Below are positions 1-64,000 of a DNA stretch of 64,000 nucleotides, piece after piece; positions within the stretch are counted from its first letter, which is position 1; every line of letters starts with the position of its first letter. The stretch comes from Rickettsiales bacterium (lineage in GTDB: Bacteria; Pseudomonadota; Alphaproteobacteria; Rickettsiales; JABIRX01). Position numbers and translations under genes: made by a program. The stretch spans positions 14,039 through 78,038 of the forward strand of contig JABJNB010000005.1 of NCBI GenBank assembly GCA_018659145.1, read 5' to 3'. The notes beneath the pieces are model-generated. The model searched no databases. It had not been told where the DNA came from and was given only the letters and a program-made list of their open reading frames with translations.

Positions 1-282
1 ACCAGTTGCATAACTATCTTTTACGATATCACAACCACCTACAAACTCACCTTTTATATATAATTGCGGAATTGTTGGCCATTCTGAATATTCTTTAATA
101 CCCTGCCTTAACTCTTCATCTTTTAATATATCAACATCTTTAAACTCCACGCCCAACTCTTGCAAAATCTTAACCACCGTCGATGAAAAACCGCACATAG
201 GAAAAGACGCTGAACCTTTCATAAATAAAACCACATCATTTGATTCTACCAATTCTTTAATTTTGTTATTAATATCTGTCAT
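1..282 (-). CDS. grxD: monothiol glutaredoxin (Grx4/GrxD family); C-terminal end runs off the window
   Basis: My own minus-strand translation from the ATG at 280-282 gives MTDINNKIKELVESNDVVLFMKGSASFPMCGFSSTVVKIL...WPTIPQLYIKGEFVGGCDIV. It has the CGFS active site and the WPTIPQLYIxGEFVGG signature. It is absent from the ORF track because there is no stop codon in the window. Confidence 0.85.
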   Translation of the reverse strand, partial: MTDINNKIKELVESNDVVLFMKGSASFPMCGFSSTVVKILQELGVEFKDVDILKDEELRQGIKEYSEWPTIPQLYIKGEFVGGCDIVKDSYATG

Positions 283-353
283 TTGTTACCCTAAAAAAAT
301 CCCCTATTTTGTACCGCAAGATAATAGTTTTGCAAGTGAGAATTCTAGTAATA

Positions 354-431
354 CCAAGTCCCATCTATAAATGGGAATTTAATTGAATATTTTATGAGTA
401 GAAATTTTGTACAAAAAATGAAGGACTAGCC
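354..431. repeat. family D repeat, partial copy in reverse orientation relative to 41056..41208
   Basis: The reverse complement (ggctagtccttcattttttgtacaaaat...attaaattcccatttatagatgggactt) aligns by eye with 41140..41208 (ggctaatccttcatttcttacacaaaat...attaaattacgatttataaatgagactt). Confidence 0.55.
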
Positions 432-517
432 TAACAGACTGTTAATAAAAAAACATATCGCTTTAATATTTCCTCTCCTTATAAACTCCTTAGAAATTAA
501 TTAATAAAAGACCCAAA

Positions 518-1474
518 ATGTCCAAAATCGTAATTCTAGATATTGCAACCGTAACCAAAGGTGATTTAGCTTTTGATGCAATTAGTAACCTAGCTCCAAC
601 TTCAACTTATGAAATAACAAAGCCCGAAGAAGTGATAGAGAGAGTAAAAGATAGTGAAATTATTATTACCAATAAAGTTGCCTTTCCTAAAGACGTTATT
701 GAGCAACTGCCAAACCTAAAATTAATTGCCATCTTTGCCACGGGATATGATTCGATTGATATTGAAGCTTGCCGCAAGCATAATATTTCCGTAGTCAATG
801 TTGCAGATTATTCTAGCTACTCTGTGGTTCAAACAATTTTTGCACATTTACTAAACCTAACCCAGAAAATAAACCAACATGATGAATTTGTTCATAATGG
901 CGATTGGGCAAAATCAGAAATATTTAGCTGCTGGCAAGGTAAATTACATGAATTAGCCGGACAAACATTTGGCATTATTGGATTTGGCAATATTGGGCGC
1001 AAATTAGCAATTTTAGCAGAAGCGCTTGCTATGAAAGTTATTATCCATACAGCCCATCCTGAAAAATATACTGACTATGACTTTAATTTTGTACAAATGG
1101 ATGAGCTATTATCAAATTCAGATATCATCTCACTTAACCTGCCAGCTACAACCGATAATGAAGGGTTTATTAATAAAAGCTCTTTAGCAAAAATGAAAAA
1201 ATCCGCTATTCTCATTAATTGCTCACGTGGTAAATTAATCAATGAAGTGGATTTAGCTGATAGTCTAAATAATGAGCAAATTGCCTATGCTTGCTTAGAT
1301 GTCCTAGCAACAGAACCGCCAAAAGCAGACAACCCTTTGCTCAGCGCTAAAAACTGCCAAATCACCCCTCATATTGCCTGGGCAACAATTGAGGCGCGGG
1401 CAAGAATAATCAAAGAGACAGCTTTAAATATCGAAGCTTTTTTAAATGGAGAAAAACGTAATAACATCACTTAA
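518..1474 (+). CDS. D-isomer-specific 2-hydroxyacid dehydrogenase (glycerate/hydroxypyruvate reductase-like)
   Basis: 318 aa. NAD-binding motif GIIGFGNIGRKLA, plus family motifs NCSRGKLI, LDVLATEPP and TPHIAWAT. Confidence 0.8.
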   Translation: MSKIVILDIATVTKGDLAFDAISNLAPTSTYEITKPEEVIERVKDSEIIITNKVAFPKDVIEQLPNLKLIAIFATGYDSIDIEACRKHNISVVNVADYSSYSVVQTIFAHLLNLTQKINQHDEFVHNGDWAKSEIFSCWQGKLHELAGQTFGIIGFGNIGRKLAILAEALAMKVIIHTAHPEKYTDYDFNFVQMDELLSNSDIISLNLPATTDNEGFINKSSLAKMKKSAILINCSRGKLINEVDLADSLNNEQIAYACLDVLATEPPKADNPLLSAKNCQITPHIAWATIEARARIIKETALNIEAFLNGEKRNNIT

Positions 1475-1482
1475 ATAATTAC

Positions 1483-1556
1483 GTAGGGGCGGGGCCTTCC
1501 CGGATAAAAGAATGATTTATATTTGTTGGGATATGGGCCGAGGAGCAAGCCCCTAC
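1483..1556. repeat. family A GC-rich palindromic element (RPE-like), copy A1
   Basis: The sequence is gtaggggcggggccttccc...gagcaagcccctac, with inverted termini GTAGGGGC/GCCCCTAC. It is 74 bp and markedly GC-rich against an AT-rich background. It sits exactly between two convergent stop codons (1474 and 1560). Confidence 0.75.
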
Positions 1557-1559
1557 AGG

Positions 1560-2297
1560 TTATTCAATAGAATTTCTTGCCATCTCTAAGCTTGCTTCCG
1601 TGTCAACATTGATTGGTCTTTGGTCCTGATCAATCAAACAAGCAAATATACGCATATTATTTTCCAAAGCTCGTAATTGCTCTAACTTCTCGGATAACTC
1701 TCTAGGTGACTGATAAAGTTTTACAAATTTCTCTAATGCCCGCTTTCGATAAACATAAATGCCAATGTGCTCGTAATAAGCACCATCCTTATCTTGCGGT
1801 TTACCACGCGTAAAGTCTGAACATTCTGCAACATCTCTACCATCTTCAAACCCTGTTATGGCTTTTACAACATTTGGATCCTCTGCTTTTGCGCTATCTG
1901 TGAACTCTATAACAGCAGTTGCAATATCACATTCTGCCTCTTGTTCTAACACGTTAATTGCTTGCTCAATAACAGCTGGATCAATATTTGGAACATCACC
2001 TTGAAGATTAACAATATATTCAATATCACGGGTTAAACGCAATTGGCTAAAAGCTGAATAAATTCGATCCGTGCCAGATGGGAGTTCTGGATCCGTCATA
2101 ACATATCTACCGCCAAACTTACGCACCTCACTCGCTATTTGAGGGTCCCCACAAGCAACATAAACATTACTGCCCTTAACTTTCTCTGCTTGCTCGAAAA
2201 CTCGCCTTATCATTGTCTTGCCTTTAATATCAGCTAAGATTTTCTTGGGCAGCCTAGTTGAATCTAACCTTGCTGGAATTATTATTAACGCGCTCAT
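1560..2297 (-). CDS. kdsB: 3-deoxy-manno-octulosonate cytidylyltransferase (CMP-KDO synthetase)
   Basis: 245 aa. N-terminus IIIPARLDSTRLPKKILADIKGKTMI, plus NLQGDVP and EQLRALENN motifs typical of KdsB. Confidence 0.85.
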   Translation of the reverse strand: MSALIIIPARLDSTRLPKKILADIKGKTMIRRVFEQAEKVKGSNVYVACGDPQIASEVRKFGGRYVMTDPELPSGTDRIYSAFSQLRLTRDIEYIVNLQGDVPNIDPAVIEQAINVLEQEAECDIATAVIEFTDSAKAEDPNVVKAITGFEDGRDVAECSDFTRGKPQDKDGAYYEHIGIYVYRKRALEKFVKLYQSPRELSEKLEQLRALENNMRIFACLIDQDQRPINVDTEASLEMARNSIE

Positions 2298-2367
2298 CTA
2301 TTTTTTAATGTTAATTTTTAATTTATATAGTAAATAGCCATGTATAATCTGATTTGAATTTTATTCA

Positions 2368-3684
2368 ATGCTGAGCAGTAAATTATTTCTTATCAAAAAT
2401 GAATTTATCAAATTAAATAGCGAAACACTCTTACTTGGAGTCTTTGCTAATATAAAGGATTTGCTCATAAGTTGTGTCCCTACGGCAAATTTCTGGCTAA
2501 ATAGCTTAGCTAGCAATATTTCAATAGTTGCGATAGATAAATTCACATTAGTCATTTTTGCCTATTTCTCCACCCTCTATACCACAAGCTTTGCTTTTGC
2601 AAAATTACATTACCTAGAGCACGAAGTAGCAATAGATAATCTAATCAGCAAATCACTCTACTTACTTACCTCTGATCCTGTTCTAGCAAATTCAAACATC
2701 GTTTTGATAATTGTAAAACTAGGTCTGCTGGGCATCATCATCAATCTCATCATTGCCATAATCTTTCGAAAGAGAATGCGCAGAAGAAATACTTCGAAAT
2801 TCTACGAACAATTTGAAGATGGAGATGTATTTAACGAGAATTATGACCGCTATACAAGATCATCCATGGATATGAATCCAGATAGTGATTATGTAGAATA
2901 TAAGCATAATTATAATAATTATAAAATTTCTAAGTTATCCCAAATTTTTCTTTACCTACATAATATCAGAAGCTTAAATCTAGTTGATATTAACGCTCTA
3001 TTATTAGACCCTGCTTTATTATCATCGCAATTAGGCATCAGAAATTTACCGCGCCTTGAGCTTCAAGACCAAATGTTAAAACATCTAGACATAATGACTA
3101 AGAATAAGCCCCTAGATAAGAACATGCGTAACCTAAGTGAACATCTAATTCTAAATAGCAAAAGCCACCCTCTGCAAGACTCCCTCTTAACCGCAAAACT
3201 TCTAGATGGCATGGTTAAGGCCTTTCCAGAATTTAAACAATTTATTAACCAAGCTAACATTACTATTAAAGACTTAGTCTCTCTAGGTAATAATTTTAAT
3301 AATTTTGTTTCAGGCGAAATAAAAAATATGAAAACTAGCTTCGAGGATCTTGGCAATATGCTTAATAATTCTATGCAGCAAGCTTCTCGCTCAGACCCAT
3401 TAAAACAAATGATGACAGATGCTAAGTCCTTTGTCACAAAACTAACCAAAATGTATGATTCCTTTAGTGAAAAAGAGGTTGTTACAAAGGGGCAAAAAGA
3501 TGAAGCTAGTAGCGTATATTCTACCATCCCAGAAAAATTTAATGATACACTCGCATCTATGAGCAAGCAAACATTAGAATCTATAAAATGTGTTAATGAC
3601 TTTACAGCTGAGGTTAAATCTGAGCTAAAAGATAATTTCAAAGCCCAGGATCAAAAAGATTTGGATCTACCAAAACAAAGATAA
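2368..3684 (+). CDS. hypothetical membrane-anchored protein with a long hydrophilic helical C-terminal region
   Basis: 438-aa ORF with K/N/D/E-rich composition like neighbouring genes. It has a hydrophobic segment IVLIIVKLGLLGIIINLIIAIIF followed by RKRMRRR, then about 300 polar residues. I recognise no family motifs and the true start is uncertain. Confidence 0.4.
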   Translation: MLSSKLFLIKNEFIKLNSETLLLGVFANIKDLLISCVPTANFWLNSLASNISIVAIDKFTLVIFAYFSTLYTTSFAFAKLHYLEHEVAIDNLISKSLYLLTSDPVLANSNIVLIIVKLGLLGIIINLIIAIIFRKRMRRRNTSKFYEQFEDGDVFNENYDRYTRSSMDMNPDSDYVEYKHNYNNYKISKLSQIFLYLHNIRSLNLVDINALLLDPALLSSQLGIRNLPRLELQDQMLKHLDIMTKNKPLDKNMRNLSEHLILNSKSHPLQDSLLTAKLLDGMVKAFPEFKQFINQANITIKDLVSLGNNFNNFVSGEIKNMKTSFEDLGNMLNNSMQQASRSDPLKQMMTDAKSFVTKLTKMYDSFSEKEVVTKGQKDEASSVYSTIPEKFNDTLASMSKQTLESIKCVNDFTAEVKSELKDNFKAQDQKDLDLPKQR

Positions 3685-3730
3685 ATTAGTATTCCCTGCT
3701 TAACTATTAAATCACTTCTTACCTTTGACT

Positions 3731-3761
3731 ATAAAATCATTTGTGCAAAGAATGATTTTAT
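3731..3761. promoter_or_regulatory. 31-bp palindrome upstream of frmA (candidate operator, or terminator of the upstream gene)
   Basis: The sequence ataaaatcatt-tgtgcaaag-aatgattttat has perfect 11-bp inverted arms. It ends 5 nt before the AAGGAG Shine-Dalgarno (3767-3772) and 20 nt before the frmA ATG (3781). Confidence 0.4.
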
Positions 3762-3768
3762 GAATTAA

Positions 3769-4890
<1,122 letters not shown>

Positions 4891-4904
4891 AAGCTTCAGG
4901 ATAT

Positions 4905-5732
4905 ATGAAATTACTTAAGGAACATAAATCATTTGCCGGCAAAACTAGCTTCTGGTCTCATCCATCAGATGCTACAAATACTACAATGAAATTTGCTACA
5001 TTTGTGCCAAAATCAAATGTTATCGATGGTTGTATTATTTGGCTCTCAGGCCTGACTTGTACGCATGAGAATTTTATTACAAAATCTGGGATTCAGCAAG
5101 TATTACAAGATTCAAATATCATGGTTATTTGCCCTGACACCTCTCCACGCGGACTTGATTTACCAGACGAGCATAAGGCTTATGATTTTGGTTCTGGGGC
5201 CGGATTTTATGTAAATGCAACAACACAGCACTACGATAAACATTACAAGATGTTTGATTATATTGCCGTGGAATTATACCAACTTATTCTAGCTCAATTT
5301 TCTACTGATAATATTTCAATAATGGGGCATTCAATGGGTGGTCATGGAGCACTTATACTCGGACTTAACTTTCCAGAAAAATTTAAATCTATCTCAGCCT
5401 TCTCACCAATTGTAAACCCTATCAATTGCCCCTGGGGACAGAAAGCCCTATCTTACTACCTAGGTAGCAAGACTTCATCATGGTTACAATATGATGCTGT
5501 TGAATTAATCAAGATGGGTAAGCACCACCCAAAGACTATTCTAATCGACCAGGGTAGTGATGATGAGTTTTTGAAATCTCAATTACTAACACAAAATTTC
5601 ATCGATATATGCGCGCAAAATAACCAGAAACTAGTTGTTAATTTTAGAGATGGTTATGATCACAGCTATTATTTTATTAGCAGCTTTATTAAAACACATG
5701 TACAATTTCATCTAGATCTTATGACAGATTAG
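4905..5732 (+). CDS. frmB: S-formylglutathione hydrolase (esterase D family)
   Basis: 275 aa. Nucleophile elbow GHSMGGHGAL, plus LSGLTCT and DQGSDDEFL motifs. It lies immediately downstream of frmA. Confidence 0.85.
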   Translation: MKLLKEHKSFAGKTSFWSHPSDATNTTMKFATFVPKSNVIDGCIIWLSGLTCTHENFITKSGIQQVLQDSNIMVICPDTSPRGLDLPDEHKAYDFGSGAGFYVNATTQHYDKHYKMFDYIAVELYQLILAQFSTDNISIMGHSMGGHGALILGLNFPEKFKSISAFSPIVNPINCPWGQKALSYYLGSKTSSWLQYDAVELIKMGKHHPKTILIDQGSDDEFLKSQLLTQNFIDICAQNNQKLVVNFRDGYDHSYYFISSFIKTHVQFHLDLMTD

Positions 5733-5909
5733 CTTACACTCAAAGCATCAAGAATACTTTTTGTTACCAGCATCACAAAAACTTTTTCAGCCCCCTTTAA
5801 AAAGGGACCCTTCAGAAAAATGTGTCTATAATTGCTCGATAATAATTAAACAAAAAAAGTTGCGCTATATATTAGATACCTTATCGTGACCTTCCGCGAA
5901 TTTTATTCG

Positions 5910-5985
5910 GGGCGGTTAGCTCAGTTGGTAGAGCAGTTGACTCTTAATCAATTTGTCCGGGGTTCGACTCCCCGACCGCCCACCA
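5910..5985 (+). tRNA. tRNA-Lys (anticodon CTT), CCA encoded
   Basis: Manual cloverleaf. Acceptor stem gggcggt/accgccc, D arm gctc-agttggta-gagc, anticodon stem gttga/tcaat with loop ctCTTaa, T arm cgggg-ttcgact-ccccg, then discriminator a and cca. Confidence 0.85.
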
Positions 5986-6038
5986 TTGGCTTTTGTTAAT
6001 TCTCCTCTTCGAAAAATTTAATTGATATTAAAATCCTC

Positions 6039-6114
6039 ATAGGGGCGCTGTCCTCCCACCCTTGCTAGATTAAACTCGATACTTCTTGGGCAAGAAAAAC
6101 CCGGGGAACTCTAT
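6039..6114. repeat. family A palindromic element, degenerate copy A2
   Basis: The sequence is ataggggcgctgtcctcccaccc...cccggggaactctat. The 5' half matches the A consensus (aggggcg..gt.ctccc.ccc); the 3' terminus is eroded. Confidence 0.5.
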
Positions 6115-6119
6115 GACAA

Positions 6120-6752
6120 TTACTTGCTTGCCGCTTTCTCAGCCTTAGCTTGGCGCCTTGTTATACGTTTTACTAAGATATATGAGAGCAGTAATATAGC
6201 TACGTTCAAAATAGCAAATAGTGATAATTTATGAGCTACAACATTGTCATAGGCCATTAGATTACCGAAAGAAAATCCAAGTAAAGATAAGATAGATACC
6301 CAAATTAAAGCACCCAGACTCGTGTATAATGAGAACTTAACTATATCAATACCAACTATACCCGCTGGAAGAGAGATATACTGCCTTACACCTGGTAGCA
6401 AGCGACCAATAAAAGTGCTAAACAAGCCATGATCTGCAAAAAACTTCATAACTTTATCTAAACTAGCTTTTTTAATGCCAATATATTTACCATATTTAGC
6501 GAGTAATTTTAAGCCATATTTTTTAGCAAAATAATAATTAAAAAGAGCACCAACCAAACTACCTAAAACACCGGCAAAAATAACTCCATAAATATTATAA
6601 CGCCCTAGCGAAGCTAAAAAACCCGCTGGGATCATAACGATTTCACTTGGAAAGGGAAAAAAACTACTTTCCAAAGCCATTAATAAAAAGATTCCTAAGT
6701 AACCTATAGAATCTATGATTTCGTTAATAAAACTAAATATTTCTGTAAACAC
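6120..6752 (-). CDS. DedA family inner-membrane protein
   Basis: 210 aa, polytopic. It carries the DedA signature region LESSFFPFPSEIVMIPAGF and GRLLPGVRQYISLPAG. Confidence 0.75.
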   Translation of the reverse strand: MFTEIFSFINEIIDSIGYLGIFLLMALESSFFPFPSEIVMIPAGFLASLGRYNIYGVIFAGVLGSLVGALFNYYFAKKYGLKLLAKYGKYIGIKKASLDKVMKFFADHGLFSTFIGRLLPGVRQYISLPAGIVGIDIVKFSLYTSLGALIWVSILSLLGFSFGNLMAYDNVVAHKLSLFAILNVAILLLSYILVKRITRRQAKAEKAASK

Positions 6753-6754
6753 GA

Positions 6755-7753
6755 TTATCTAAAATTTTTTAATTGATTAAACTTCTGCATTGCCTTACCT
6801 GCATTAATTAAATCTCTAGCATACAGAATTGCCTCCTGCAAGCAAGTTTTTGCACCTACTAAATAAATAGCAAAAGCGCTGTTCAAAACTACATTATCTG
6901 CAAAGGCCGATTGCTCACCTTCTAACAGACTCACAATACGCTTTGCGTTATAATTAGAGTCTCCACCAACCAACTCATCGCTATTACAAAACTCTAAACC
7001 AAACTCTTTTGGATCAAAATCCCAAAACTTAATCTCTCCATCATTGAGTTCACAAATCTTCGTAACTCCTACAGTGGTGACTTCATCTGCACCATTAGCC
7101 CCATGCACAACGATAACTCTCTCACTACCATTATCACGCATTACCTCGCATATTGTCTCGGCTAAACTAAAGTCATAAACACCTATTAACTGACGCTTAA
7201 CACTAGCTGGATTTAATAATGGTCCCAGAATATTAAAAATTGTTCTTTGTCCGATTTTATTCCTAATCTCAGCAACATTTTTTAAAATGGGGTGATAAAG
7301 GGGCGCAAATAGAAATGCAATACCAATCTCAGATAAGCACGCTGCAGAACGTGACCTATCCAGCATAATATCCACACCCAAAGATGTTAATACATCTGAT
7401 GACCCAGACTTTGAAGACACACCTCTATTACCATGTTTGGCAACTTGAATACCAGCACTTGCAACAATAAATGCTGAACAAGTCGAAATATTTAAATAAT
7501 TTAAATTATCACCACCAGTACCGCATAAATCAATAGCATCTTCAAAACCCGTAATCTTATGGGAGCCAGCAAAAATAATATCACGCAAGATCTTAATTTC
7601 ATGATAAATATCAGCCTTATCATTTAGAGCTAATAAAAAAGCAATCACATCTGCCTCAGCATAACCATTACTAATAATGTTAGTAAATATCTTGATTAAT
7701 TCTGATTCGGATAATAACTCACCATTTTGTAATTTTGCTATATAAGTTTTCAT
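6755..7753 (-). CDS. trpD: anthranilate phosphoribosyltransferase-type protein (glycosyl transferase family 3)
   Basis: 332 aa. It has the canonical TrpD blocks DLCGTGGDNLNYLNISTCSAF, VAKHGNRGVSSKSGSSDVL and RTIFNILGPLLNPA. No other trp genes are in the window. Confidence 0.8.
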   Translation of the reverse strand: MKTYIAKLQNGELLSESELIKIFTNIISNGYAEADVIAFLLALNDKADIYHEIKILRDIIFAGSHKITGFEDAIDLCGTGGDNLNYLNISTCSAFIVASAGIQVAKHGNRGVSSKSGSSDVLTSLGVDIMLDRSRSAACLSEIGIAFLFAPLYHPILKNVAEIRNKIGQRTIFNILGPLLNPASVKRQLIGVYDFSLAETICEVMRDNGSERVIVVHGANGADEVTTVGVTKICELNDGEIKFWDFDPKEFGLEFCNSDELVGGDSNYNAKRIVSLLEGEQSAFADNVVLNSAFAIYLVGAKTCLQEAILYARDLINAGKAMQKFNQLKNFR

Positions 7754-8484
7754 GCTTTATCAATTGCAGTTAAGAATGCCTGCTCCAAAGTTTTAGCTTT
7801 ATACCTATCTTTAAACTCAGCTGGCTTACCTAGAAAAATAACTTCCGCCCCATGAATTACAGCAATCTTATCAGAAATCTCATCAATATCTGATAAAATA
7901 TGCGAGCTAAAAAATATAGTCTTTTGCTCTTTGCTATACTCACTCAGCAACTCTTTTAATCTAATTCTAACATGCGGATCTAATCCACTCATAGGCTCAT
8001 CTAATATTAATAATGGTGCCTCAGATAAAAACACCGAGATCAAGCCTAATTTCTGCCCCATACCTTTAGAATATTTTGCTATTTTTTGATCAAGGGATGC
8101 AATATCAAGATCAAGTTTTTGAGCAATTAATTTGGCCTTATCTGAATCATATTTCTTGTTAAACTGCTCTGATGATAAAGCTAGAAACTCATGTCCTTTT
8201 AAAAATTGCGAAGGGTAAAACTTCTCCGGCAGATATGATAGGTTCGCCCTAGAGTTATTATCAGACGAAGATTTATCATAAATTCTCACCTCTCCACTAT
8301 CTGGAGTTAATAAATCTAAAATTATTTTGAGGAGCGTAGTTTTTCCAATACCATTAACCCCTACTAATCCAAAAATATCACCTTTCTCAATAGTAAAATT
8401 AATATCCTTGAGTACTTCCCTACCCCCAAAGAATTTATTTAAGCCAACTATTTCAATCGCATTTATCCCTTGTTTCATTATCAC
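7750..8484 (-). CDS. ABC transporter ATP-binding protein (no permease adjacent)
   Basis: 244 aa. Walker A GVNGIGKTTLL, signature-like YSKGMGQKLGL, Walker B LLILDEP, H-loop SSHIL. It overlaps both neighbours by 4 nt. Confidence 0.8.
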   Translation of the reverse strand: MIMKQGINAIEIVGLNKFFGGREVLKDINFTIEKGDIFGLVGVNGIGKTTLLKIILDLLTPDSGEVRIYDKSSSDNNSRANLSYLPEKFYPSQFLKGHEFLALSSEQFNKKYDSDKAKLIAQKLDLDIASLDQKIAKYSKGMGQKLGLISVFLSEAPLLILDEPMSGLDPHVRIRLKELLSEYSKEQKTIFFSSHILSDIDEISDKIAVIHGAEVIFLGKPAEFKDRYKAKTLEQAFLTAIDKA

Positions 8485-9155
8485 CTTCCTTCTGTAATTG
8501 TTAGATTTTTACTAAGCAAAAATTTCTGATTTGTCTCCAGATAAAAACTAACATTAGCAATATTGTCAACTATCCGAATTATCATACCCCTCGGTAGGTC
8601 GGGATTATCCGCCGCCTTCTTTAAAATATATACAAATTTAGTATAACCAGTAACCCACTTAATCGCAACTCTGTTTCTAGTTACTTTCTCAATCTGAAAT
8701 TCCTCAGCCCCTCGGTTATCTTGGTTATATTTTTTACCATTTACCCAAACAATCCAACTGTCTGGCCCACTATAGAGAATTGAATTTAAATAAAACCTTA
8801 TTGAATTATTGGATATAGCTTCCTTAACCTCCTCTTTCTCCTTCTCCCTCTCTTTCTCTGGCTCATCTTTTTCAAATAAATCCTCTTGATCAATAGCCTC
8901 ACCTAATAATAAAGCAGATAGGATTTTATCTAATTGGCTTATCTGTTTCTTAGAATACAGGATACTATTTCCTTTTGAGATATCTTTAATGTGGTAATCA
9001 TAAACTGCAGAGCTCATAAAGTTATATTTTTTCTCACTTTCAACAATCGTAGATTCAGCATCAGGGTCTATTTGAGCAATATCATTGGAAACCTCTCCAG
9101 CATATAAACTATGACACAAAAATATTAATGTAAGACCAATGATTTTTATCATCAC
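8481..9155 (-). CDS. secreted PilP/GspC-HR-like pilus assembly protein (tentative)
   Basis: 224 aa. It has a signal peptide MMIKIIGLTLIFLCHSLYAG, an acidic EKEREKEKEE linker, and a C-terminal beta-rich block LNSILYSGPDSWIVWVNGKKY...FQIEKVTRNRVAIKW. That block resembles the PilP/GspC homology region. The call rests on this pattern and on position. Confidence 0.35.
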   Translation of the reverse strand: MMIKIIGLTLIFLCHSLYAGEVSNDIAQIDPDAESTIVESEKKYNFMSSAVYDYHIKDISKGNSILYSKKQISQLDKILSALLLGEAIDQEDLFEKDEPEKEREKEKEEVKEAISNNSIRFYLNSILYSGPDSWIVWVNGKKYNQDNRGAEEFQIEKVTRNRVAIKWVTGYTKFVYILKKAADNPDLPRGMIIRIVDNIANVSFYLETNQKFLLSKNLTITEGR

Positions 9156-9766
9156 AAACTCTTAAGATCGTTCCATCTGATATCAATTTCAGATAAGACG
9201 GGTGAAAATTTAGGATCTCGTGCAATTCGATATAAATTTGAATCATTTAAATCATGAGATTTCTTAATACTAAACTTTATCACTTGTGGATAACCTGGCA
9301 GCATAACTAAAATATCATACAAAAAATAAAATACTTGTATGTCAGTATATGACCTGATTTTGATTTTTAAAATTGTTGATTCTACACCAACCTTAACCCC
9401 CTTATACTTACCTTGTAATATTTCTGGTTTGGATAATTTAATATCTAGCTGGTTTAAATTATGCTTCTTTTTAACTCTATCAATAATTTCTTTAGCATCA
9501 CCCAGTTTTAAACCATTAAACTCTTTAACCTCATCTGTGATATATTCCCAAGTAGCTAAAGCTTCAGATATATCTTCAGTTTTGGTATTAAAATGATAAA
9601 TCTTAGCTTTAATTTGTTTGAGCTCGGATATCTCTTTTGTCTCACGCCGATCTAACTTTTTTAAATCATCGTATTTTTTATCACTAAAAATATAAGAACC
9701 GCTTATCATCACAAGGATTATAACAATTTTAGCAAATAATATAGCTTTTAACTTTTTTATAACCAT
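9152..9766 (-). CDS. bitopic PilO/GspM-like assembly protein (tentative)
   Basis: 204 aa. It has an N-terminal TM segment FAKIVIILVMISGSYIF, then a coiled-coil-like KKLDRRETKEISELKQIKAKI and a periplasmic domain. The call is based on architecture and position only. Confidence 0.35.
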   Translation of the reverse strand: MVIKKLKAILFAKIVIILVMISGSYIFSDKKYDDLKKLDRRETKEISELKQIKAKIYHFNTKTEDISEALATWEYITDEVKEFNGLKLGDAKEIIDRVKKKHNLNQLDIKLSKPEILQGKYKGVKVGVESTILKIKIRSYTDIQVFYFLYDILVMLPGYPQVIKFSIKKSHDLNDSNLYRIARDPKFSPVLSEIDIRWNDLKSL

Positions 9767-11358
9767 TACCTAACCGGGCCCACTACTTGTATGTTGATTG
9801 GTAGACTCTCTACAGTACTCTCAAAGCTAATAGTGTCTGGTAACTCCGAATGATCTATATCATACTTAGGAAAACCAGTCTTAATAGATCTAAGAAATGC
9901 ATCATATGCTGAGAAAACCTCTTCAAATGACAGACCTTCAGATTTAAAATGCGCCGAGATTACAAGCTTCATTTGCGTTTCTTTATATACCTCCCAATCA
10001 ATATCAGACATAATAATGTTGCTAGGCAGAAAATTATAAAATTCAAATATCATCTTTATTGGATCTTGAGCATCATTCATTAATTTCTTATGCAGAAAAG
10101 CTACATCAATCACCTTATCTTCATCAATATCAAAACCAAATTTTTTCTCCCTAATTGTTTCTAACTGACCCGCATATCTATTCTTATCAGCAACATTAAA
10201 CTTTATCGAGTCCTTCATTAAGGATATTCTATAAAGAGGTAATACCGCTAAAGCTGCCGTTATCACAAGCATACTAGCTAAGCAGACAGTAGCAATAATA
10301 TTATTATCTAGTAATGAAGATGCCGACTTTAGTTTTGGTGTAATAAATCCATTATATAATCCACTACTGACAAAGTAATTTATAAATAACTTATCCGGCT
10401 CAGCATCATAATCTAGGTTTTTATGATCACGAAATTTTAATTCTCCAAATAACTGTAAATTAATATAAACAAAATTATAATTTGGTAGATCAAATTTTTG
10501 AAAGAATGCATTGAATTTATTATCAACAAAAAGATAAATATTAATGCCATCTTGCTCCTTAAAATCCAGCCGCTTTAAATACTCTATCGTGCCTATCATC
10601 TCATTTTTAATTACCTCCACCCTCTCTTCTATGAACGGACCTTCCTCAAAACTATAATGTAGCAAACGTGTAAAGACTAAATCACCATCTTTAATAATCG
10701 TGAATCTAATACCACTAGTCTCACTTTGAAAAACATAAAATGTCCATTTAGATGCACCCTTCTCTTCTTGCGGAACTTTATCTTTAACCTTAAAATTAAC
10801 TTTCGTTTTTTTGACAACCTTACTGTCTGGATTAATACCCGACTCCTGCTCTGCTAAAAACTTAACTATATCACATTCAATAGCTTGTAGCTCAACCGGA
10901 AAGGAATATATAGCGCGTATAATATTGGGCATATTATCTAAAAAAGATAACCACTCTTTCAATGGAGAAACAGTTGGAATCTTAACTAAAATACAATCTG
11001 TACTTTTTTTCTTACCATTATTATTAGAAACTTTATAATAGCCCTTTATGACATTCTCCCCACCCTTTTTTGGAGCAACTTTACGACTTATTAATTTGCT
11101 GAATAAAAAAGGATTAGATGTTGGTATTGATATTGCTTCAAAAGATTGCTCTGAAACATTTAACACTATATAAATCGGTAATTTTTGATATTTTAATAAC
11201 AAAGCTGCCAATTCTTTCATTTGAGCTTTATCACTAATATCAGCAATTTTAATATCCTCAATAATAGCTGATTTATGATAAATCAAAACCTTAGCAAAAT
11301 TATCGCCTAAGAGGATAACGATCTTTTTGAATGTTAATTTATGCAAAAAAATATTCAT
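9766..11358 (-). CDS. bitopic PilM+PilN / GspL-like assembly protein (tentative)
   Basis: 530 aa. It has a soluble N-terminal part of about 350 aa, a single TM segment IIATVCLASMLVITAALAVLPLY, and a C-terminal domain of about 150 aa. This architecture matches GspL or fused PilM-PilN. It sits directly after the platform gene. Confidence 0.4.
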   Translation of the reverse strand: MNIFLHKLTFKKIVILLGDNFAKVLIYHKSAIIEDIKIADISDKAQMKELAALLLKYQKLPIYIVLNVSEQSFEAISIPTSNPFLFSKLISRKVAPKKGGENVIKGYYKVSNNNGKKKSTDCILVKIPTVSPLKEWLSFLDNMPNIIRAIYSFPVELQAIECDIVKFLAEQESGINPDSKVVKKTKVNFKVKDKVPQEEKGASKWTFYVFQSETSGIRFTIIKDGDLVFTRLLHYSFEEGPFIEERVEVIKNEMIGTIEYLKRLDFKEQDGINIYLFVDNKFNAFFQKFDLPNYNFVYINLQLFGELKFRDHKNLDYDAEPDKLFINYFVSSGLYNGFITPKLKSASSLLDNNIIATVCLASMLVITAALAVLPLYRISLMKDSIKFNVADKNRYAGQLETIREKKFGFDIDEDKVIDVAFLHKKLMNDAQDPIKMIFEFYNFLPSNIIMSDIDWEVYKETQMKLVISAHFKSEGLSFEEVFSAYDAFLRSIKTGFPKYDIDHSELPDTISFESTVESLPINIQVVGPVR

Positions 11359-11359
11359 G

Positions 11360-12559
11360 TTACTTTATCGTACTAAAACTAGAATAAAGTGGGCCAAATA
11401 CTGATAATGATATCCACAACAACAACCCTCCCATCACCAAAGTCAGCACAGGTTGAATTAAGCCAATTAATGAGTCCACTGCATCATTTACTTCCTTATC
11501 ATAAAAAAATTTAATATTTTCCAATGATTCAGTCATATTTCCCGTTTGCTCGCCAACCCTAAACATACGCACAACCAAGCTTGGGAATTGATTTGACTTT
11601 TTTAAAGCTAAACTCATTGTCGAGCCATCCGATATTTCTTGTGTAATTTCTGCTAAAGTTCTTTTAACCACCCTATTTTTCACAACTTTTTCTACTACCT
11701 GTAAACAAGCTATAATATCAATTCCACTTTTATAAGTAATTAGAAAGAACTGTGTGAATCGCGCTATATCAATTTTTAGTAATGCCTTACCAATAAACGG
11801 AATATTGAGTATTAGTTTATCTGTATAATAAGCATAAGATTCTACAAAAAATTTCAATAGCTTATGCAAGAAAACAGTAACACCTGGGATAATTATCATC
11901 AAAGCCCAATTTTGCTTGAAAAATTCCGAGGAGGCTATCAATGCCTTGGTATAAAATGGTAAATCAAAATTCTGATTTAGTAAAAAATCTGATAATTTCG
12001 GTATAACAAAAAGCATCATAATTGCTGTTACAGCAAATAACACAACTAATAAGAAAATTGGATATTTTACAGCCTTTTTAGTCTTACGCTTAATATCATC
12101 CGCCCATTTTAGATGGTCTGACAAATAAGCAAATGACTGATGCAATTTACCAGTTTTTTCTCCCGCAGCTATTAGACCTATAAATACTTCGTCAAAAGTT
12201 TTAGGATGGTTTGACATAGCTTGTGATAACATCTTACCAGATTTAACATCATCATAAATATCTTGAACTAGGTTACGCATGACATTACCTGATGCCGAAT
12301 CTATCAAATCTTCAATTGATTCAATAATTGGCACCCCGGCCTTATCCAACTGTTCAAAATGTGTGCATATCAAAATCAAATCTTTGACAGAAATTGTTTT
12401 AGTGAAATTAAAAAATGAGGAGGATGACTCACTTGCAGTAATAAGCTCCAAACCTATATCAGATAGTTTATACTGCAGGTCAGATAATCCACTAGCATTC
12501 ATACTACCCTTAAACTGCTTGCCTTGCTCTGAAACTGCTATGTAGCTATAATTTGCCAT
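11360..12559 (-). CDS. type IV pilus / type II secretion platform protein (PilC/GspF family)
   Basis: 399 aa. It has the duplicated GspF-type repeat with AAGEKTGKL and RVGEQTGNM motifs and three hydrophobic segments. Its ATG overlaps the ATPase stop codon (TAATG). Confidence 0.8.
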   Translation of the reverse strand: MANYSYIAVSEQGKQFKGSMNASGLSDLQYKLSDIGLELITASESSSSFFNFTKTISVKDLILICTHFEQLDKAGVPIIESIEDLIDSASGNVMRNLVQDIYDDVKSGKMLSQAMSNHPKTFDEVFIGLIAAGEKTGKLHQSFAYLSDHLKWADDIKRKTKKAVKYPIFLLVVLFAVTAIMMLFVIPKLSDFLLNQNFDLPFYTKALIASSEFFKQNWALMIIIPGVTVFLHKLLKFFVESYAYYTDKLILNIPFIGKALLKIDIARFTQFFLITYKSGIDIIACLQVVEKVVKNRVVKRTLAEITQEISDGSTMSLALKKSNQFPSLVVRMFRVGEQTGNMTESLENIKFFYDKEVNDAVDSLIGLIQPVLTLVMGGLLLWISLSVFGPLYSSFSTIK

Positions 12560-14367
12560 TAAAGCCTCTCTGTCATATCAACCGAGCGAACCAATTCTGG
12601 AATTGAGATCACGCCTTCTATAACTTTATTTATTCCATCCCGGTCCATAGCTATAAAACCTTCGCTGATAGCTTGATCATAGATTTCATTGGTTGTTTTA
12701 TTCAAAGAGATCATTTCACTAATTTTTCTTGATACAACAAAAATTTCTGACGCAACTATACGGCCTTTATAACCCGTATTCATACAAGACTTACAAGATG
12801 AAGCTTTGAAAATCTGCGTAGGTTTATCTATCTCCAAGATCCTACACTCTTCTTCTGTTGCCATATACCCGACCTTACATTCAACACATAAACGCCTGAC
12901 TAATCTTTGCGCCACAGCGCATACTAATGAACCAGCTAATAAGAATGGTTTAATTCCAACATCTATTAACCTTGGCACAACACTAATTGCATCATTTGTA
13001 TGCAGGGTTGTAAATACCTGGTGACCTGTCATAGCTGCCCTAAGTGCAATAGAAGCTGTTTCAGCATCTCTAACCTCACCCACAAATATAACATCTGGAT
13101 CTTGCCGCAATAATGATTTTATCCCATCAACAAAACCTATACTACCTTCCTTCACATTTGATTGACGAATTAAAGGCAGTTCATACTCAACTGGATCTTC
13201 CAATGTCATAATATTCTTATGAATATTGTTAATCATATTCAGCACTGAATATAAAGTGGTAGTTTTACCAGAACCCGTTGGACCAGTTACGATAATAATG
13301 CCATCTGGCTTTAAAAACATTTTCTTAAGCACATTAATATTATGCTGACTATAACCCAGTTTATCCAAACTCACTAATGAACGAGTTTTATCAAGAATAC
13401 GCATCACTATGTTTTCGCCATGAACTGTGAGCTGAGTAGCTACACGAAAATCAACCTCACGCCCCAATACAGTAGCCGCGGCATGCCCATCTTGTGACTT
13501 CCTACTCTCAGCAATATTCATACCCGACATAATTTTAATCCTAACAGCAACCGCAGCCCAGAACTCCTTATGAAAAGTTTTAATTTGCTGCATCCTTCCA
13601 TCAATTCGATAACGCACTCTAAGAAAATTTGCTTCTGGCTCAAAGTGAATATCAGAAGCCCCACAATGCACAGCATCAATTAAAAACGAGTCTACTAATC
13701 TAACCACAGGATTTCGAAAATCTTCTCCTGTAGATTCCGTTTCAATGCCTTGAGTATTATTTTCAATTTCTTTTAAAACGCCATCTATTGACATCTCATA
13801 TTCATAATATTGATCAACTATATCTAAAATATCAACTTCACTACAGAATATTGGATCAATGGTCATCCCTTGTGGAAAATATTTTTTAACCTTATCAATT
13901 GCAATCACATCAAAAACATCATGCACAGCAACAGAAACTACATTACCCTTTAATGCTACGGGCACTATTTTATATTTTAAGGCAACATCCTTCGGTAATT
14001 TCCGAACTAATTCACTATCTAAAACAACATTTTTAATATCAAATTTTTCAATTCCGGAAGTCTGGCTAATAGCCTCCCCCAAAACAGACTCAGTTATAAA
14101 CCCTAGCAACACAAGAACTTCTCCTATATTGCCTGCATTCATTCTCTTTTCTTCTTTTTTAGCCATCTCAAGCTGATCTTCTGATATACAACCTTTCTCT
14201 AACAAGGTTTTTCCCAATTCATCATCCGGCGACAAATTATCATCTAATACCTGTGAATCGTCTATAGAGTTACTTTCTAGTTCCTGCTTGACTTGAGATT
14301 GTAACTCTTGATTAGAGGCTATATCAGTATTTTTATTGATCTCGTCTTGTTTCATTAACTCATCCAT
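12559..14367 (-). CDS. type IV pilus / type II secretion assembly ATPase (PilB/GspE family)
   Basis: 602 aa. It has an N-terminal GSPII_E_N-like domain (LPKDVALKYKIVPVAL), Walker A GPTGSGKTTTLYS, Asp box LEDPVEY, Walker B IFVGEVRD, His box TGHQVFTTLHTN, and a tetra-Cys cluster CVECK...CKSC. Confidence 0.85.
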   Translation of the reverse strand: MDELMKQDEINKNTDIASNQELQSQVKQELESNSIDDSQVLDDNLSPDDELGKTLLEKGCISEDQLEMAKKEEKRMNAGNIGEVLVLLGFITESVLGEAISQTSGIEKFDIKNVVLDSELVRKLPKDVALKYKIVPVALKGNVVSVAVHDVFDVIAIDKVKKYFPQGMTIDPIFCSEVDILDIVDQYYEYEMSIDGVLKEIENNTQGIETESTGEDFRNPVVRLVDSFLIDAVHCGASDIHFEPEANFLRVRYRIDGRMQQIKTFHKEFWAAVAVRIKIMSGMNIAESRKSQDGHAAATVLGREVDFRVATQLTVHGENIVMRILDKTRSLVSLDKLGYSQHNINVLKKMFLKPDGIIIVTGPTGSGKTTTLYSVLNMINNIHKNIMTLEDPVEYELPLIRQSNVKEGSIGFVDGIKSLLRQDPDVIFVGEVRDAETASIALRAAMTGHQVFTTLHTNDAISVVPRLIDVGIKPFLLAGSLVCAVAQRLVRRLCVECKVGYMATEEECRILEIDKPTQIFKASSCKSCMNTGYKGRIVASEIFVVSRKISEMISLNKTTNEIYDQAISEGFIAMDRDGINKVIEGVISIPELVRSVDMTERL

Positions 14368-14414
14368 TTATTAAAATTATTTATCATGATTTATTACGAA
14401 TTATGACTACCTGC

Positions 14415-15155
14415 TTATTTCTCTAACGAGACTTGCATATAGCAATATATATTGCTATCAAACTTTCTATAAAAAAATAAATTATTTTCAACCATCCGTA
14501 CACATAACTGCTGGCCTAGGCCCCCATATTCTAAACTACCCATATCAGCTATGACACTACCTGACATCGGGATCCCATCATCAATTTTGTAATCAACATA
14601 ATGACTATCCTTTGGAGATAAGATACTATCTAAAATATTACCCTGACTTCTAGCCTTTGCAAATCTAACAAAATTCTTACCTAAATGCTCAATATTATAA
14701 TTAATTATATGTAGCTTCGTATCACCCAAAAGCTGAATATCACTATCAATAAACTTACTGCGCGCTACATTGACTCTAGTCTTAGCATAGGAATAAACCA
14801 TACCCCCTTCTATTCCCCAGAAATAAAGACCACTAAACGTCAAATGATTAAAGGCTAAAAAACCTTCGGCAATATTACCAATATACTCATCTCCATTACC
14901 ATCGCAGCCAAGATTATATAAAATTAATAATTTTTGACATTCCACCTGCCATAATTTATTGGCATAAGGGAAGTCTCCCGGTAGAAAATTATTCTGATCT
15001 TTAAAAGTCAAAATCTTCGCCTTGATATCCTGAACTTCAAATAGGAAGTTTTTTAACTGAGAATTATAAACTAAATTTTGACCAAGTAATGTAGAGCAAA
15101 TAATTAAACTGATGATCACAAGCGAAATGGCAAGTTCTAACAACGAACTATTCAT
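14415..15155 (-). CDS. type IV pilin-like protein with a non-canonical class III signal
   Basis: From the ATG at 15155 the protein starts MN-SSLLELAISLVIISLIICS. This has the conserved Glu at position +5 and a hydrophobic alpha1-N helix, but Asn rather than Gly at -1. A C-terminal Cys...Cys loop (LCVRMVENNLFFYRKFDSNIYC) resembles a pilin D-region. The ORF-track start at 15191 is a TTG. Confidence 0.6.
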   Translation of the reverse strand: MNSSLLELAISLVIISLIICSTLLGQNLVYNSQLKNFLFEVQDIKAKILTFKDQNNFLPGDFPYANKLWQVECQKLLILYNLGCDGNGDEYIGNIAEGFLAFNHLTFSGLYFWGIEGGMVYSYAKTRVNVARSKFIDSDIQLLGDTKLHIINYNIEHLGKNFVRFAKARSQGNILDSILSPKDSHYVDYKIDDGIPMSGSVIADMGSLEYGGLGQQLCVRMVENNLFFYRKFDSNIYCYMQVSLEK

Positions 15156-15178
15156 ACGAACATTCTTTAAGTAGAAAT

Positions 15179-15721
15179 ATGCAAAAATCAAACAAATTTA
15201 TTACATCCTCTCTAATTATTTTACTACTGAGCACAGCTATCTATAAATTTTCTAAAATAACTAGCTCCAACACATCATCCCATGGAAAGCAAAGCAAAGT
15301 TAATCTCAAAATATCCGGATATGCCAAAATAATTGATGGAGACTCAATAATTGTCGATAATTATGAAATAAGACTAAAAGCTATTGATGCGCCAGAATTT
15401 TATCAAAACTGCCAAAACTCAAAACAAGAAACTTATCCTTGTGGTAGAAAGGCTATGCAATATCTGGAAAATTTAACCGCAAATAAAAAAGTAACCTGCC
15501 AAAGTTATGCCACAGACATTTATGATAGATATCTATCCTCATGCTATGTCGGTAATATCGATATAGCCATAGATATGCTCGAACATGGCTGGGCAGTAAT
15601 ATACCGCATGCCTTCACCACTATACAAACATCAAGAACAGGCAAGAATAAGCAAGCTAGGCCTATGGCAAGGAGAGTTCACCTACCCACAGATATGGCGG
15701 AAGCTGAATAAGAGAAAATGA
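15179..15721 (+). CDS. membrane-anchored or secreted thermonuclease (staphylococcal nuclease, SNase fold)
   Basis: 180 aa. It has an N-terminal hydrophobic anchor SSLIILLLSTAIY and SNase motifs IIDGDSIIVDNYEIRLKAIDAPE, DRYLSSCYV, LEHGWAVIY and ARISKLGLWQG. Confidence 0.75.
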   Translation: MQKSNKFITSSLIILLLSTAIYKFSKITSSNTSSHGKQSKVNLKISGYAKIIDGDSIIVDNYEIRLKAIDAPEFYQNCQNSKQETYPCGRKAMQYLENLTANKKVTCQSYATDIYDRYLSSCYVGNIDIAIDMLEHGWAVIYRMPSPLYKHQEQARISKLGLWQGEFTYPQIWRKLNKRK

Positions 15722-15727
15722 TATCTC

Positions 15728-15872
15728 GTAGGGGGAAGTAAGAACATGCTGTGTCGCAATATAATTGCGACAGAGTTTTTCGATAAAGAGTTTGTAATTA
15801 TATTATGACACAGTCTGCAAGAGTAGAAGGCAAGATAACACCAGTCCAGCCGTGAATGCTTACTTACCCCTC
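15728..15872. repeat. family A-like palindromic element interrupted by a family B mini-element
   Basis: The outer inverted ends are gtagggggaagtaag / cttacttacccctc. Removing the inner 73-bp element (15745..15817) leaves 72 bp, the unit length of family A. Confidence 0.5.
15745..15817. repeat. family B MITE-like element, internally deleted copy B4
   Basis: The sequence is catgctgtgtcgcaatataatt...taattatattatgacacagtctg. Both termini match the 22-bp TIR of copy B1 (caggttgtgtcgcaatataatt) with a few mismatches. Confidence 0.65.
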
Positions 15873-15948
15873 GAGAGGAAGCCGGACTCCTGTGAAGCCC
15901 AAAGGGCGAAGACGGATCCGGGAGGGGTAGATTCGATCAGGTAAAAAA

Positions 15949-16530
15949 CTATTTAACCCAACGCTTAATTCCATCATCATGAATAGAGAGCAAATCAAGC
16001 GCCCGAGCAACAGAATAATCAACTAGGTCATCGATTGCTTTTGGCTTAGTATAAAAAGCTGGAACTGGCGGCATTATAATAGCACCAGCGAGTGTTGCCT
16101 TTTGCATATTATCAATATGTATCAAATTAAAAGGTGTTTCCCGGAGCATTAATACCAACTTACGCCTTTCTTTTAACATCACATCCGCAGCACGGCTTAG
16201 CAGATTATTACAATTACCAGTAGCAATAGATGCTAAAGTTTTTACCGAACATGGCGCAATAATCATGCCATCAGTGATAAAAGAACCGCTAGCTATTGTA
16301 CTAGCTATATCATTTGCATTATAATGAAAATCAGATAACTCTATAACATCACGAATTTTATAATCGGTTTCCAAATCAAGAGTAATATTAGCAGATTTAG
16401 TGATAACTAAATGAGTTTTGACATTAGGCACTGCTTTGAGCTTTTCAAGCAGCCTAATACCATAAATACTACCCGAAGCCCCAGAGATACCTATAATAAT
16501 ATTTTTCTCTAAACCTCCAGAATTAAGCAT
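15949..16530 (-). CDS. ubiX: flavin prenyltransferase UbiX
   Basis: 193 aa. IIGISGASGSIYGIRLLEKL, APCSVKTLASIATG and LLSRAADVMLKERRKLVL are typical of UbiX/Pad1. Confidence 0.85.
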   Translation of the reverse strand: MLNSGGLEKNIIIGISGASGSIYGIRLLEKLKAVPNVKTHLVITKSANITLDLETDYKIRDVIELSDFHYNANDIASTIASGSFITDGMIIAPCSVKTLASIATGNCNNLLSRAADVMLKERRKLVLMLRETPFNLIHIDNMQKATLAGAIIMPPVPAFYTKPKAIDDLVDYSVARALDLLSIHDDGIKRWVK

Positions 16531-16532
16531 AA

Positions 16533-16844
16533 TTAAGCGACATTTTCTAATATGTCTTCTGCTGGGATTTCAGTCTCAACTTCACCATTCATACCAATCG
16601 CTTTTTTATAGATTTCAACCATAGACTCTAATTCAAAAAGATCATTACTATCTAACTTTCGTAATTTTAATACTTCACGAATAATTTTTACATCAAAACC
16701 AATCGACTTAGCTTCTTGCATTACATCCTTGATATCATCAGCTATCGCCTTTTTATCCTCTTCTAAACGCTCTACTTTTTCGATAATTTGTTTTAATGTT
16801 GTGCCATCGACACCACCGACCATACTTGTCATAATAAACCTCAT
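16533..16844 (-). CDS. gapR: GapR / DUF2312 (UPF0335) nucleoid-associated protein
   Basis: 103 aa. LKQIIEKVERLEEDKKAIADDIKDVMQEAKSIGFDVKIIREVLKLRK is the conserved DUF2312 core, a family restricted largely to Alphaproteobacteria. Confidence 0.7.
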   Translation of the reverse strand: MRFIMTSMVGGVDGTTLKQIIEKVERLEEDKKAIADDIKDVMQEAKSIGFDVKIIREVLKLRKLDSNDLFELESMVEIYKKAIGMNGEVETEIPAEDILENVA

Positions 16845-16990
16845 AATTAAAAAAACTTTAAATAGCTGATTTCTTGAAAAATACCATCAAAATTAAGATG
16901 TTTTAATTTTTTCCTTTAAAACAAGCCAAATTACTATAGAAGATTTTATCCCTGAATTACAGGATGCAAGTGAACATACTATGAAATAAT

Positions 16991-18136
16991 ATGAAGATTT
17001 TTATTATTGCGGGCGAATCCTCCGGTGATTTATTGGGCGCAAAATTAGTTAAAGAATTAAATAAACGCTTTAAATCATTAAAAATAACTGGAGTTGGTGG
17101 TGAGCAATTGATTAATGCTGGCTTAGAACCTATTTTTAACCTTAAAGATATTTCGGTAAATGGCTTAATTGAAGTAATTCCACATATCCCTAGATTGCTT
17201 TCGCGAATAAATGCATCTGTGGATGCTATTATTAATTTCCAGCCAGACCTTATTATTACCATAGATGCGCCTGATTTTAACTTCAGAGTAATAAAAAAAT
17301 TAAAACAAAGAGCTCCTAATCTAAATAGTAAGATTGTACATTACGTCGCTCCTACCGTTTGGGCTTACCGAAAGAAACGAGCTAAAAAAATTGCACAACT
17401 ATATGATTTATTGCTCGTTATATTGCCATTTGAACCACCCTATTTTGAAGATCATGGACTAAAAACTAATTTTATTGGTCATCCAATTTTCTCCGATTTC
17501 CAGCCAAAGGAAGTCACTAGAAAGAGTAATAATGTCATCATCACTCCCGGCAGCAGAAGATCTGAGATTTTGCGATTTAAATCAATGCTCAAAGAACTTA
17601 TCTACTTAATCAAATCAAATTTTGGAACCAAATTTAACCTCCATCTTTTTGTAACGCAAGAAACAAAAGACCTAATTTACAGCATATATGAGCAGGAGAT
17701 CAAAAAATCTGAGGTCAATATAGTAATTAAAAATACTAAAAAAGCAGAGATTTTAGATGACTGTTATCTAGCTATTTTAAAATCAGGAACAAATACTATG
17801 GAGTTAGCCAACGAATCTATAGCAATGATAATATTTTATAGATTTAGTACCCTAACTTACTTTATCGCAACCAAGATATTACGTGTAAAATCTCGTTATG
17901 CAAACTTACTTAACTACCAAGCTAATCACGCAATCATCCCCGAATACCTACATGCCCGCTGCAAAGCTGATCTAATTTATCAAGAATTTCGTAATTATTA
18001 TTATCATAAAGAAAAAAGATATGATCAAATTGCAGCTTATAGCAAAATAATCAGTAAATTTAAGAACCCTGATCAAATTTCTCCAGAGACTAAAGCCGTA
18101 AACGCTATAGAAGAGTTATTTAATAAAAAAGTGTAA
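16991..18136 (+). CDS. lpxB: lipid-A-disaccharide synthase
   Basis: 381 aa. MKIFIIAGESSGDLLGAKL, PDLIITIDAPDFNFRV and HYVAPTVWAYRKKRAKK match LpxB signature blocks. Confidence 0.8.
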   Translation: MKIFIIAGESSGDLLGAKLVKELNKRFKSLKITGVGGEQLINAGLEPIFNLKDISVNGLIEVIPHIPRLLSRINASVDAIINFQPDLIITIDAPDFNFRVIKKLKQRAPNLNSKIVHYVAPTVWAYRKKRAKKIAQLYDLLLVILPFEPPYFEDHGLKTNFIGHPIFSDFQPKEVTRKSNNVIITPGSRRSEILRFKSMLKELIYLIKSNFGTKFNLHLFVTQETKDLIYSIYEQEIKKSEVNIVIKNTKKAEILDDCYLAILKSGTNTMELANESIAMIIFYRFSTLTYFIATKILRVKSRYANLLNYQANHAIIPEYLHARCKADLIYQEFRNYYYHKEKRYDQIAAYSKIISKFKNPDQISPETKAVNAIEELFNKKV

Positions 18137-18173
18137 GGGCTGAGTACCACCGCCTACATTCCTTTAAAAACTT

Positions 18174-18229
18174 TGTAGGGGCGTTGTTCTCCCGCACTTG
18201 GTGGACCGAGCTCCATGCTTTCCTTTACC
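18174..18229. repeat. family A palindromic element, truncated or degenerate copy A3
   Basis: The 5' half, tgtaggggcgttgttctcccgcacttgg, matches the A consensus; the 3' terminus is eroded. A possible termini-only remnant, gtaagggc...gcctac, lies at 18133..18157. Confidence 0.45.
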
Positions 18230-18238
18230 TTATATAGA

Positions 18239-18358
18239 GGGCCTGTCTCAAATCAGAATTGCAAAGATTTTTATTCTTAAGATCTTGGATTCCTTGGTAG
18301 GATTTTTTTAATAGCCAAAGCTATTCAAAATAAATTATACAAAAATAATACATATTTT
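18239..18358. repeat. family C/B composite MITE-like element, 3'-degenerate copy C1
   Basis: gggcctgtctcaaatcagaattgcaaagatttttattcttaagatctt...atagccaaagctattc aligns with 55721..55815. The 3' end has decayed. Confidence 0.6.
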
Positions 18359-18403
18359 AAGAAGAAAAAAATTTGTGATTTTGATTCGAGCCAAGCCCAT
18401 ATT

Positions 18404-18835
18404 CTACCACAATGACAATCCTACCGCTCCCTGATTCTTTAAACTAAATACATTGCCAAATAATGTTTCATGACCAAATGGAATTGGTGGGTAATTAGTA
18501 CCAGGTAGCTTCGGCAACATACCAGCTTCATTTAAAGTACCAGTAGCATAGTGACGACAATAGATCATGGCAGCAGGCCATGCTTTTAAATACATTTTAT
18601 TTCCTGACTTAATCATGTCTAAATCTTTTTTATACTTATAAAAATAGCGATAATAATCTGTAGCAAACCCCGTTGCTAGACCGGACTCACATCCATCTAA
18701 CCAAGCAGATTGATAAACCGCAGGTCCATCTGGCATCATTTTGAATACCTTGGTATTTGGTGCAAAAATATTATGTTTTGTCAAATTGCAGCCTGTGATA
18801 AAAAATAATAATGTAATTAAAATAAATGTTCGCAT
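18404..18835 (-). CDS. lipoprotein, paralog P1 of the tandem 'DGC' family
   Basis: From the internal ATG at 18835 the protein starts MRTFILITLLFFITGC, which is a lipobox. It has the shared domain YQSAWLDGCESG...YLKAWPAAMIYC. Confidence 0.6.
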   Translation of the reverse strand: MRTFILITLLFFITGCNLTKHNIFAPNTKVFKMMPDGPAVYQSAWLDGCESGLATGFATDYYRYFYKYKKDLDMIKSGNKMYLKAWPAAMIYCRHYATGTLNEAGMLPKLPGTNYPPIPFGHETLFGNVFSLKNQGAVGLSLW

Positions 18836-18843
18836 ATATAACT

Positions 18844-19317
18844 CTAACAAAAAACTGTTTTGCACCCTTTAAACATATTATTCCACCAAACTCCACCACC
18901 TGATGACTCACTCTCGCCAAATAATTGTATACCATCATGCGACCACGGAGTTGGAACACCCTGATCAAGTGGAAAATCAATTTTAGGTCTACCAGCTCCC
19001 CAGAAATTTTGATGCGCAGGAGCTAAATCACTATCTATTGTTTTAAATGCTCTTCGATTAATTATGTGGAAACAATAAATATAACCACGGTACCATGAAT
19101 GAAAATATTCATCATCCGTTATTAGATAAGGATCCTGTTCAAACTTATAAAATGTACGCATCATACTATTTCCTCTTGATGAATGCGCAGAATCACAACC
19201 ATCACGCACACCTTTTACTGTCTGATAAGAACCTTCCTGTGGTAAATGAATCGTATAAGGACTTACTGAGCAAGAACACAAAAAATATAATAATGAAATT
19301 AATAATATCTTTCTCAT
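18844..19317 (-). CDS. lipoprotein, paralog P2 of the tandem 'DGC' family
   Basis: Signal and lipobox MRKILLISLLYFLCSC. Shared domain YQTVKGVRDGCDSA...FHSWYRGYIYC. Confidence 0.6.
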   Translation of the reverse strand: MRKILLISLLYFLCSCSVSPYTIHLPQEGSYQTVKGVRDGCDSAHSSRGNSMMRTFYKFEQDPYLITDDEYFHSWYRGYIYCFHIINRRAFKTIDSDLAPAHQNFWGAGRPKIDFPLDQGVPTPWSHDGIQLFGESESSGGGVWWNNMFKGCKTVFC

Positions 19318-19322
19318 CCTAC

Positions 19323-19958
19323 CTATAAAAACGATTTTCTATCAGGTGATACCATAATATCATAATATCTTTGACACCACCAAAATGCCGTTTGCCAACC
19401 CTTCTCGAATGCTGGATTAAAATGATCTCCTTCAATCCATTTAGCACTTTTAATAAACGTATAAACCATTTTATGATGACTTTGACCTGTAGCTGCCTTT
19501 CCAGTGATACAGCCTTCCTTCCAACCTTCACGAAAAGCATATGGACCAGGAGGAGCATCATGAAGCAGGTTATGCTTTTTTGTCCATGGCATAGATTGAA
19601 CTTGAAATGTCCAATCTGCTTTAAAAAATGACATCCTATTTCTGGATTGATAAGGAATCCATAATCCACAATAAATATAGACACTACGCCACATACTACG
19701 GTAAATCGGAGATTTATTATTCATATCAGCATTCATATACATACCTTTACCATGTAAAGCCAAAATATTTTGGTTATTTTCCTGCGACGCAGTAGCGCAT
19801 CCATCAACAAATGCAGCTTGATAATCAGGTGGTCCTGGAGGAGGCCTCAAGTCTAATAAGGCAGGTTTAGTAAAATAATCAAACATTGAGGTCGCATTAC
19901 AAGCTACTAAAGAAAATAGCAGCATAAGAGATATGAGAAATCTTTTTATATAATTCAT
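19323..19958 (-). CDS. lipoprotein, paralog P3 of the tandem 'DGC' family (two domain copies)
   Basis: From the ATG at 19958 the protein starts MNYIKRFLISLMLLFSLVAC, which is a lipobox. It has two copies of the domain: DYQAAFVDGCATA...YRSMWRSVYIYC and YAFREGWKEGCITG...FEKGWQTAFWWC. Confidence 0.6.
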   Translation of the reverse strand: MNYIKRFLISLMLLFSLVACNATSMFDYFTKPALLDLRPPPGPPDYQAAFVDGCATASQENNQNILALHGKGMYMNADMNNKSPIYRSMWRSVYIYCGLWIPYQSRNRMSFFKADWTFQVQSMPWTKKHNLLHDAPPGPYAFREGWKEGCITGKAATGQSHHKMVYTFIKSAKWIEGDHFNPAFEKGWQTAFWWCQRYYDIMVSPDRKSFL

Positions 19959-19962
19959 ATAT

Positions 19963-20286
19963 TTATGTAATATCCCAATCATATGCATAGGTACAATGCT
20001 CTTCACCATCAACAAATCCAGCAGCATAGAGCCTATTAGTAGTTAGTTTCCAACCATCATATTGAGGAGACAAACTTCGAACCGCGCCTTGTGCTACCAT
20101 AGTAAAGTTTGACTGACAACCATCAGCATATCCTTTCGTGTAATCATCATCTTGATCTGGCATACCTCTCATCATAAAATATCTAGGTTTAGACCCCCAG
20201 TTCCATGCTTTAGGATAGCTAAAAGCTTCAGTAACACAAGAGCTACAAAAAGTTGTTAATAATATTAAGATAATCGATCTATTCAT
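19963..20286 (-). CDS. lipoprotein, paralog P4 of the tandem 'DGC' family
   Basis: Signal and lipobox MNRSIILILLTTFCSSC. Divergent domain DYTKGYADGCQSN...YAAGFVDGEEHC. Confidence 0.55.
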   Translation of the reverse strand: MNRSIILILLTTFCSSCVTEAFSYPKAWNWGSKPRYFMMRGMPDQDDDYTKGYADGCQSNFTMVAQGAVRSLSPQYDGWKLTTNRLYAAGFVDGEEHCTYAYDWDIT

Positions 20287-20458
20287 AAATTCTCTAAAGT
20301 TCCAACAATTGTAGCATTATTTACTTGTGATATCAAATAATTATAATAAAGATATAGGCCCAAATAAGGGTTTTTAGATACAAATAACTTAAGTTTCTAA
20401 TAAAGCTCCTATTTTTCTATCATTTAAAACATAAAACACTAATTCAAATTATTATATC

Positions 20459-21409
20459 ATGAAGAAAATAACATTAATGTTTCCAGGTCAAGGGTCGCAA
20501 AAAATTGGTATGGGAAAGGAATTATATCAAACATTTTCTGTCGCAAAAGAAGTATTTCAAGAAATCGATAATAGCTTGGGACAAAATCTATCGCAATTGA
20601 TGTTTGATGGTGATTTTGACGAGCTAACTCAAACAGAAAATGCCCAGCCAGCGTTAATGGCCGTTTCTCTTGCCATTATGCGAGTGATTGAAGCGGAATC
20701 TAAAAAAAATTTGAATGAATTTACTAATTTTGTTTGCGGGCATTCTTTGGGAGAATATTCTGCCCTTGCTGCAGCTAAAGCTATATCAATCTCAGATTGC
20801 GCTAAGATTCTAAAAATAAGAGGAGATGCGATGGCAAATGCAGGTAAGAACTCAAATGGCGCTATGGCTGCAATTATTGGCGTGGATATAGCCACAGCCA
20901 AGAAAATTGCGAATAAAAGTGCTGAAGGTGATATTTGTGAAATTGCTAATGATAATTCAACCGGACAAGTAGTTTTAAGTGGTGATATGGCAGCTATTGA
21001 GAGAGCGCTTATAATTGCTAAAGAATTGGGAGCTAAAATAGCTATAAAATTACCAGTTAGTGGAGCCTTTCACTCTTCATTAATAAAACCTGCAGAAAGC
21101 AAGCTTAAAGATGGCTTAGACTCTATTGTCCTTCTAAAACCTGAAGTTAATTTAATTGCTAATGTAACAGCAGATATAACGAGCGACCCACTTGAAATAA
21201 AAGATCTTTTATTAAGACAATTAACATCTGTTGTCAGATGGCGCGAATCTATACAGTATTTATCTAATAATGGACATTTTAATTTAGCTGAAATTGGCTC
21301 TGGGAAAGTATTATCAGGATTAGCTAAGCGTAGTGACAGAAATTTTCAAATTAACTCGGTAGAAACCCCTAGTCAGATTAGCGAATTTATCGAACAGAAT
21401 TTGGTATAA
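20459..21409 (+). CDS. fabD: malonyl-CoA:ACP transacylase
   Basis: 316 aa. FPGQGSQKIGMG, active-site GHSLGEYSAL and VSGAFHS motifs. Confidence 0.9.
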   Translation: MKKITLMFPGQGSQKIGMGKELYQTFSVAKEVFQEIDNSLGQNLSQLMFDGDFDELTQTENAQPALMAVSLAIMRVIEAESKKNLNEFTNFVCGHSLGEYSALAAAKAISISDCAKILKIRGDAMANAGKNSNGAMAAIIGVDIATAKKIANKSAEGDICEIANDNSTGQVVLSGDMAAIERALIIAKELGAKIAIKLPVSGAFHSSLIKPAESKLKDGLDSIVLLKPEVNLIANVTADITSDPLEIKDLLLRQLTSVVRWRESIQYLSNNGHFNLAEIGSGKVLSGLAKRSDRNFQINSVETPSQISEFIEQNLV

Positions 21410-21412
21410 TTT

Positions 21413-21486
21413 GCAGGGTGGGGGTTCTCCCACCCGAAAACATACTCGCAATATGTTTAATCACGGTAGGGGAAACCTGCACCTAC
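21413..21486. repeat. family A palindromic element, copy A4
   Basis: The sequence is gcagggtgggggttctcccaccc...ggggaaacctgcacctac, 74 bp. It sits between the fabD stop and the likely real start of the downstream transporter gene. Confidence 0.65.
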
Positions 21487-21510
21487 GTAATATTAATTGA
21501 GAGTCAAAAC

Positions 21511-22410
21511 ATGACCGATAAAACAAAAGGAATGTGTTGGGCCTTACTCTCTAATATGCTAATGGGCGTGATGCTTATCTTGATTAGAATAGCATCTGAG
21601 GATTACCACCCTTTCTTCATAGTTTTTTTCCGTAATTTTTTTGCATTATTAATAATGTTAATTTGGGTAATACCTCTAGGGTACTCATCATTAAAAACTA
21701 ATCAATTACCACTATATTTCTATAGATCTCTTATCGGAGTTATAGCTATGATGTCTTGGTTCTATGGCTTGGCAAATCTAAAGATATCCTTCGCAACCGC
21801 CCTATCCTTTACCGCACCTATCTTTACAGCTATTGCGGCGGCAATATACTTAAAAGATAAAATGCATATACGTAGATGGAGCGCTGTTATTATAGGCTTT
21901 ATTGGTACTATAATTATTATCAACCCCGGACACAATAATGTTAACCATGTGATTTTTGTGGTTATTGGATCAACCATGTTGTGGGCAGTAACAGCAATCA
22001 TTATCAAAAACTTAACAAAAACAGAATCCTCAACATCTATCACTTTTTACATGGTACTGTTTATGACACCAATGTCTTTGCCGTTTGCACTCTTTTATTG
22101 GCAAGAGGTTTATATCTATGATTGGCTCATTTTGATTGCCATCGGTGCCATTTCAAATTTATCATATTTCACACTAACTAAAGCGATGAGCTCTACTGAA
22201 TTATCTAATATTCTACCTATAGATTTCACCAAACTAATCTTTGTCTCTGTCTTTGCCTGGATACTCTTTGATGAGCATCTCACAACTAATGAAATAGTTG
22301 GTTCAGCAATCATTATAAGTAGTAACATCTATATTGCATATCGTGAAAAGTTACAGAGGGCAAAAACTATAGCTTCGGACCTCGAACCCCCATGTATCAT
22401 CACTACCTAA
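21511..22410 (+). CDS. EamA/DMT-family (RhaT-like) 10-TM transporter
   Basis: It has about ten hydrophobic segments and the duplicated EamA-type architecture. I moved the start to the ATG at 21511 (MTDKTKGMCWALL) because the track's first 31 codons are read through repeat A4. Confidence 0.7.
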   Translation: MTDKTKGMCWALLSNMLMGVMLILIRIASEDYHPFFIVFFRNFFALLIMLIWVIPLGYSSLKTNQLPLYFYRSLIGVIAMMSWFYGLANLKISFATALSFTAPIFTAIAAAIYLKDKMHIRRWSAVIIGFIGTIIIINPGHNNVNHVIFVVIGSTMLWAVTAIIIKNLTKTESSTSITFYMVLFMTPMSLPFALFYWQEVYIYDWLILIAIGAISNLSYFTLTKAMSSTELSNILPIDFTKLIFVSVFAWILFDEHLTTNEIVGSAIIISSNIYIAYREKLQRAKTIASDLEPPCIITT

Positions 22411-22668
22411 AGTGATTTAATCATTGCAATAATACTGCTATTTTGACCATACAAATCATTTTCTTATTCGCAGGAATAGCCGACAATCTTGTCCGGATAT
22501 TAGCGTGATATAGATATGTGGAATGATGGGTAAGAGCGACGAACCGTTACTAACCCCGATAAACTAAGAAACATCCCATATTTCTCAAAGTTAGGGTAGT
22601 AAATAAAATTCTATTATTTATTATCAAGCTTGCTTTAAATGAAGCGTTTAAACTCTTAACAAATTCTT

Positions 22669-25449
22669 ATGTCAGAAGATCAATTAAAAAAATCAGCATA
22701 TATGTTTTCTGGTAATGCAGAATTCATAGAAGACCTATATGAAAAATATTTAAATGATCAAAATTCTGTTGATCAAGATTGGCAAGATTTTTTTAAGGAT
22801 GTAGGTGATGATATTAACTCTTTAGTTGCGGATTATACCAAAATAAAATGGGATAATAACATCGCAAATACCCATCCTTCAACTTTAACGTCCAGGGCCT
22901 CTGATACCAACATTAAAATTGCTAGCTTAATAAATAGCTATAGACGTTATGGACATTTGGCTGCTAATACAGATCCTTTAGGGTTATCTAAAAAGTTCAA
23001 ACATCCTTTGTTATTAGCCAAAACATATAATATCACGGATCAATCTGAAACTTTTGTAACAAGTAATCATCATCATTCTGCTTATAGTGGAAAAAATATT
23101 CAAAGCATCCTGAGCAAACTAGATAATGTTTACTGTTCAAATATTACATATGAATTTGACCATATAAATAATGAAGAAGAATTAAAATGGCTTTATAATA
23201 ACATTGAATCTCCACAAGAGAATTTAAACATTGTAACGAATGAAGAGAGACAATCTGCATTAGAGCAACTGCATGATGCTGTGTCTTTTGAACAAATGTT
23301 ACATAAAAAATTCCCAGGCGCTAAAAGATTTTCCGTCGAAGGTGGAGAGGCTATCATTCCATCAATAGAAGCCATAATAAAACAAAGCTTACGTAATGGT
23401 GTACTCGATGTTGAACTTGGTATGGCGCATAGAGGGCGTTTAAACGTCCTAACTAACATCATGAAGAAACCTTACTCTGAAATGATAGCTGAATTTAAAG
23501 GCGCATGCCCATTTCCAGACAATTACAAAGTAAGTGGTGATGTAAAATATCATATGGGTTACTCTTCTGACAGATTTGAAGGTAATCATAAAACTCATGT
23601 CGCGCTTGCTTACAACCCTTCTCACCTAGAAGCTGTAAATTCAGTTGTAATTGGTAAAGTTAGGGCAAAGCAAGATTTCTTTCATGATGATGATCGATCT
23701 AAAGTTATTCCAATATTAATTCATGGAGATGCCGCATTCATGGGACAAGGAACAGTAGCTGAATGTTTAAATATGGCTTATGTTGATGGTTATAATGTTG
23801 GTGGCACAATTCACCTTATCATTAACAACCAAATCGGTTTTACCGCTACTCCCTCAGAATCAAGATCAACAAAATATTGTTCAGATGTTGCCAAATTTAT
23901 CGAGAGTCCAATTATTCATGTAAACGGAAATTCTGTAGATGAAGTAATCTTTGCCTCAAAACTTGCTTATAAATATCGTCAAACATTTAAAAAAGACATA
24001 GTTCTTGATATTGTTTGCTTTAGAAAATATGGACATAATGAAGGTGATGAGCCAGCCTATACCCAGCCTATCATGTATACAATAATCAAGAAACTTAACT
24101 CCTTGGACAATATTTACGCCAAAGAATTAATTGAATCTTCTGTTATATCTGACTCTACATACGATGCTTACAAAGCAAAACAACATAAGAGATTAGAAGA
24201 AGAGTTTCAAAAGTCTGAAGACTATATCTTTGATAAAGTAAATTCCTTTTCTGACAAATGGTCCGATCTAACCACAGAATATCACGCTAAGAACTCTACT
24301 CCCAAGACTGGTATAGAGCATGATAGAGCTATAGATATTATTGACACGCTAACATCAATACCTAATAACTTTAAAATAAATACTAAGATTGCTAAACAGC
24401 AACAAGCAAAGCATGCCATTGTAAAAAGTGGGACAAATATTGATTGGGCCTTAGGTGAATCAATAGCATACGCATCATTACTACAAGATGGTTACTCCGT
24501 CAGGTTGTCTGGCCAAGATTCCGGACGTGGTACATTCTCACATAGACACTCAATTCTAGTTGATTCAGAAGATGAATCACGCTTATTGCCATTAAATAAA
24601 GTAGCGAATTTAAAAAATAAATTTGAAGTATTTAACTCTGTATTATCGGAATATTCAGTATTAGGATTTGAATATGGTTATTCACTCTCAAACCCTAATT
24701 GCTTAGCTATATGGGAAGGACAATTTGGTGATTTTGCTAATGGAGCTCAAATTATTATTGACCAATTTATAGCTTCAGGTGAGACTAAATGGCTTAGAAT
24801 GTCAGGTGTAACTCTATTATTACCTCATGGATATGAAGGGCAAGGGCCTGAACACTCATCAGCTAGGTTAGAAAGATTCTTACAATTATGTGCTGAAGAT
24901 AATATGCAAATTGTAAATACAACAACACCAGCAAACTTCTTTCATTTGCTAAGACAGCAAATGCTTCGAGATTTCCGAAAACCTTTAATTGTTATGTCAC
25001 CAAAATCACTACTTAGACATAAACTAGCTGTCTCCAACATTGAAGATTTTGAGCCAGATAAAGAATTTCTAAAATTAATTAGAGACCCTAGAAAATTAGA
25101 TAAGACCATCAAGCGTATTATTTTCTGCAGTGGCAAAATATATTATGACTTAGCAGAAGCAGCCAAGGATAATAAAAGTATTATGATTAATAGAATTGAA
25201 CAATTATACCCATTCCCAAAGAAAGCTGTAAAAGCTGTTTTGGACAAGAGTCCAAAAGCTGAAATATTATGGGTTCAAGAAGAATCTAAGAATGCTGGGG
25301 CATGGACACATATAAGAGATATATTCCTTGATAGCTTAGAAACTAATATCCGTTATGTTGGACGCATAGCATCCGCATCACCAGCCACAGGATACATGTC
25401 GGTTCATGTCAAAGAGCAAAAAGATCTTATCGAAGCTGCACTCACATAA
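22669..25449 (+). CDS. sucA: 2-oxoglutarate dehydrogenase E1 component
   Basis: 926 aa. FSGNAEFIEDLYEKYLNDQNSVDQDW, RYGHLAANTDPLG, MAHRGRLNVL, HGDAAFMGQG and LLLPHGYEGQGPEHSSARLERFLQL are all canonical SucA blocks. Confidence 0.9.
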   Translation: MSEDQLKKSAYMFSGNAEFIEDLYEKYLNDQNSVDQDWQDFFKDVGDDINSLVADYTKIKWDNNIANTHPSTLTSRASDTNIKIASLINSYRRYGHLAANTDPLGLSKKFKHPLLLAKTYNITDQSETFVTSNHHHSAYSGKNIQSILSKLDNVYCSNITYEFDHINNEEELKWLYNNIESPQENLNIVTNEERQSALEQLHDAVSFEQMLHKKFPGAKRFSVEGGEAIIPSIEAIIKQSLRNGVLDVELGMAHRGRLNVLTNIMKKPYSEMIAEFKGACPFPDNYKVSGDVKYHMGYSSDRFEGNHKTHVALAYNPSHLEAVNSVVIGKVRAKQDFFHDDDRSKVIPILIHGDAAFMGQGTVAECLNMAYVDGYNVGGTIHLIINNQIGFTATPSESRSTKYCSDVAKFIESPIIHVNGNSVDEVIFASKLAYKYRQTFKKDIVLDIVCFRKYGHNEGDEPAYTQPIMYTIIKKLNSLDNIYAKELIESSVISDSTYDAYKAKQHKRLEEEFQKSEDYIFDKVNSFSDKWSDLTTEYHAKNSTPKTGIEHDRAIDIIDTLTSIPNNFKINTKIAKQQQAKHAIVKSGTNIDWALGESIAYASLLQDGYSVRLSGQDSGRGTFSHRHSILVDSEDESRLLPLNKVANLKNKFEVFNSVLSEYSVLGFEYGYSLSNPNCLAIWEGQFGDFANGAQIIIDQFIASGETKWLRMSGVTLLLPHGYEGQGPEHSSARLERFLQLCAEDNMQIVNTTTPANFFHLLRQQMLRDFRKPLIVMSPKSLLRHKLAVSNIEDFEPDKEFLKLIRDPRKLDKTIKRIIFCSGKIYYDLAEAAKDNKSIMINRIEQLYPFPKKAVKAVLDKSPKAEILWVQEESKNAGAWTHIRDIFLDSLETNIRYVGRIASASPATGYMSVHVKEQKDLIEAALT

Positions 25450-25584
25450 TGTAGAGACGCATCATCAGGTTGCCTCGTATACAAATATTAAACACATAAT
25501 AAATATGGGTCGCATTACTCTTATAACAATGGCTTTCGGGCGATAATTATTTACCCGGCCGACGCATGATTATGCGTCTCTACA
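25450..25584. repeat. family E palindromic element, copy E1
   Basis: Termini tgtagagacgcat / atgcgtctctaca are perfect 13-bp inverted repeats. The element is 135 bp and starts at the first base after the sucA stop. Its interior (atacaaatattaaacacataat...gataattatttaccc) resembles the units at 31637..31897. Confidence 0.65.
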
Positions 25585-25843
25585 GATTTACAATAGAATC
25601 AAACTTACTTCGCAAATTGCTATTCGTATTATCATTAAATAAAATTTTTTCTAATTTGAAGATAAACTCCTCTCGACCCAAATCTGATCTAGCTAATAAA
25701 TCCTTCACTCTTTGATTTAGTTCGAACAAACTACCTTTATAACTAACCGATAATATTAATGATAATGACAAATATCTATCATCAATAGACATTCTTTGTG
25801 ATAACTTACGCGCAAGCGTAAGAAACATGATATTAGCCGACAT
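25580..25843 (-). CDS. hypothetical protein (87 aa) downstream of virB9
   Basis: The ORF starts 29 nt after the virB9 stop on the same strand and has no recognisable motif. Its stop codon lies inside repeat E1. Confidence 0.3.
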   Translation of the reverse strand: MSANIMFLTLARKLSQRMSIDDRYLSLSLILSVSYKGSLFELNQRVKDLLARSDLGREEFIFKLEKILFNDNTNSNLRSKFDSIVNL

Positions 25844-25872
25844 ATCCTCCCCCTTTTAGCCTAAAGTACAGG

Positions 25873-26631
25873 CTAATCGTGATCTGGCATTAATTCTTCA
25901 TTAAAAACACATACCGTATTAGTTCCATGGCGCAATGTATATAATGCCGATAAAGATTCAACAACTATATAATCACCAACGACTCTAAAGTTCACTAAGC
26001 CCTCATAACCTTCCGTATCAACTTGGAATATTGCAGGTAATTTCGAATTGTTTCGAGAAAATTCAAAAAACGTAAATTGTCCATCATCAAATACTTTTAC
26101 AGGAGCTATAATATCAGGACCACTAAAAGTATAATTAAAATTATATTTCTCCGGATGCTTCAAATCTGGGACATCTTGATTTTCTTCCCCTAACAACTCT
26201 ATTTGAGACTCTTTACTTGGATAGATAAATCTTGCCTCTATTATAAGACCTTCTTGATATATCGATTTTGCATGCGCAGCATCCAAATCAAAATGATATA
26301 ATCTCTTATTCGTAATTAAAGTCATATTTGTTTTAGCCCGTGTAGATTTTGGTTTCAAAAACAACCTATTGCTAGAAGTAATAATCTCCCAACCAGTAGT
26401 ATCCCCCATAGATATAGTTTTAATAGCCTCACCAACCTCAAATTTGATATGAGACTGAAATTCATAATATCCTGTATATTTATATACCGAGTCAGGCCGA
26501 TAAACATAAGATGCTATTCTAGAGTCATAAGCCATAGGCCTCGGTTCTATTTCAGCAAACGCAAAAGCATTCCAGGGGAATGCCGCTATACTAATAAATA
26601 AGTATATCCAATTTCTTAACTTCAATTTCAT
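25873..26631 (-). CDS. virB9: type IV secretion system protein VirB9 (TrbG/CagX family)
   Basis: 252 aa with a signal peptide. The N-domain is DSRIASYVYRPDSVYKY...HIKFEVGEAIKTISMGDTTGWEI...NRLFLKPKS...TNMTLITNKRLYHFDL. The C-domain is VFDDGQFTFFEF...LPAIFQVD...LVNFRV...YTLRHG. Confidence 0.75.
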   Translation of the reverse strand: MKLKLRNWIYLFISIAAFPWNAFAFAEIEPRPMAYDSRIASYVYRPDSVYKYTGYYEFQSHIKFEVGEAIKTISMGDTTGWEIITSSNRLFLKPKSTRAKTNMTLITNKRLYHFDLDAAHAKSIYQEGLIIEARFIYPSKESQIELLGEENQDVPDLKHPEKYNFNYTFSGPDIIAPVKVFDDGQFTFFEFSRNNSKLPAIFQVDTEGYEGLVNFRVVGDYIVVESLSALYTLRHGTNTVCVFNEELMPDHD

Positions 26632-27404
26632 AATTTTGTTTTATAATAATTTTTAACTACAAATTGTGGTATTGTCAGCTTTTTATTTTCTTGGTCAAAG
26701 ATAACTCCGGAGAAAACAAAATCAATATGTACTTTATATCGTTCAATTACAGGATCTTTTACTAAGGATTTCTCTTCAATCTTAATTATTGCCTCTGCTT
26801 GGTCAGGCATAAAATAAAATACATCTCCAAAATTTTTTATTTGATTCAAAAAGCTCTCATCAACTCCAAGCAAAGTAATATCACTAACTGTAAGTAATCT
26901 AGAGCCGTTTTTACCTACTCTATAAAGCAAATTTCGTGCATCATTATACTCAAATGTTTTCTGGAAGTTCTTCGAAAATGATTTTGAAGAATTATTAGCA
27001 ATTTTTTGAATTCTCTGATCTAAAGACAATATGTCTAAAGACCCTTTATAAAACTGTTCATTTAATCGTATAAAATTTTTTAATAAATATTCCAATACCG
27101 CAAAATCTGGATTTGCGTATTTATCACTCATTTGAAATAGCTGTAGTTTTTTCTCCGTACTATTATCATTAACAAGCACAACCGCTTTTTGCACAGACAA
27201 AGGATACCAATCTCTTATTTCAGTATAAAGTACAAGCAAACTCACAACCATTACCACTACAGAGACGAAATAAATATTTCGAGAATAATATGGATATAAA
27301 TACTTGTCCAAATGCCACTCTAAGCCAGATTTAAAATATGATTTATCTTCTACTGACTTTAGCAGACCCTCTTCACTTTTATACTTTGTACGATCTGAAC
27401 TCAT
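26628..27404 (-). CDS. virB8: type IV secretion system protein VirB8-like
   Basis: 258 aa. It has a cytoplasmic N-terminus with YFKSGLEWHLDK, a single TM segment IYFVSVVVMVVSLLVLY, and a periplasmic domain of about 180 aa. It overlaps virB9 by 4 nt. The call rests on architecture, motif and synteny. Confidence 0.55.
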   Translation of the reverse strand: MSSDRTKYKSEEGLLKSVEDKSYFKSGLEWHLDKYLYPYYSRNIYFVSVVVMVVSLLVLYTEIRDWYPLSVQKAVVLVNDNSTEKKLQLFQMSDKYANPDFAVLEYLLKNFIRLNEQFYKGSLDILSLDQRIQKIANNSSKSFSKNFQKTFEYNDARNLLYRVGKNGSRLLTVSDITLLGVDESFLNQIKNFGDVFYFMPDQAEAIIKIEEKSLVKDPVIERYKVHIDFVFSGVIFDQENKKLTIPQFVVKNYYKTKL

Positions 27405-28856
27405 CTACTGCCCCTGAGACAAGGAGAAACCTAATTCTCCATCATACAGATAAAGGTTTTCTATTTTTGCAATATCTAGATCTTGATCACTGCAACAAGT
27501 GAGCAAAGCCAATATCTCTTTCTGCGTTACCATTTTATCTACTTGATTTGAGACAAAACGACAACGAGAAAGCTCGCTTTTCTCATTTGGATTAACATTT
27601 ACTGGCCATATCTGAAGACCACGAGACGAAATCATTTGTAATTGCAAATTCAGACCATCACCCAATTCTTGTAATAAATTTGCTAAATCATTTACTACAT
27701 CATACTTATAGTTCAAATATATGTCAGTACCTACCAAATCTCGCTTGATTGCCTTTACTTGATCAATAATTTTATAGCCCGATGTAACTACTTTTTTCGT
27801 AGGCACTTCCTGAGTCTTTAGCACTTCCGGTTTAGACCCAAGCCTAGCTATAATTGCATCTGTAAATTCTGAAGTTGTAACTTTTTTATTTGAAATTTCT
27901 TTATTATACATATCAGCTGTATGCACACCATCTTCAATAGTTTTTAAGAAAGCATTTTCAATTAATAATGCTTTCTCAGATAAATTAATATGATTGAGCA
28001 TCATAATAGCAGCATTTAGTAATCCTGAAGGATTAGCAATATTTTTACCGGCAATGTCAGGAGCTGATCCATGAATTGCTTCAAACATAGCAAAGTCATC
28101 ACCTATATTTGCAGAACCACATGTGCCTACACTACCTAAGATTTCAGCTATAACATCAGAAATAATATCGCCATATAAATTCATCGTAACTATAACATCA
28201 AAATCTTCAGGATACTTTGCCATTCTAGCAGTACCAATATCTACTATGATTTTATTTGTTTCAATAGATGGGTATGATTTTGCTATTTCATCAAAAACAC
28301 TACTAAATAAACCATCTGTCATTTTCATTATATTATCCTTTACACAGCAAGTAACCTTCCGCCGATTATTAGCTATAGCATAATCAAAAGCATATTTTAT
28401 GATTTTTTCACATCCAAGGCGTGAAACTAACTTAAGTGATTGATAAGTATTATTGCTTAAGCGATATTCTATTCCTGCATATAAATCTTCCTCATTCTCT
28501 CGAATTACAACGACATCCGCTTTATCAGAATAGGATTTTACAAAAGGCGAAAAAGACCTCAGAGGCCTCACATTTGCATATAGCCCCAAACCTTTCCTAA
28601 AAGTAACATTTAAACTTTTATACCCTCCGCCAAAAGGTGTAGTAATTGGTGCTTTTAATAAAATTTTATTATTCAAAACCGTTTCCCAAGCACTAGGAGC
28701 GATGCCAGAATCAAAGCCGCGACTATAAAGTTTTTCACCAACTTCAACAATATCAATAGATAAGTTTAATTCCACGGCCCTAAAAACTGCTAACACAGAT
28801 TCCATGATCTCTGGGCCTATCCCATCCCCATAAGCTATGGCAACTCTATTATACAT
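27405..28856 (-). CDS. icd: isocitrate dehydrogenase (long Rickettsia-type with C-terminal extension)
   Basis: 483 aa. IAYGDGIGPEIM, SLNVTFRKGLGLYANVRP, IRENEEDLYAGIE, NLYGDIISD and FEAIHGSAPDIAGKNIANP are isocitrate/isopropylmalate dehydrogenase blocks. They are followed by about 130 extra C-terminal residues. Confidence 0.85.
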   Translation of the reverse strand: MYNRVAIAYGDGIGPEIMESVLAVFRAVELNLSIDIVEVGEKLYSRGFDSGIAPSAWETVLNNKILLKAPITTPFGGGYKSLNVTFRKGLGLYANVRPLRSFSPFVKSYSDKADVVVIRENEEDLYAGIEYRLSNNTYQSLKLVSRLGCEKIIKYAFDYAIANNRRKVTCCVKDNIMKMTDGLFSSVFDEIAKSYPSIETNKIIVDIGTARMAKYPEDFDVIVTMNLYGDIISDVIAEILGSVGTCGSANIGDDFAMFEAIHGSAPDIAGKNIANPSGLLNAAIMMLNHINLSEKALLIENAFLKTIEDGVHTADMYNKEISNKKVTTSEFTDAIIARLGSKPEVLKTQEVPTKKVVTSGYKIIDQVKAIKRDLVGTDIYLNYKYDVVNDLANLLQELGDGLNLQLQMISSRGLQIWPVNVNPNEKSELSRCRFVSNQVDKMVTQKEILALLTCCSDQDLDIAKIENLYLYDGELGFSLSQGQ

Positions 28857-28963
28857 AAATCATACGTTACAGATATGTTAAAAAAAACTTTACTAATCTT
28901 TCAATTTAGATAGAGATATGCATTATTTTTTCAAGCAAATAATTTATTCACGTTTATACAATT

Positions 28964-29683
28964 ATGACAAAGTTTATCCCATCAATTCACAGAGAAGGCT
29001 ATATATACATCATTATTGCCTTTATATTCACACTTATCTGCTCTTCTATCGCAGTTAATTTAACCTGGATTTCAGCTCTTGCCACTCTATATATAGCATA
29101 TTTCTTTAGAGATCCTGATAGAGTAACTCCAGAGAATGATAATTTAGTTATATCTGCTGCCGATGGCGTAATTACAGCTATAGAAAAAGCCTTTCCACCT
29201 GAAGAGCTAGATATCGAGCAAAAAGAATTGATGCGCATTAGTACCTTCTTAAGTGTATTTGATGTTCACATAAACCGAAGCCCCGTATCAGGTACAATAA
29301 TTGATACCCAATATAGATCAGGAAAATTTCTAAACGCTTCCTTAGACAAAGCTTCAACAGACAATGAAAGGCAATCTTCGCTTATTTTAACAGATAAAAA
29401 GCAAAAAATAGTCGTAATACAAATTGCTGGACTTATAGCAAAACGTATTGTCTGTGATTATGCTATGGGTGATAATGTAACTCGTGGTAAAAAATTTGGT
29501 ATCATCAAATTTGGCTCAAGAGTTGATATTTACCTACCACTAGATTCTGAGATTAATGTATTAAAGGGACAAAGAGTTATTGGTGGTGAGACAACATTAG
29601 CAAAATTAAAAGCAAGTAGTAGTGCGGTACCAAAAGCTACAAAGGCCAAAGCAACTACAAAAGCTAAAATCTCTAACGAATAA
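28964..29683 (+). CDS. psd: phosphatidylserine decarboxylase proenzyme (short type)
   Basis: 239 aa. FFRDPDR, SPADG-like SAADGVI, FLSVFDVHINRSPVSG and the self-cleavage region IKFGSRVDIYLP. Confidence 0.85.
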   Translation: MTKFIPSIHREGYIYIIIAFIFTLICSSIAVNLTWISALATLYIAYFFRDPDRVTPENDNLVISAADGVITAIEKAFPPEELDIEQKELMRISTFLSVFDVHINRSPVSGTIIDTQYRSGKFLNASLDKASTDNERQSSLILTDKKQKIVVIQIAGLIAKRIVCDYAMGDNVTRGKKFGIIKFGSRVDIYLPLDSEINVLKGQRVIGGETTLAKLKASSSAVPKATKAKATTKAKISNE

Positions 29684-29696
29684 CAAAAGATAAATT

Positions 29697-30413
29697 ATGA
29701 CTAACGAAGAGTCTCATCTGCCCTTTATCAATTTATTACCCAATATAGTCACATTGATTGGCTTAACTATTGGATTAACTTCAATCAGATATGCCTTAGA
29801 TCAAAAATGGGAAAATGCTGTAAGTTTAATTGTGATTGCAGCATTTATCGATGGCTTTGATGGCAGGATAGCAAGGGCATTAAATGCTTCAAGCAAATTT
29901 GGTGCAGCTTTAGACTCTCTTGCTGACTTTGTCAATTTTGGCGTAGCTCCAGCTATACTATTATACCTATGGTCTTTAACAACTATCCCTTACAAAGGTA
30001 TTGGTTGGGCTATTACAACCTTAATCATCATATGCTGCGCTTTTAGGTTAGCCAGATTTAATAGTGACGAAGGCCTTGGAAATATTTTTCAAGGCATCTC
30101 TGCTCCATGCGGAGGTGGTCTACTCCTGCTGCCGATCATGCTATCATTCAATGACCTTATATCTTTCACTATAACCACATATATGATAGCTGTTTACTCT
30201 ATGACTGTAGCCGTTATGATGGCAAGTAACATACCAACAATTTCCATAAAAAACTTCCAAATCCATAATCGATTTTTTGTCCCTACTCTAATTATAATTA
30301 CAATATTTTTTGCACTATTAATTATCAGACCTTGGATATGCCTACCATTAATAGGACTATTATACATCCTATCAATACCTATTACTGTCTTTTTACATCG
30401 TGATAAAAGCTAA
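29697..30413 (+). CDS. pssA: CDP-diacylglycerol--serine O-phosphatidyltransferase
   Basis: 238 aa. It has the CDP-alcohol phosphatidyltransferase motif DGFDGRIARALNASSKFGAALDSLAD and several TM segments. Confidence 0.8.
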   Translation: MTNEESHLPFINLLPNIVTLIGLTIGLTSIRYALDQKWENAVSLIVIAAFIDGFDGRIARALNASSKFGAALDSLADFVNFGVAPAILLYLWSLTTIPYKGIGWAITTLIIICCAFRLARFNSDEGLGNIFQGISAPCGGGLLLLPIMLSFNDLISFTITTYMIAVYSMTVAVMMASNIPTISIKNFQIHNRFFVPTLIIITIFFALLIIRPWICLPLIGLLYILSIPITVFLHRDKS

Positions 30414-30417
30414 TCCT

Positions 30418-30861
30418 ATGCTGAATGTTCTGTTAATAAATGGCCCTAATCTAAATTTACTCGAACTGCGCGAGAAAGAGCATTATGGGAATATTAGCTT
30501 AAGCGGAATTGAATCAACGATTAAAGCTCATGCTGTAGAGTGCAATATTGACTTAATAGCAAAGCAATCTAACCATGAAGGCGAAATAGTTGAATTTATT
30601 CACGAAGCTATAAAAACAGATAAATACCAAGCTATTATTATAAATGCTGCAGCATACACACACACATCTATCGCAATTTTAGACGCATTAAAAATATTCA
30701 AAGGGCAAGTTATTGAAGTACATTTATCAGATATAACAAAGCGCGAAGATTTTAGAAAAAATTCATATATAAGCTTGCGTGCCGATAAAGTTTTTTTTGG
30801 CGAAGGGGTAAACAGCTATTTAAAGGCAATTGATTATTTAAGAGGTTTAAATCATGTTTAA
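30418..30861 (+). CDS. aroQ: type II 3-dehydroquinate dehydratase
   Basis: MLNVLLINGPNLNLLELREKEHYG, QSNHEGEIVEFIH, IIINAAAYTHTSIAILDAL and EVHLSDI match AroQ. I set the start at the ATG at 30418 rather than the track's GTG at 30400. Confidence 0.85.
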   Translation: MLNVLLINGPNLNLLELREKEHYGNISLSGIESTIKAHAVECNIDLIAKQSNHEGEIVEFIHEAIKTDKYQAIIINAAAYTHTSIAILDALKIFKGQVIEVHLSDITKREDFRKNSYISLRADKVFFGEGVNSYLKAIDYLRGLNHV

Positions 30862-31588
30862 TTTTTTAGGAAAAAATGTATTAATTACAGGAGCTACAGG
30901 TGGTATTGGAAAAGCATTATGCAAAGCCTTTTTAGATAATGGCTGCAACATTTCACTTGTTGGCACTTCTGATGAAAAATTAAATAATTTTATTAATAGC
31001 GAATTAGATGCATCTAGATGCACAGCATATAGCTGTGATTTTATGGATAAGGATGCTGTTAAAGCATTGGCCAAAAGATTAACCGACTCTATAGATATTG
31101 TAATTAATAACGCGGGCATTACACGCGATAACTTATCAATGCTAATGTCAGACGAAGAGTGGGAAGATGTAATTGATGTTAATTTAAACTCCGTTTTCTA
31201 CTTAATAAAAAGCCTTATCAGGCCAATGATGAAAAAAAGACATGGTCGAATTATTAACATCACCTCTATTGTTGGACACTCTGGAAATCCCGGTCAAGCA
31301 AATTACTGCGCTTCAAAAGCAGCTGTTTTAGGCATGAGCAAATCACTAGCTATTGAGCTATCTGCCAGAAATATTACTGTAAACTGTATAGCACCTGGGT
31401 TCATCCAAACAGCTATGACAGATAAATTAACCCAAGAGCAAATAAATGGTATTGTTGCCGGTATTCCAAATGGAAAGTTAGGATCGGCAGCAGATATTGC
31501 TAGTGGCGCATTATTCTTAGCTAGCGATCAAGCTAGTTACATTACCGGACAAACTTTACATATCAATGGTGGGCTATATATGGCGTAA
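30854..31588 (+). CDS. fabG: 3-oxoacyl-ACP reductase
   Basis: 244 aa. TGATGGIGKAL, NNAGITRD, the YCASKAA catalytic Tyr/Lys, and the C-terminal GQTLHINGGLYM. Confidence 0.85.
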   Translation: MFNFLGKNVLITGATGGIGKALCKAFLDNGCNISLVGTSDEKLNNFINSELDASRCTAYSCDFMDKDAVKALAKRLTDSIDIVINNAGITRDNLSMLMSDEEWEDVIDVNLNSVFYLIKSLIRPMMKKRHGRIINITSIVGHSGNPGQANYCASKAAVLGMSKSLAIELSARNITVNCIAPGFIQTAMTDKLTQEQINGIVAGIPNGKLGSAADIASGALFLASDQASYITGQTLHINGGLYMA

Positions 31589-31636
31589 TAATACGCGATA
31601 TATAGAATATCAAAGAGGTGCAAAATCTTGCTCTCC

Positions 31637-31897
31637 GTGATGGGGGATATACAAACACATGATTATCGCTGGAACATTTAGGAGATTAGAGTCTTTCGAT
31701 TCGTATTAATTATTTGTTTTGGGTTTATGCGCGAGACGCATGATGATGCTGGAATTATGTGGAGACACAATACTTGTGTGTCTGAGGTGGTCGATACAAA
31801 TACATAATTATCGTCGGAATGTTGGGAGGTTAGGGTATTGCAATTCATGGTTATTATTTGCTTTAAGTTGGCCAGCAGGCGTAAAATCTTACGTCTC
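31637..31897. repeat. two tandem family E-related units in the fabG-acpP spacer
   Basis: Unit 1 (31637..31783) begins gtgatgggggatatacaaacacatgattatcgctggaacatttaggagattag. Unit 2 (31784..31897) begins gaggtggtcgatacaaatacataattatcgtcggaatgttgggaggttag. They are roughly three-quarters identical by eye over about 90 bp. gagacgcat/acgtctc motifs link them to E1. Confidence 0.55.
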
Positions 31898-31968
31898 TTT
31901 GATTTTTATCTTTAAATTTAAATCGATTTGTATAAGAAAGATGTTTTAATTTTTTATAAGAGCATTCG

Positions 31969-32202
31969 ATGAGCGAGACATTGCAAAAAGTAACTAATAT
32001 TGTTTCAGAAAACCTTGGAGTTGAGGTATCTAAAGTTCAAGAGTCATCAAACTTTGTTGAAGATCTTGGTGCTGATAGTTTAGATCAAGTAGAACTAGTT
32101 ATGGCATTTGAAGAAGAATTCGGAATTGAAATTCCTGATGATGCTATTGAAAAAATCAAAACAGTTTCTGATGCTGTTACCCATATTGATGGTAATAAAT
32201 AA
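31969..32202 (+). CDS. acpP: acyl carrier protein
   Basis: 77 aa. The phosphopantetheine attachment site is [28 protein letters not shown]. Confidence 0.9.
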
Positions 32203-32218
32203 TTAATTCCTCACTAAG

Positions 32219-33481
32219 ATGCGTAGAGTAGTTGTAACTGGACTTGGGGCTGTAACGCCTCTTGGATCTGGAATAAAGTCTAATTGGGATAACTTGATGG
32301 ATCTAAAATCAGGAATCTCTGGTATTACTCAGTTTGATGTTTCTGATGTTACATCTAAAATTGCAGGATCAGTACCTAGAGGCCATGGTTTTGGCGAGTA
32401 TAACCCCGACAACCTAATGTCACTCAAAGAACAGCGTAAAGTTTCTGACTTCATTATGTATGGGATGGATGCAGCTGATCAAGCCATAGCGGATGCTGAG
32501 CTTGATACAACTAACGAAGAAGAACTTCATCGTATAGGAGTTATAATCGGATCTGGTATTGGTGGTATTCACGAAATCTATGACAATACAAAAATCTTAG
32601 AAGAAAAAGGTCCTAGGCGCATTAGTCCTTTCTTTATTCCAAGCAGTTTGATTAACCTGGTTTCTGGACAAGTCTCAATAAAACATGGCTTCAAAGGACC
32701 AAATCACTCAGTAGTTACAGCATGTGCCACTGGAACTCATGCTATAGGCGATGCCTTCAGAATAATAAAATATGGTGACGCAGATGCCATGGTTGCTGGA
32801 GGTAGCGAATCAGCTCTAACAAAATTAGCCTTGGCCGGATTTGCTTCAGCAAGAGCATTATCCACTGGCTATAATGATACCCCTGAGCAAGCTTCAAGAC
32901 CATGGGACGAAGGTCGAGACGGTTTTGTTATGGGAGAAGGAGCAGGAGTAGTTGTTTTAGAAGAGTTAGAATCCGCAAAAAAACGTGGTGCTAAAATATA
33001 CGGCGAAGTTATTGGCTACGGAATGTCAGGTGACGCTTACCACATTACTTCCCCAGCCGAAAATGGTGATGGAGCATTTAGATGCATGAAAAACACTCTA
33101 AATGATGCCAAAATCAATAGCGATCAAATAGATTATATAAATGCTCATGGTACATCTACTCCAATGGGAGATAGGATTGAGCTCAGTACTGTAGCTAGAT
33201 TTTTTGAGAAAAGATCAGATAATTTATCAATGAGCTCAACAAAATCTTCAACCGGACATTTGCTTGGTGCCGCTGGTGCTATCGAAGCTATTTATACTGT
33301 TAAAGCTATATATGAGTCAGCACGACCAGCTACACTAAATTTAGATAACTCTATTGAAAGTCATGGTATAAATCTTCAAGCTAATCAAATATTAGAAAAA
33401 GAAACTTCATACGCACTATCTAACTCATTTGGGTTTGGTGGCACAAATGCCTCTTTAATATTCAAAAAATTTGATGAATAA
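32219..33481 (+). CDS. fabF: 3-oxoacyl-ACP synthase II
   Basis: 420 aa. RRVVVTGLG, active-site VVTACATGTHAIGDA, INAHGTSTPMGD and NSFGFGGTNASLIF. Confidence 0.9.
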   Translation: MRRVVVTGLGAVTPLGSGIKSNWDNLMDLKSGISGITQFDVSDVTSKIAGSVPRGHGFGEYNPDNLMSLKEQRKVSDFIMYGMDAADQAIADAELDTTNEEELHRIGVIIGSGIGGIHEIYDNTKILEEKGPRRISPFFIPSSLINLVSGQVSIKHGFKGPNHSVVTACATGTHAIGDAFRIIKYGDADAMVAGGSESALTKLALAGFASARALSTGYNDTPEQASRPWDEGRDGFVMGEGAGVVVLEELESAKKRGAKIYGEVIGYGMSGDAYHITSPAENGDGAFRCMKNTLNDAKINSDQIDYINAHGTSTPMGDRIELSTVARFFEKRSDNLSMSSTKSSTGHLLGAAGAIEAIYTVKAIYESARPATLNLDNSIESHGINLQANQILEKETSYALSNSFGFGGTNASLIFKKFDE

Positions 33482-34454
33482 ACGCATATATATTAGTCTT
33501 ATATGCACCATTCTTCTATTCATAACACTAATAATCTTTCTGCTACAAAAGAACTTCTCTCTTAGTGAAGATCGTATTTTTGAGATTACCGAAGGCAGCT
33601 CCGTTGTTTCAATAGTAAAGCAACTGCAGTCACAAAATATTATTAATTATAGCCTGCCTTATATTATCTTACTAAAAGTTGAGAGTAATTTATTTGGTAA
33701 TTTAGATTTTAAGTCCGGCGAATATTTAATATTAAAAAATGATAATTTACTTACATTAAAACATAAGTTTCAAAAACACGATGTTTATTTACGCAAAATT
33801 ACCTTCATCGAAGGTAATACAACTGCTGAATTCTTACGTGCTATAGATAAAAGCCCTTACTTATCAGGTAATATATCTCTGACTCCAAAGGAAGGCTATT
33901 TATTTCCTGATACTTATTATTTTGAGAAGAATACTGCTAGAGACGACTTAATCAAAATAATGCAAAACAAAACAACATCCCTACTTAATGATTTTTCGCA
34001 TAAATATCAGACTAATATTAGCTTAAAGTCCAAAGAAGAAGTTTTGATTATGGCCTCCATTATTGAGAAAGAAACAGGTAAAAATAGTGAGCGTAGCCAA
34101 ATTTCCGGGGTATTTTATAATAGGCTAGCCAAAAGAATGCGCCTACAAACAGATCCAACGGTGATATATGCAGTAACTAAAGGAAAATACAAATTAGAAC
34201 GCCCTTTATCAAAAAGAGATCTAAATAGTAAATCAGCATACAACACTTATAGAATCCAAGGACTCCCTCCTACTCCTATTAGTAACCCTGGATATCAAGC
34301 ATTATATTCTGCATTTAATCCAGAAAAAACAGATTATTTATATTTTGTTTCAAATGGTAAGGGTGGTCATAATTTTTCAAAAAACTTGAAGGAGCACAAT
34401 CAAAATGTAGCATTGTTACGTAGAATCGAAAAAGCTAAGCGCAATGCCAAATAA
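33471..34454 (+). CDS. mltG: endolytic murein transglycosylase MltG (YceG-like)
   Basis: 327 aa. It has an N-terminal TM segment and the YceG motifs EGYLFPDTYYF, ASIIEKET, LQTDPTVIY, YNTYRIQGLPPTPISNPG and YLYFVSNGKGGHNFS. Confidence 0.8.
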   Translation: MMNKRIYISLICTILLFITLIIFLLQKNFSLSEDRIFEITEGSSVVSIVKQLQSQNIINYSLPYIILLKVESNLFGNLDFKSGEYLILKNDNLLTLKHKFQKHDVYLRKITFIEGNTTAEFLRAIDKSPYLSGNISLTPKEGYLFPDTYYFEKNTARDDLIKIMQNKTTSLLNDFSHKYQTNISLKSKEEVLIMASIIEKETGKNSERSQISGVFYNRLAKRMRLQTDPTVIYAVTKGKYKLERPLSKRDLNSKSAYNTYRIQGLPPTPISNPGYQALYSAFNPEKTDYLYFVSNGKGGHNFSKNLKEHNQNVALLRRIEKAKRNAK

Positions 34455-34484
34455 AATAAAACCACTCTTTTTATATAACTACAA

Positions 34485-35174
34485 ATGAAGATCGGTATAA
34501 TTCGCTCATTATTCTTCTATTTATGCCTGAGCTTATGGACAATTATAATTGGAGTCGGAATGATGCCAATTAGCCTTATAAGCAAAAAATATGCTATGTA
34601 TGTCAGTTATATTTGGGCTAAATATTTAGTTATATTAATAAAGGTAATATTAAAAATTAACTACACTGTTGAGGGAAGCGATAACATCCCTAAAGAGAAC
34701 TGTGTTATTGCTTCAAATCATCAATCAGCTTGGGAAACAATTTTCTATCTTTATTACTTTAAAAACCCTATTTTCATCCTTAAAAAAGAATTATTTTACC
34801 TTCCCGTCATAGGATTTTACTGCAAGCGTACTGGCATGGTCTTCATTGATAGAAGGAAAGCTTTAGAGTCAGTAAAAAATCTGAAAAAATCTTTTGCTAG
34901 AGCTCCAAACCGAAAAATTATTATCTTTCCTGAAGGCACAAGAGTAAAATATTCTAATAAGGTGAAATTTAAATCAGGTGTACATTTTTTATCTAGTAAT
35001 TTAAAACTAAGAATTATTCCTTCAGCACATAATGCTGGAAAATACTGGCCCAAGGGTATGTTCAACAAAAAATCAGGGACAGTAACAATTAAATTTTTAT
35101 CAGGACTAGATCAAATTGATGATAAAAAAAATCTAATAAAAACTCTAGAAAATAAGATTTATTCCTCTATATAA
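34485..35174 (+). CDS. plsC: 1-acyl-sn-glycerol-3-phosphate acyltransferase
   Basis: 229 aa. Acyltransferase block I NHQSAWE and block III IFPEGTR, plus an N-terminal TM segment. Confidence 0.7.
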   Translation: MKIGIIRSLFFYLCLSLWTIIIGVGMMPISLISKKYAMYVSYIWAKYLVILIKVILKINYTVEGSDNIPKENCVIASNHQSAWETIFYLYYFKNPIFILKKELFYLPVIGFYCKRTGMVFIDRRKALESVKNLKKSFARAPNRKIIIFPEGTRVKYSNKVKFKSGVHFLSSNLKLRIIPSAHNAGKYWPKGMFNKKSGTVTIKFLSGLDQIDDKKNLIKTLENKIYSSI

Positions 35175-35274
35175 ATACCCTCCTATCCGTTATAGGAAGG
35201 TATTTACAATACCTTATTTCATCATTCAAAATGATAGGATATAATGCAACCAGTTAAAATCAAGAGGGTTACAA

Positions 35275-35775
35275 ATGATAGATAGCACAATAACTAAAAC
35301 TTCTGGGGTTTCGATTAACAATGAAATTGACTCTAACCTTTCCCACATAACTATTAAAGAGAACTACTCTCCTATCTCAAGTGACTCTTATATGTGTGAT
35401 GAATCATTAAAGTATTTTCAAGTAAAATTAATTGCTTGGAAAGGTCTCTTACTTATTGAGCTTGATAACACTATGATAGATTTAAAAAACAAGCATATGC
35501 AGGAGCCTGATGAAAATGATAGAGCATCTGCAGAGAGTGATACTAGCTTTGAATTGCGCACAAGAGAACGATATATGAAACTTATTACAAAAATTGACCA
35601 AGCGCTAGCTCGTATCGAAAATAAAGAATATGGTTATTGCATAGTCACCGGTGAAGAAATAGGTCTAAAACGCCTAGAAGCAAGACCAATTGCAACTATG
35701 AGTATTGAAGCACAAGAAGAATATGAGCAAAAAAAGAAACTAATGAAAACGGTTGAAGAGGAAGAGGCTTTCTAG
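35275..35775 (+). CDS. dksA: DksA/TraR-family RNA polymerase-binding transcription factor
   Basis: 166 aa. It has a coiled-coil with acidic tip DENDRASAESDTSFELRTRER, and a C-terminal RIENKEYGYCIVTGEEIGLKRLEARP. That region is the Cys-poor variant common in Alphaproteobacteria. Confidence 0.7.
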   Translation: MIDSTITKTSGVSINNEIDSNLSHITIKENYSPISSDSYMCDESLKYFQVKLIAWKGLLLIELDNTMIDLKNKHMQEPDENDRASAESDTSFELRTRERYMKLITKIDQALARIENKEYGYCIVTGEEIGLKRLEARPIATMSIEAQEEYEQKKKLMKTVEEEEAF

Positions 35776-35878
35776 ATTACTATTTTCTAATCTTAGTATT
35801 AGGCTTGCTATTTTGACAAAAAGTTAGCAAGTTAAAGACTAGATTCAGCCTATTAGATTAATACTCCTTTTGCAAAAC

Positions 35879-38800
35879 ATGGTACAATATCTAAAAAATC
35901 TTTTTCTTATTCTCTTACTTTGTTATAGCAACAATATCTTTGCTTCTGGCTGTGATGGAATGTTTTATGATTTCTGCTGGCGAAACAGATGTGACGAATA
36001 TATTAGTGTTGATTTAGAAACTAACTCATCATATCCCTATGATAGCTATTGGAATTCAGAGACAAAAAGATTTGAATGCCCTGTTAATGGGTGCAAACTA
36101 TGTGGCATTAATGACACTGGAGATGCAGCTGATGATTGTTACTCACCCTTTCCCGTTATTAGTCAAATAACCGAAGGCAGATACCCTCTTTCCACAAAGA
36201 CTACATTTTTATATAGCACTCCTGGCTTTACTAAATCATGTGGTTCAGGAAACTACAAATCTATACCTCTAGTATCAGGTGCAGTAAATGGGCTGGGTAA
36301 TCTAATTGGCATCGAGATTATACCCGACCAAGATGGCTTTAATTATAGTACTAATAAATCCTTTAGATTTAACAAATCCAAGAACCCAAGTGGTTATGGC
36401 TCCCAATATACTTTTACTAAGGCTCAACGGGTAGGACCTGGAGGTTTTTATTTATTACAACCCAGAATAGTCACTAAGGGTCAAGGTACAGAAGTTCTAC
36501 AATTCTTTCTATCACAATGGGGGTGGCTCTTACCAACTTTTACTAATTTAGATGGGACTACAACGACTGACTACTTTCCTATTGCAGAAACCAAGTTTAG
36601 CACTGAAGGCTTTTCCCTTGAATGGGCCAGGTGGCGAAAACTCATGATTTGTGATGATTATAATGATTATGATAAAAATGATAAGAGGTCAGATAATTGG
36701 TTTTACACAAATGATTATAATGAGGATGATCAGCGCTTTTGTTATATAAAAATAAGTACATGGAATAAGTTATATGCAGTAGTTCAAAATGAATATTGGG
36801 ATTGTAACAACTTAGACATAACAAGTCTTAAAAAATATGACAAAGATACCCCTTCAGATTCTATACGCCGTTTAAAAGGTGTCTGCAAGATAAATGTTGA
36901 TGAAGGAAATGCGCGAGATATTCTAAATAGCGGCATTATTATAGCAGATAAATCTGGTCAATATAACTTTTCGGATACAATGAGCAAATTTAAAGGTGGT
37001 GGATCTTCTGTCGTAACTAGCCCTATCTTTAGCGTGCTCACCTCAAGCTCATCTACTTTTTTATCTCCGAAAATCCATTTAGACATCTCCGGCGGAAATC
37101 CAAATGCAACAAACAACTCATCTGAAATGGAAATTGACTTAGGTGAAACAAGTTTTGAATATCAAGATGGTTATTTTAAATATGACTTATCATTACAAGT
37201 AAAAAATAACAACATTATAGGATCTAAGCCTTTACTATGTTTATATGGATGCGATACAGATTTCTATGGAAAATGTTCTGGTTCAGGAAAAACTTTATCT
37301 GAGCTTGTGATTACCGAAACCGATAGTGATTTAGTCGATTACGCCAAATCAGAGTATTTAATTGACGAATGCGTTCCCCACAAAACTATTGATGAGGTAG
37401 ATAGCGTTCAAAATTACAATATTGCTGTTACCGGACTTGGTGTTGACTCATCTTATGTTGACCCAAGAATGGGCGTTACAATTACCAATAGTCTAGATAG
37501 TAGCGAAACTGTTTCTAAAACATTTTATCTAAGAAGTTATGAAGATAATTTAGGTAACCAAACGGTTCCATTTAGCGACATTCCTCAATATACTGATATT
37601 GATGACATTCCAGATTATCAATTTACTTATGACTATCCTGTATTTGATTTTAGAAATACTTACTATGTCATGATAAAAAAACCTGAAGAATCGATCTTCA
37701 CATATTTAAAAAACAATAGCCTTCATAATATAATAATGCCGTTTCTCCTCAACAACTTAATTATTTATGATGAAGATATGCTTGTTCCAAGTTCAGGTAC
37801 AGGGGCAGCAATTTTGCAACCATGTAGTGAATTTTTAAGAAGCCAAACAGGATGTTCTTTTAACTTAGCTGACATGAGCACTAATTGCGGAATTGATACA
37901 GATAGCGACATGTGTCATGAAGACGAAAAATATCGATCATTTATTTGCTTACATAATCTCTATAATAAGTTTTATCGCTTTAATGGCTCACCCCCATATT
38001 ACTCTGACTCTATAATAGACCCTATGTATAGTTATAATGAAAACCTGATAACCAATGATTATTCCACTTATTTAAATTCAGATGAGTATAATAATCTAGA
38101 TCCACAATTCCCAAGCTCAGGTAATAATTTATGTATACCAAACTATCTCTATCTTAACACTGATATAGGTAGCTTTAATTATGAACTTAATTCAAGCGGT
38201 CCTGATGGTACAAATATTAATCTTAACATGTCTCGCTCCGATGGTACCAGCCGGACGTTTAATGAATTAGAAGTACCAAGCAAAGATGAAAGCGTTATTT
38301 TTGATTACACAAACTTTGTTATTGACAATTTTACAAGTGCTGAGAAAAATGCCCATTGCGAAGCTAGCATAAATTCCTTCAGCTATGATATTAGATATGA
38401 CTATTATCATAAATTCTTATTTAAAATCTTTAATGCAAATGGCTTTGCATATGTATGTTATAAACAATATGACTCTCCCTCTTCTAGTGATTTAGCCGCT
38501 AATTGGGAAATATTAACCGCATACACAAATGATTATTACACAGGCAACCAGATTTATAACGACTTTATAAACCTAAATATTTGCCCCACCTTTAGTGGAG
38601 ACGATGTTGCTGATTTTTTAAGCTGCCCAGATCAGCTATACCCACATTACAACCCATCCGGTGAGGAAGTGTGGTGTGGCTGTTCAGCCTCTACAGAATG
38701 GGCTACATATACAGCAGATGAGCAATCTGCTGCATGGTCTCAATTAGCAGAAGATAGCAGCGTTCAAGTAAAAGCTAAATGTATGATGGATGGCAGCTGG

Positions 38801-39766
38801 CAAATGACAGATGATAATGCCTATTGCCCCGTTTATTGTAATAGCGATGAGCTGAGTTTAAATAGTGTAACTATTCCAAAAACATTAGCAGTTGAAGGCG
38901 AGAAATCTGCCTTTATTTCAGCATCATGCTTAGGTACCCTTGCAATGGATAATGGCACAATTAGTGCTAGATGCTCTGGGCTGGATGCTGAAGAAGGTGA
39001 CTGGACTGATATTAGTGGTAGCGGAGCATGTGTAGCTAATTGCCCGACTCTCAATGGTAATGGTTTCACCTTGCCAGCGCAATTGAAGCTATCTTCTGAT
39101 AAAACAATTACCGTTGATTGCAAACAGGGTTATAAAGGAACTGCAACAGGTACATGTGATTACAGTACAAACACATGGACTGATATTTCTCACTCATGCT
39201 CTATATTAACATGCCCATCAGGATGGCAAAGAAGTTCTAGTACCTTCACTTATCATGTTTTAACAAGAATGTATGTTCAAGCTGGTGGTGCTGATTGCAC
39301 TCGTAATCAAGATCTAAGTTATAATTATTATCAAAATCAATCAGTTGATGTTTACTTACCAGCATCAACTATTTTTGACAGTGGGCACGGAACCTCATGT
39401 AATGGTAGTGTAAAAATTGGAGGAGCTTCTGTAAGTAGTGGGGAACTGGGGAGCATGATGGAAAGCCAAACTATTAACTCAAAATGCTTACTATCTGCGG
39501 ATGCAAATGGTTATATAACTGGAGATTCAGCTTCTGTATATTGGAGTATTGATCCTTCAGCATGTAGAACTAAATGCAAAACTGTCGATGGAGATAAAAA
39601 TGATGTTGAATATATAAATTCTGGTGCCACGTCAGATGTCTTTAGTAATAAACAATCATGTGGCGGTGGTAATCATCGGACAAGATATTGTAGGGCTACT
39701 TGCCTTAATAACGGGACTAATGGAGTATGGACGTCAATTGAAAAAAGGTCGAGTGGCTGTAACTGA
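35879..39766 (+). CDS. very large secreted cysteine-rich protein with C-terminal Sushi/CCP-like modules (function unknown)
   Basis: The uninterrupted ORF is about 1,295 codons from the ATG at 35879 (the track starts at the TTG at 35870). The signal peptide is MVQYLKNLFLILLLCYSNNIFASGC. I count about 49 Cys, roughly half of them in the last 370 or so residues. The composition is N/Y/D/S-rich. Confidence 0.7.
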   Translation: MVQYLKNLFLILLLCYSNNIFASGCDGMFYDFCWRNRCDEYISVDLETNSSYPYDSYWNSETKRFECPVNGCKLCGINDTGDAADDCYSPFPVISQITEGRYPLSTKTTFLYSTPGFTKSCGSGNYKSIPLVSGAVNGLGNLIGIEIIPDQDGFNYSTNKSFRFNKSKNPSGYGSQYTFTKAQRVGPGGFYLLQPRIVTKGQGTEVLQFFLSQWGWLLPTFTNLDGTTTTDYFPIAETKFSTEGFSLEWARWRKLMICDDYNDYDKNDKRSDNWFYTNDYNEDDQRFCYIKISTWNKLYAVVQNEYWDCNNLDITSLKKYDKDTPSDSIRRLKGVCKINVDEGNARDILNSGIIIADKSGQYNFSDTMSKFKGGGSSVVTSPIFSVLTSSSSTFLSPKIHLDISGGNPNATNNSSEMEIDLGETSFEYQDGYFKYDLSLQVKNNNIIGSKPLLCLYGCDTDFYGKCSGSGKTLSELVITETDSDLVDYAKSEYLIDECVPHKTIDEVDSVQNYNIAVTGLGVDSSYVDPRMGVTITNSLDSSETVSKTFYLRSYEDNLGNQTVPFSDIPQYTDIDDIPDYQFTYDYPVFDFRNTYYVMIKKPEESIFTYLKNNSLHNIIMPFLLNNLIIYDEDMLVPSSGTGAAILQPCSEFLRSQTGCSFNLADMSTNCGIDTDSDMCHEDEKYRSFICLHNLYNKFYRFNGSPPYYSDSIIDPMYSYNENLITNDYSTYLNSDEYNNLDPQFPSSGNNLCIPNYLYLNTDIGSFNYELNSSGPDGTNINLNMSRSDGTSRTFNELEVPSKDESVIFDYTNFVIDNFTSAEKNAHCEASINSFSYDIRYDYYHKFLFKIFNANGFAYVCYKQYDSPSSSDLAANWEILTAYTNDYYTGNQIYNDFINLNICPTFSGDDVADFLSCPDQLYPHYNPSGEEVWCGCSASTEWATYTADEQSAAWSQLAEDSSVQVKAKCMMDGSWQMTDDNAYCPVYCNSDELSLNSVTIPKTLAVEGEKSAFISASCLGTLAMDNGTISARCSGLDAEEGDWTDISGSGACVANCPTLNGNGFTLPAQLKLSSDKTITVDCKQGYKGTATGTCDYSTNTWTDISHSCSILTCPSGWQRSSSTFTYHVLTRMYVQAGGADCTRNQDLSYNYYQNQSVDVYLPASTIFDSGHGTSCNGSVKIGGASVSSGELGSMMESQTINSKCLLSADANGYITGDSASVYWSIDPSACRTKCKTVDGDKNDVEYINSGATSDVFSNKQSCGGGNHRTRYCRATCLNNGTNGVWTSIEKRSSGCN

Positions 39767-39768
39767 TA

Positions 39769-41025
39769 TTGCCTGAGTATAACTCAGGAACTAGTGCGCA
39801 CCAATATTTAGCAGAATTTTTAATCGGAAAAATCAATTATAGTTTTCTTGGAGTTACTAAAGATTCAATCATCAATTCTGGCTTTTATCACTTATTTGTA
39901 ATTTCTGGATTTCATATTGGATTAATTTTTTTGATACTTTATCGACTGATATTAAGTATTCTATTACTATGTTACCCATATAAAAACTACCGATTAATAG
40001 CTACTTTAATCAGCTTAGTTTTTTGCCTATATTATATCTATTTATGTAACTTCCCTCTCTCTGCCATTCGAGCTTTAACTATCATATCTATCTATAATAT
40101 CTGTCGCCACTTTCATATTAGGCCAAATAACTTTAATTGTTTAATTATCTTATTTGGCATACTGATCATACTAAATCCAAAGGTAATAAATAATCCGGGC
40201 TTCTGGTTTTCATTTAGTAATAGCCTGGCTCTAATTTATTATTTTAGTTATCAGAGTCATGATTTAATTAACGCCCCTAGAACTAAACTGCTTGACCTCT
40301 ATAGGACTTCTTTAATATGTTTTTTTGCCTCTGTCCCAATCACTCTGATCTTCTTCCACAAAATCCAATTTGCTGGCATTTTTTCAAATGTCCTAGCAGT
40401 ACCATATTTTATCTTCATTTTATTCCCTTTATCAATCATTGCATATTTAAGCCATAGCGACATCCTGGTAAATCTAGCTATCTTTACTCATAAAATATTT
40501 GCCAATTTTGCAGTTCTAATAAATAAAATTCCACATATCACGCTTGATGTTTTACTTATTGATAAGATCGAAATAGCCATTCTAATATCAACCTGTTTTT
40601 TAATAATAAAATCCCGATTACAAAATTATCTCTTAGCCATGATAATTTTACTTGTTACAATATCTGATACAAAGCAAGCTCAGCAAGACATTCTCATATT
40701 AAATTCTATCCCTCGCTCAATCACTCTAAAGAATAATTTAGGAACATTACCAATCCTAACCAGTAGTAAATTTAGCAACCAATTTAATTGTGATATAAAA
40801 GAATGTAGCCTTAACTATTTGGGCAATAAAATCATTATAATCAAGAACACCCTTCCCTACCGAGACTTTCTAAAACATTGCCTAGTACATGATTTAATAA
40901 TCAATTTAAGCAGTAATAATTACACCTGCTATAGCACCCTAACAATAACAGCTTTAGACCTATATTTCAAAAAACGCATTTTGATATTTTTGGAAGAGAG
41001 CAGCTATCACATTATCTACCCATAA
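39769..41025 (+). CDS. comEC: ComEC/Rec2-family DNA internalisation channel, competence domain only (N- and C-terminally short)
   Basis: 418 aa and polytopic. It has the ComEC competence-domain signature FYHLFVISGFHIGLIF. There is no ATG at the 5' end (TTG at 39769, 2 nt after the upstream stop). It lacks both the N-terminal OB/DUF4131 region and the metallo-beta-lactamase domain. Confidence 0.55.
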   Translation: MPEYNSGTSAHQYLAEFLIGKINYSFLGVTKDSIINSGFYHLFVISGFHIGLIFLILYRLILSILLLCYPYKNYRLIATLISLVFCLYYIYLCNFPLSAIRALTIISIYNICRHFHIRPNNFNCLIILFGILIILNPKVINNPGFWFSFSNSLALIYYFSYQSHDLINAPRTKLLDLYRTSLICFFASVPITLIFFHKIQFAGIFSNVLAVPYFIFILFPLSIIAYLSHSDILVNLAIFTHKIFANFAVLINKIPHITLDVLLIDKIEIAILISTCFLIIKSRLQNYLLAMIILLVTISDTKQAQQDILILNSIPRSITLKNNLGTLPILTSSKFSNQFNCDIKECSLNYLGNKIIIIKNTLPYRDFLKHCLVHDLIINLSSNNYTCYSTLTITALDLYFKKRILIFLEESSYHIIYP

Positions 41026-41055
41026 GCATATTAGGTGAGGTCCATATATAATGCC

Positions 41056-41208
41056 AAATCCCATTTATAAATCATAATTTACTAATTTGTTTTATGGCAT
41101 AAATCTTATATAAGAAATTTGAATTAGCTTTGGCTAATCCTTCATTTCTTACACAAAATCTCTAGCCAAAAAATATGCGATTAAATTACGATTTATAAAT
41201 GAGACTTA
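41056..41208. repeat. family D MITE-like element, full copy D1
   Basis: Imperfect 23-bp TIRs aaatcccatttataaatcataat / attacgatttataaatgagactt, about 153 bp. The interior matches the partial copy at 354..431. Confidence 0.55.
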
Positions 41209-41263
41209 GTATAAGAATAGAAATTCTGCAGTTTTTTACAAATTTGACCAATATACAAATTGC

Positions 41264-41336
41264 GCAGGGGCGTGTTCCTCCCCCGCCCTTGGCAGGAGAT
41301 ATCTCGGTGTTTCTGGACGATACAACCTGCCCCTAC
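41264..41336. repeat. family A palindromic element, copy A5
   Basis: gcaggggcgtgttcctcccccgccc...acaacctgcccctac, 73 bp, GC-rich. Confidence 0.7.
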
Positions 41337-41521
41337 GATTCTTTTTTAAAAAAATATTAAATTCATTTTATTGTGCGCCGAACCCTTATTATACAAGGGT
41401 GTTTATCGCATAACTCTGCTTTACTCTAGGTATTAGTGCGCGTGGGTAGATAGCCCCCTACCTGAGCTGATAACAATTCAAAACAACTCGAAGCACTAGT
41501 AATGTACGGAACCGACCTTAT

Positions 41522-41683
41522 CAGGTTGTGTCGCAATATAATTGGGAAAGAGTTTTTTGATAAAGATTTTGGATTTTAGGAAATATTTTTGCACGAATAT
41601 CCGAAGCTATGTGAAAAGAATATTTCATAACAATACATGTCTTTAGCAGTAAAGGCTTTCTAATTATATTGCGACACAACCTG
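41522..41683. repeat. family B MITE-like element, full-length copy B1
   Basis: 162 bp with perfect 22-bp terminal inverted repeats caggttgtgtcgcaatataatt / aattatattgcgacacaacctg, checked base by base. It has no coding capacity. Confidence 0.8.
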
Positions 41684-41696
41684 TATAATATGATAC

Positions 41697-42956
41697 TTAA
41701 AATATATCCTTCCCTGGGAAATAACTTTTTAAAATCTCTGGTATAGTAATACTACCATCAGCATTTTGATAATTCTCAGTTATCGCAACCATAGCCCGTC
41801 CAATCGCAAGGCCAGTACCATTTAATGTATGGGCATACTCATATTTTCCCTCTGCATTTTTATACCTTGTCTTCATACGAATAGATTGAAAATCTAGACA
41901 ATTAGAAGAGCTTGATATTTCACGGTAACAATTTTGTCCTGGCAACCAAACCTCAATGTCGTAAGTTTTATTAGCCGAAAATCCTGTGTCCGAGCTACAA
42001 AGGCTAACAACCCGATAAGGTATCTCAAGCAATTGAAGAATTCTCTCGGCAATACCTAAAATACGTTCATGCTCCGCTGCTGATGAATCTTTATCTGTGA
42101 TGACCACCATTTCAACTTTAGCAAATTGATGCAGACGAATCATACCTTTCGTATCCGCCCCAGCAGAACCAGCTTCTGATCTAAAGCATGGAGTATAGCT
42201 GCATAATCTATGAGGCAATTCTTTTTCTTCAAGGCGTGACTCACGGAAATAATTTGCAAGTGACACTTCAGATGTAGGTATTAACCATCTATCATCTGTG
42301 GTCTTAAAACAATCTTCAGCAAATTTAGGCAACTGACCCGTACCATATAACGATTCCGTGCGCACGAGTAGTGGCGTAGTCATCTCGAGAAAGCCATATT
42401 CACTCGTGAGCATGTTCAGCATCAAATCTGCTAGAACACGCTCCAAACGCGCAAATACACCCTTTAAATAAACGAATCTTGCTCCAGATACTTTTGCAGC
42501 TGTTTCAAAATCGACAAAACCTAAATTCTCCAAAATTGCGTCATGCTCCTGTGGTGCAAAATCATATTGTTTGATTTCCCCTACTTTGCGAAGCTCGGCA
42601 TTATCTTCTTCACTATCACCTGCTGGCACATCTATTGATAAAACATTTGGCAGTGCGGATAACAAATCATGTAATTCCGCTTCAGCCTTATTTTCCTCAA
42701 ATTCCTTAATTCGAGCTTTCATAGCCTCACCCTTTGCAAGGATAGGAGCTATATCCTCACCGCGCGACTTTGCTCCACCAATCTCTTTTGCAATATTATT
42801 TTTTTGAGTTAACAACTCTTGCAACTCTGTTTTATGATTACGAATTTTTTGATCTAATGCCAGAATATGATTTGAGAGTTTTGCTTCACACCCTCGTCTT
42901 AACATTTGTTTATCAAACTCCTGTGGGTTAGATCGAATAAATTCTATATTATGCAT
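41697..42956 (-). CDS. serS: seryl-tRNA synthetase
   Basis: 419 aa. It has an N-terminal coiled-coil arm and class II motifs GARFVYLKG, LIPTSEV, TPCFRSEAGS and GTGLAIGRAMVAITENYQ. Confidence 0.9.
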   Translation of the reverse strand: MHNIEFIRSNPQEFDKQMLRRGCEAKLSNHILALDQKIRNHKTELQELLTQKNNIAKEIGGAKSRGEDIAPILAKGEAMKARIKEFEENKAEAELHDLLSALPNVLSIDVPAGDSEEDNAELRKVGEIKQYDFAPQEHDAILENLGFVDFETAAKVSGARFVYLKGVFARLERVLADLMLNMLTSEYGFLEMTTPLLVRTESLYGTGQLPKFAEDCFKTTDDRWLIPTSEVSLANYFRESRLEEKELPHRLCSYTPCFRSEAGSAGADTKGMIRLHQFAKVEMVVITDKDSSAAEHERILGIAERILQLLEIPYRVVSLCSSDTGFSANKTYDIEVWLPGQNCYREISSSSNCLDFQSIRMKTRYKNAEGKYEYAHTLNGTGLAIGRAMVAITENYQNADGSITIPEILKSYFPGKDIF

Positions 42957-43713
42957 CTTGTTTCTTTTCTGATTTGCGGCAAATTAACAAGCTGATTTCA
43001 AACAATAAATATGCAGGAATTGCAAGTCCAATTTGTGAAATAACATCCGGTGGAGTAATAATAGCAGCCAGGCTCACGATAATAATAACCACATATTTAC
43101 GCTTTTTAGCAAAACCCTCATATGAGATTACTCCAGATTTTATCAATAGAATAATAAGCAAAGGTATCTGAGCTGTTAAACCAAATACAATAATTAAACT
43201 TGAAGAAATAGCTAAATACTCACTGATACGAGCTTCAAGCAAGATGGGTAAACCTTCTGTTCCAACACTTTCAAAGCCTAAGAAAAATTTCCAGGCTAGG
43301 GGGAAAATGAAATTATAAACAAAAAAAGCTCCGCCATAGAAAAGCAGGGGTGAAAAGAAAAATATATATTTGATAAAATGCTTCTCATTTTTATATAATC
43401 CAGGTGCTAGAAACAAGTATATTTGAATTAAAAAAAGCGGGAAACAAATAAATAGACTGCTCATAAAAGCGAGCTTTATATAAGTCATAAAAGCTTCGGC
43501 CAAACCTGTAAATATAATCCTGCGCGGAGTTGACTTGTCTAAAGCCTCGTCTAATGGGTTAAGTAAAATATCATAGATCTGATCTACGTAATTATAGCTA
43601 ACTCCAAAAACAATAATGAAAAAAACTAATGTTAGTATAATACGATTTCTTAGTTCACAAAAATGACTTAAAAGATTCTGCTCCTTATTTTGAGTCATAT
43701 TTACCTTCCTCAC
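42949..43713 (-). CDS. tatC: twin-arginine translocase subunit TatC
   Basis: 254 aa with six TM segments. LSHFCELRNRI and PGLYKNEK are typical TatC motifs. The start may be the internal Met (MTQNKEQ). Confidence 0.85.
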   Translation of the reverse strand: MRKVNMTQNKEQNLLSHFCELRNRIILTLVFFIIVFGVSYNYVDQIYDILLNPLDEALDKSTPRRIIFTGLAEAFMTYIKLAFMSSLFICFPLFLIQIYLFLAPGLYKNEKHFIKYIFFFSPLLFYGGAFFVYNFIFPLAWKFFLGFESVGTEGLPILLEARISEYLAISSSLIIVFGLTAQIPLLIILLIKSGVISYEGFAKKRKYVVIIIVSLAAIITPPDVISQIGLAIPAYLLFEISLLICRKSEKKQDA

Positions 43714-43987
43714 TATCTAAAGGAGCGCCATAGGCTAAATAGCTATTACCATCATCTCCTATAATTTCAGTTAATTCCTGATTAACCTTATCAATATCAA
43801 TTTCGTCATCCAATTTTACTAATTTTTTTAACTCGTCATATTCATTATTAGCGCTTTTAAACAACCCTTTAATATGACGATATAATTTTTTTAGATCACG
43901 TAAAAATTCAGGCATCTGATCTGGTCCAACAAATATCACAACACAGATGAGGATAACTATTATTTCGCTAATGGATAATCCAAACAT
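43685..43987 (-). CDS. twin-arginine translocase TatA/TatB-family subunit
   Basis: 100 aa. MFGLSISEIIVILICVVIFVGPDQMPEFLRDLKK gives the TM helix, the invariant Gly-Pro hinge and an amphipathic helix. It lies directly upstream of tatC. Confidence 0.7.
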   Translation of the reverse strand: MFGLSISEIIVILICVVIFVGPDQMPEFLRDLKKLYRHIKGLFKSANNEYDELKKLVKLDDEIDIDKVNQELTEIIGDDGNSYLAYGAPLDSEEGKYDSK

Positions 43988-44691
43988 TTAATCAGCTCTG
44001 TAAGATTTGGTTTCTTTGCAATGAGAATATCAGCTGCTTTAATAGCTTTAAATACGCCTGCTACCCGCTCACTTATACAACATAGCTTTATATTAAGCAA
44101 GTGCTCCTCTAAGCCTGATAGCTTGATTAAGGTCACAAAATGCTCGCTCGATTTCTTTGAAAAAAATAATATAGAATCGTAATTACCCTGTCTTAAATTG
44201 CTAGCTATCTTGGCAAATTCTCTGTCATGATAAGTAATATTATAGCATAATTGATGGCTACAATTTAATGTTGCTAATATTCTCTCTTCTGCTGATGTTA
44301 AAGATGTGTGATTACCTCTGAGATAAATTGTTTTAGCCTTATTCTGTTGTTGCTGCAAATATTGTACTATTTTGCTCATCCGCTCAAAATAGATAATATT
44401 TGTAAAACCATCTAGGGCTTTTGTAACTGACAATATTATTTTAGTTTGAATTTGTACTTTTTGCTTATCACTCAAAGCCGCTAAAACATTACTGCTTGAA
44501 ATAATAATTTGCTGAGCTGATGTAAAATCAAAATCTTTGAATCTCTCATAAGGGTAGGCAACATCACTCAAGGGAACCAACTCTGTTACAATCTTATGGG
44601 ATTGGATCTGTGCCATAGTCACATCTCCTTGCTCTTTAGCCCTAATAATTAAAACCTTAGGCATGTCTTTTGATATATTCGAGAATCTCAT
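43960..44691 (-). CDS. hemD: uroporphyrinogen-III synthase (tentative)
   Basis: 243 aa, directly downstream of hemC. It has only weak HemD-like features (PKVLIIRAKEQ near the N-terminus, bipartite alpha/beta pattern). The call is mainly positional. Confidence 0.4.
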   Translation of the reverse strand: MRFSNISKDMPKVLIIRAKEQGDVTMAQIQSHKIVTELVPLSDVAYPYERFKDFDFTSAQQIIISSSNVLAALSDKQKVQIQTKIILSVTKALDGFTNIIYFERMSKIVQYLQQQQNKAKTIYLRGNHTSLTSAEERILATLNCSHQLCYNITYHDREFAKIASNLRQGNYDSILFFSKKSSEHFVTLIKLSGLEEHLLNIKLCCISERVAGVFKAIKAADILIAKKPNLTELIKCLDYPLAK

Positions 44692-45595
44692 GAGCTTTAT
44701 ATTTACTCCGATCTGAGAGCATGCTGGCCAACTGTAAGTGCTTAGCTACATCTCCTATAATTGAATCATAGTAATTACTAATACCAAATGGATGAATGAT
44801 GTTAATCTCCAATTTAATTCTTTTACCAGTGACCTTTGCATAGGCTGCAATTGGTGTTTTACAATCACCCTCTATATTTTTGAGAAACTCTCTCTCACAA
44901 TTTGTTTCAATCAAAGTTCTCGGATGATTAATTTTTAAAATCATCTGCTGAATTTCTTTATTATCAGATAAACACTCCATACAAATAGCACCTTGCCCTG
45001 GGCTAGGTAAGATTTGTTTTAATGATATAACCTCAGTAATTCGATTAGTAAGCTTTAAACGTTCTAAACCGGCATATGACAAAATAATTCCATCCACCTG
45101 CTCTTCATCCAGCTTTTTTAATCTTGTAATAACATTCCCCCGAAAATTGATAATTCTAATTTTAGAATTTTTCTCAAGCAAGATTGCCTTACGCCGAGCT
45201 GACGATGTTCCGATTAAAGCTCCTTCATCTAAATCACTTAAAGATGAATATTTATTAGAGATAAATACATCCCTTGGGTCAGCACGCTTTAAAACCCCAG
45301 CAATAACAAAACCTTCTGGAGGAGTCGTTGGCATATCTTTCAATGAATGCACAGCCAGATGTATCTCTTCTCTTTTTAATGCTGCCTCTATCTCTTTAAT
45401 AAACAAACCTTTCCCACCTATCTTGCTTAAATCTTCTTTTAAGAACTTGTCTCCCGAGGTCTGAATAGTTTTAATGCTAAAATTACAATCCTTATATTGT
45501 GAGCTTAATTTTTTCCTTACTTGCTCAGCTTGCACGACAGCTAATTTACTTCCTCTGGTACCAATGACAAAATTCTGCTTTACTAAGGGTGACAT
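44657..45595 (-). CDS. hemC: hydroxymethylbilane synthase (porphobilinogen deaminase)
   Basis: FVIGTRGSKLAVVQAE, IQTSGDK, GGKGLFIKEIE, AVHSLKDMPT, RGNVITRLKKL and SPGQGAICMEC. I moved the start to the ATG at 45595 (MSPLVKQNF). Confidence 0.85.
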   Translation of the reverse strand: MSPLVKQNFVIGTRGSKLAVVQAEQVRKKLSSQYKDCNFSIKTIQTSGDKFLKEDLSKIGGKGLFIKEIEAALKREEIHLAVHSLKDMPTTPPEGFVIAGVLKRADPRDVFISNKYSSLSDLDEGALIGTSSARRKAILLEKNSKIRIINFRGNVITRLKKLDEEQVDGIILSYAGLERLKLTNRITEVISLKQILPSPGQGAICMECLSDNKEIQQMILKINHPRTLIETNCEREFLKNIEGDCKTPIAAYAKVTGKRIKLEINIIHPFGISNYYDSIIGDVAKHLQLASMLSDRSKYKAHEILEYIKRHA

Positions 45596-45692
45596 TTTTG
45601 TTAATTTATACTCTTGATTATACGCTATGAACTTTGGTATTATATAGACCATGCCTCTATATTCAAACCATTATTTAAACTTTTAAAGTAAA

Positions 45693-46418
45693 ATGAATAA
45701 AAAAGCGCTAATAGGATTAACTACGGATTTTTCAGAGGATCAAAAATACTCTGACGCTCCATATTACGCGCTACGCAAAAATTATACTGAAGCTCTAACA
45801 AAAAACAACTCCTGCTCTCTGTTGCTACCCCCTATTATTTCTAACATTGATGATTATATAAATCTAATTGATGGATTGATAATTACAGGAGGTAATTTTG
45901 ATATTGATCCAGTATTATACAATGCTAAAGAAATCCACAAATACACTCTGGTTAATCAAGAGAGGTGTAATTTCGAGCACCTCTTAGCACAAAAAGCTAT
46001 TCATAAAAATATCCCTATTTTAGGAATTTGCGGTGGCATGCAATTATTAAACATAATATTTGGTGGCGACCTCACTCAACATCTGGGCGACCTAGATAAA
46101 GATTTAGTTAATCATGAAGTTAGACCATATCACGAATCAGCTCATACAGTAATAATAAAACCAGACTCTGTATTATTTGATATAACCAAACAAACACAAA
46201 TTCACGTTAACAGCTCTCACCATCAAGCAATTGATAAGTTGGCTGATAATTTTATTGCATCAGGCATCTCGGAAGATGGGTTAATCGAAGCCATTGAAAT
46301 TAAAGATAAAAACAAATTTATGATGGGTGTACAATGGCACCCTGAATATAATATTTCTCCTGCCGATGCAGCCATATTTGAACGCCTCATCCAGCATTGC
46401 GAAAATTCTCAAAGCTAA
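45693..46418 (+). CDS. class I glutamine amidotransferase, peptidase C26 / gamma-glutamyl-GABA hydrolase-like
   Basis: 241 aa. Nucleophile elbow LGICGGMQLLN, plus SSHHQAI and GVQWHPE. Confidence 0.7.
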   Translation: MNKKALIGLTTDFSEDQKYSDAPYYALRKNYTEALTKNNSCSLLLPPIISNIDDYINLIDGLIITGGNFDIDPVLYNAKEIHKYTLVNQERCNFEHLLAQKAIHKNIPILGICGGMQLLNIIFGGDLTQHLGDLDKDLVNHEVRPYHESAHTVIIKPDSVLFDITKQTQIHVNSSHHQAIDKLADNFIASGISEDGLIEAIEIKDKNKFMMGVQWHPEYNISPADAAIFERLIQHCENSQS

Positions 46419-46530
46419 TCTCACTAACCTGACGACCTCACTCTAAAGAGTGTAATCATATTCATTACAAATTAAAAAAATCTAATATATAAGTAAAATA
46501 TTCTAAGCTTACATTACACTAATATATCAT

Positions 46531-47202
46531 ATGAAACTCATCCAATATTTAATGAACAGTATATCGGTTACACGCAAAGTAGCTGAGCAAATAATAAAAG
46601 AACGAAGAGTGAGTCTAAACTCAGAAATAACAGATAGTTATTCCGCAAAAATCAACCCTGAAGACAAGATCTGTCTTGATAATAAAATCATTAAATTACA
46701 AGCTTTAGAAATATATTTATTTCACAAACCTAAAAATGTCATAGTAAGCTCAAAGCATGATGATGAAAGGGATATTATCTATGATTTAATTCCTAAAGAA
46801 TTACATCATCTAAAATATATCGGACGTTTAGATGCAAATAGTGAAGGCTTATTATTACTTACCAATAGCGCAGAATTTAAAAGCTATATCGAAAATCCAT
46901 GTAACGATATTGAGAAAATTTACAAAATCCGCTGCTTCGGCTCGATTCCCGAGCAAGATCTAGCTAGGCTAGAGCGGCCCATAACAATTGATGGCATCAC
47001 CTATCAACTCAAAGATATCAAACTCATAAAACAATCCATAAATTCTTGGTACCAAATCATCTTAACGGAAGGTAAAAACCGCGAGATTAGAAAAGTATTC
47101 GACTATATTAACTGCCCCGTGAGCCGAATCATCCGAACAAACGTTGATAGATACGAGTTAGGCGACATGACGGCTGGAGAATTAATCAAAGTTAATGAGT
47201 AA
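46531..47202 (+). CDS. pseudouridine synthase, RsuA/RluB family
   Basis: 223 aa. It has an S4-like N-terminus, the catalytic motif IGRLDANSEGLLLLTN, and GKNREIRKVF. Confidence 0.75.
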   Translation: MKLIQYLMNSISVTRKVAEQIIKERRVSLNSEITDSYSAKINPEDKICLDNKIIKLQALEIYLFHKPKNVIVSSKHDDERDIIYDLIPKELHHLKYIGRLDANSEGLLLLTNSAEFKSYIENPCNDIEKIYKIRCFGSIPEQDLARLERPITIDGITYQLKDIKLIKQSINSWYQIILTEGKNREIRKVFDYINCPVSRIIRTNVDRYELGDMTAGELIKVNE

Positions 47203-47293
47203 TACTGCAAGCAGCCTTTCCTACCCAGAGCTTAACTTACTATGAAAATCACTCTTAATACCTCTGCATAATAGTAATTTGAGAACCGTAATA

Positions 47294-47341
47294 GGGCCTG
47301 TCGCGAATCAAAATTGCAAAGATTTTAATTTGCGACGGCCC
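47294..47341. repeat. family C mini-palindrome, copy C2
   Basis: gggcctgtcgcgaatcaaaattgcaaagattttaatttgcgacggccc is 48 bp and self-complementary. The same left end is found at 18239 and 55721. It is nested inside a second inverted repeat, acctctgcataa (47260) / ttatgcagaggt (47362). Confidence 0.65.
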
Positions 47342-47434
47342 ATTATAGATAAAAACTGCCCTTATGCAGAGGTCTTCTCTTGTAATTCAAGCTATAGGAG
47401 GCTATGCATCTATTATCAAATTCTAGTATTTATT

Positions 47435-50400
47435 ATGCAGTCATTTTATTTAACTATTCCAGGTAGTAATCAAAAAATTGCCCTTGTTGACATTCATAAA
47501 GAATCCACTCTAGAGATTATTCATCAGAATTTCTTAGCCTATCTTGCTAAAACAAATAAAGAAGTAAGTTTGGAGCTTGTCCTTTCTTACCAAGAGAAAG
47601 TATATAACGCAGAGCTTACTCTAGCACTAGCGCCTATCTTAGAAGAATATTTAACCCTTATTTTCAAACTAGAAGACAATCAAAAAATTAAATCAGGCGA
47701 AGCTGATTTGATTCAAGATATCAGAAAAAAATTCATTCATAAAAAATGCTATAAGAAAACCTTCAAAGGAAGCTTGGAGGATCTCAATTTAAACAACCAA
47801 TTAAAACCATATTTAACAAATTTTAACCAGGTCCAATTTGCACAACTCATCCAAGATGCAATAATAAATGAGGAAATTAATTTACTAAATGATATTGAAC
47901 AATATTGCTTATGGGCGTGTCATAATATTGATGGGAAGCTGAAGCATAAAGATGATATATTATTTAAAATTCCGGAAAAAATAGACTCCAATAATCTCCT
48001 TAAAATTAACGCCCATAATCATAAATTCAAATCTACCTATAATAAAAACAGAGTAGGCTTCGACCATCATGATACCGACCTAAATTATAATCATGCTTTT
48101 ACTGAAACTACTTACTGCCTATATTGCCATAATCGTGGTAAAGACTCATGCTCAAAAGGCTTATATGATAAGGAGGCTAACTTACAAAAATCAGCAACAG
48201 GAGCAAAGCTCAAAGGCTGCCCTTTAGATCAGAAAATTTCCGAGATGAATCTGTTATTTAAAGATCATCGGTCAATAGCTGCTATCGCCGTTGCCATGAT
48301 TGACAACCCCTTACTTCTTCTCACAGGTCATAGAATCTGTAATGACTGTATGAAAGCTTGTATATTTCAAAATCAAGATCCAGTTAACATCCCTCTAATT
48401 GAAACTGGGATATTGGATGATGTTTTAAATTTAGCCTATGGTTTTGAAATTTATTACCTGTTAACCCTATGGAACCCACTAAATTACAAACGCCCTCTTC
48501 CCAAATCAGCAGCTAATAAAAAAGTCTTAATCTGCGGATCCGGACCAGCTGGCATAAGCTTAGCTTACAACCTACTCATGGATGGTCATATTGCAGTTAT
48601 AATTGATGGGTTAAAAATCGAACCAGTCAAAGATGAGATATTTGATAAATTTGGCAATATCATTTTATATCCTGATTGCAAAACTTCGCTTTTTCAAAAT
48701 TTATCAGAACGAATCTCAGAAGGCTTTGGTGGCGTTTCTGAATATGGTATTACAGCACGCTGGAATAAAAACTATCTCAAACTTGCACGCATCATTTTAG
48801 AGCGCAATAGCCATTTTCATCTCTATGGTGGCATCAGATTTGGTAGCCAAATAACCAAAGAGACAGCTTTTGAACTTGGCTTTGATCATATTGCATTTTG
48901 TATGGGCGCGGGATCACCAAATATTATTAACCTTGGAAACAACTTAAGTCCGGGCGTTAGAAAAGCCTCAGACTTTCTAATGACACTACAACTCCTTGGT
49001 AGCTTTGATATTAAATCATTAGTAAACCTGCAAATTAGAATGCCAATTGTGGTAATTGGCGGCGGTTTAACTGCAATTGATACAGCAACTGAAAGCCTGG
49101 CTTATTACCCTATTCAAATCCTTAAATTTAAGGAACAATTGGATTCATTAATGATGGGTGATCACAGGGCTTCACCCCTACAAAATGGCATAAATCATAA
49201 TTCCGTAGGGGCGGGGTCCTCCCGCCCGGAAACACCGGATATATTTGATCAAGGGCGGGATAACCTCGCCCCTACACACAAATCTAAACATAATTCATAC
49301 AAAAATATCACGTCCGAACTTAACCAAGCCGAACTAGAAATATTTGAAGAGTTCCTCGCGCATAGTAAATTATTTGAAGCTGAAATAGAGCAAGCCAAAT
49401 CCCAAAATAGAGCCATCAACTTCCTACCTATTTTAAATGATCTGGGCGGCTCAACAATAATTTATCGTAAAGCTCTAAGAGAATCTCCAGCCTATCGCCT
49501 CAATCACGAGGAAATCATCAAGGCCTTAGAAGAAGGAATTATAATTGCAGAATACACAACTCCAAAATCTGTAATCAAAGATGAATATGGTAAAGCCAAA
49601 GAGATAGAAGTAATACAGAGCAAGCAAAGGCAAATCATGCCAGCTAAGACAATCTTAATTGCGGCTGGAACTAAAGCCAACATCATCATTGCAAACGAGG
49701 ATAGTGATTTTGCGGTTGAGAATAATTATCTAAAATTAGCTAATAACAAAAGTGATATCGCAGATAGATTCTTTTGTTACCAAGATAATCAAAACCACGC
49801 TATCTCAGTTTTTGGAGATATGCATCCATATTATGCTGGTAGTGTTGTCAAAGCCTTGGCATCAAGCAAGAATGGTTATAGTCAGATTAGTCAAATCTTA
49901 TCATTACGGCCAGATAACAAGATTTCTAATTTAGAATTTAAAACTACCTTAGATAATAATCTAATAGCCAAAGTCGTTAAGATTACCAGATTAACTAACA
50001 ATATTATTGAAGTCATCGTGAAAGCAAAACTCGCCAGCGAAGCTTTTGCTCCAGGGCAATTTTATCGCCTGCAAAATTATAGCAAATCTGCTAAGATCAT
50101 AAATGGTAAACGCTTAGATATTGAACCCCTCGCACTTACCGGATCTAATGTAAATCCAGATACCGGGCATATCTCCCTAATTGCCCTTGAGATGGGAGGA
50201 TCATCAAATCTACTAAAATATCTTAAAGAAGATGAAGAAGTTATATTAATGGGACCAACAGGTACACCAACTGAAATCTTAAAAGATAAAACTATATTAC
50301 TAGCTGGAGGAGGACTTGGTAATGCGGTATTATTTTCAATTGGCAAAGCACTCAAACAAAATGGCTGCAAGATTCTATATTTCGCCGGTTATAAGAAAGC

Positions 50401-50914
50401 AACTGATCGATATAAAATTCAAGAAATAGAAAATGTTGCAGATTCTGTGATTTGGTGCTGCGATGAAGCAAATGATTTTAAAGTAAATCGTGAATCAGAT
50501 TTCAAATTCACCGGCAATATAATCGAAGCTATGGTTGCCTATAGTGAAGCAAGGTTAGGCAAAATTAAAATCAAATTAAGTGATGTTGACAGAATAATCG
50601 CAATTGGATCAGACAAAATGATGCATGCTATCGGGAAAGCTCGTCATGGCGCGCTACAGCGATATTTAAATCCTCAGCACGATGCTATTGCTAGCATCAA
50701 TTCACCTATGAATTGTATGATGAAAGAAATTTGCGGACAGTGCTTACAAAAACATATTGATCCCGTAACAAAAAAAGAATATTTTGTCTTTTCATGCTTT
50801 AACCAAGACCAAGATTTAGACAATGTAGATTTTGAGAATTTACAGCAAAGGTTATCCCAAAATTCTCTACAAGAAAAAATGACTAAATTATGGATTAAAG
50901 AGTCTGGAAAATGA
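47435..50914 (+). CDS. fused GltD/NfnB-like and PyrK/NfnA-like iron-sulfur flavoprotein with a long N-terminal extension
   Basis: The Fe-S Cys motifs are CLYCHNRGKDSC, GCPLDQKISE and CNDCMKAC. There are two dinucleotide folds, VLICGSGPAGISLAY and VVIGGGLTAIDTA. The C-terminal ferredoxin-reductase-like module has PGQFYRL, LLAGGGLGNAVL and MNCMMKEICGQC. I moved the start to the ATG at 47435; the track's first 52 codons read through repeats. Confidence 0.7.
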   Translation: MQSFYLTIPGSNQKIALVDIHKESTLEIIHQNFLAYLAKTNKEVSLELVLSYQEKVYNAELTLALAPILEEYLTLIFKLEDNQKIKSGEADLIQDIRKKFIHKKCYKKTFKGSLEDLNLNNQLKPYLTNFNQVQFAQLIQDAIINEEINLLNDIEQYCLWACHNIDGKLKHKDDILFKIPEKIDSNNLLKINAHNHKFKSTYNKNRVGFDHHDTDLNYNHAFTETTYCLYCHNRGKDSCSKGLYDKEANLQKSATGAKLKGCPLDQKISEMNLLFKDHRSIAAIAVAMIDNPLLLLTGHRICNDCMKACIFQNQDPVNIPLIETGILDDVLNLAYGFEIYYLLTLWNPLNYKRPLPKSAANKKVLICGSGPAGISLAYNLLMDGHIAVIIDGLKIEPVKDEIFDKFGNIILYPDCKTSLFQNLSERISEGFGGVSEYGITARWNKNYLKLARIILERNSHFHLYGGIRFGSQITKETAFELGFDHIAFCMGAGSPNIINLGNNLSPGVRKASDFLMTLQLLGSFDIKSLVNLQIRMPIVVIGGGLTAIDTATESLAYYPIQILKFKEQLDSLMMGDHRASPLQNGINHNSVGAGSSRPETPDIFDQGRDNLAPTHKSKHNSYKNITSELNQAELEIFEEFLAHSKLFEAEIEQAKSQNRAINFLPILNDLGGSTIIYRKALRESPAYRLNHEEIIKALEEGIIIAEYTTPKSVIKDEYGKAKEIEVIQSKQRQIMPAKTILIAAGTKANIIIANEDSDFAVENNYLKLANNKSDIADRFFCYQDNQNHAISVFGDMHPYYAGSVVKALASSKNGYSQISQILSLRPDNKISNLEFKTTLDNNLIAKVVKITRLTNNIIEVIVKAKLASEAFAPGQFYRLQNYSKSAKIINGKRLDIEPLALTGSNVNPDTGHISLIALEMGGSSNLLKYLKEDEEVILMGPTGTPTEILKDKTILLAGGGLGNAVLFSIGKALKQNGCKILYFAGYKKATDRYKIQEIENVADSVIWCCDEANDFKVNRESDFKFTGNIIEAMVAYSEARLGKIKIKLSDVDRIIAIGSDKMMHAIGKARHGALQRYLNPQHDAIASINSPMNCMMKEICGQCLQKHIDPVTKKEYFVFSCFNQDQDLDNVDFENLQQRLSQNSLQEKMTKLWIKESGK
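49205..49275. repeat. family A palindromic element, copy A6, inserted in frame inside a CDS
   Basis: gtaggggcggggtcctcccgcccgg...gataacctcgcccctac lies inside the 47435..50914 ORF. It is translated as ...SVGAGSSRPETPDIFDQGRDNLAPT... without interrupting the frame. Confidence 0.75.
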
Positions 50915-51552
50915 TTGCAAAAGATTACAAGCTCATCACCGATTATCGCGATAATTTAATTCTAGAATTTAAAAGCAATAACCAAAATATTAAATTTAAT
51001 CTGCACGAATATTACGCTGATCTAAAATTACGTATCCAAACCAATCTCAAAAAAGAGCCTTTATTTAAACTCATAAAACCAAGGCAAATTATCTTGGATG
51101 CCACATCTGGATTATTACAAGATAGTTTGATTTTAGCAAAATTCTCAGAAAAAATTATTGCAATAGAGATATCAAAAGAGGTCTATGAATTACAAAAAAT
51201 AATTTTAGAACGAATCCTAAATAAAGATCCTCTTTTCCGAGGCCTGGTACAAAAAATAGATTTTTTGGAAGGAGATTCAGCTAGTTATAATAAGGTTTTA
51301 AACAAAAAGGTTAACTTACTATATGTTGATTTAATGTTTGAAGATAACAAAAAAGCTGCACCAAAGAAATCAAAACAGCTACTTAGAATACTCGCAAACC
51401 AATCTAGCAACTATCCCGACTTTATTGAAATAGCCAAAGCAAGTAACCTAAAACTTATAATCAAATCCAACAATAAAAATCTTCTAAAGACTGAGCCAAG
51501 CCTTCAAACTACAAAAGTTGGTAATCTGCACTTTCATTCATTACCTCAGTAA
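50911..51552 (+). CDS. rsmJ: SAM-dependent methyltransferase, RsmJ-like (16S rRNA m2G1516 family)
   Basis: 213 aa. ILDATSGLLQDSLILA, LLYVDLMFEDNKKAAPKKSKQLLRIL and the C-terminal KVGNLHFH parallel the E. coli RsmJ blocks DATAGLGRDAFVLA and [21 protein letters not shown]. It overlaps the upstream gene by 4 nt. Confidence 0.55.
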   Translation: MIAKDYKLITDYRDNLILEFKSNNQNIKFNLHEYYADLKLRIQTNLKKEPLFKLIKPRQIILDATSGLLQDSLILAKFSEKIIAIEISKEVYELQKIILERILNKDPLFRGLVQKIDFLEGDSASYNKVLNKKVNLLYVDLMFEDNKKAAPKKSKQLLRILANQSSNYPDFIEIAKASNLKLIIKSNNKNLLKTEPSLQTTKVGNLHFHSLPQ

Positions 51553-51562
51553 TATATCCTAT

Positions 51563-51630
51563 CAGGATGAGTCGTAATATATAATTGGGACCATCCAGAA
51601 AAGTGATGTTTTTTACAATAATTTGGATTT
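51563..51630. repeat. family B element, left-end fragment B5
   Basis: caggatgagtcgtaatatataattggga...ttttttacaataatttggatttta aligns with the left 70 bp or so of B1. The right half is missing. Confidence 0.5.
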
Positions 51631-51635
51631 TATTT

Positions 51636-52478
51636 TTATAATTTAAAATCTATCTCTTTGAAAATTACGTGCTGATTTTCTAGAAAAATTTTATTCTCCA
51701 TAGAATAACGCTTCATTCTCTCAATTATTTTAGGATCTACATCTTCATGTGTTGATAAGATAATTGGAATACCAATAGTGTTTACCTCATATTGTTGGTT
51801 TAAATAGGTTCCTGGTAAAATCATAGTATCTTTAAATCCAAACAGAGCTCCATGTAAGAATTTTTTATCAGACTTACTTAAGTTTACCAAACGCCCGCCA
51901 CAATCATTAATGATATTAGAGAAAACTTCATTTGGATGTCCAACCAAATATATTGCCGCATCTATTTTATTCTCGCAAATAAGATCGTCTAAATAGCTAC
52001 TTTTCTTATCATACATTTCAGAAAAATCTTGTTCATCCCAACCTTTAGCCTGCATTATCTTGCTAAAATAAACCCTACTTCCAGATCCTGGATTCCCTAT
52101 ATTGACTCTTTTTCCCTTTAAATCATCAAGGCTATTAATATTGCTACTCCCGGCAACCACAATTGAGAAATGCTCATGATGCAAACCCATTACTGGTAGA
52201 ATCTTAATATCTGATTTTTTATTATACTCCCTTTGTAAGGTTGCTTGGCTTATGCCAAATTCAAATTTTTTATTTTGTAATCCACTAATATTACTATTAG
52301 CTCCTGTTGACTGAAGAACAACACATTCATACTCCGTATCATGCTCATTAAAATTTTTACATAATGCCTTAGCTGTTGGATAATATATTGCACCTGGACT
52401 CCCGGAAGAAATAAAAAATTTCTCTCTCTCGCCACAACTAACCAATAAAATTAAAACCGAAATTAATATTTTATTCAT
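51636..52478 (-). CDS. TAXI-family TRAP-type solute-binding lipoprotein (orphan)
   Basis: 280 aa. Lipobox LILLVSCG, plus SSGSPGAIYYPTAKAL and GKRVNIGNPGSGSRVYF, which resemble the TAXI motifs GGxYYPxG and GxPGSGT. No TRAP membrane component is adjacent. Confidence 0.55.
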   Translation of the reverse strand: MNKILISVLILLVSCGEREKFFISSGSPGAIYYPTAKALCKNFNEHDTEYECVVLQSTGANSNISGLQNKKFEFGISQATLQREYNKKSDIKILPVMGLHHEHFSIVVAGSSNINSLDDLKGKRVNIGNPGSGSRVYFSKIMQAKGWDEQDFSEMYDKKSSYLDDLICENKIDAAIYLVGHPNEVFSNIINDCGGRLVNLSKSDKKFLHGALFGFKDTMILPGTYLNQQYEVNTIGIPIILSTHEDVDPKIIERMKRYSMENKIFLENQHVIFKEIDFKL

Positions 52479-52561
52479 AATTAACTAATCCCCTTGAAAA
52501 AATTAAACAGATTTAATGCTATAATTTGGTAATTTCAACAACTTTAGCAATAAATTATACT

Positions 52562-52618
52562 AATATAATACATGCCTTTAGTGGTAAAGGCTTTCTAATG
52601 ATATTGCGACACAGCCTG
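52562..52618. repeat. family B element, right-end fragment B3
   Basis: aatacatgcctttagtggtaaaggctttctaatgatattgcgacacagcctg matches the right 55 bp or so of B1 and of the 55721 copy. Confidence 0.6.
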
Positions 52619-52699
52619 TCGGGGCAAGCCCAAAATATATTTGCTATAATTACTTATTTAGAATAGGTCTTTGTTCATATAATATTTTAACAATATCTA

Positions 52700-54724
52700 G
52701 TGCAGTCAAAATACCTATCAATAATATTACTAAGCATCATATGCTTTTCTAGTTACGCGGATAACATATCTTTCTTTGAACGAAAAATATCCAGATGGGA
52801 TAAGATTCTCATTAAAGTAGAGAATAATATCCGCAAAAATACTATAAATTTTGATGCAGAAAGTTTAAGCCAAGAAAAACTAAGTATTAGGCAAATAAGA
52901 GATGCTGCGGCCGAAGAGGGATATACCGCAAAAGAACTTCTAGGATCACGGAGCATATTGCTTAATTCACTAGGTGAAGAAAATTCATTAACCCAAGAAA
53001 GTGCTCAAATAAAAGAAAAACGTGATAATCTAAAACAAGAGATAGAAATTATTGATTCGAGAGTAAAAAGCTATGCACTCATTCAAAGCAAAGCGCAAGA
53101 AATACTAAATAATATAGATAAATTACAAACACAAAAATACAAATCTAGACTGCTACAAAAAGGATCCGCCCTATATAAGGTACATTTATTTCAACTAGTA
53201 CACACAGATATACTAAGCTGGGTTAAAGCCAAATCTTATCCTAAATATCATATAATAGTTTTATTAATATTTACCTTATCCGCCCTATCTATTTTAAGCC
53301 GAAATTTTATCTACAAATTAAACCATACCCTAAATCATCATATTCGACTAAAAGATACAATGATCAATAACATTGCCTTTTTATCCGCTACTATTGGCTC
53401 TCTGATGATGATTTTAGTAAAATTCAATATATTTAATAGTTTAAACTTCCAAAACCTACAATTTTTCGTGCTGTCTGTTTTTAGCATCATCACATCACTG
53501 GGAATATATAAAATCTCAAACTCCTTTCACCTAAAATCTTTAAAACAGCTTGAAGATGATGACGAAGCGATTGATACAAAAGGTAAAGACTATGTTTGGC
53601 TTGTTAACTTACTGATTGCTACTATAAAATACGGTAGCCTAGTTATTACCCTTCTCGCTTTTATAGGCTTCTCAGAGTTATCATCCTATCTAAGTCTAAA
53701 TATTTTTATATCACTGCTTTGCATAGCACTAACTATCTCCGCGATAAATATATTTAATTATTTAGGAAAAAAGTTCTCTAGCAATAGAGAAAAAACAATA
53801 TTCCCACCTCTCATGATAAGCCTTATGGAGCCGTTTATTGCTCTGATATTTATAATCATATCACTTTCTTTTTGGGGTATAACACCATCTGAGATCTACC
53901 GTAGCTTTGATGAATATAGCAAAGGAATACCTGTTGGTAACATCACCATTAATCCCCTTAACTTCTTATTTGCTATCGCTTTGTTATTATTTGTTATCTC
54001 AATAACAAAAATAATCCAATGGTTTGTCTCAGATAGAGTTCTGTTATACGCTAATATAGACAGAGGTATCAAGGATACTGTAAACGCCTTAATTGGTTAT
54101 GCTGGAGTGATTCTTGCCTTTATGTCTGCCCTTGGTACATTAGGGGTAAGTATGTCTAGTATGGCAATCATAGCTGGAGCATTGTCGGTAGGTATCGGTT
54201 TTGGATTACAAGCTGTAGTTAGTAACTTTATTTCAGGACTAATTTTATTATTTGAACGACCTATAAAAGTAGGTGATTGGGTAATAGTTGGAGATAAAGA
54301 AGGTATAGTAAAAAAGATTAGAGTTCGTTCAACTGAAATAGAAACATTTCAATATGCGTCAATTATGGTACCGAACTCTCAATTTATAACAGAATCGGTT
54401 ACAAATCTTACATTAAATAATGTAATTGGCCGAGTAGATATTTTTGTAGGTGTTAAATATGGAAGTGATGTCGATAAGGTTAAAAAATTATTAACAGAGG
54501 TGGTATCAAGCCATCCCCAAATTAGAAAAAAACCCGAACCTCAAATTCTTTTACAAAGCTTTGGGGATAGCTCTTTAGACTTTGAGGTTAGAGGGTTTTT
54601 AAAAGATATATCTCACATAAAGTGGGCTGCTAGTGAAATCAGAGTTGAAATATATAAGGCATTTATTAAGAATAATATAGAGATCCCATTCCCACAGCGT
54701 GATATTAATATAAAACAATCATAG
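52700..54724 (+). CDS. MscS-family mechanosensitive channel with a long periplasmic and multi-TM N-terminal region (MscK/KefA-like)
   Basis: 674 aa. It has a signal peptide, a coiled-coil region and multiple TM segments. The MscS core is [31 protein letters not shown]...[16 protein letters not shown]. The start codon is GTG. Confidence 0.8.
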   Translation: [674 protein letters not shown]

Positions 54725-54731
54725 GCATTAA

Positions 54732-55709
54732 ATGGATAAGCAGAATTATATATTAGCATCATATAAAATTGATGGCAAGAGTGGCACAAAAAAACTGACA
54801 GAACCCCAAATCAGCAAAGCAATCAAAGCCAAAAATTTAGCCTGGGTTCATCTTGATGCCGAAAGTCCAGACACTCAAGATTGGTTGCATAAGGAAATAA
54901 GTTACTTAGATCCCTTTATCATAGAAGCCCTTTTAGCAGAAGAGACAAGACCCCGTATAACAGAAATAGGAGATGGTGCATTAATTATACTGCGAGGGGT
55001 GAATCTAAACAAAGATTCTTCACCAGAGGATATGGTATCTATTCGTATGTGGGTTGATAGCCATAGGATAATTAGCCTCCAAAAAAGGCAATTAAAGGCA
55101 ATTATTGAGATTGAAGAAAGCATTAAAAAAGGAAATGGCCCTAGAAATTCAGGCGAATTTCTATGCGATCTAATATCAAAATTATTTGAAAGAATAGAAG
55201 TAAAATTGCAGGCTTTAGAAGAATATGCTGATGATATAGAGGAGCAAATATTAGATAATCCAGATACATCTTGTAGAAAACATATTGTTACCGTTCGAAA
55301 ACAAGCCATTATGTATAAACGATATATGTCTCCTCAAAAAGATGTAATACTGTCCCTGCGCAACTCAGAAATTAAATGGTTAGATAATAACAACAAACGC
55401 CATATTCAGGAAAATTATGATCGCATTACTCGCTATGTTGAAGATTTAGATGCTATTAGAGAAAGATCTCAGATAGTTAAGGATGAGCTATCCAACATAT
55501 TATCAGATAAGCTGAATAAAAACATGTATATACTGTCTGTTATTGCGGCTATATTTCTACCTTTGGGATTCTTAACAGGATTACTTGGCATCAATGTGGG
55601 AGGAATACCAGGGGTTGATAATCCTCATGCTTTCTATATATTCTGTGGAATAACAACTATTATCGTTACTTTACAAATCATATTATTTAAGAGATTAAAA
55701 TGGTTCTAA
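54732..55709 (+). CDS. zntB: CorA-superfamily zinc transporter ZntB-like
   Basis: 325 aa. It has a cytoplasmic funnel domain, then two C-terminal TM segments flanking LTGLLGINVGGIPG, the GxN motif in its ZntB-type context. Confidence 0.7.
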   Translation: MDKQNYILASYKIDGKSGTKKLTEPQISKAIKAKNLAWVHLDAESPDTQDWLHKEISYLDPFIIEALLAEETRPRITEIGDGALIILRGVNLNKDSSPEDMVSIRMWVDSHRIISLQKRQLKAIIEIEESIKKGNGPRNSGEFLCDLISKLFERIEVKLQALEEYADDIEEQILDNPDTSCRKHIVTVRKQAIMYKRYMSPQKDVILSLRNSEIKWLDNNNKRHIQENYDRITRYVEDLDAIRERSQIVKDELSNILSDKLNKNMYILSVIAAIFLPLGFLTGLLGINVGGIPGVDNPHAFYIFCGITTIIVTLQIILFKRLKWF

Positions 55710-55720
55710 AAATATTTTGA

Positions 55721-55880
55721 GGCCTATCGCGAATCAAAATTGCAAAGATTTTTATTCTTAAGATCTTAAATTTTATGAAATATTTTTGTACAAATAGCCA
55801 AAGCTATTCGAAAAGAATATTTCATAACAATACATGTCTTTAGTGGTAAAGGCTTTCTAATTATATTACGACACAACCTG
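55721..55880. repeat. chimeric MITE-like element with a family C left end and a family B right end
   Basis: The left 50 bp or so, ggcctatcgcgaatcaaaattgcaaagatttttattcttaagatctt, matches C1/C2. The right 110 bp or so, ...gaaaagaatatttcataacaatacatgtctttagtggtaaaggctttctaattatattacgacacaacctg, is near-identical to B1. Confidence 0.75.
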
Positions 55881-55902
55881 TATTCTAAGCCCCTCTTAAA
55901 TA

Positions 55903-56901
55903 TCAGGTATAATATTCATCCATTAAATCTACAGTTTCAGATACAGCCTCAGGATCATTAAACGTTGCGATATGGAAGCTGGCATCACCTTCATTGACAA
56001 GAGGCATTTGAACTATTCCGATAATAATACCTGCTTTTCTTGAAATTATTTCGAATTTATTGATTCCAAATGGATCAGTGATGATACCAAGCACTTCATT
56101 TTCTTCTACCAAATCGCCTAAATGTTTTTTTGTTAATAAGATCCCACTATTAGTGGCCCTAGCCCAATAACTTGCTTTTGCTATAAAAGTGTCTTTCTTG
56201 CGCTTATTTATTAATGGCCTTAACATACCAATTTCTCGCATAACAGAAATAATTCCCTGAAAAGCAAATTTAATAACATTTTCATTATATCTAAGCGCCT
56301 CACCTCCTTCAAATAAAAGCATAGGTATTTTTAGATTTTTGGCCGCCTCCCTAAGAGATCCATCTTTTAAATCAGAATTAACTATTACAGGTGTGTTAAA
56401 AGCATGAGCTAACTGCTTTGTTTCTGGATCACTTAAACAAGCTCTTATTTGAGGCAAATTAGAGCGATGAATAGCCCCTGTATGCAAATCAATACCATGT
56501 GTTGATTTCGAAACGATCTCTTTCATAAACTGATAAGCTATATTGGAAGCAAGGGACCCTTTCTCTGAGCCAGGAAAACACCGATTTAAATCTCTTCTAT
56601 CAGGCAAATATCTTGATTTATTATTAAAGCCAAACACATTGACTATAGGTACTACGATCAAAGTTCCTTTAATAGAGTTAATAAGCTTTATTCCTAATAA
56701 CCGTCTTGCAACTTCTACGCCATTAATCTCATCTCCATGAATAGCCGCAGATACAAATAATGTAGGGCCTGGTTTTTTACCTCTAATAACCTCTACTGGC
56801 ATATACATCTCCGTAAAATCATAAAGCTTTGCTATTTCAAGATGTATTATTTTCCTATCGCCTGGCATGATTTGAACTCCGCCTATCTCTAAATTTTCCA
56901 T
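55903..56901 (-). CDS. succinylglutamate desuccinylase/aspartoacylase-family (M14-like) zinc hydrolase
   Basis: 332 aa. It has the zinc-ligand context AAIHGDEINGVEV, DLNRCFPG and GIDLHTG, typical of the AstE/AspA family. Its start lies 2 nt downstream of the rimK stop. Confidence 0.65.
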   Translation of the reverse strand: MENLEIGGVQIMPGDRKIIHLEIAKLYDFTEMYMPVEVIRGKKPGPTLFVSAAIHGDEINGVEVARRLLGIKLINSIKGTLIVVPIVNVFGFNNKSRYLPDRRDLNRCFPGSEKGSLASNIAYQFMKEIVSKSTHGIDLHTGAIHRSNLPQIRACLSDPETKQLAHAFNTPVIVNSDLKDGSLREAAKNLKIPMLLFEGGEALRYNENVIKFAFQGIISVMREIGMLRPLINKRKKDTFIAKASYWARATNSGILLTKKHLGDLVEENEVLGIITDPFGINKFEIISRKAGIIIGIVQMPLVNEGDASFHIATFNDPEAVSETVDLMDEYYT

Positions 56902-56903
56902 AA

Positions 56904-57809
56904 TTACCCCTTATTTATACGACTGTTTTTTCCAACTTTTACATCAGATTCCATAAATTCAATAATCTTTCCAGCTACATCTATTTTGGTACTAGACTCA
57001 ATACCTTTTAAACCAGGCGAAGAATTAACCTCCAATACCAAAGGTCCCCTCTTAGAACGTATTATATCTACCCCGGCCACTCGTAACCCCATTGCCTTTG
57101 TAGCAAGTATAGCCGTCTTTCTTTCTGCTGGGCTAATTTTTACAATGGACGCTGTGCCCCCACAATGCAAATTAGACCTAAACTCACCCTCTTCTCCCTG
57201 CCTCTTCATAGCAGCAATTACTTTATCCCCGATAACAAAACATCTAATATCGGCTCCACCTGCTTCTTTAATAAATTCTTGTACCAGGAAAAAAGTATCC
57301 AACCCTCTAAAGGCCTCTATTAAACTTTGAGCAGCCTTTTTAGTTTCAGCCAATATCACGCCTTTTCCCTGAGTCCCTTCCAACAACTTTAATATCAAAG
57401 GAGCCCCTCCAACCATATCAACTAATGAGTCAGTATTACTTGGTGCATGAGCAAAACCAGTTATTGGCATCCCAACGCCTTTCTGAGAGAATATCTGATG
57501 AGCGCGCAGCTTATCTCGTGACCGACTAATGGCCAAGGACTCATTTAGAGCATATACTCCCATCATTTCAAATTGCCTTAAAATTGCCGTTCCATAAAAT
57601 GTTATTGAAGCCCCTATCCTTGGTATTACAGCGTCAAATCTATTTAATACCTCTTTTTTATAGTGAACAGCTGGAGAGTTTGAAGAGCTATTCATAAAGC
57701 ATTTTAAAGTGTTAACCACTTGCACTTCATGACCTCGAGACTCTCCAGCCTCCTTTAAGCGCTCAGTAGAATATAGGCTTGGTTTTCTAGATAGAATACA
57801 TATTTTCAT
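56904..57809 (-). CDS. rimK: RimK-type ATP-grasp alpha-L-glutamate ligase
   Basis: 301 aa. [51 protein letters not shown] and [27 protein letters not shown]. Confidence 0.85.
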
Positions 57810-57827
57810 AATATTTTATAAAGTTGT

Positions 57828-58301
57828 TTATTTAGCTTTTGGAGCATAAAGGCTCTTAATTTGACCTTTATCAAGATTTCCTAATAGAAATTTCTCTCCT
57901 GGATTTATCATCACTTTTCCAACCATAGAGTTTCTACCTAATAACATATAACGAGTCATATATTTTCTGTTGGTAAGATTTAACTCTATTTCCCACTCTA
58001 GCTCTCCAACTTTTAAAGTAGTGAGTACAATTGGTCTATGCTCTTTCTCCCCATTTGAACTTTTTACCTGACGTTTTTCAACAAATGGAGCCTCGCAATG
58101 AACAATTATAGAGGATTTTTTTTCTAAAGGCAGAACATCAAAGCGTATATATTCTACTCCATCCTTATAAAAATGCTCAATATTTTCAGCATGAATAGAT
58201 GAAGTTTTTGCGCCCGTATCTACCTTAACTTTAATTGCAGGTATCATAAGATTGGGCAAAGATACCCATTCTTGCCATCCAATCGTAATATGCTTATTCA
58301 A
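57828..58301 (-). CDS. DUF785 retropepsin-like protein (RimB-type, annotated 'ATP-dependent zinc protease')
   Basis: 157 aa. GWQEWVSLPNLMIPAIKVKVDTGAKTSSIHA carries the DTGA aspartyl-protease-like motif characteristic of the RimK-associated DUF785 family. Confidence 0.6.
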   Translation of the reverse strand: MNKHITIGWQEWVSLPNLMIPAIKVKVDTGAKTSSIHAENIEHFYKDGVEYIRFDVLPLEKKSSIIVHCEAPFVEKRQVKSSNGEKEHRPIVLTTLKVGELEWEIELNLTNRKYMTRYMLLGRNSMVGKVMINPGEKFLLGNLDKGQIKSLYAPKAK

Positions 58302-58373
58302 TTATTATTCCCTACATTCATTAGCCTAGCTCCGTCTACTTATATATAGAGACAGCTATCTAAAAAAAATACT

Positions 58374-60829
<2,456 letters not shown>

Positions 60830-61951
60830 CTAAAATATATTCGCTATATCTTGTTGCAGATCACTAATACTATTTCTGACATTACTGATGCTATGCTTAG
60901 CCTGTATAATCTTAGATTTGTAGAAATTAACATCTATATTTTGATAACTTAAGCTAAATATACCAACTAAAATTAAGATAGAACATGAATTACTGAGCTT
61001 ATTAATAAGGCTAGATGAAAGCTTTTTCTTACTATGCTTTATATTTTCAACATATTTTACCCGATCTCTTGTTTTCGGATGTGAAGAAAATATAGTCATA
61101 TAACCAGATCCGCCTAGCATCGAAAGCGCTAAAGCCATTTCATTACCAGTACATGCAAGCGCGGCTTGTTTATCACAACGATATTCAATCTGCCGCCCCA
61201 AATGTAACTTTATGAAATTATAAATAGGATATACCACATAATTATAGAAAGAATGAATAAGTCTATTGGTAAGATTATGCAACAAGGATAGCAAACTATA
61301 AACTATCCTACCTATAAAAGGCGTCATTCTGGTCATGCGTATAAAAATATTAAAGAATATACGCATAATACCACTTACTAGGTTTATTGCTTTATCATTC
61401 ATGATAAGTAATAAAGCCGGTAGGTAATCCTTATTAATTACATGCGAGATTTCATGTGCCATAATAGCTTTAACACAGCTATGGAATTCCTCCTCTGAAT
61501 AACAATTATCTTGATAATGCTTAAGCAGACCAAAAGTTAGTACAATATATTTAGCTCTAAGGCACCCAACTGCAAAAGCATTAATCTCACCAGATTGTGA
61601 TATTAGTAATGTAATATTTGGAGATCTAAATTTCTTGCGTAATAGATGAAAATCTTCATCTATTTTTTTCATAAATTTATATTTCTTAAAATATTTGCGC
61701 GGTGCTTTAGCATCCCGAATCAAAGACCGAATCGAAAGGCCAAACATAAGATCAAGGGCTAGATATAACATCATCACAAATGAAATCAAAACAGCACAAG
61801 CAGATAAAAAATCCATTACAATAGCTATAAAACTCTGCTCATTTAATAAAATCAAGGGCGTAAATATTATAATAAAAGGGATAGTTAATATCAGAAAATT
61901 TATTACAGTTAATATATAAACAAGAATAATCGATAAAGGTTTAACAAACAT
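60830..61951 (-). CDS. membrane zinc metalloprotease, M48/HtpX-like
   Basis: 373 aa. It has N-terminal TM helices and an HExxH motif (MAHEISHVINKD). The family assignment beyond zincin is tentative. Confidence 0.5.
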   Translation of the reverse strand: MFVKPLSIILVYILTVINFLILTIPFIIIFTPLILLNEQSFIAIVMDFLSACAVLISFVMMLYLALDLMFGLSIRSLIRDAKAPRKYFKKYKFMKKIDEDFHLLRKKFRSPNITLLISQSGEINAFAVGCLRAKYIVLTFGLLKHYQDNCYSEEEFHSCVKAIMAHEISHVINKDYLPALLLIMNDKAINLVSGIMRIFFNIFIRMTRMTPFIGRIVYSLLSLLHNLTNRLIHSFYNYVVYPIYNFIKLHLGRQIEYRCDKQAALACTGNEMALALSMLGGSGYMTIFSSHPKTRDRVKYVENIKHSKKKLSSSLINKLSNSCSILILVGIFSLSYQNIDVNFYKSKIIQAKHSISNVRNSISDLQQDIANIF

Positions 61952-62041
61952 ATAAGATAGTTTTTAGTTCAGAGCTTGTTGCATAATAAATTATTAATCC
62001 TAATATTAGAGCCCATAATTATTACACAACTAAACTTTGTT

Positions 62042-62776
62042 ATGAAAAGACTTTTTATAATTTTCAATCTATTTATCATAATAAGTTGTAGCTCCAATTC
62101 TAATAATGATAAAGATGCTGACCTAAAATTATACAAAAAAGCCATTGCCTCCTTGACTGACAATAAATTTATTGCAGCCGCTGATCATTTACAAGAATTA
62201 GAAACTAACCACCCTTTTTCAACTTATATTGATGAGAGTGAAGTACTTTTAGCCTTCATAAAATTCACCAATAAAGATTATGAAGAATCTTATAATTATA
62301 CCGAGAAATTTATTAGATTACGTCCTGCTAATAAAAATGTGGCCTATATGTACTACCTTCGATCTCTTGCGCTGAACAAACAATCTAGCGATTACCTGCG
62401 CGAACAATCCACAACACTTCAAGCTCAACGATCTTTTAGAGAGTTATTAATCCGCTTCCCAAAAACAGATTATGCTAAAGATGCCACCATCAAGCTAAAT
62501 CATATAACCAATAAGTTATCTGCTCATGACATGGCTTTAGTTAGATTTTATGAAATACAAAAATTATATATAGCCGCCTTAAACGTTGTACAACGCACCT
62601 TAGCAGAATACCCTAATAGCCCATATAGCGCTGAAGCATCTTTTAGAGAAATAGAATTGTTAACAATCCTCGGACTCATTGATATTAGAGATGCTCAATT
62701 AACCAAGATGCTTACAAAATTCCCTGGTTCCAAATGGTCTATAGAAGCTAAAGCTATCTCAGTACACAACATCTAA
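62042..62776 (+). CDS. bamD: outer membrane protein assembly factor BamD (YfiO)
   Basis: From the ATG at 62042 the protein starts MKRLFIIFNLFIIISCSS, which is a lipobox. The TPR-like repeats are LYKKAIASLTDNKFIAAADHLQELETNHPFSTY and ...VAYMYYLRSLA. Confidence 0.75.
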   Translation: MKRLFIIFNLFIIISCSSNSNNDKDADLKLYKKAIASLTDNKFIAAADHLQELETNHPFSTYIDESEVLLAFIKFTNKDYEESYNYTEKFIRLRPANKNVAYMYYLRSLALNKQSSDYLREQSTTLQAQRSFRELLIRFPKTDYAKDATIKLNHITNKLSAHDMALVRFYEIQKLYIAALNVVQRTLAEYPNSPYSAEASFREIELLTILGLIDIRDAQLTKMLTKFPGSKWSIEAKAISVHNI

Positions 62777-64000
62777 TGCTCAAATATCTTAAAATTGAAA
62801 ACTTTCTTATCATTGAGAATCAAGAATTAAATTTCCATGATAATTACAATGTAATTATTGGTGAGACTGGATCAGGTAAATCAATTATTTTAAAAGCCCT
62901 TGCTTTTGTCTTGGGTAAAAGACTGGATGGAAAAATTATTCGCCCTGGGTGTAAAAAATCTACAATCTCTGCTGAATTCGATATTACAAAACATAGTCAT
63001 ACCATTAGAGAGCTTGCCAAATATGAGATAGATCATGATAATAGCATTATCATAAGAAGAATTATCAAAGATGATTCTAGTTCCAAAATATTTATCAATG
63101 GTCAAATTGTCTCAAATCAAATTGTCAAAAACATCTTTGATAACCTAATAGAAATACAAACGCAAAATGAGAAAAATAATCTATATGACAATAACTATAT
63201 TCTAAACCTCATTGATAATTTTCATGGATCTAAAGATTTAATCAAATCCGTAAAAACAATATTTCTTGAGCTTAAGAAATTAAAAGATCAGCTAGAACAA
63301 CTGCATGAACAATCAAAGAAAATCGAGATAGAAACACGATATTATACACAAATAATTGAAGACTTATCCCCTATTAATCCTACATCCGAAGAATTTGAAA
63401 CTCTAACTAAGAGATTACAAAATATTAAGCAATATTCTCATTATAAAAATTCACTACAAAAAATTTCACAGAACTTCAATAATGACAATGCTATTTTAAG
63501 CTTAATGAATGATAGCATAAAGGAGATCTACAATTTAAGAGAATATGATCAAGAATTTGTTGATAGTAAGAACACTGAATTATCAGAATTATTTGACTCT
63601 TTATCTGATTTGTCCTGCACCTTTGATGATAGGTTAAGTGACCTACTATCTGATAATGGCAATGAAGATGAAATGCGCGAAACTTTCTCGCAATATAAAA
63701 GCCTAGCACGAAAATATCGAACTAGCGAGCCGGCTTTAGAGTCAACGCTTATGGATGCTAAAGCTCAACTAGATCAGCTAGGCACTTTAGAAGAGCAAAT
63801 CACTTCTACCAACAGCAAAATTATTGAAGTCTCCACAGCATTCTTAAAACAAGCAGAGACTCTATCACTAAAGCGCCTGGAAACTGCAAAAACTATAGAA
63901 TCTAACATAAAAAACCACTTATCTAGCCTCAATATGCAAACGGCTGATATTAATATTAAAATTTCAAAACGAGGTGAACTAGATTGGAATATTTTTGGTA
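62776..64000 (+). CDS. recN: DNA repair protein RecN (N-terminal ~408 codons; continues beyond the window)
   Basis: My own translation from the ATG at 62776, which overlaps the bamD stop (TAATG), gives MLKYLKIENFLIIENQELNFHDNYNVIIGETGSGKSIILKALAFVLGKR. This is the SMC-type Walker A followed by coiled-coil. It is absent from the ORF track because there is no stop codon in the window. Confidence 0.85.
   Translation, partial: MLKYLKIENFLIIENQELNFHDNYNVIIGETGSGKSIILKALAFVLGKRLDGKIIRPGCKKSTISAEFDITKHSHTIRELAKYEIDHDNSIIIRRIIKDDSSSKIFINGQIVSNQIVKNIFDNLIEIQTQNEKNNLYDNNYILNLIDNFHGSKDLIKSVKTIFLELKKLKDQLEQLHEQSKKIEIETRYYTQIIEDLSPINPTSEEFETLTKRLQNIKQYSHYKNSLQKISQNFNNDNAILSLMNDSIKEIYNLREYDQEFVDSKNTELSELFDSLSDLSCTFDDRLSDLLSDNGNEDEMRETFSQYKSLARKYRTSEPALESTLMDAKAQLDQLGTLEEQITSTNSKIIEVSTAFLKQAETLSLKRLETAKTIESNIKNHLSSLNMQTADINIKISKRGELDWNIFG

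What the first reader, a model, noticed from the sequence alone, without database searches (positions are those of the whole stretch)
8481..15155. Compact type IV filament gene set with no secretin or prepilin peptidase, a fused PilM/N-like protein and a pilin lacking the -1 glycine
Seen in the sequence: on the minus strand there is a pilin-like gene, then five tightly packed genes. In order these are a GspE/PilB ATPase, a PilC/GspF platform, a 530-aa bitopic protein (about 350 aa cytoplasmic, one TM, about 150 aa periplasmic), a 204-aa bitopic protein and a 224-aa secreted protein with a PilP/GspC-HR-like beta block.

The pilin N-terminus is MN|SSLLELAISLVII. It has Glu at +5 and the hydrophobic helix, but Asn where the near-invariant Gly at -1 should be, and at most a 2-residue leader.

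Established knowledge: PilD-type peptidases require Gly (rarely Ala) at -1. Gram-negative type IV pilus and type II secretion systems need an outer-membrane secretin that docks on PilP/GspC. Classical Rickettsiales genomes are not known for type IV pili.

Inference: this is either a minimal or divergent type IV filament machine with its secretin and peptidase encoded elsewhere, or a periplasmic pseudopilus (T2SS-like or competence-like) of a lineage-specific type.
Basis: partly seen in the sequence, partly recalled or inferred. Interest (0 to 1): 0.75.

Follow-up and report, generated by a model that had tools for sequence, protein, structure and literature searches.

The report
Type IV pilus genes with leaderless pilin
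A marine Rickettsiales genome carries an intact, conserved type IV pilus assembly operon whose pilin has lost the cleavable leader peptide that all such pilins are thought to need, so the pilus may be built without the usual processing enzyme.

Summary
On the minus strand at 8481-15155 lie six tightly packed intact genes. They are a pilin, a PilB-type ATPase with an MshEN domain, a PilC/GspF platform, a 530-aa bitopic protein, a 204-aa bitopic protein and a 224-aa exported protein.

- **530-aa protein.** An AlphaFold model (pLDDT 91) matches PilM, FtsA and GspL cytoplasmic domains. It continues through one TM helix into a two-fold alpha-beta-beta domain, so it is a PilM-PilN fusion with GspL-like architecture.
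- **204-aa protein.** It is a paralogue of that periplasmic domain, as PilO is of PilN.
- **224-aa protein.** Its C-terminal beta domain weakly matches GspB and the GspC HR domain.
- **Family size.** These accessory families have no Pfam model but are large (820 representatives for the fusion protein).
- **Pilin.** It belongs to a family of about 2500 proteins, most of which carry the prepilin N_methyl domain. Of the 120 best hits, 97 have a Gly(-1)...Glu(+5) site and most of the rest Ala at -1. In this Rickettsiales lineage alone (10 loci) the leader is reduced to Met plus 0-3 residues, with no Gly or Ala at -1.
- **Selection.** All genes are under purifying selection.
- **Not found.** No secretin or A24 peptidase lies in the 64 kb. 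The rest of the genome could not be searched.

Verdict: a real, divergent T4aP-like machine; the leaderless pilin is a new variant.

The parts
14415..15155 (-). Type IV pilin (246 aa) with a vestigial 2-residue leader (MN) and no Gly/Ala at -1. It has Glu at the position homologous to +5, an N-terminal hydrophobic helix (5-23) and a conserved C-terminal Cys pair (C218/C238).
   Evidence: - BLASTP to the canonical prepilin of L018 (leader MKRHHSFQQG|FTMVE): E=5e-15.
- Profile search: 2509 relatives, most carrying PF07963 N_methyl.
- Of the top 120, only this lineage lacks a leader.
- Alignment A8.
- No upstream in-frame start codon in 6 of 10 orthologous loci.
- dN/dS 0.09-0.16.
12559..14367 (-). 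Extension ATPase of PilB type (602 aa): N-terminal MshEN domain, Walker A GPTGSGKT at 362, and a tetracysteine motif (CVEC at 494, CKSC at 525).
   Evidence: - Pfam T2SSE 5e-114 and MshEN 5e-14.
- NCBIfam PilB 478 bits and GspE 473 bits, both below the equivalog cut-offs; c-di-GMP motif domain 40.8 bits against a cut-off of 38.
- Best PDB relatives over the full length are PilF and PilB (1e-117 to 1e-108); GspE matches the core only.
- Motifs located.
11360..12559 (-). Platform protein PilC/GspF (399 aa, 3 TM helices).
   Evidence: - Pfam T2SSF x2, 5e-48.
- NCBIfam GspF 278 bits, PilC 223 bits, both below cut-offs.
- 63-90% identical in orthologous loci.
- dN/dS 0.03.
9766..11358 (-). PilM-PilN fusion with GspL-like architecture (530 aa): cytoplasmic actin-like domain 1-335, TM helix 354-372 continuing as a coiled coil to about 406, and a periplasmic alpha-beta-beta x2 domain at 413-527.
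   Evidence: - AlphaFold2 on a 144-sequence alignment: pLDDT 91.2.
- Foldseek against PDB: PilM 5eou/2ych/3jc8_Ma at 3e-8 to 6e-7, GspL/EpsL 4pht/1yf5/5tkw at 8e-7 to 1e-5, and FtsA.
- Weak profile hit to PilN 3jc8_Na, E=0.09.
- No Pfam hit in any of 87 family members.
- Family of 820 representatives.
9152..9766 (-). PilO/GspM-like bitopic protein (204 aa; TM helix 9-27).
   Evidence: - hhalign of its family (A3) against the periplasmic part of the p530 family: probability 91.7%, E=7.8e-7, 125 columns.
- It always sits directly after the fusion gene.
- No Pfam, NCBIfam or PDB sequence hit.
8481..9155 (-). Exported protein (224 aa): signal sequence, a disordered acidic linker, a short conserved helix, and a C-terminal beta domain (119-221) resembling the secretin-binding HR domain of GspB, GspC and PilP.
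   Evidence: - AlphaFold2: pLDDT 80-93 for residues 119-221 only.
- Foldseek top hit Dickeya GspB 4wfw: E=0.03, probability 1.0, rmsd 2.2 A over 46 columns.
- ETEC GspC-HR 3oss_C: E=0.27, probability 0.77.
- Pfam T2SSB: E=0.035 at residues 130-163.
- The evidence is weak but comes from two independent methods.
7750..8484 (-). ABC-type ATPase (244 aa, DrrA/GldA-like) with no adjacent permease. It overlaps the PilP-like gene by 4 nt and is a conserved extra member of the module.
   Evidence: - NCBIfam drrA 2.5e-40 and GldA 1e-37, all below cut-offs.
- It follows the PilP-like gene in all Rickettsiales loci that reach that far.
- It also follows it in distant loci L016, L018, L020 and L023.
- It is absent there in L021 and L022.
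15179..15721 (+). SNase-family nuclease (180 aa) with an N-terminal membrane anchor or signal. It is divergently transcribed head-to-head with the pilin gene.
   Evidence: - Pfam SNase in relatives; weak NCBIfam EcnA / SNase-like hits.
- The start codons of the nuclease and pilin genes are 23 nt apart here and overlap by up to 11 nt in relatives, across all 10 loci of the lineage.
- The nuclease is not next to the module in the distant loci.

Best explanation
This is a functional, vertically inherited type IV pilus (T4aP-like) assembly operon of a marine, environmental Rickettsiales lineage.

Proposed mechanism, with the basis for each step:

1. A PilB-type hexameric ATPase with an MshEN N-domain drives a PilC/GspF platform. 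Shown by family assignment.
2. The motor is held in an inner-membrane alignment complex, shown at fold or profile level. The complex consists of a PilM-PilN fusion (the architecture GspL has in T2SS), a PilO-like paralogue and a periplasmic PilP/GspC-HR-like protein.
3. A DrrA-like ABC ATPase is a conserved, unexplained extra component.
4. The single pilin inserts into the inner membrane through its N-terminal hydrophobic helix and is polymerised from there. Inferred.
5. In this lineage the pilin's class III leader has shrunk to Met plus 0-3 residues, and no Gly or Ala precedes the mature-type N-terminus. Relatives of the same pilin family keep a canonical leader. Shown.
6. The pilin therefore cannot be a substrate of a PilD-type peptidase and does not need one. 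The filament is probably assembled from unprocessed or only Met-trimmed, non-N-methylated subunits. Inferred.
7. The HR-like domain implies that an outer-membrane secretin exists elsewhere in the genome. Inferred; not tested.
8. Likely roles are attachment to a eukaryotic host cell, or DNA capture. The conserved head-to-head secreted nuclease and a ComEC gene in the window make DNA or nucleotide scavenging a plausible second role. Speculative.
For: - **Gene content and order:**
- **Conservation:** the whole array is conserved in more than 10 loci forming two subclades.
- **Selection:** dN/dS is 0.03-0.38 for every gene. Near-identical metagenome copies carry no frameshifts (L009-L011).
- **Fusion protein:** p530 has a PilM/GspL fold at pLDDT 91.
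- **p204:** paralogous to the p530 periplasmic domain.
- **p224:** GspB / GspC-HR similarity from Foldseek and, independently, from Pfam.
- **ATPase:** closest to PilF/PilB over its full length, including the N-domain.
- **Retraction ATPases:** PilT/PilU genes flank the module in distant relatives.
- **Pilin homology:** to canonical N_methyl prepilins.
- **Leader loss:** specific to this lineage and not a gene-start artefact.
- **Lineage:** the rvh T4SS genes VirB9 in the window and TrbL/VirB6 in L019 place it in Rickettsiales.
- **Literature:** T4P components are reported in basal and DDG-clade Rickettsiales (PMC9352585, PMC10847448).
Against: - No secretin, prepilin peptidase, PilT or minor pilins lie in the 64-kb window or in the flanks of relatives. 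A complete outer-membrane-spanning, retractile pilus is therefore not demonstrated for this lineage.
- The position of the acidic residue varies: 5, 6 (Asp), 7 or 8 from the Met, and it is absent in L007. This is unexpected if the Glu5 to N-terminus salt bridge is strictly required.
- The PilP-like assignment rests on E-values of 0.03-0.3.
- NCBIfam equivalog cut-offs for PilB, GspE, PilC and GspF are all missed.
- There are no expression or protein data.
Confidence: 0.72

Rival explanations
1. It is a type II secretion-like pseudopilus rather than a surface pilus. E, F, an L-like fusion, an M-like protein, a C/B-like HR protein and one G-like pseudopilin would push exoproteins, for example the adjacent SNase nuclease, out through a secretin encoded elsewhere.
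For: - The PilM-PilN fusion is the GspL architecture, and GspL cytoplasmic domains are among the Foldseek hits.
- The platform scores best with the GspF model.
- p224 matches GspB and GspC-HR.
- Some pilin relatives are named 'GspH family' by NCBI.
- A secreted nuclease gene is always head-to-head with the pilin gene.
Against: - The ATPase N-terminus is an MshEN domain, as in PilB/PilF, and GspE matches only the core.
- PilT/PilU retraction ATPases accompany the module in distant relatives.
- There is no GspD, and no GspH-K set; only one pilin gene is present.
- Pfam T2SSL, T2SSM and T2SSC are not matched by any of 87 family members or by the window proteins.
Confidence: 0.15
2. It is a DNA-uptake (competence-type) pilus or pseudopilus. 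The filament would capture extracellular DNA, the membrane-anchored SNase nuclease would process it, and ComEC would import it for recombination or as a nucleotide source.
For: - The nuclease and pilin genes are strictly conserved head-to-head across the lineage.
- A ComEC competence-domain gene lies at 39769-41025 in the same window.
- The one-pilin gene set is compact, as in Com systems.
Against: - The nuclease association is absent in the distant relatives that share the module.
- ComEC lies 25 kb away, and by my recollection (not checked here) it also occurs in bacteria not known to be competent.
- No ComEA, DprA or ComF was looked for or found near the cluster.
- The ATPase is far from ComGA (227 bits against 478 for PilB).
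Confidence: 0.2
3. The pilin is processed normally. On this view the true start codon or processing site was misjudged, and a PilD-type peptidase encoded elsewhere cleaves a real leader.
For: - In the window a TTG 12 codons upstream could add MIFAYFYLKNVR.
- The L005 N-terminus reads MFG|SILE, with a Gly.
Against: - Six of 10 orthologous loci have no in-frame ATG, GTG or TTG upstream before a stop.
- No locus has Gly or Ala at the position aligned to -1 of the canonical homologue, apart from the off-register Gly in L005.
- The putative extension is not conserved and overlaps the nuclease start.
- A recent review states that the leader 'invariably ends with Gly or Ala' (PMC10191384).
Confidence: 0.05
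4. It is a decaying, non-functional remnant of an ancestral pilus locus in a reduced genome.
For: - The genome is reduced and AT-rich (GC about 34%).
- No secretin, peptidase, PilT or minor pilins are nearby.
- The c-di-GMP motif of MshEN has lost the leading Arg in both repeats, judged by reading against the motif as I recall it from the literature.
Against: - All genes are intact in more than 10 divergent loci.
- dN/dS is 0.03-0.38.
- Translationally coupled overlaps are preserved.
- Catalytic motifs of the ATPase are intact.
Confidence: 0.03

Closest known systems
Type IVa pilus machinery (PilA, PilB, PilC, PilD, PilMNOPQ, PilT) of Pseudomonas, Myxococcus and Thermus
   Same: - The extension ATPase is closest to PilF/PilB, including the MshEN-type N-domain.
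- There is a PilC-type platform.
- There is an actin-like PilM domain, a PilN/PilO-like paralogue pair and a PilP-like HR domain.
- The pilin has an N-terminal hydrophobic helix, a Glu and a C-terminal disulphide.
- PilT/PilU lie next to the module in distant relatives.
   Different: - PilM and PilN are one polypeptide.
- PilM, N, O and P are unrecognisable to the Pfam and NCBIfam models.
- The pilin has no leader peptide and no Gly/Ala(-1).
- No PilD, PilQ, PilT or minor pilins lie in the window.
- There is an extra ABC ATPase.
- The pilin is large (246 aa).
Type II secretion system inner-membrane assembly platform (GspE-F-L-M-C, GspB)
   Same: - GspL is the known example of an actin-like cytoplasmic domain, a TM helix and a PilN-like periplasmic domain in one chain. 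GspL cytoplasmic domains are Foldseek hits.
- GspM-like and GspC/GspB-HR-like partners follow the fusion gene.
- The platform scores best with GspF.
   Different: - The ATPase N-terminus is MshEN/PilB-like, not a GspE N1 domain.
- There is no GspD and no GspH-K.
- There is no PDZ or coiled-coil domain of the GspC type.
- Retraction ATPases are present in relatives.
MSHA pilus (MshE ATPase with a c-di-GMP-binding MshEN domain; MshI, MshJ, MshK, MshL)
   Same: - The ATPase carries MshEN and passes the NCBIfam c-di-GMP motif domain cut-off (40.8 against 38).
- The genes are clustered in a single locus.
   Different: - No MshL secretin, MshM, MshN or Msh minor pilins are present.
- Both 24-residue motif copies lack the leading Arg (E and N instead), by reading. 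c-di-GMP binding is therefore uncertain.
Myxococcus xanthus PilGHI ABC transporter required for T4P biogenesis (recalled from the literature, not checked here)
   Same: A DrrA/ABC-2-type ATPase is genetically linked to a T4P locus.
   Different: No permease or PilG-like gene lies next to it here. No sequence comparison with PilH was made.

Membership tests
Type IV filament superfamily (core set: pilin, prepilin peptidase, extension ATPase, platform; PMC10191384) | Extension ATPase of the GspE/PilB family | tested here: met
   Pfam T2SSE 5e-114. PDB PilF/PilB 1e-117 to 1e-108. Walker A and tetracysteine motif present.
Type IV filament superfamily | Polytopic platform protein (PilC/GspF) | tested here: met
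   Pfam T2SSF, two stretches, 5e-48.
Type IV filament superfamily | Pilin with a class III signal peptide: a hydrophilic leader ending in Gly/Ala, then a hydrophobic helix, often with Glu5 | tested here: not met
   The hydrophobic helix and Glu are present, and homology to N_methyl prepilins is clear. The leader, however, is only Met plus 0-3 residues with no Gly/Ala at -1 in all 10 loci. Pfam N_methyl and TIGR02532 are not matched.
Type IV filament superfamily | Prepilin peptidase (Peptidase_A24) in the genome | not testable with these tools
   None was found among the ORFs of at least 120 aa in the 64-kb window that were scanned (two ORFs of 143 and 157 aa and three overlapping ORFs were skipped). 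The rest of the genome and the related MAGs could not be searched.
T4aP | PilM (actin-like) plus PilN, PilO and PilP alignment complex | tested here: inconclusive
   At fold or profile level the features are met for PilM and for the PilN/PilO-like pair, and weakly for PilP. At sequence-family level none is met, and PilM and PilN are fused.
T4aP | Secretin PilQ and retraction ATPase PilT | not testable with these tools
   Neither is in the window. PilT/PilU are present next to the module in distant relatives. The whole genome is not available.
T2SS | GspD secretin, GspG plus GspH-K pseudopilins, and GspL, GspM, GspC recognisable by their family models | tested here: not met
   There is one pilin gene only and no secretin in the window. 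No T2SSL, T2SSM or T2SSC hit was found. Only the GspL-like architecture and a weak T2SSB/GspC-HR similarity are seen.
MSHA pilus | MshE-type ATPase with a c-di-GMP-binding MshEN domain | tested here: inconclusive
   MshEN 5e-14. The NCBIfam c-di-GMP motif scores 40.8 bits against a cut-off of 38. The first residue of both motif copies is not Arg.
MSHA pilus | MshL, MshM, MshN and Msh pilins in one locus | tested here: not met
   They are absent from the locus.

The most novel reading that the evidence does not exclude
This Rickettsiales lineage assembles a type IV filament from a naturally leaderless pilin and has dispensed with the prepilin peptidase and N-methylation altogether. That would make it the first T4F system lacking one of the four supposedly universal core components. 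A further possibility is that the filament works without a dedicated secretin, as a periplasmic or host-contact pseudopilus.
Probability: 0.4. Interest if true: 0.85.

Novelty: new variant of a known kind. Interest (0 to 1): 0.62.

Why it matters
A recent review (PMC10191384) states that every type IV filament system has a pilin, a prepilin peptidase, an ATPase and a platform. It also states that the pilin leader 'invariably ends with Gly or Ala'.

A pilin family in which one lineage has deleted the leader, while keeping the whole machine under purifying selection, is a natural experiment on several open questions:
- what leader cleavage and N-methylation are for;
- whether the Glu5 to N-terminus register is essential;
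- whether the peptidase can be lost.

The work also uncovers large unannotated families (820 representatives for the PilM-PilN fusion, with its PilO-like and PilP-like partners) and a conserved ABC ATPase. Because the current Pfam and NCBIfam models used here miss the three accessory families and this lineage's pilin, pilus machines of this type may be under-annotated in many genomes and MAGs.

For Rickettsiales biology, it gives a concrete candidate apparatus for host attachment or DNA scavenging in the environmental relatives of obligate intracellular pathogens.

Tried and rejected
- **Sequence-only searches on the accessory proteins gave nothing significant.** Pfam and NCBIfam on the four unassigned proteins returned no significant hits. 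Profile searches of the p530, p204 and p224 families against PDB sequences gave only PilN at E=0.09. Pfam on 87 members of the p530 family gave no pilus family at all.
- **The word-indexed homologue search was far too insensitive for p530.** It found 12 proteins against 820 from the exhaustive profile search. It failed for p224, returning 3 hits, probably because of the low-complexity linker.
p204 and the pilin therefore have no 3D model.
- **The exact look-up of the window ATPase found nothing**.
- **The secretin search was local only.** phmmer with the CpaC secretin of L016 against all ORFs of the window and all loci found only the query itself.
- **No second pilin was found.** A regex for class III signal peptides in all six frames of the window gave no hit, and phmmer with the pilin found one pilin per locus.
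- **The promoter and terminator scan was uninformative.** It found 33 promoter-like sites against 48 expected by chance, and no terminator after the pilin gene.
- **Supplementary files of PMC10847448 did not help.** They hold no per-genome PilQ/PilD table that could be mapped to this lineage.
- **The context of a canonical-leader pilin from another 'Rickettsiales bacterium' MAG (L024)** showed no pilus genes nearby.
- **Four small genes at 18404-20286 were considered as minor pilins and rejected.** They are paralogous lipoproteins.

Full report
**1. What is in the sequence**

- a 246-aa pilin-like protein (14415-15155);
- a 602-aa ATPase (12559-14367);
- a 399-aa polytopic protein (11360-12559);
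- a 530-aa protein (9766-11358);
- a 204-aa protein (9152-9766);
- a 224-aa protein (8481-9155).

From the ATPase gene downstream, neighbouring genes overlap by 1-4 nt or lie 1-2 nt apart. The same tight packing continues into an ABC ATPase (7750-8484), trpD (6755-7753) and a DedA/UptA-like gene (6120-6752).

Hydropathy confirms the topologies. p530 has one TM helix at 354-372. p204 has one at 9-27. p224 has an N-terminal signal sequence. The pilin has a hydrophobic helix at 5-23.

The window has about 34% GC. It also encodes a VirB9/CagX gene. A close relative carries TrbL/VirB6 paralogues next to the same cluster. This fits the 'Rickettsiales bacterium' labels of the related MAGs.

**2. The two recognisable motor proteins**

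The ATPase matches Pfam T2SSE (5e-114) and MshEN (5e-14). NCBIfam scores PilB (478 bits) and GspE (473 bits) almost equally, and both fall below their equivalog cut-offs.

Against PDB sequences, the best full-length matches, including the N-terminal domain, are the T4aP ATPases PilF of Thermus and PilB of Geobacter and Myxococcus (1e-117 to 1e-108). GspE aligns only from residue 218 onward. Walker A and the tetracysteine motif are intact.

The NCBIfam c-di-GMP motif domain is just above its cut-off (40.8 against 38 bits). In both 24-residue repeats, however, the first position is E or N (sequence). As I recall the published MshEN motif, that position is Arg, so c-di-GMP binding is uncertain.

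The platform matches T2SSF twice and scores best with the GspF model.

**3. The three 'unassigned' proteins**

None has a Pfam or NCBIfam hit.

*Size of the p530 family.* A word-indexed search found only 12 relatives of p530, all from marine Rickettsiales or 'Alphaproteobacteria' MAGs. An exhaustive profile search found 820 cluster representatives, 263 of them below 1e-30. None of 87 members tested matches any pilus family in Pfam.

*Structure of p530.* An AlphaFold2 model built on 144 sequences has mean pLDDT 91. It shows:
- a two-lobed alpha/beta domain at 1-335;
- a single long helix at 341-406 (TM helix plus coiled coil);
- a C-terminal domain at 413-527 whose last six elements read alpha-beta-beta-alpha-beta-beta. 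As I recall, this is the topology of PilN, PilO, GspM and the periplasmic part of GspL.

Foldseek against the PDB returns an actin-fold protein of unknown function (3hrg) as the top hit. The characterised hits are PilM (5eou, 2ych, 3jc8_Ma; 3e-8 to 6e-7), FtsA, and the cytoplasmic domains of GspL/EpsL/PulL (4pht, 1yf5, 5tkw; 8e-7 to 1e-5), all at probability 1.0. The family profile also weakly touches M. xanthus PilN (E=0.09).

p530 is therefore a PilM-PilN fusion, which is the architecture GspL has in T2SS.

*p204.* Its family aligns with the periplasmic part of the p530 family in a profile-profile comparison (probability 91.7%, E=7.8e-7, 125 columns). This is the PilN/PilO (GspL/GspM) type of paralogy.

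*p224.* Only 20 sequences could be supplied, and only the C-terminal beta domain (119-221) is modelled with confidence. The best Foldseek hit is the periplasmic domain of Dickeya GspB (4wfw; E=0.03, probability 1.0, rmsd 2.2 A over 46 columns). The GspC HR domain from the GspC-GspD complex (3oss_C) also appears (E=0.27, probability 0.77). Independently, Pfam gives a sub-threshold T2SSB hit on the same residues (130-163, E=0.035).

I take this as weak but convergent support for an HR-type (PilP/GspC/GspB) domain. By my recollection of those systems, this is the module that docks on secretins.

**4. The pilin**

No Pfam or NCBIfam model recognises it. Even so, it aligns at E=5e-15 with a 269-aa protein next to a p530 homologue in a distant locus (L018). 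That protein has a textbook class III signal peptide (MKRHHSFQQG|FTMVELSIVLVIIG) and matches TIGR02532.

In that alignment, window S3 corresponds to F+1 and E7 to E+5.

A profile of 11 orthologues finds 2509 relatives, most carrying PF07963. Among the 120 best, 97 have G(-1)...E(+5), about 19 have Ala at -1, and only the three from this lineage lack a leader.

The N-termini across ten loci of the lineage are:

| Locus | N-terminus |
|---|---|
| window | MNSSLLE |
| L003 | MSSSLLE |
| L001 | MQYSLLE |
| L004 | MQFSLFE |
| L005 | MFGSILE |
| L019 | MSSSSFFE |
| L002 | MFSFLD |
| L008 | MSFIE |
| L015 | MTFIE |
| L007 | MTFIG |

In the second subclade the initiator Met sits exactly at the position of residue +1.

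This is not a gene-calling artefact. Six of the ten loci have no in-frame ATG, GTG or TTG upstream before a stop codon. The upstream DNA is occupied by the divergent nuclease gene, whose start codon is 23 nt away here and overlaps the pilin start in L019, L007 and L015.

Other features argue for a functional pilin. These include the PGD motif after alpha1, the K-[IL]-D-D-G-x-P motif, a C-terminal Cys pair and dN/dS of 0.09-0.16.

A recent review states that the leader 'invariably ends with ... Gly or Ala'. [quoted passage not shown] My literature searches found no report of a natural leaderless pilin. That is absence of evidence within one library only.

**5. Conservation and wider context**

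The order nuclease <-> pilin-ATPase-platform-p530-p204-p224-ABC-trpD recurs in L001-L005, L007, L008, L014, L015 and L019. Protein identity ranges from about 30% to 90%. Near-identical metagenome contigs (L009-L011) carry no disruptions. Pairwise dN/dS against L001 and L003 is 0.03-0.38 for all genes; dS is saturated, so these are rough values. The 'decaying duplicate' alternative is therefore rejected.

In distant genomes that look alphaproteobacterial from their neighbouring genes (L016, L018, L020, L021, L022, L023), the core platform-p530-p204-p224 persists. In four of these six loci it is followed by the same kind of ABC ATPase. In three of them, PilT/PilU-like ATPases and a TPR protein are close by, and L018 also has a TPR protein followed by a truncated T2SSE-family gene. 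No secretin lies next to the module in any of them; L016 has only a Tad-type CpaC/CpaD pair.

The accessory proteins are thus not lineage-specific. They define an unannotated, widespread variant of the T4aP alignment complex. What is specific to the Rickettsiales lineage is the loss of the leader and the head-to-head nuclease.

**6. Secretin and peptidase**

I scanned 40 of the window's ORFs of at least 120 aa outside the cluster with Pfam. I skipped three that overlap longer genes and two small ones (143 and 157 aa). No Secretin or Peptidase_A24 domain was found.

phmmer with a secretin found nothing in the window or in any fetched locus. There is no other class III signal peptide in any frame of the window.

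This covers only 64 kb of a genome that is probably over 1 Mb; family-level genome sizes in the supplementary table of PMC10847448 are 0.85-1.9 Mb. My one scan of the genome collection had already been used. Genome-wide absence is therefore untested.

The HR-like domain of p224 argues that a secretin partner exists. The missing cleavage site argues that the peptidase is dispensable for this pilin.

**7. Mechanism and function**

*Shown:*
- a complete inner-membrane T4F motor and alignment complex with a single pilin;
- purifying selection on all of it;
- a pilin that cannot be a PilD substrate.

*Inferred:*
- The pilin is inserted N-in/C-out by its hydrophobic helix and is polymerised without cleavage or N-methylation.
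- The variable register of the acidic residue suggests relaxed or altered N-terminal packing.

*Speculative:*
- The function may be host attachment, as proposed for pili of Deianiraea-clade Rickettsiales in PMC10847448 and PMC9352585.
- It may also be DNA capture and scavenging, given the conserved nuclease partner and the ComEC gene at 39769-41025.
- The role of the conserved ABC ATPase is unknown. From memory, M. xanthus PilGHI is a precedent for an ABC system needed for T4P.

**8. Comparison and verdict**

The system works like a T4aP machine that has a T2SS-like fused PilM-PilN (GspL-type) subunit. It fails formal membership tests in several ways:
- the pilin lacks a class III signal peptide;
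- the PilM, N, O and P sequence models are not matched;
- PilD, PilQ, PilT and minor pilins are not found locally.

T4P 'components' in environmental Rickettsiales are already in the literature, so the existence of the cluster is not new.

New points are:
- the lineage-wide leaderless pilin;
- the fold-level identification of three large unannotated accessory families;
- the conserved ABC ATPase;
- the nuclease pairing.

I rate it a new variant of a known kind, with interest about 0.6. That would rise to about 0.85 if whole-genome searches show that the lineage has no prepilin peptidase.

Noticed in passing
window 18404-20286 (-): Four tandem paralogous lipoprotein genes (107, 234, 157 and 153 aa). 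Each has a lipobox Cys and a shared 'DGC' motif. The three ORFs scanned (153, 157 and 234 aa) have no Pfam hit. Four small genes with no recorded Pfam hit occupy the matching position beside lpxB in L001; their homology was not tested. They are not pilins.
   Followed up: partly
window 25873-27404 (-): A VirB9/CagX gene (252 aa) and an adjacent 258-aa protein with no Pfam hit lie between sucA and icd. This looks like a scattered piece of the Rickettsiales rvh type IV secretion system.
   Followed up: no
window 35870-41025 (+): A 1298-aa ORF with no Pfam hit is followed 3 nt later by a 418-aa ComEC-family protein. The ComEC protein has only the 'Competence' membrane domain (PF03772) and no beta-lactamase domain.
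   Followed up: no
window 15155-15179; L019 6176-6179; L007, L008, L015: The pilin gene and the SNase nuclease gene are divergent, with start codons 23 nt apart in the window. The start codons overlap (CATG) in L019 and L007 and by 11 nt in L015; in L008 they lie 2 nt apart. Each gene's promoter must therefore lie inside the other gene's coding sequence.
   Followed up: partly
window 7750-8484 (-); L016 13674-14396; L018 13474-14211; L020 13163-13888; L023 13543-14292: A DrrA/GldA-like ABC ATPase with no neighbouring permease follows the PilP-like gene. This holds in the Rickettsiales loci that reach that far and in four of six distant loci, which suggests it is an uncharacterised component of this pilus module.
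   Followed up: partly
window 2368-3684 (+): A 438-aa protein with hydrophobic N-terminal segments and no Pfam hit. L001 has a 429-aa gene with no Pfam hit at 16104-17393, which may be its counterpart; this was not compared.
   Followed up: no
L006 (contig CAXPEK010000112.1): A 2.3-kb contig carrying this Rickettsiales-type cluster is binned in a 'Candidatus Actinomarina' MAG. This is probably a binning error.
   Followed up: no
window 47279-50914 (+): A 1211-aa ORF with only a weak Pyr_redox_2 match in its middle. It is otherwise unassigned.
   Followed up: no

Follow-up and report, generated by a model that had tools for sequence, protein, structure and literature searches.

MITEs derive by deletion from DDE insertion sequences and have terminal inverted repeats (TIRs) and target duplications. 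Rickettsia palindromic elements (RPE-1 to RPE-8) were reportedly described by Ogata et al. in 2000 and 2002. REP sequences are recognized as G/C-rich imperfect palindromes of 20–40 bp that are repeated many times in a genome. In the GTAG-tagged superfamily described by Di Nocera 2013 (PMC3733652), an unpaired GT[AG]G lies directly 5′ of a short stem-loop; REPs are mainly extragenic and lie downstream of convergent or co-directional ORFs (PMC3733652). In REPINs, what replicates is the doublet with its conserved spacer, and singlets are its remnants. A REPtron comprises a cognate gene for a REP-associated tyrosine transposase (RAYT) flanked by the same REP in one genome. RAYTs of subclass 2.4 are marked by the HuH motif NH[IFV]H, by WQ and YIxNNP and by REP insertions within the gene (PMC6006769). 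In-frame insertion of REPs into protein genes is itself already known (Di Nocera 2013, PMC3733652; Quentin 2018, PMC6006769). In earlier surveys of the lineage considered here, tnpA_Y1 (RAYT-family) genes were scarce or absent, and the REPs were solely of the CGTC type. Within the 64-kb stretch of DNA analyzed here (the window), the segment 49205–49275 is likely a GTAG-tagged REP doublet of the REPIN type that belongs to a three-unit cluster (49156–49275); this cluster was presumably placed inside a flavoprotein gene by RAYT-type events and tolerated there.

The host gene (47435–50914, plus strand) encodes a PRK06567-like Fe-S flavoprotein of 1159 aa in which a GltD/NfnB-like and a PyrK/NfnA-like part are fused. 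The protein matches NCBIfam NF005128 (E = 8e-218), contains the Pfam domains Pyr_redox_2 and Fer4_20 and has NfnI, PyrK and GltD as relatives in the PDB. Homolog alignments begin at the ATG at 47435, which is the likely start codon, with the TTG at 47279 over-extending the ORF. More than 200 invariant columns are retained, and the gene is intact, with every invariant residue present. The host lineage is marine, Rickettsiales-like and AT-rich (34% GC), and the nearest ortholog of the protein comes from a ‘Rickettsiales bacterium’ MAG. A syntenic ortholog (locus L001) is 65% identical and has the identical gene order of pseudoU synthase, flavoprotein gene and SAM methyltransferase; no REP was found in the 15.7 kb of that locus. 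In metatranscriptome data, one contig covers 48080–48294 of the host gene, and none crosses the element.

The 71-bp element reads GTAGGGGCGGGGTCCTCCCGCCCGGAAACACCGGATATATTTGATCAAGGGCGGGATAACCTCGCCCCTAC and has VGAGSSRPETPDIFDQGRDNLAPT, residues 591–614 of the host protein, as its predicted translation. Its sequence, its translation and the intact ORF bear out the preliminary description of a palindromic element lying in frame inside a large Fe-S flavoprotein gene. Two of its six frames are free of stops, one of them being the frame of the host gene. It is an inverted REP dimer with GTAG…CTAC at its outer ends. In the left unit (GTAGGGGCGGGGTCCTCCCGCCC, 49205–49227, plus strand), the foot, GTAG, is unpaired and precedes a stem of 7 bp (GGGCGGG/CCCGCCC) that closes a loop of 5 nt; the unit folds at −9.7 kcal/mol with its first 4 nt unpaired and has 0 mismatches to a 23-nt core known verbatim from 94 blocks of other genomes. 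An AT-rich spacer of 25 nt (49228–49252), which in alignments resembles that of the copy at 21413, leads to the right unit (49253–49275, minus strand; reverse complement GTAGGGGCGAGGTTATCCCGCCC). This unit likewise has GTAG as its foot, and a single A bulges from its stem; it differs from the core at two positions and folds at −7.0 kcal/mol. In the folds of both arms (49205–49227 and the reverse complement of 49253–49275), GTAG stays unpaired and the next 7 nt pair. As single-stranded DNA, the 71-nt element forms a single hairpin (−23.2 kcal/mol, z = −5.4; 0 of 200 shuffles equally stable), that is, the whole doublet folds as one, as in a REPIN. A pattern made of the two termini has two matches in the window and 0 in 100 shuffles. 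An Rfam search of the window at gathering thresholds returned only a tRNA and no family matching the element, and a full-text literature search with the exact REP sequence retrieved only unrelated human promoter papers.

A third REP-like unit (49156–49181, minus strand; reverse complement GTAG-GGGTGA-AGCCCTGTGA-TCACCC) precedes the dimer by 23 nt and is oriented opposite to the left REP; its stem sequence differs, and it is assigned through anatomy and rarity, not through family-level similarity. Its hairpin appears in the fold of 49155–49285. Units combining GTAG with a perfect stem of at least 6 bp number five in the whole window versus 1.3 expected, and only those at 49156–49181 and 49205 have G/C stems; on this rarity (two G/C-stem units in the window), we rejected a chance occurrence. 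The three units alternate in orientation and span 120 bp (49156–49275), exactly 40 codons.

Homolog alignment and an AF2 model delimit a protein insert at residues ~575–617 (GDHRASPLQNGINHNSVGAGSSRPETPDIFDQGRDNLAPTHKS; 49157–49285, plus strand). The stretch that contains it measures 93 residues in the host protein versus 42–51 in 54 of 54 homologs, and the insert is absent from every one of these, the syntenic 65% ortholog included, which establishes the lineage-specific insertion that had been anticipated. The expected loop location also agrees with the structure model, in which residues 576–616 are predicted to be coil (pLDDT < 50, no secondary structure) between helices 544–574 and 616–626; the model is otherwise confident (mean 84.9, pTM 0.88). 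The contribution of ~24 aa first proposed does not hold: the insert measures 42–44 aa, of which the three-unit cluster contributes about 40–42 aa. A clean 71-bp insertion could not have kept the frame, because 71 = 3 × 23 + 2.

To find further copies, we scanned the 64-kb window with the 23-nt REP core and recovered 10 units at ≤7 mismatches, with 0.1 expected. Mismatches to the core number 0 at 49205 (plus strand), 2 at 49253 (minus strand), 3 at 18175, 4 each at 6039 and 21413, and 5 each at 1483 and 41264; the partner units at 1534 (minus strand), 21464 (minus strand) and 18133 have 7. The claimed similarity to the intergenic copies, for which a check had been set in advance, is significant: an nhmmer profile built from the copies at 1483, 21413 and 41264 alone recovers 49205–49275 at full length (E = 4.5e-8). 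These three copies are decayed dimers. That at 1483–1556 (74 bp; arms with 5 and 7 mismatches) lies between two convergent ORFs, with a stop codon on either side, that at 21413–21486 (74 bp) begins 4 nt past a stop codon and has the compensatory stem variant GGGTGGG/CCCACCC, and that at 41264–41336 (73 bp) lies between convergent ORFs. Among the degenerate copies listed earlier, those at 6039 and 18175 stand, as single half-elements: a decayed unit at 18175–18197 (plus strand, 3 mismatches) between convergent ORFs and another at 6039–6061 (plus strand, 4 mismatches) 57 nt past a tRNA gene and between convergent genes. The third, 15728, was rejected as a copy; the part in common is only GTAGGGGG, and it adjoins a different repeat family. 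Overall, the window contains four doublets of 71–74 bp with alignable spacers and two singlets that resemble remnants, with few young copies, and the extragenic copies (3–7 mismatches) lie just downstream of genes, mostly amid convergent ORFs. Searches of the window by tblastn, with a RAYT from a Rickettsiales MAG and an approximate E. coli RAYT as queries, found no RAYT gene; their sole match was the REP-encoded peptide itself.

Beyond the window, a pattern scan retrieved 105 genome blocks, and 94 of these, from about ten phyla, contain the 23-nt left arm verbatim. There it often forms inverted dimers of 47–173 nt, including 64–74-nt forms resembling 49205–49275. RAYT-like ORFs adjoin or surround the motif in six blocks, from the Rickettsiales MAG SI075_bin127, Chloroflexia, Anaerolineaceae, a Deltaproteobacteria MAG, Leptolyngbya and Bacillota. 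Both ORFs that we scanned match NCBIfam NF047646, ‘REP-associated tyrosine transposase’ (Rickettsiales, E = 2e-18; Chloroflexia, E = 1e-15), with scores of 67 and 58 bits that fall under the curated cutoff of 80; Pfam Y1_Tnp matches of the RAYT ORFs are weak. Both shortfalls are probably due to the ORFs’ own REP inserts. The RAYTs beside the identical REP in these other genomes have the signature of subclass 2.4 / RAYT group 4, as in the motifs NHMH, WQ and YIYNNP of one of them (L051). RAYTs flanked by the verbatim 23-nt REP are only 33–45% identical. In a survey of 86 near-perfect REP units, only two dimers were intragenic, which fits rare, tolerated accidents.

The window shares no nucleotide or protein overlap with the fetched blocks of SI075_bin127, where its other repeat family is missing as well; judged from these comparisons, the window organism is probably a different one. 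Summed contig depth in metagenomes was 46–130 at the REP variant of the element and 540–1725 at the REP beside the SI075_bin127 RAYT gene, and such REP depth is not attributable to the window organism. We rejected a conversion of the 46–130× depth into ~25 copies in the window genome; SI075_bin127, with hundreds of copies, is present in the same runs.

Because these metagenomes contain the REP in great abundance and unitigs break at the repeat, the element might have been an assembly artefact, a chimera built from the high-copy repeat of a co-occurring genome. Two independent ENA assemblies, however, both have the host gene with the element, at 99.9% identity. They and a Logan contig (49111–49737, 0 differences) cross the whole element into unique gene sequence on either side and make an artefact exceedingly improbable. 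Further contigs link the right half of the element to the downstream gene, the identical allele also occurs in several marine runs, and no contig joins the flanks without the element in eight marine runs, where contigs drop rare variants. Mobilization as a conventional MITE, by a DDE transposase that acts on terminal inverted repeats and duplicates its target, would account for the inverted repeats at the element’s ends and for an imperfect direct repeat of 12/13 nt, TAAA(T)CATAATTC, on either side. The upstream copy (TAAATCATAATTC, 49191–49203, plus strand) and its partner (TAAACATAATTC, 49285–49296), which aligns with the ortholog codons K-H-N, bracket the dimer plus 9 nt. Yet the right-hand copy lies 9 nt off the element’s end, the two copies differ by an indel, and no flanking duplications are evident at the remaining copies of the element. 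The ends also carry the GTAG foot, the arms fold independently in the manner of REPs, and the gene that neighbors the same sequence elsewhere encodes a RAYT of the Y1/HUH type rather than a DDE transposase. We therefore regard a MITE as very unlikely. The direct repeat nonetheless counts against the REP reading, as Y1 transposases are not known to duplicate their targets.

Membership in the RPEs, or in an independent new RPE-like family as first suggested, is equally improbable. The host is Rickettsiales-like (by the source of its nearest ortholog), an in-frame palindromic repeat in a conserved gene is the hallmark of RPEs, and RPE-4 and RPE-6 are themselves CGTC-type REPs (PMC3733652). Against this, and judged from published descriptions of RPEs, the element measures 71 bp and its other copies 73–74 bp, versus 100–150 bp in the genus Rickettsia (PMC1779305), and its tag is GTAG and not CGTC. 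It shares its arm, letter for letter, with a REP that is spread over about ten phyla and linked to RAYT genes, and it is thus probably not a separate invention. What stands of the earlier suggestion is the RPE-like behavior; the claim of a novel family gives way to a GTAG-tagged REP dimer with a RAYT-linked arm. Somewhat less improbable, but still unlikely, is that the insert has been co-opted, either as a functional peptide loop (for example, for partner binding) or as a hairpin acting in RNA or DNA through pausing or mRNA processing. The genic copy is the sole perfect one in the window, where the intergenic copies have decayed, its hairpin is highly stable, and its allele is fixed in samples from 2014–2022. 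A recent insertion predicts a perfect sequence equally well, however, and the peptide has a counterpart in 0 of 54 homologs and is predicted by AF2 to be disordered; REP inserts in unrelated proteins show no evident constraint (PMC3733652). Most likely, the peptide has no role and is a tolerated passenger.

For the REP doublet and its cluster, we propose that single-stranded REP hairpins would be cut and rejoined in trans by a REP-associated tyrosine (HUH/Y1) transposase of the TnpA_REP subclass 2.4 / RAYT group 4 type, which the window organism presumably possesses. One or more such events may have put the cluster into the flavoprotein gene. The insertion would have persisted because its net length is divisible by three, because the frame reading VGAG..RP...G..N.APT is among only two without stops and because the site is a turn between two helices in a family-specific helical region. 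There, an extra segment of ~40 aa rich in Gly, Ser, Pro and Asp would form a floppy loop, probably under neutrality.

This locus offers a clean, well-bounded case of a mobile palindrome incorporated into a conserved enzyme. A probable class of mobilizing enzyme can be given here, something never possible for the classic RPEs, and the range of GTAG-REP and RAYT group 4 elements is widened to marine Rickettsiales-like genomes. For annotation, it is a warning that VGAG..RP and G..N.APT, where they occur in proteins, are peptides translated from REPs; it alters neither the present picture of REPs nor that of protein evolution. More speculatively, and with considerable doubt on our part, a RAYT group 4 / GTAG-REP system may be active, or recently so, in streamlined marine Rickettsiales-like bacteria and may now be adding peptide loops to core enzymes. 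If so, loops would be added as RPEs do in Rickettsia, by way of a different, identifiable transposase, and the genic copy, being pristine, would date from a recent event. A REP that stays verbatim beside diverged RAYTs would then indicate unusually strong cross-phylum constraint on the REP or recent spread between phyla.

Compared with MITEs (Correia/NEMIS, ERIC and Nezha), the element is likewise a small non-autonomous palindrome that can be co-transcribed with or overlap genes, but either arm forms an autonomous GTAG hairpin, and an HUH/Y1 transposase is the enzyme linked to it. Like RPEs, it is a palindromic repeat found in intergenic DNA and, in frame, in a conserved protein gene of Rickettsiales, and the additional peptide is confined to a lineage and presumably tolerated on the surface of the protein; RPEs, however, are restricted to Rickettsia and close relatives and have no transposase assigned. 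With the REPtrons of subclass 2.4 / RAYT group 4 (Quentin 2018, PMC6006769; Bertels 2017, PMC5581495), it shares a stem opening with three G-C pairs, ‘double-foot’ GTAG…CTAC forms and a patchy spread over many phyla, although its RAYT link is seen in other genomes only, among them another marine Rickettsiales MAG. It departs from described GTAG REPs in its marine Rickettsiales-like host of 34% GC (Rickettsia had only CGTC-type REPs in the 2013 survey, PMC3733652), in the low density and mostly decayed state of its copies in the window and in a genic site of three units encoding ~40 aa. The likeness to GTAG REPs and REPINs (PMC3733652; Bertels & Rainey 2011, PMC3116915) extends to the GTAG foot, the short G/C-rich stem-loop and the multiple copies, to inverted dimers that can fold as a single long hairpin across a spacer of 20–100 nt, and to a location chiefly downstream of convergent or co-directional genes with occasional copies wholly within ORFs, where dimers contribute 20–30 aa.

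The window is AT-rich (31–38% GC), and a 71-bp GC-rich palindrome, GTAGGGGCGGGGTCCTCCCGCCC-N25-GGGCGGGATAACCTCGCCCCTAC, lies at 49205–49275 inside its Fe-S flavoprotein gene (47435–50914, + strand). As the preliminary description had proposed, the element is in frame: the reading frame passes through this genic copy without a stop, as VGAGSSRPETPDIFDQGRDNLAPT (residues 591–614). Its nucleotide sequence resembles the intergenic copies significantly. A profile trained exclusively on those at 1483, 21413 and 41264 matches the genic element from end to end (E = 4.5e-8), a pattern with both termini gives two matches in the window and none in shuffled sequences, and searching with the 23-nt arm yields ten units at ≤7 mismatches against 0.1 expected. 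The left genic arm (49205–49227, +) is the sole perfect unit; its partner (49253–49275, −) has two mismatches, and the intergenic units have three to seven. Of the sites listed as degenerate copies (6039, 15728 and 18174), the first and last, the latter at 18175, are single half-elements, and 15728, which adjoins a different repeat family, is not a copy. Overall, the feature is real and its initial description largely accurate.

The host protein is an Fe-S flavoprotein in which a GltD/NfnB-like and a PyrK/NfnA-like part are fused (NCBIfam PRK06567, E = 8e-218) with NfnI, PyrK and GltD as relatives in the PDB. Because all homologs align from the ATG at 47435, giving a protein of 1,159 residues, the gene call of 1,211 residues in the ENA assemblies probably overshoots by 52 residues; the mechanical open reading frame starts at a TTG at 47279, and its extension (47279–47434) passes through a repeat fragment at 47295–47326. 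The best homolog (65% identity), from a 'Rickettsiales bacterium' MAG, shares the gene order of the window and is therefore a positional ortholog. The stretch from ESLAYYP to EF..H has 93 residues here as compared to 42–51 in 54 of 54 aligned homologs. The expected lineage-specific insertion is thus present, at 42–44 residues rather than the roughly 24 first suggested. In an AlphaFold2 model (mean pLDDT 84.9, pTM 0.88), residues 576–616 have pLDDT <50 and no secondary structure and are flanked by helices 544–574 and 616–626, so that the insert is predicted to form a disordered loop. No residue that is invariant in the family has been lost.

A clean 71-bp insertion would shift the frame, as 71 is not divisible by three. 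A third REP-like unit lies 23 nt upstream of the dimer, at 49156–49181 (−), and its reverse complement folds as GTAG-GGGTGA-loop10-TCACCC. Five units with GTAG and a perfect stem of ≥6 bp occur in the window, with 1.3 expected, and only this unit and the left arm have G/C stems; given this rarity, adjacency by chance has p ~0.002. The orientation alternates from unit to unit (−, +, −), and 23 and 25 nt separate neighboring units; the cluster is 120 bp long, or exactly 40 codons, enough to explain almost all of the protein insert. The dimer can be read without a stop in only two of its six frames, one of which the flavoprotein gene uses; a REP dimer within a Rickettsiales REP-associated tyrosine transposase (RAYT) gene uses the same frame, and the two peptides are 54% identical.

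Each arm alone folds with the four nucleotides GTAG unpaired, followed by a 7-bp G/C stem, and the whole element forms one hairpin (−23.2 kcal/mol, z = −5.4). The architecture is that of GTAG-tagged REPs and their inverted dimers (REPINs). When GTDB representative genomes were scanned with GTAGGGGCGNNGTYCTCCCRC, >105 blocks matched, 94 of which contain the full 23-mer, GTAGGGGCGGGGT[CT]CTCCCGCCC, verbatim. By record titles, these 94 span about ten phyla: Chloroflexota, Cyanobacteriota, Patescibacteria and Saccharibacteria, Nitrospirota, Bacillota, Armatimonadota and Abditibacterium, Poribacteria, Omnitrophota, Elusimicrobia, Planctomycetota, and Gamma- and Deltaproteobacteria, together with the marine Rickettsiales MAG SI075_bin127 (at least 60 hits in 23 blocks). 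Many of the hits form inverted dimers of 47–173 nt, including 64–74-nt forms resembling the genic copy, and partner arms carry compensatory stem variants (GGGCGAGG/CCTCGCCC, GGGCGCGG/CCGCGCCC and GGGTGGGG/CCCCACCC).

Blocks of SI075_bin127 (for example, L022, L051 and L067) contain dense REP arrays with dimers of 133–152 nt, nested arrangements and two recurrent flank types, TGAGATAATCACCCC and CGGATATTGCAACTT, at a density far above that of the window. Comparison with the retrieved blocks of that MAG indicates that the window probably belongs to a different organism. The window also holds a second, unrelated MITE-like family of ~165 bp with terminal inverted repeats of 22–27 nt (CAGGTTGTGTCGCAATATAATT...), absent from the SI075_bin127 blocks. 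Copies lie at 41522–41686 and 55721–55890 and partial copies at 52567–52619, 15750–15794, 18240–18291 and 47295–47326; all are intergenic, one fragment being just upstream of the flavoprotein start. The intergenic region at 41.0–41.7 kb is a repeat patchwork, with a 48-nt inverted repeat (41051–41098 and 41165–41212) and one arm of an 84-nt inverted repeat (351–434 and 41129–41212; 81% complementary, arms 40.7 kb apart).

RAYT open reading frames directly adjoin or enclose the 23-mer in six blocks, including that of the Rickettsiales MAG (L051, 1228–1773). The NCBIfam model NF047646 ('REP-associated tyrosine transposase'), run on two of the six, matched the Rickettsiales frame at E = 2e-18 and a Chloroflexia frame at 1e-15, both under the curated cutoff, and matches to Pfam Y1_Tnp are weak. 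Among themselves, the six frames share 33–43% identity. A database search gave >1,900 relatives, many called RayT, and the frames carry the signature described for TnpA_REP subclass 2.4 (group 4 of Bertels). No RAYT was found in the 64-kb window. The 23-nt REP is strikingly uniform, being letter-for-letter the same in about ten phyla while the neighboring RAYT proteins share only 33–45% identity, although the blocks (L004–L108) were found by exact pattern, so that 23-mer identity is no proof of constraint.

An assembly artefact as the source of the element is excluded by two independent ENA assemblies containing the locus (99.9% identity) and by a Logan contig covering 49111–49737 with 0 differences; contigs of other runs connect the right half of the genic copy with the downstream gene. 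The locus is present in eight marine metagenome runs (2014–2022, five studies), none of which yielded a contig lacking the element. The REP sequence is very abundant in these samples, with a summed contig depth of 540–1,725 beside the SI075_bin127 RAYT gene in three runs, a depth from which the REP copy number of the window's genome cannot be inferred because SI075_bin127 co-occurs. Its RAYT locus (L051, 1100–1900) matches those three runs, from the same samples as the window's organism, with 0 differences. RNA evidence for the flavoprotein gene consists of one contig, away from the element.

Taken together, we consider it likely that the REP cluster reached the gene by RAYT-type (HUH/Y1) single-strand transposition, or by related REP dynamics, and that its peptide is a tolerated, disordered passenger. 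The insertion would have survived because the frame was kept, a stop-free frame was used and the site is a helix–helix turn. That the insert has been co-opted seems improbable. An imperfect 12/13-nt direct repeat, TAAA(T)CATAATTC (49191–49203 and 49285–49296), brackets the dimer plus 9 nt, as a DDE-type MITE might leave; the element anatomy fits such a MITE poorly, making this origin very improbable. The downstream copy aligns with ortholog codons K-H-N, and target duplication, slippage and chance are all conceivable sources of the repeat. Membership of a Rickettsia palindromic element (RPE) family is equally remote, as neither size nor tag agrees. The 'novel RPE-like family' first proposed accordingly gives way to an in-frame GTAG-REP/REPIN-type cluster of the RAYT group 4 kind.

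A survey of 86 near-perfect units yielded only two intragenic dimers, the second inside the RAYT gene, so in-frame REPs within genes are rare here, but such cases are well known from the literature. When located in open reading frames, dimers encode 20–30 residues and clusters 43–82, and RPE-4 and RPE-6, which are the repeats found within R. conorii genes, are CGTC-type REPs (PMC3733652). Our three-unit cluster resembles a small BIME. In TnpA_REP subclass 2.4, REP stems begin with three G-C pairs, 'double-foot' forms occur, the tnpA gene holds REPs with its frame unbroken, and occurrence is patchy over multiple phyla (PMC6006769; PMC5581495). The RAYT of L051, with its REP-encoded peptide VGAGLSRP...ENPTPT, and those of L009, L036, L042 and L061 share this known trait of the subclass.
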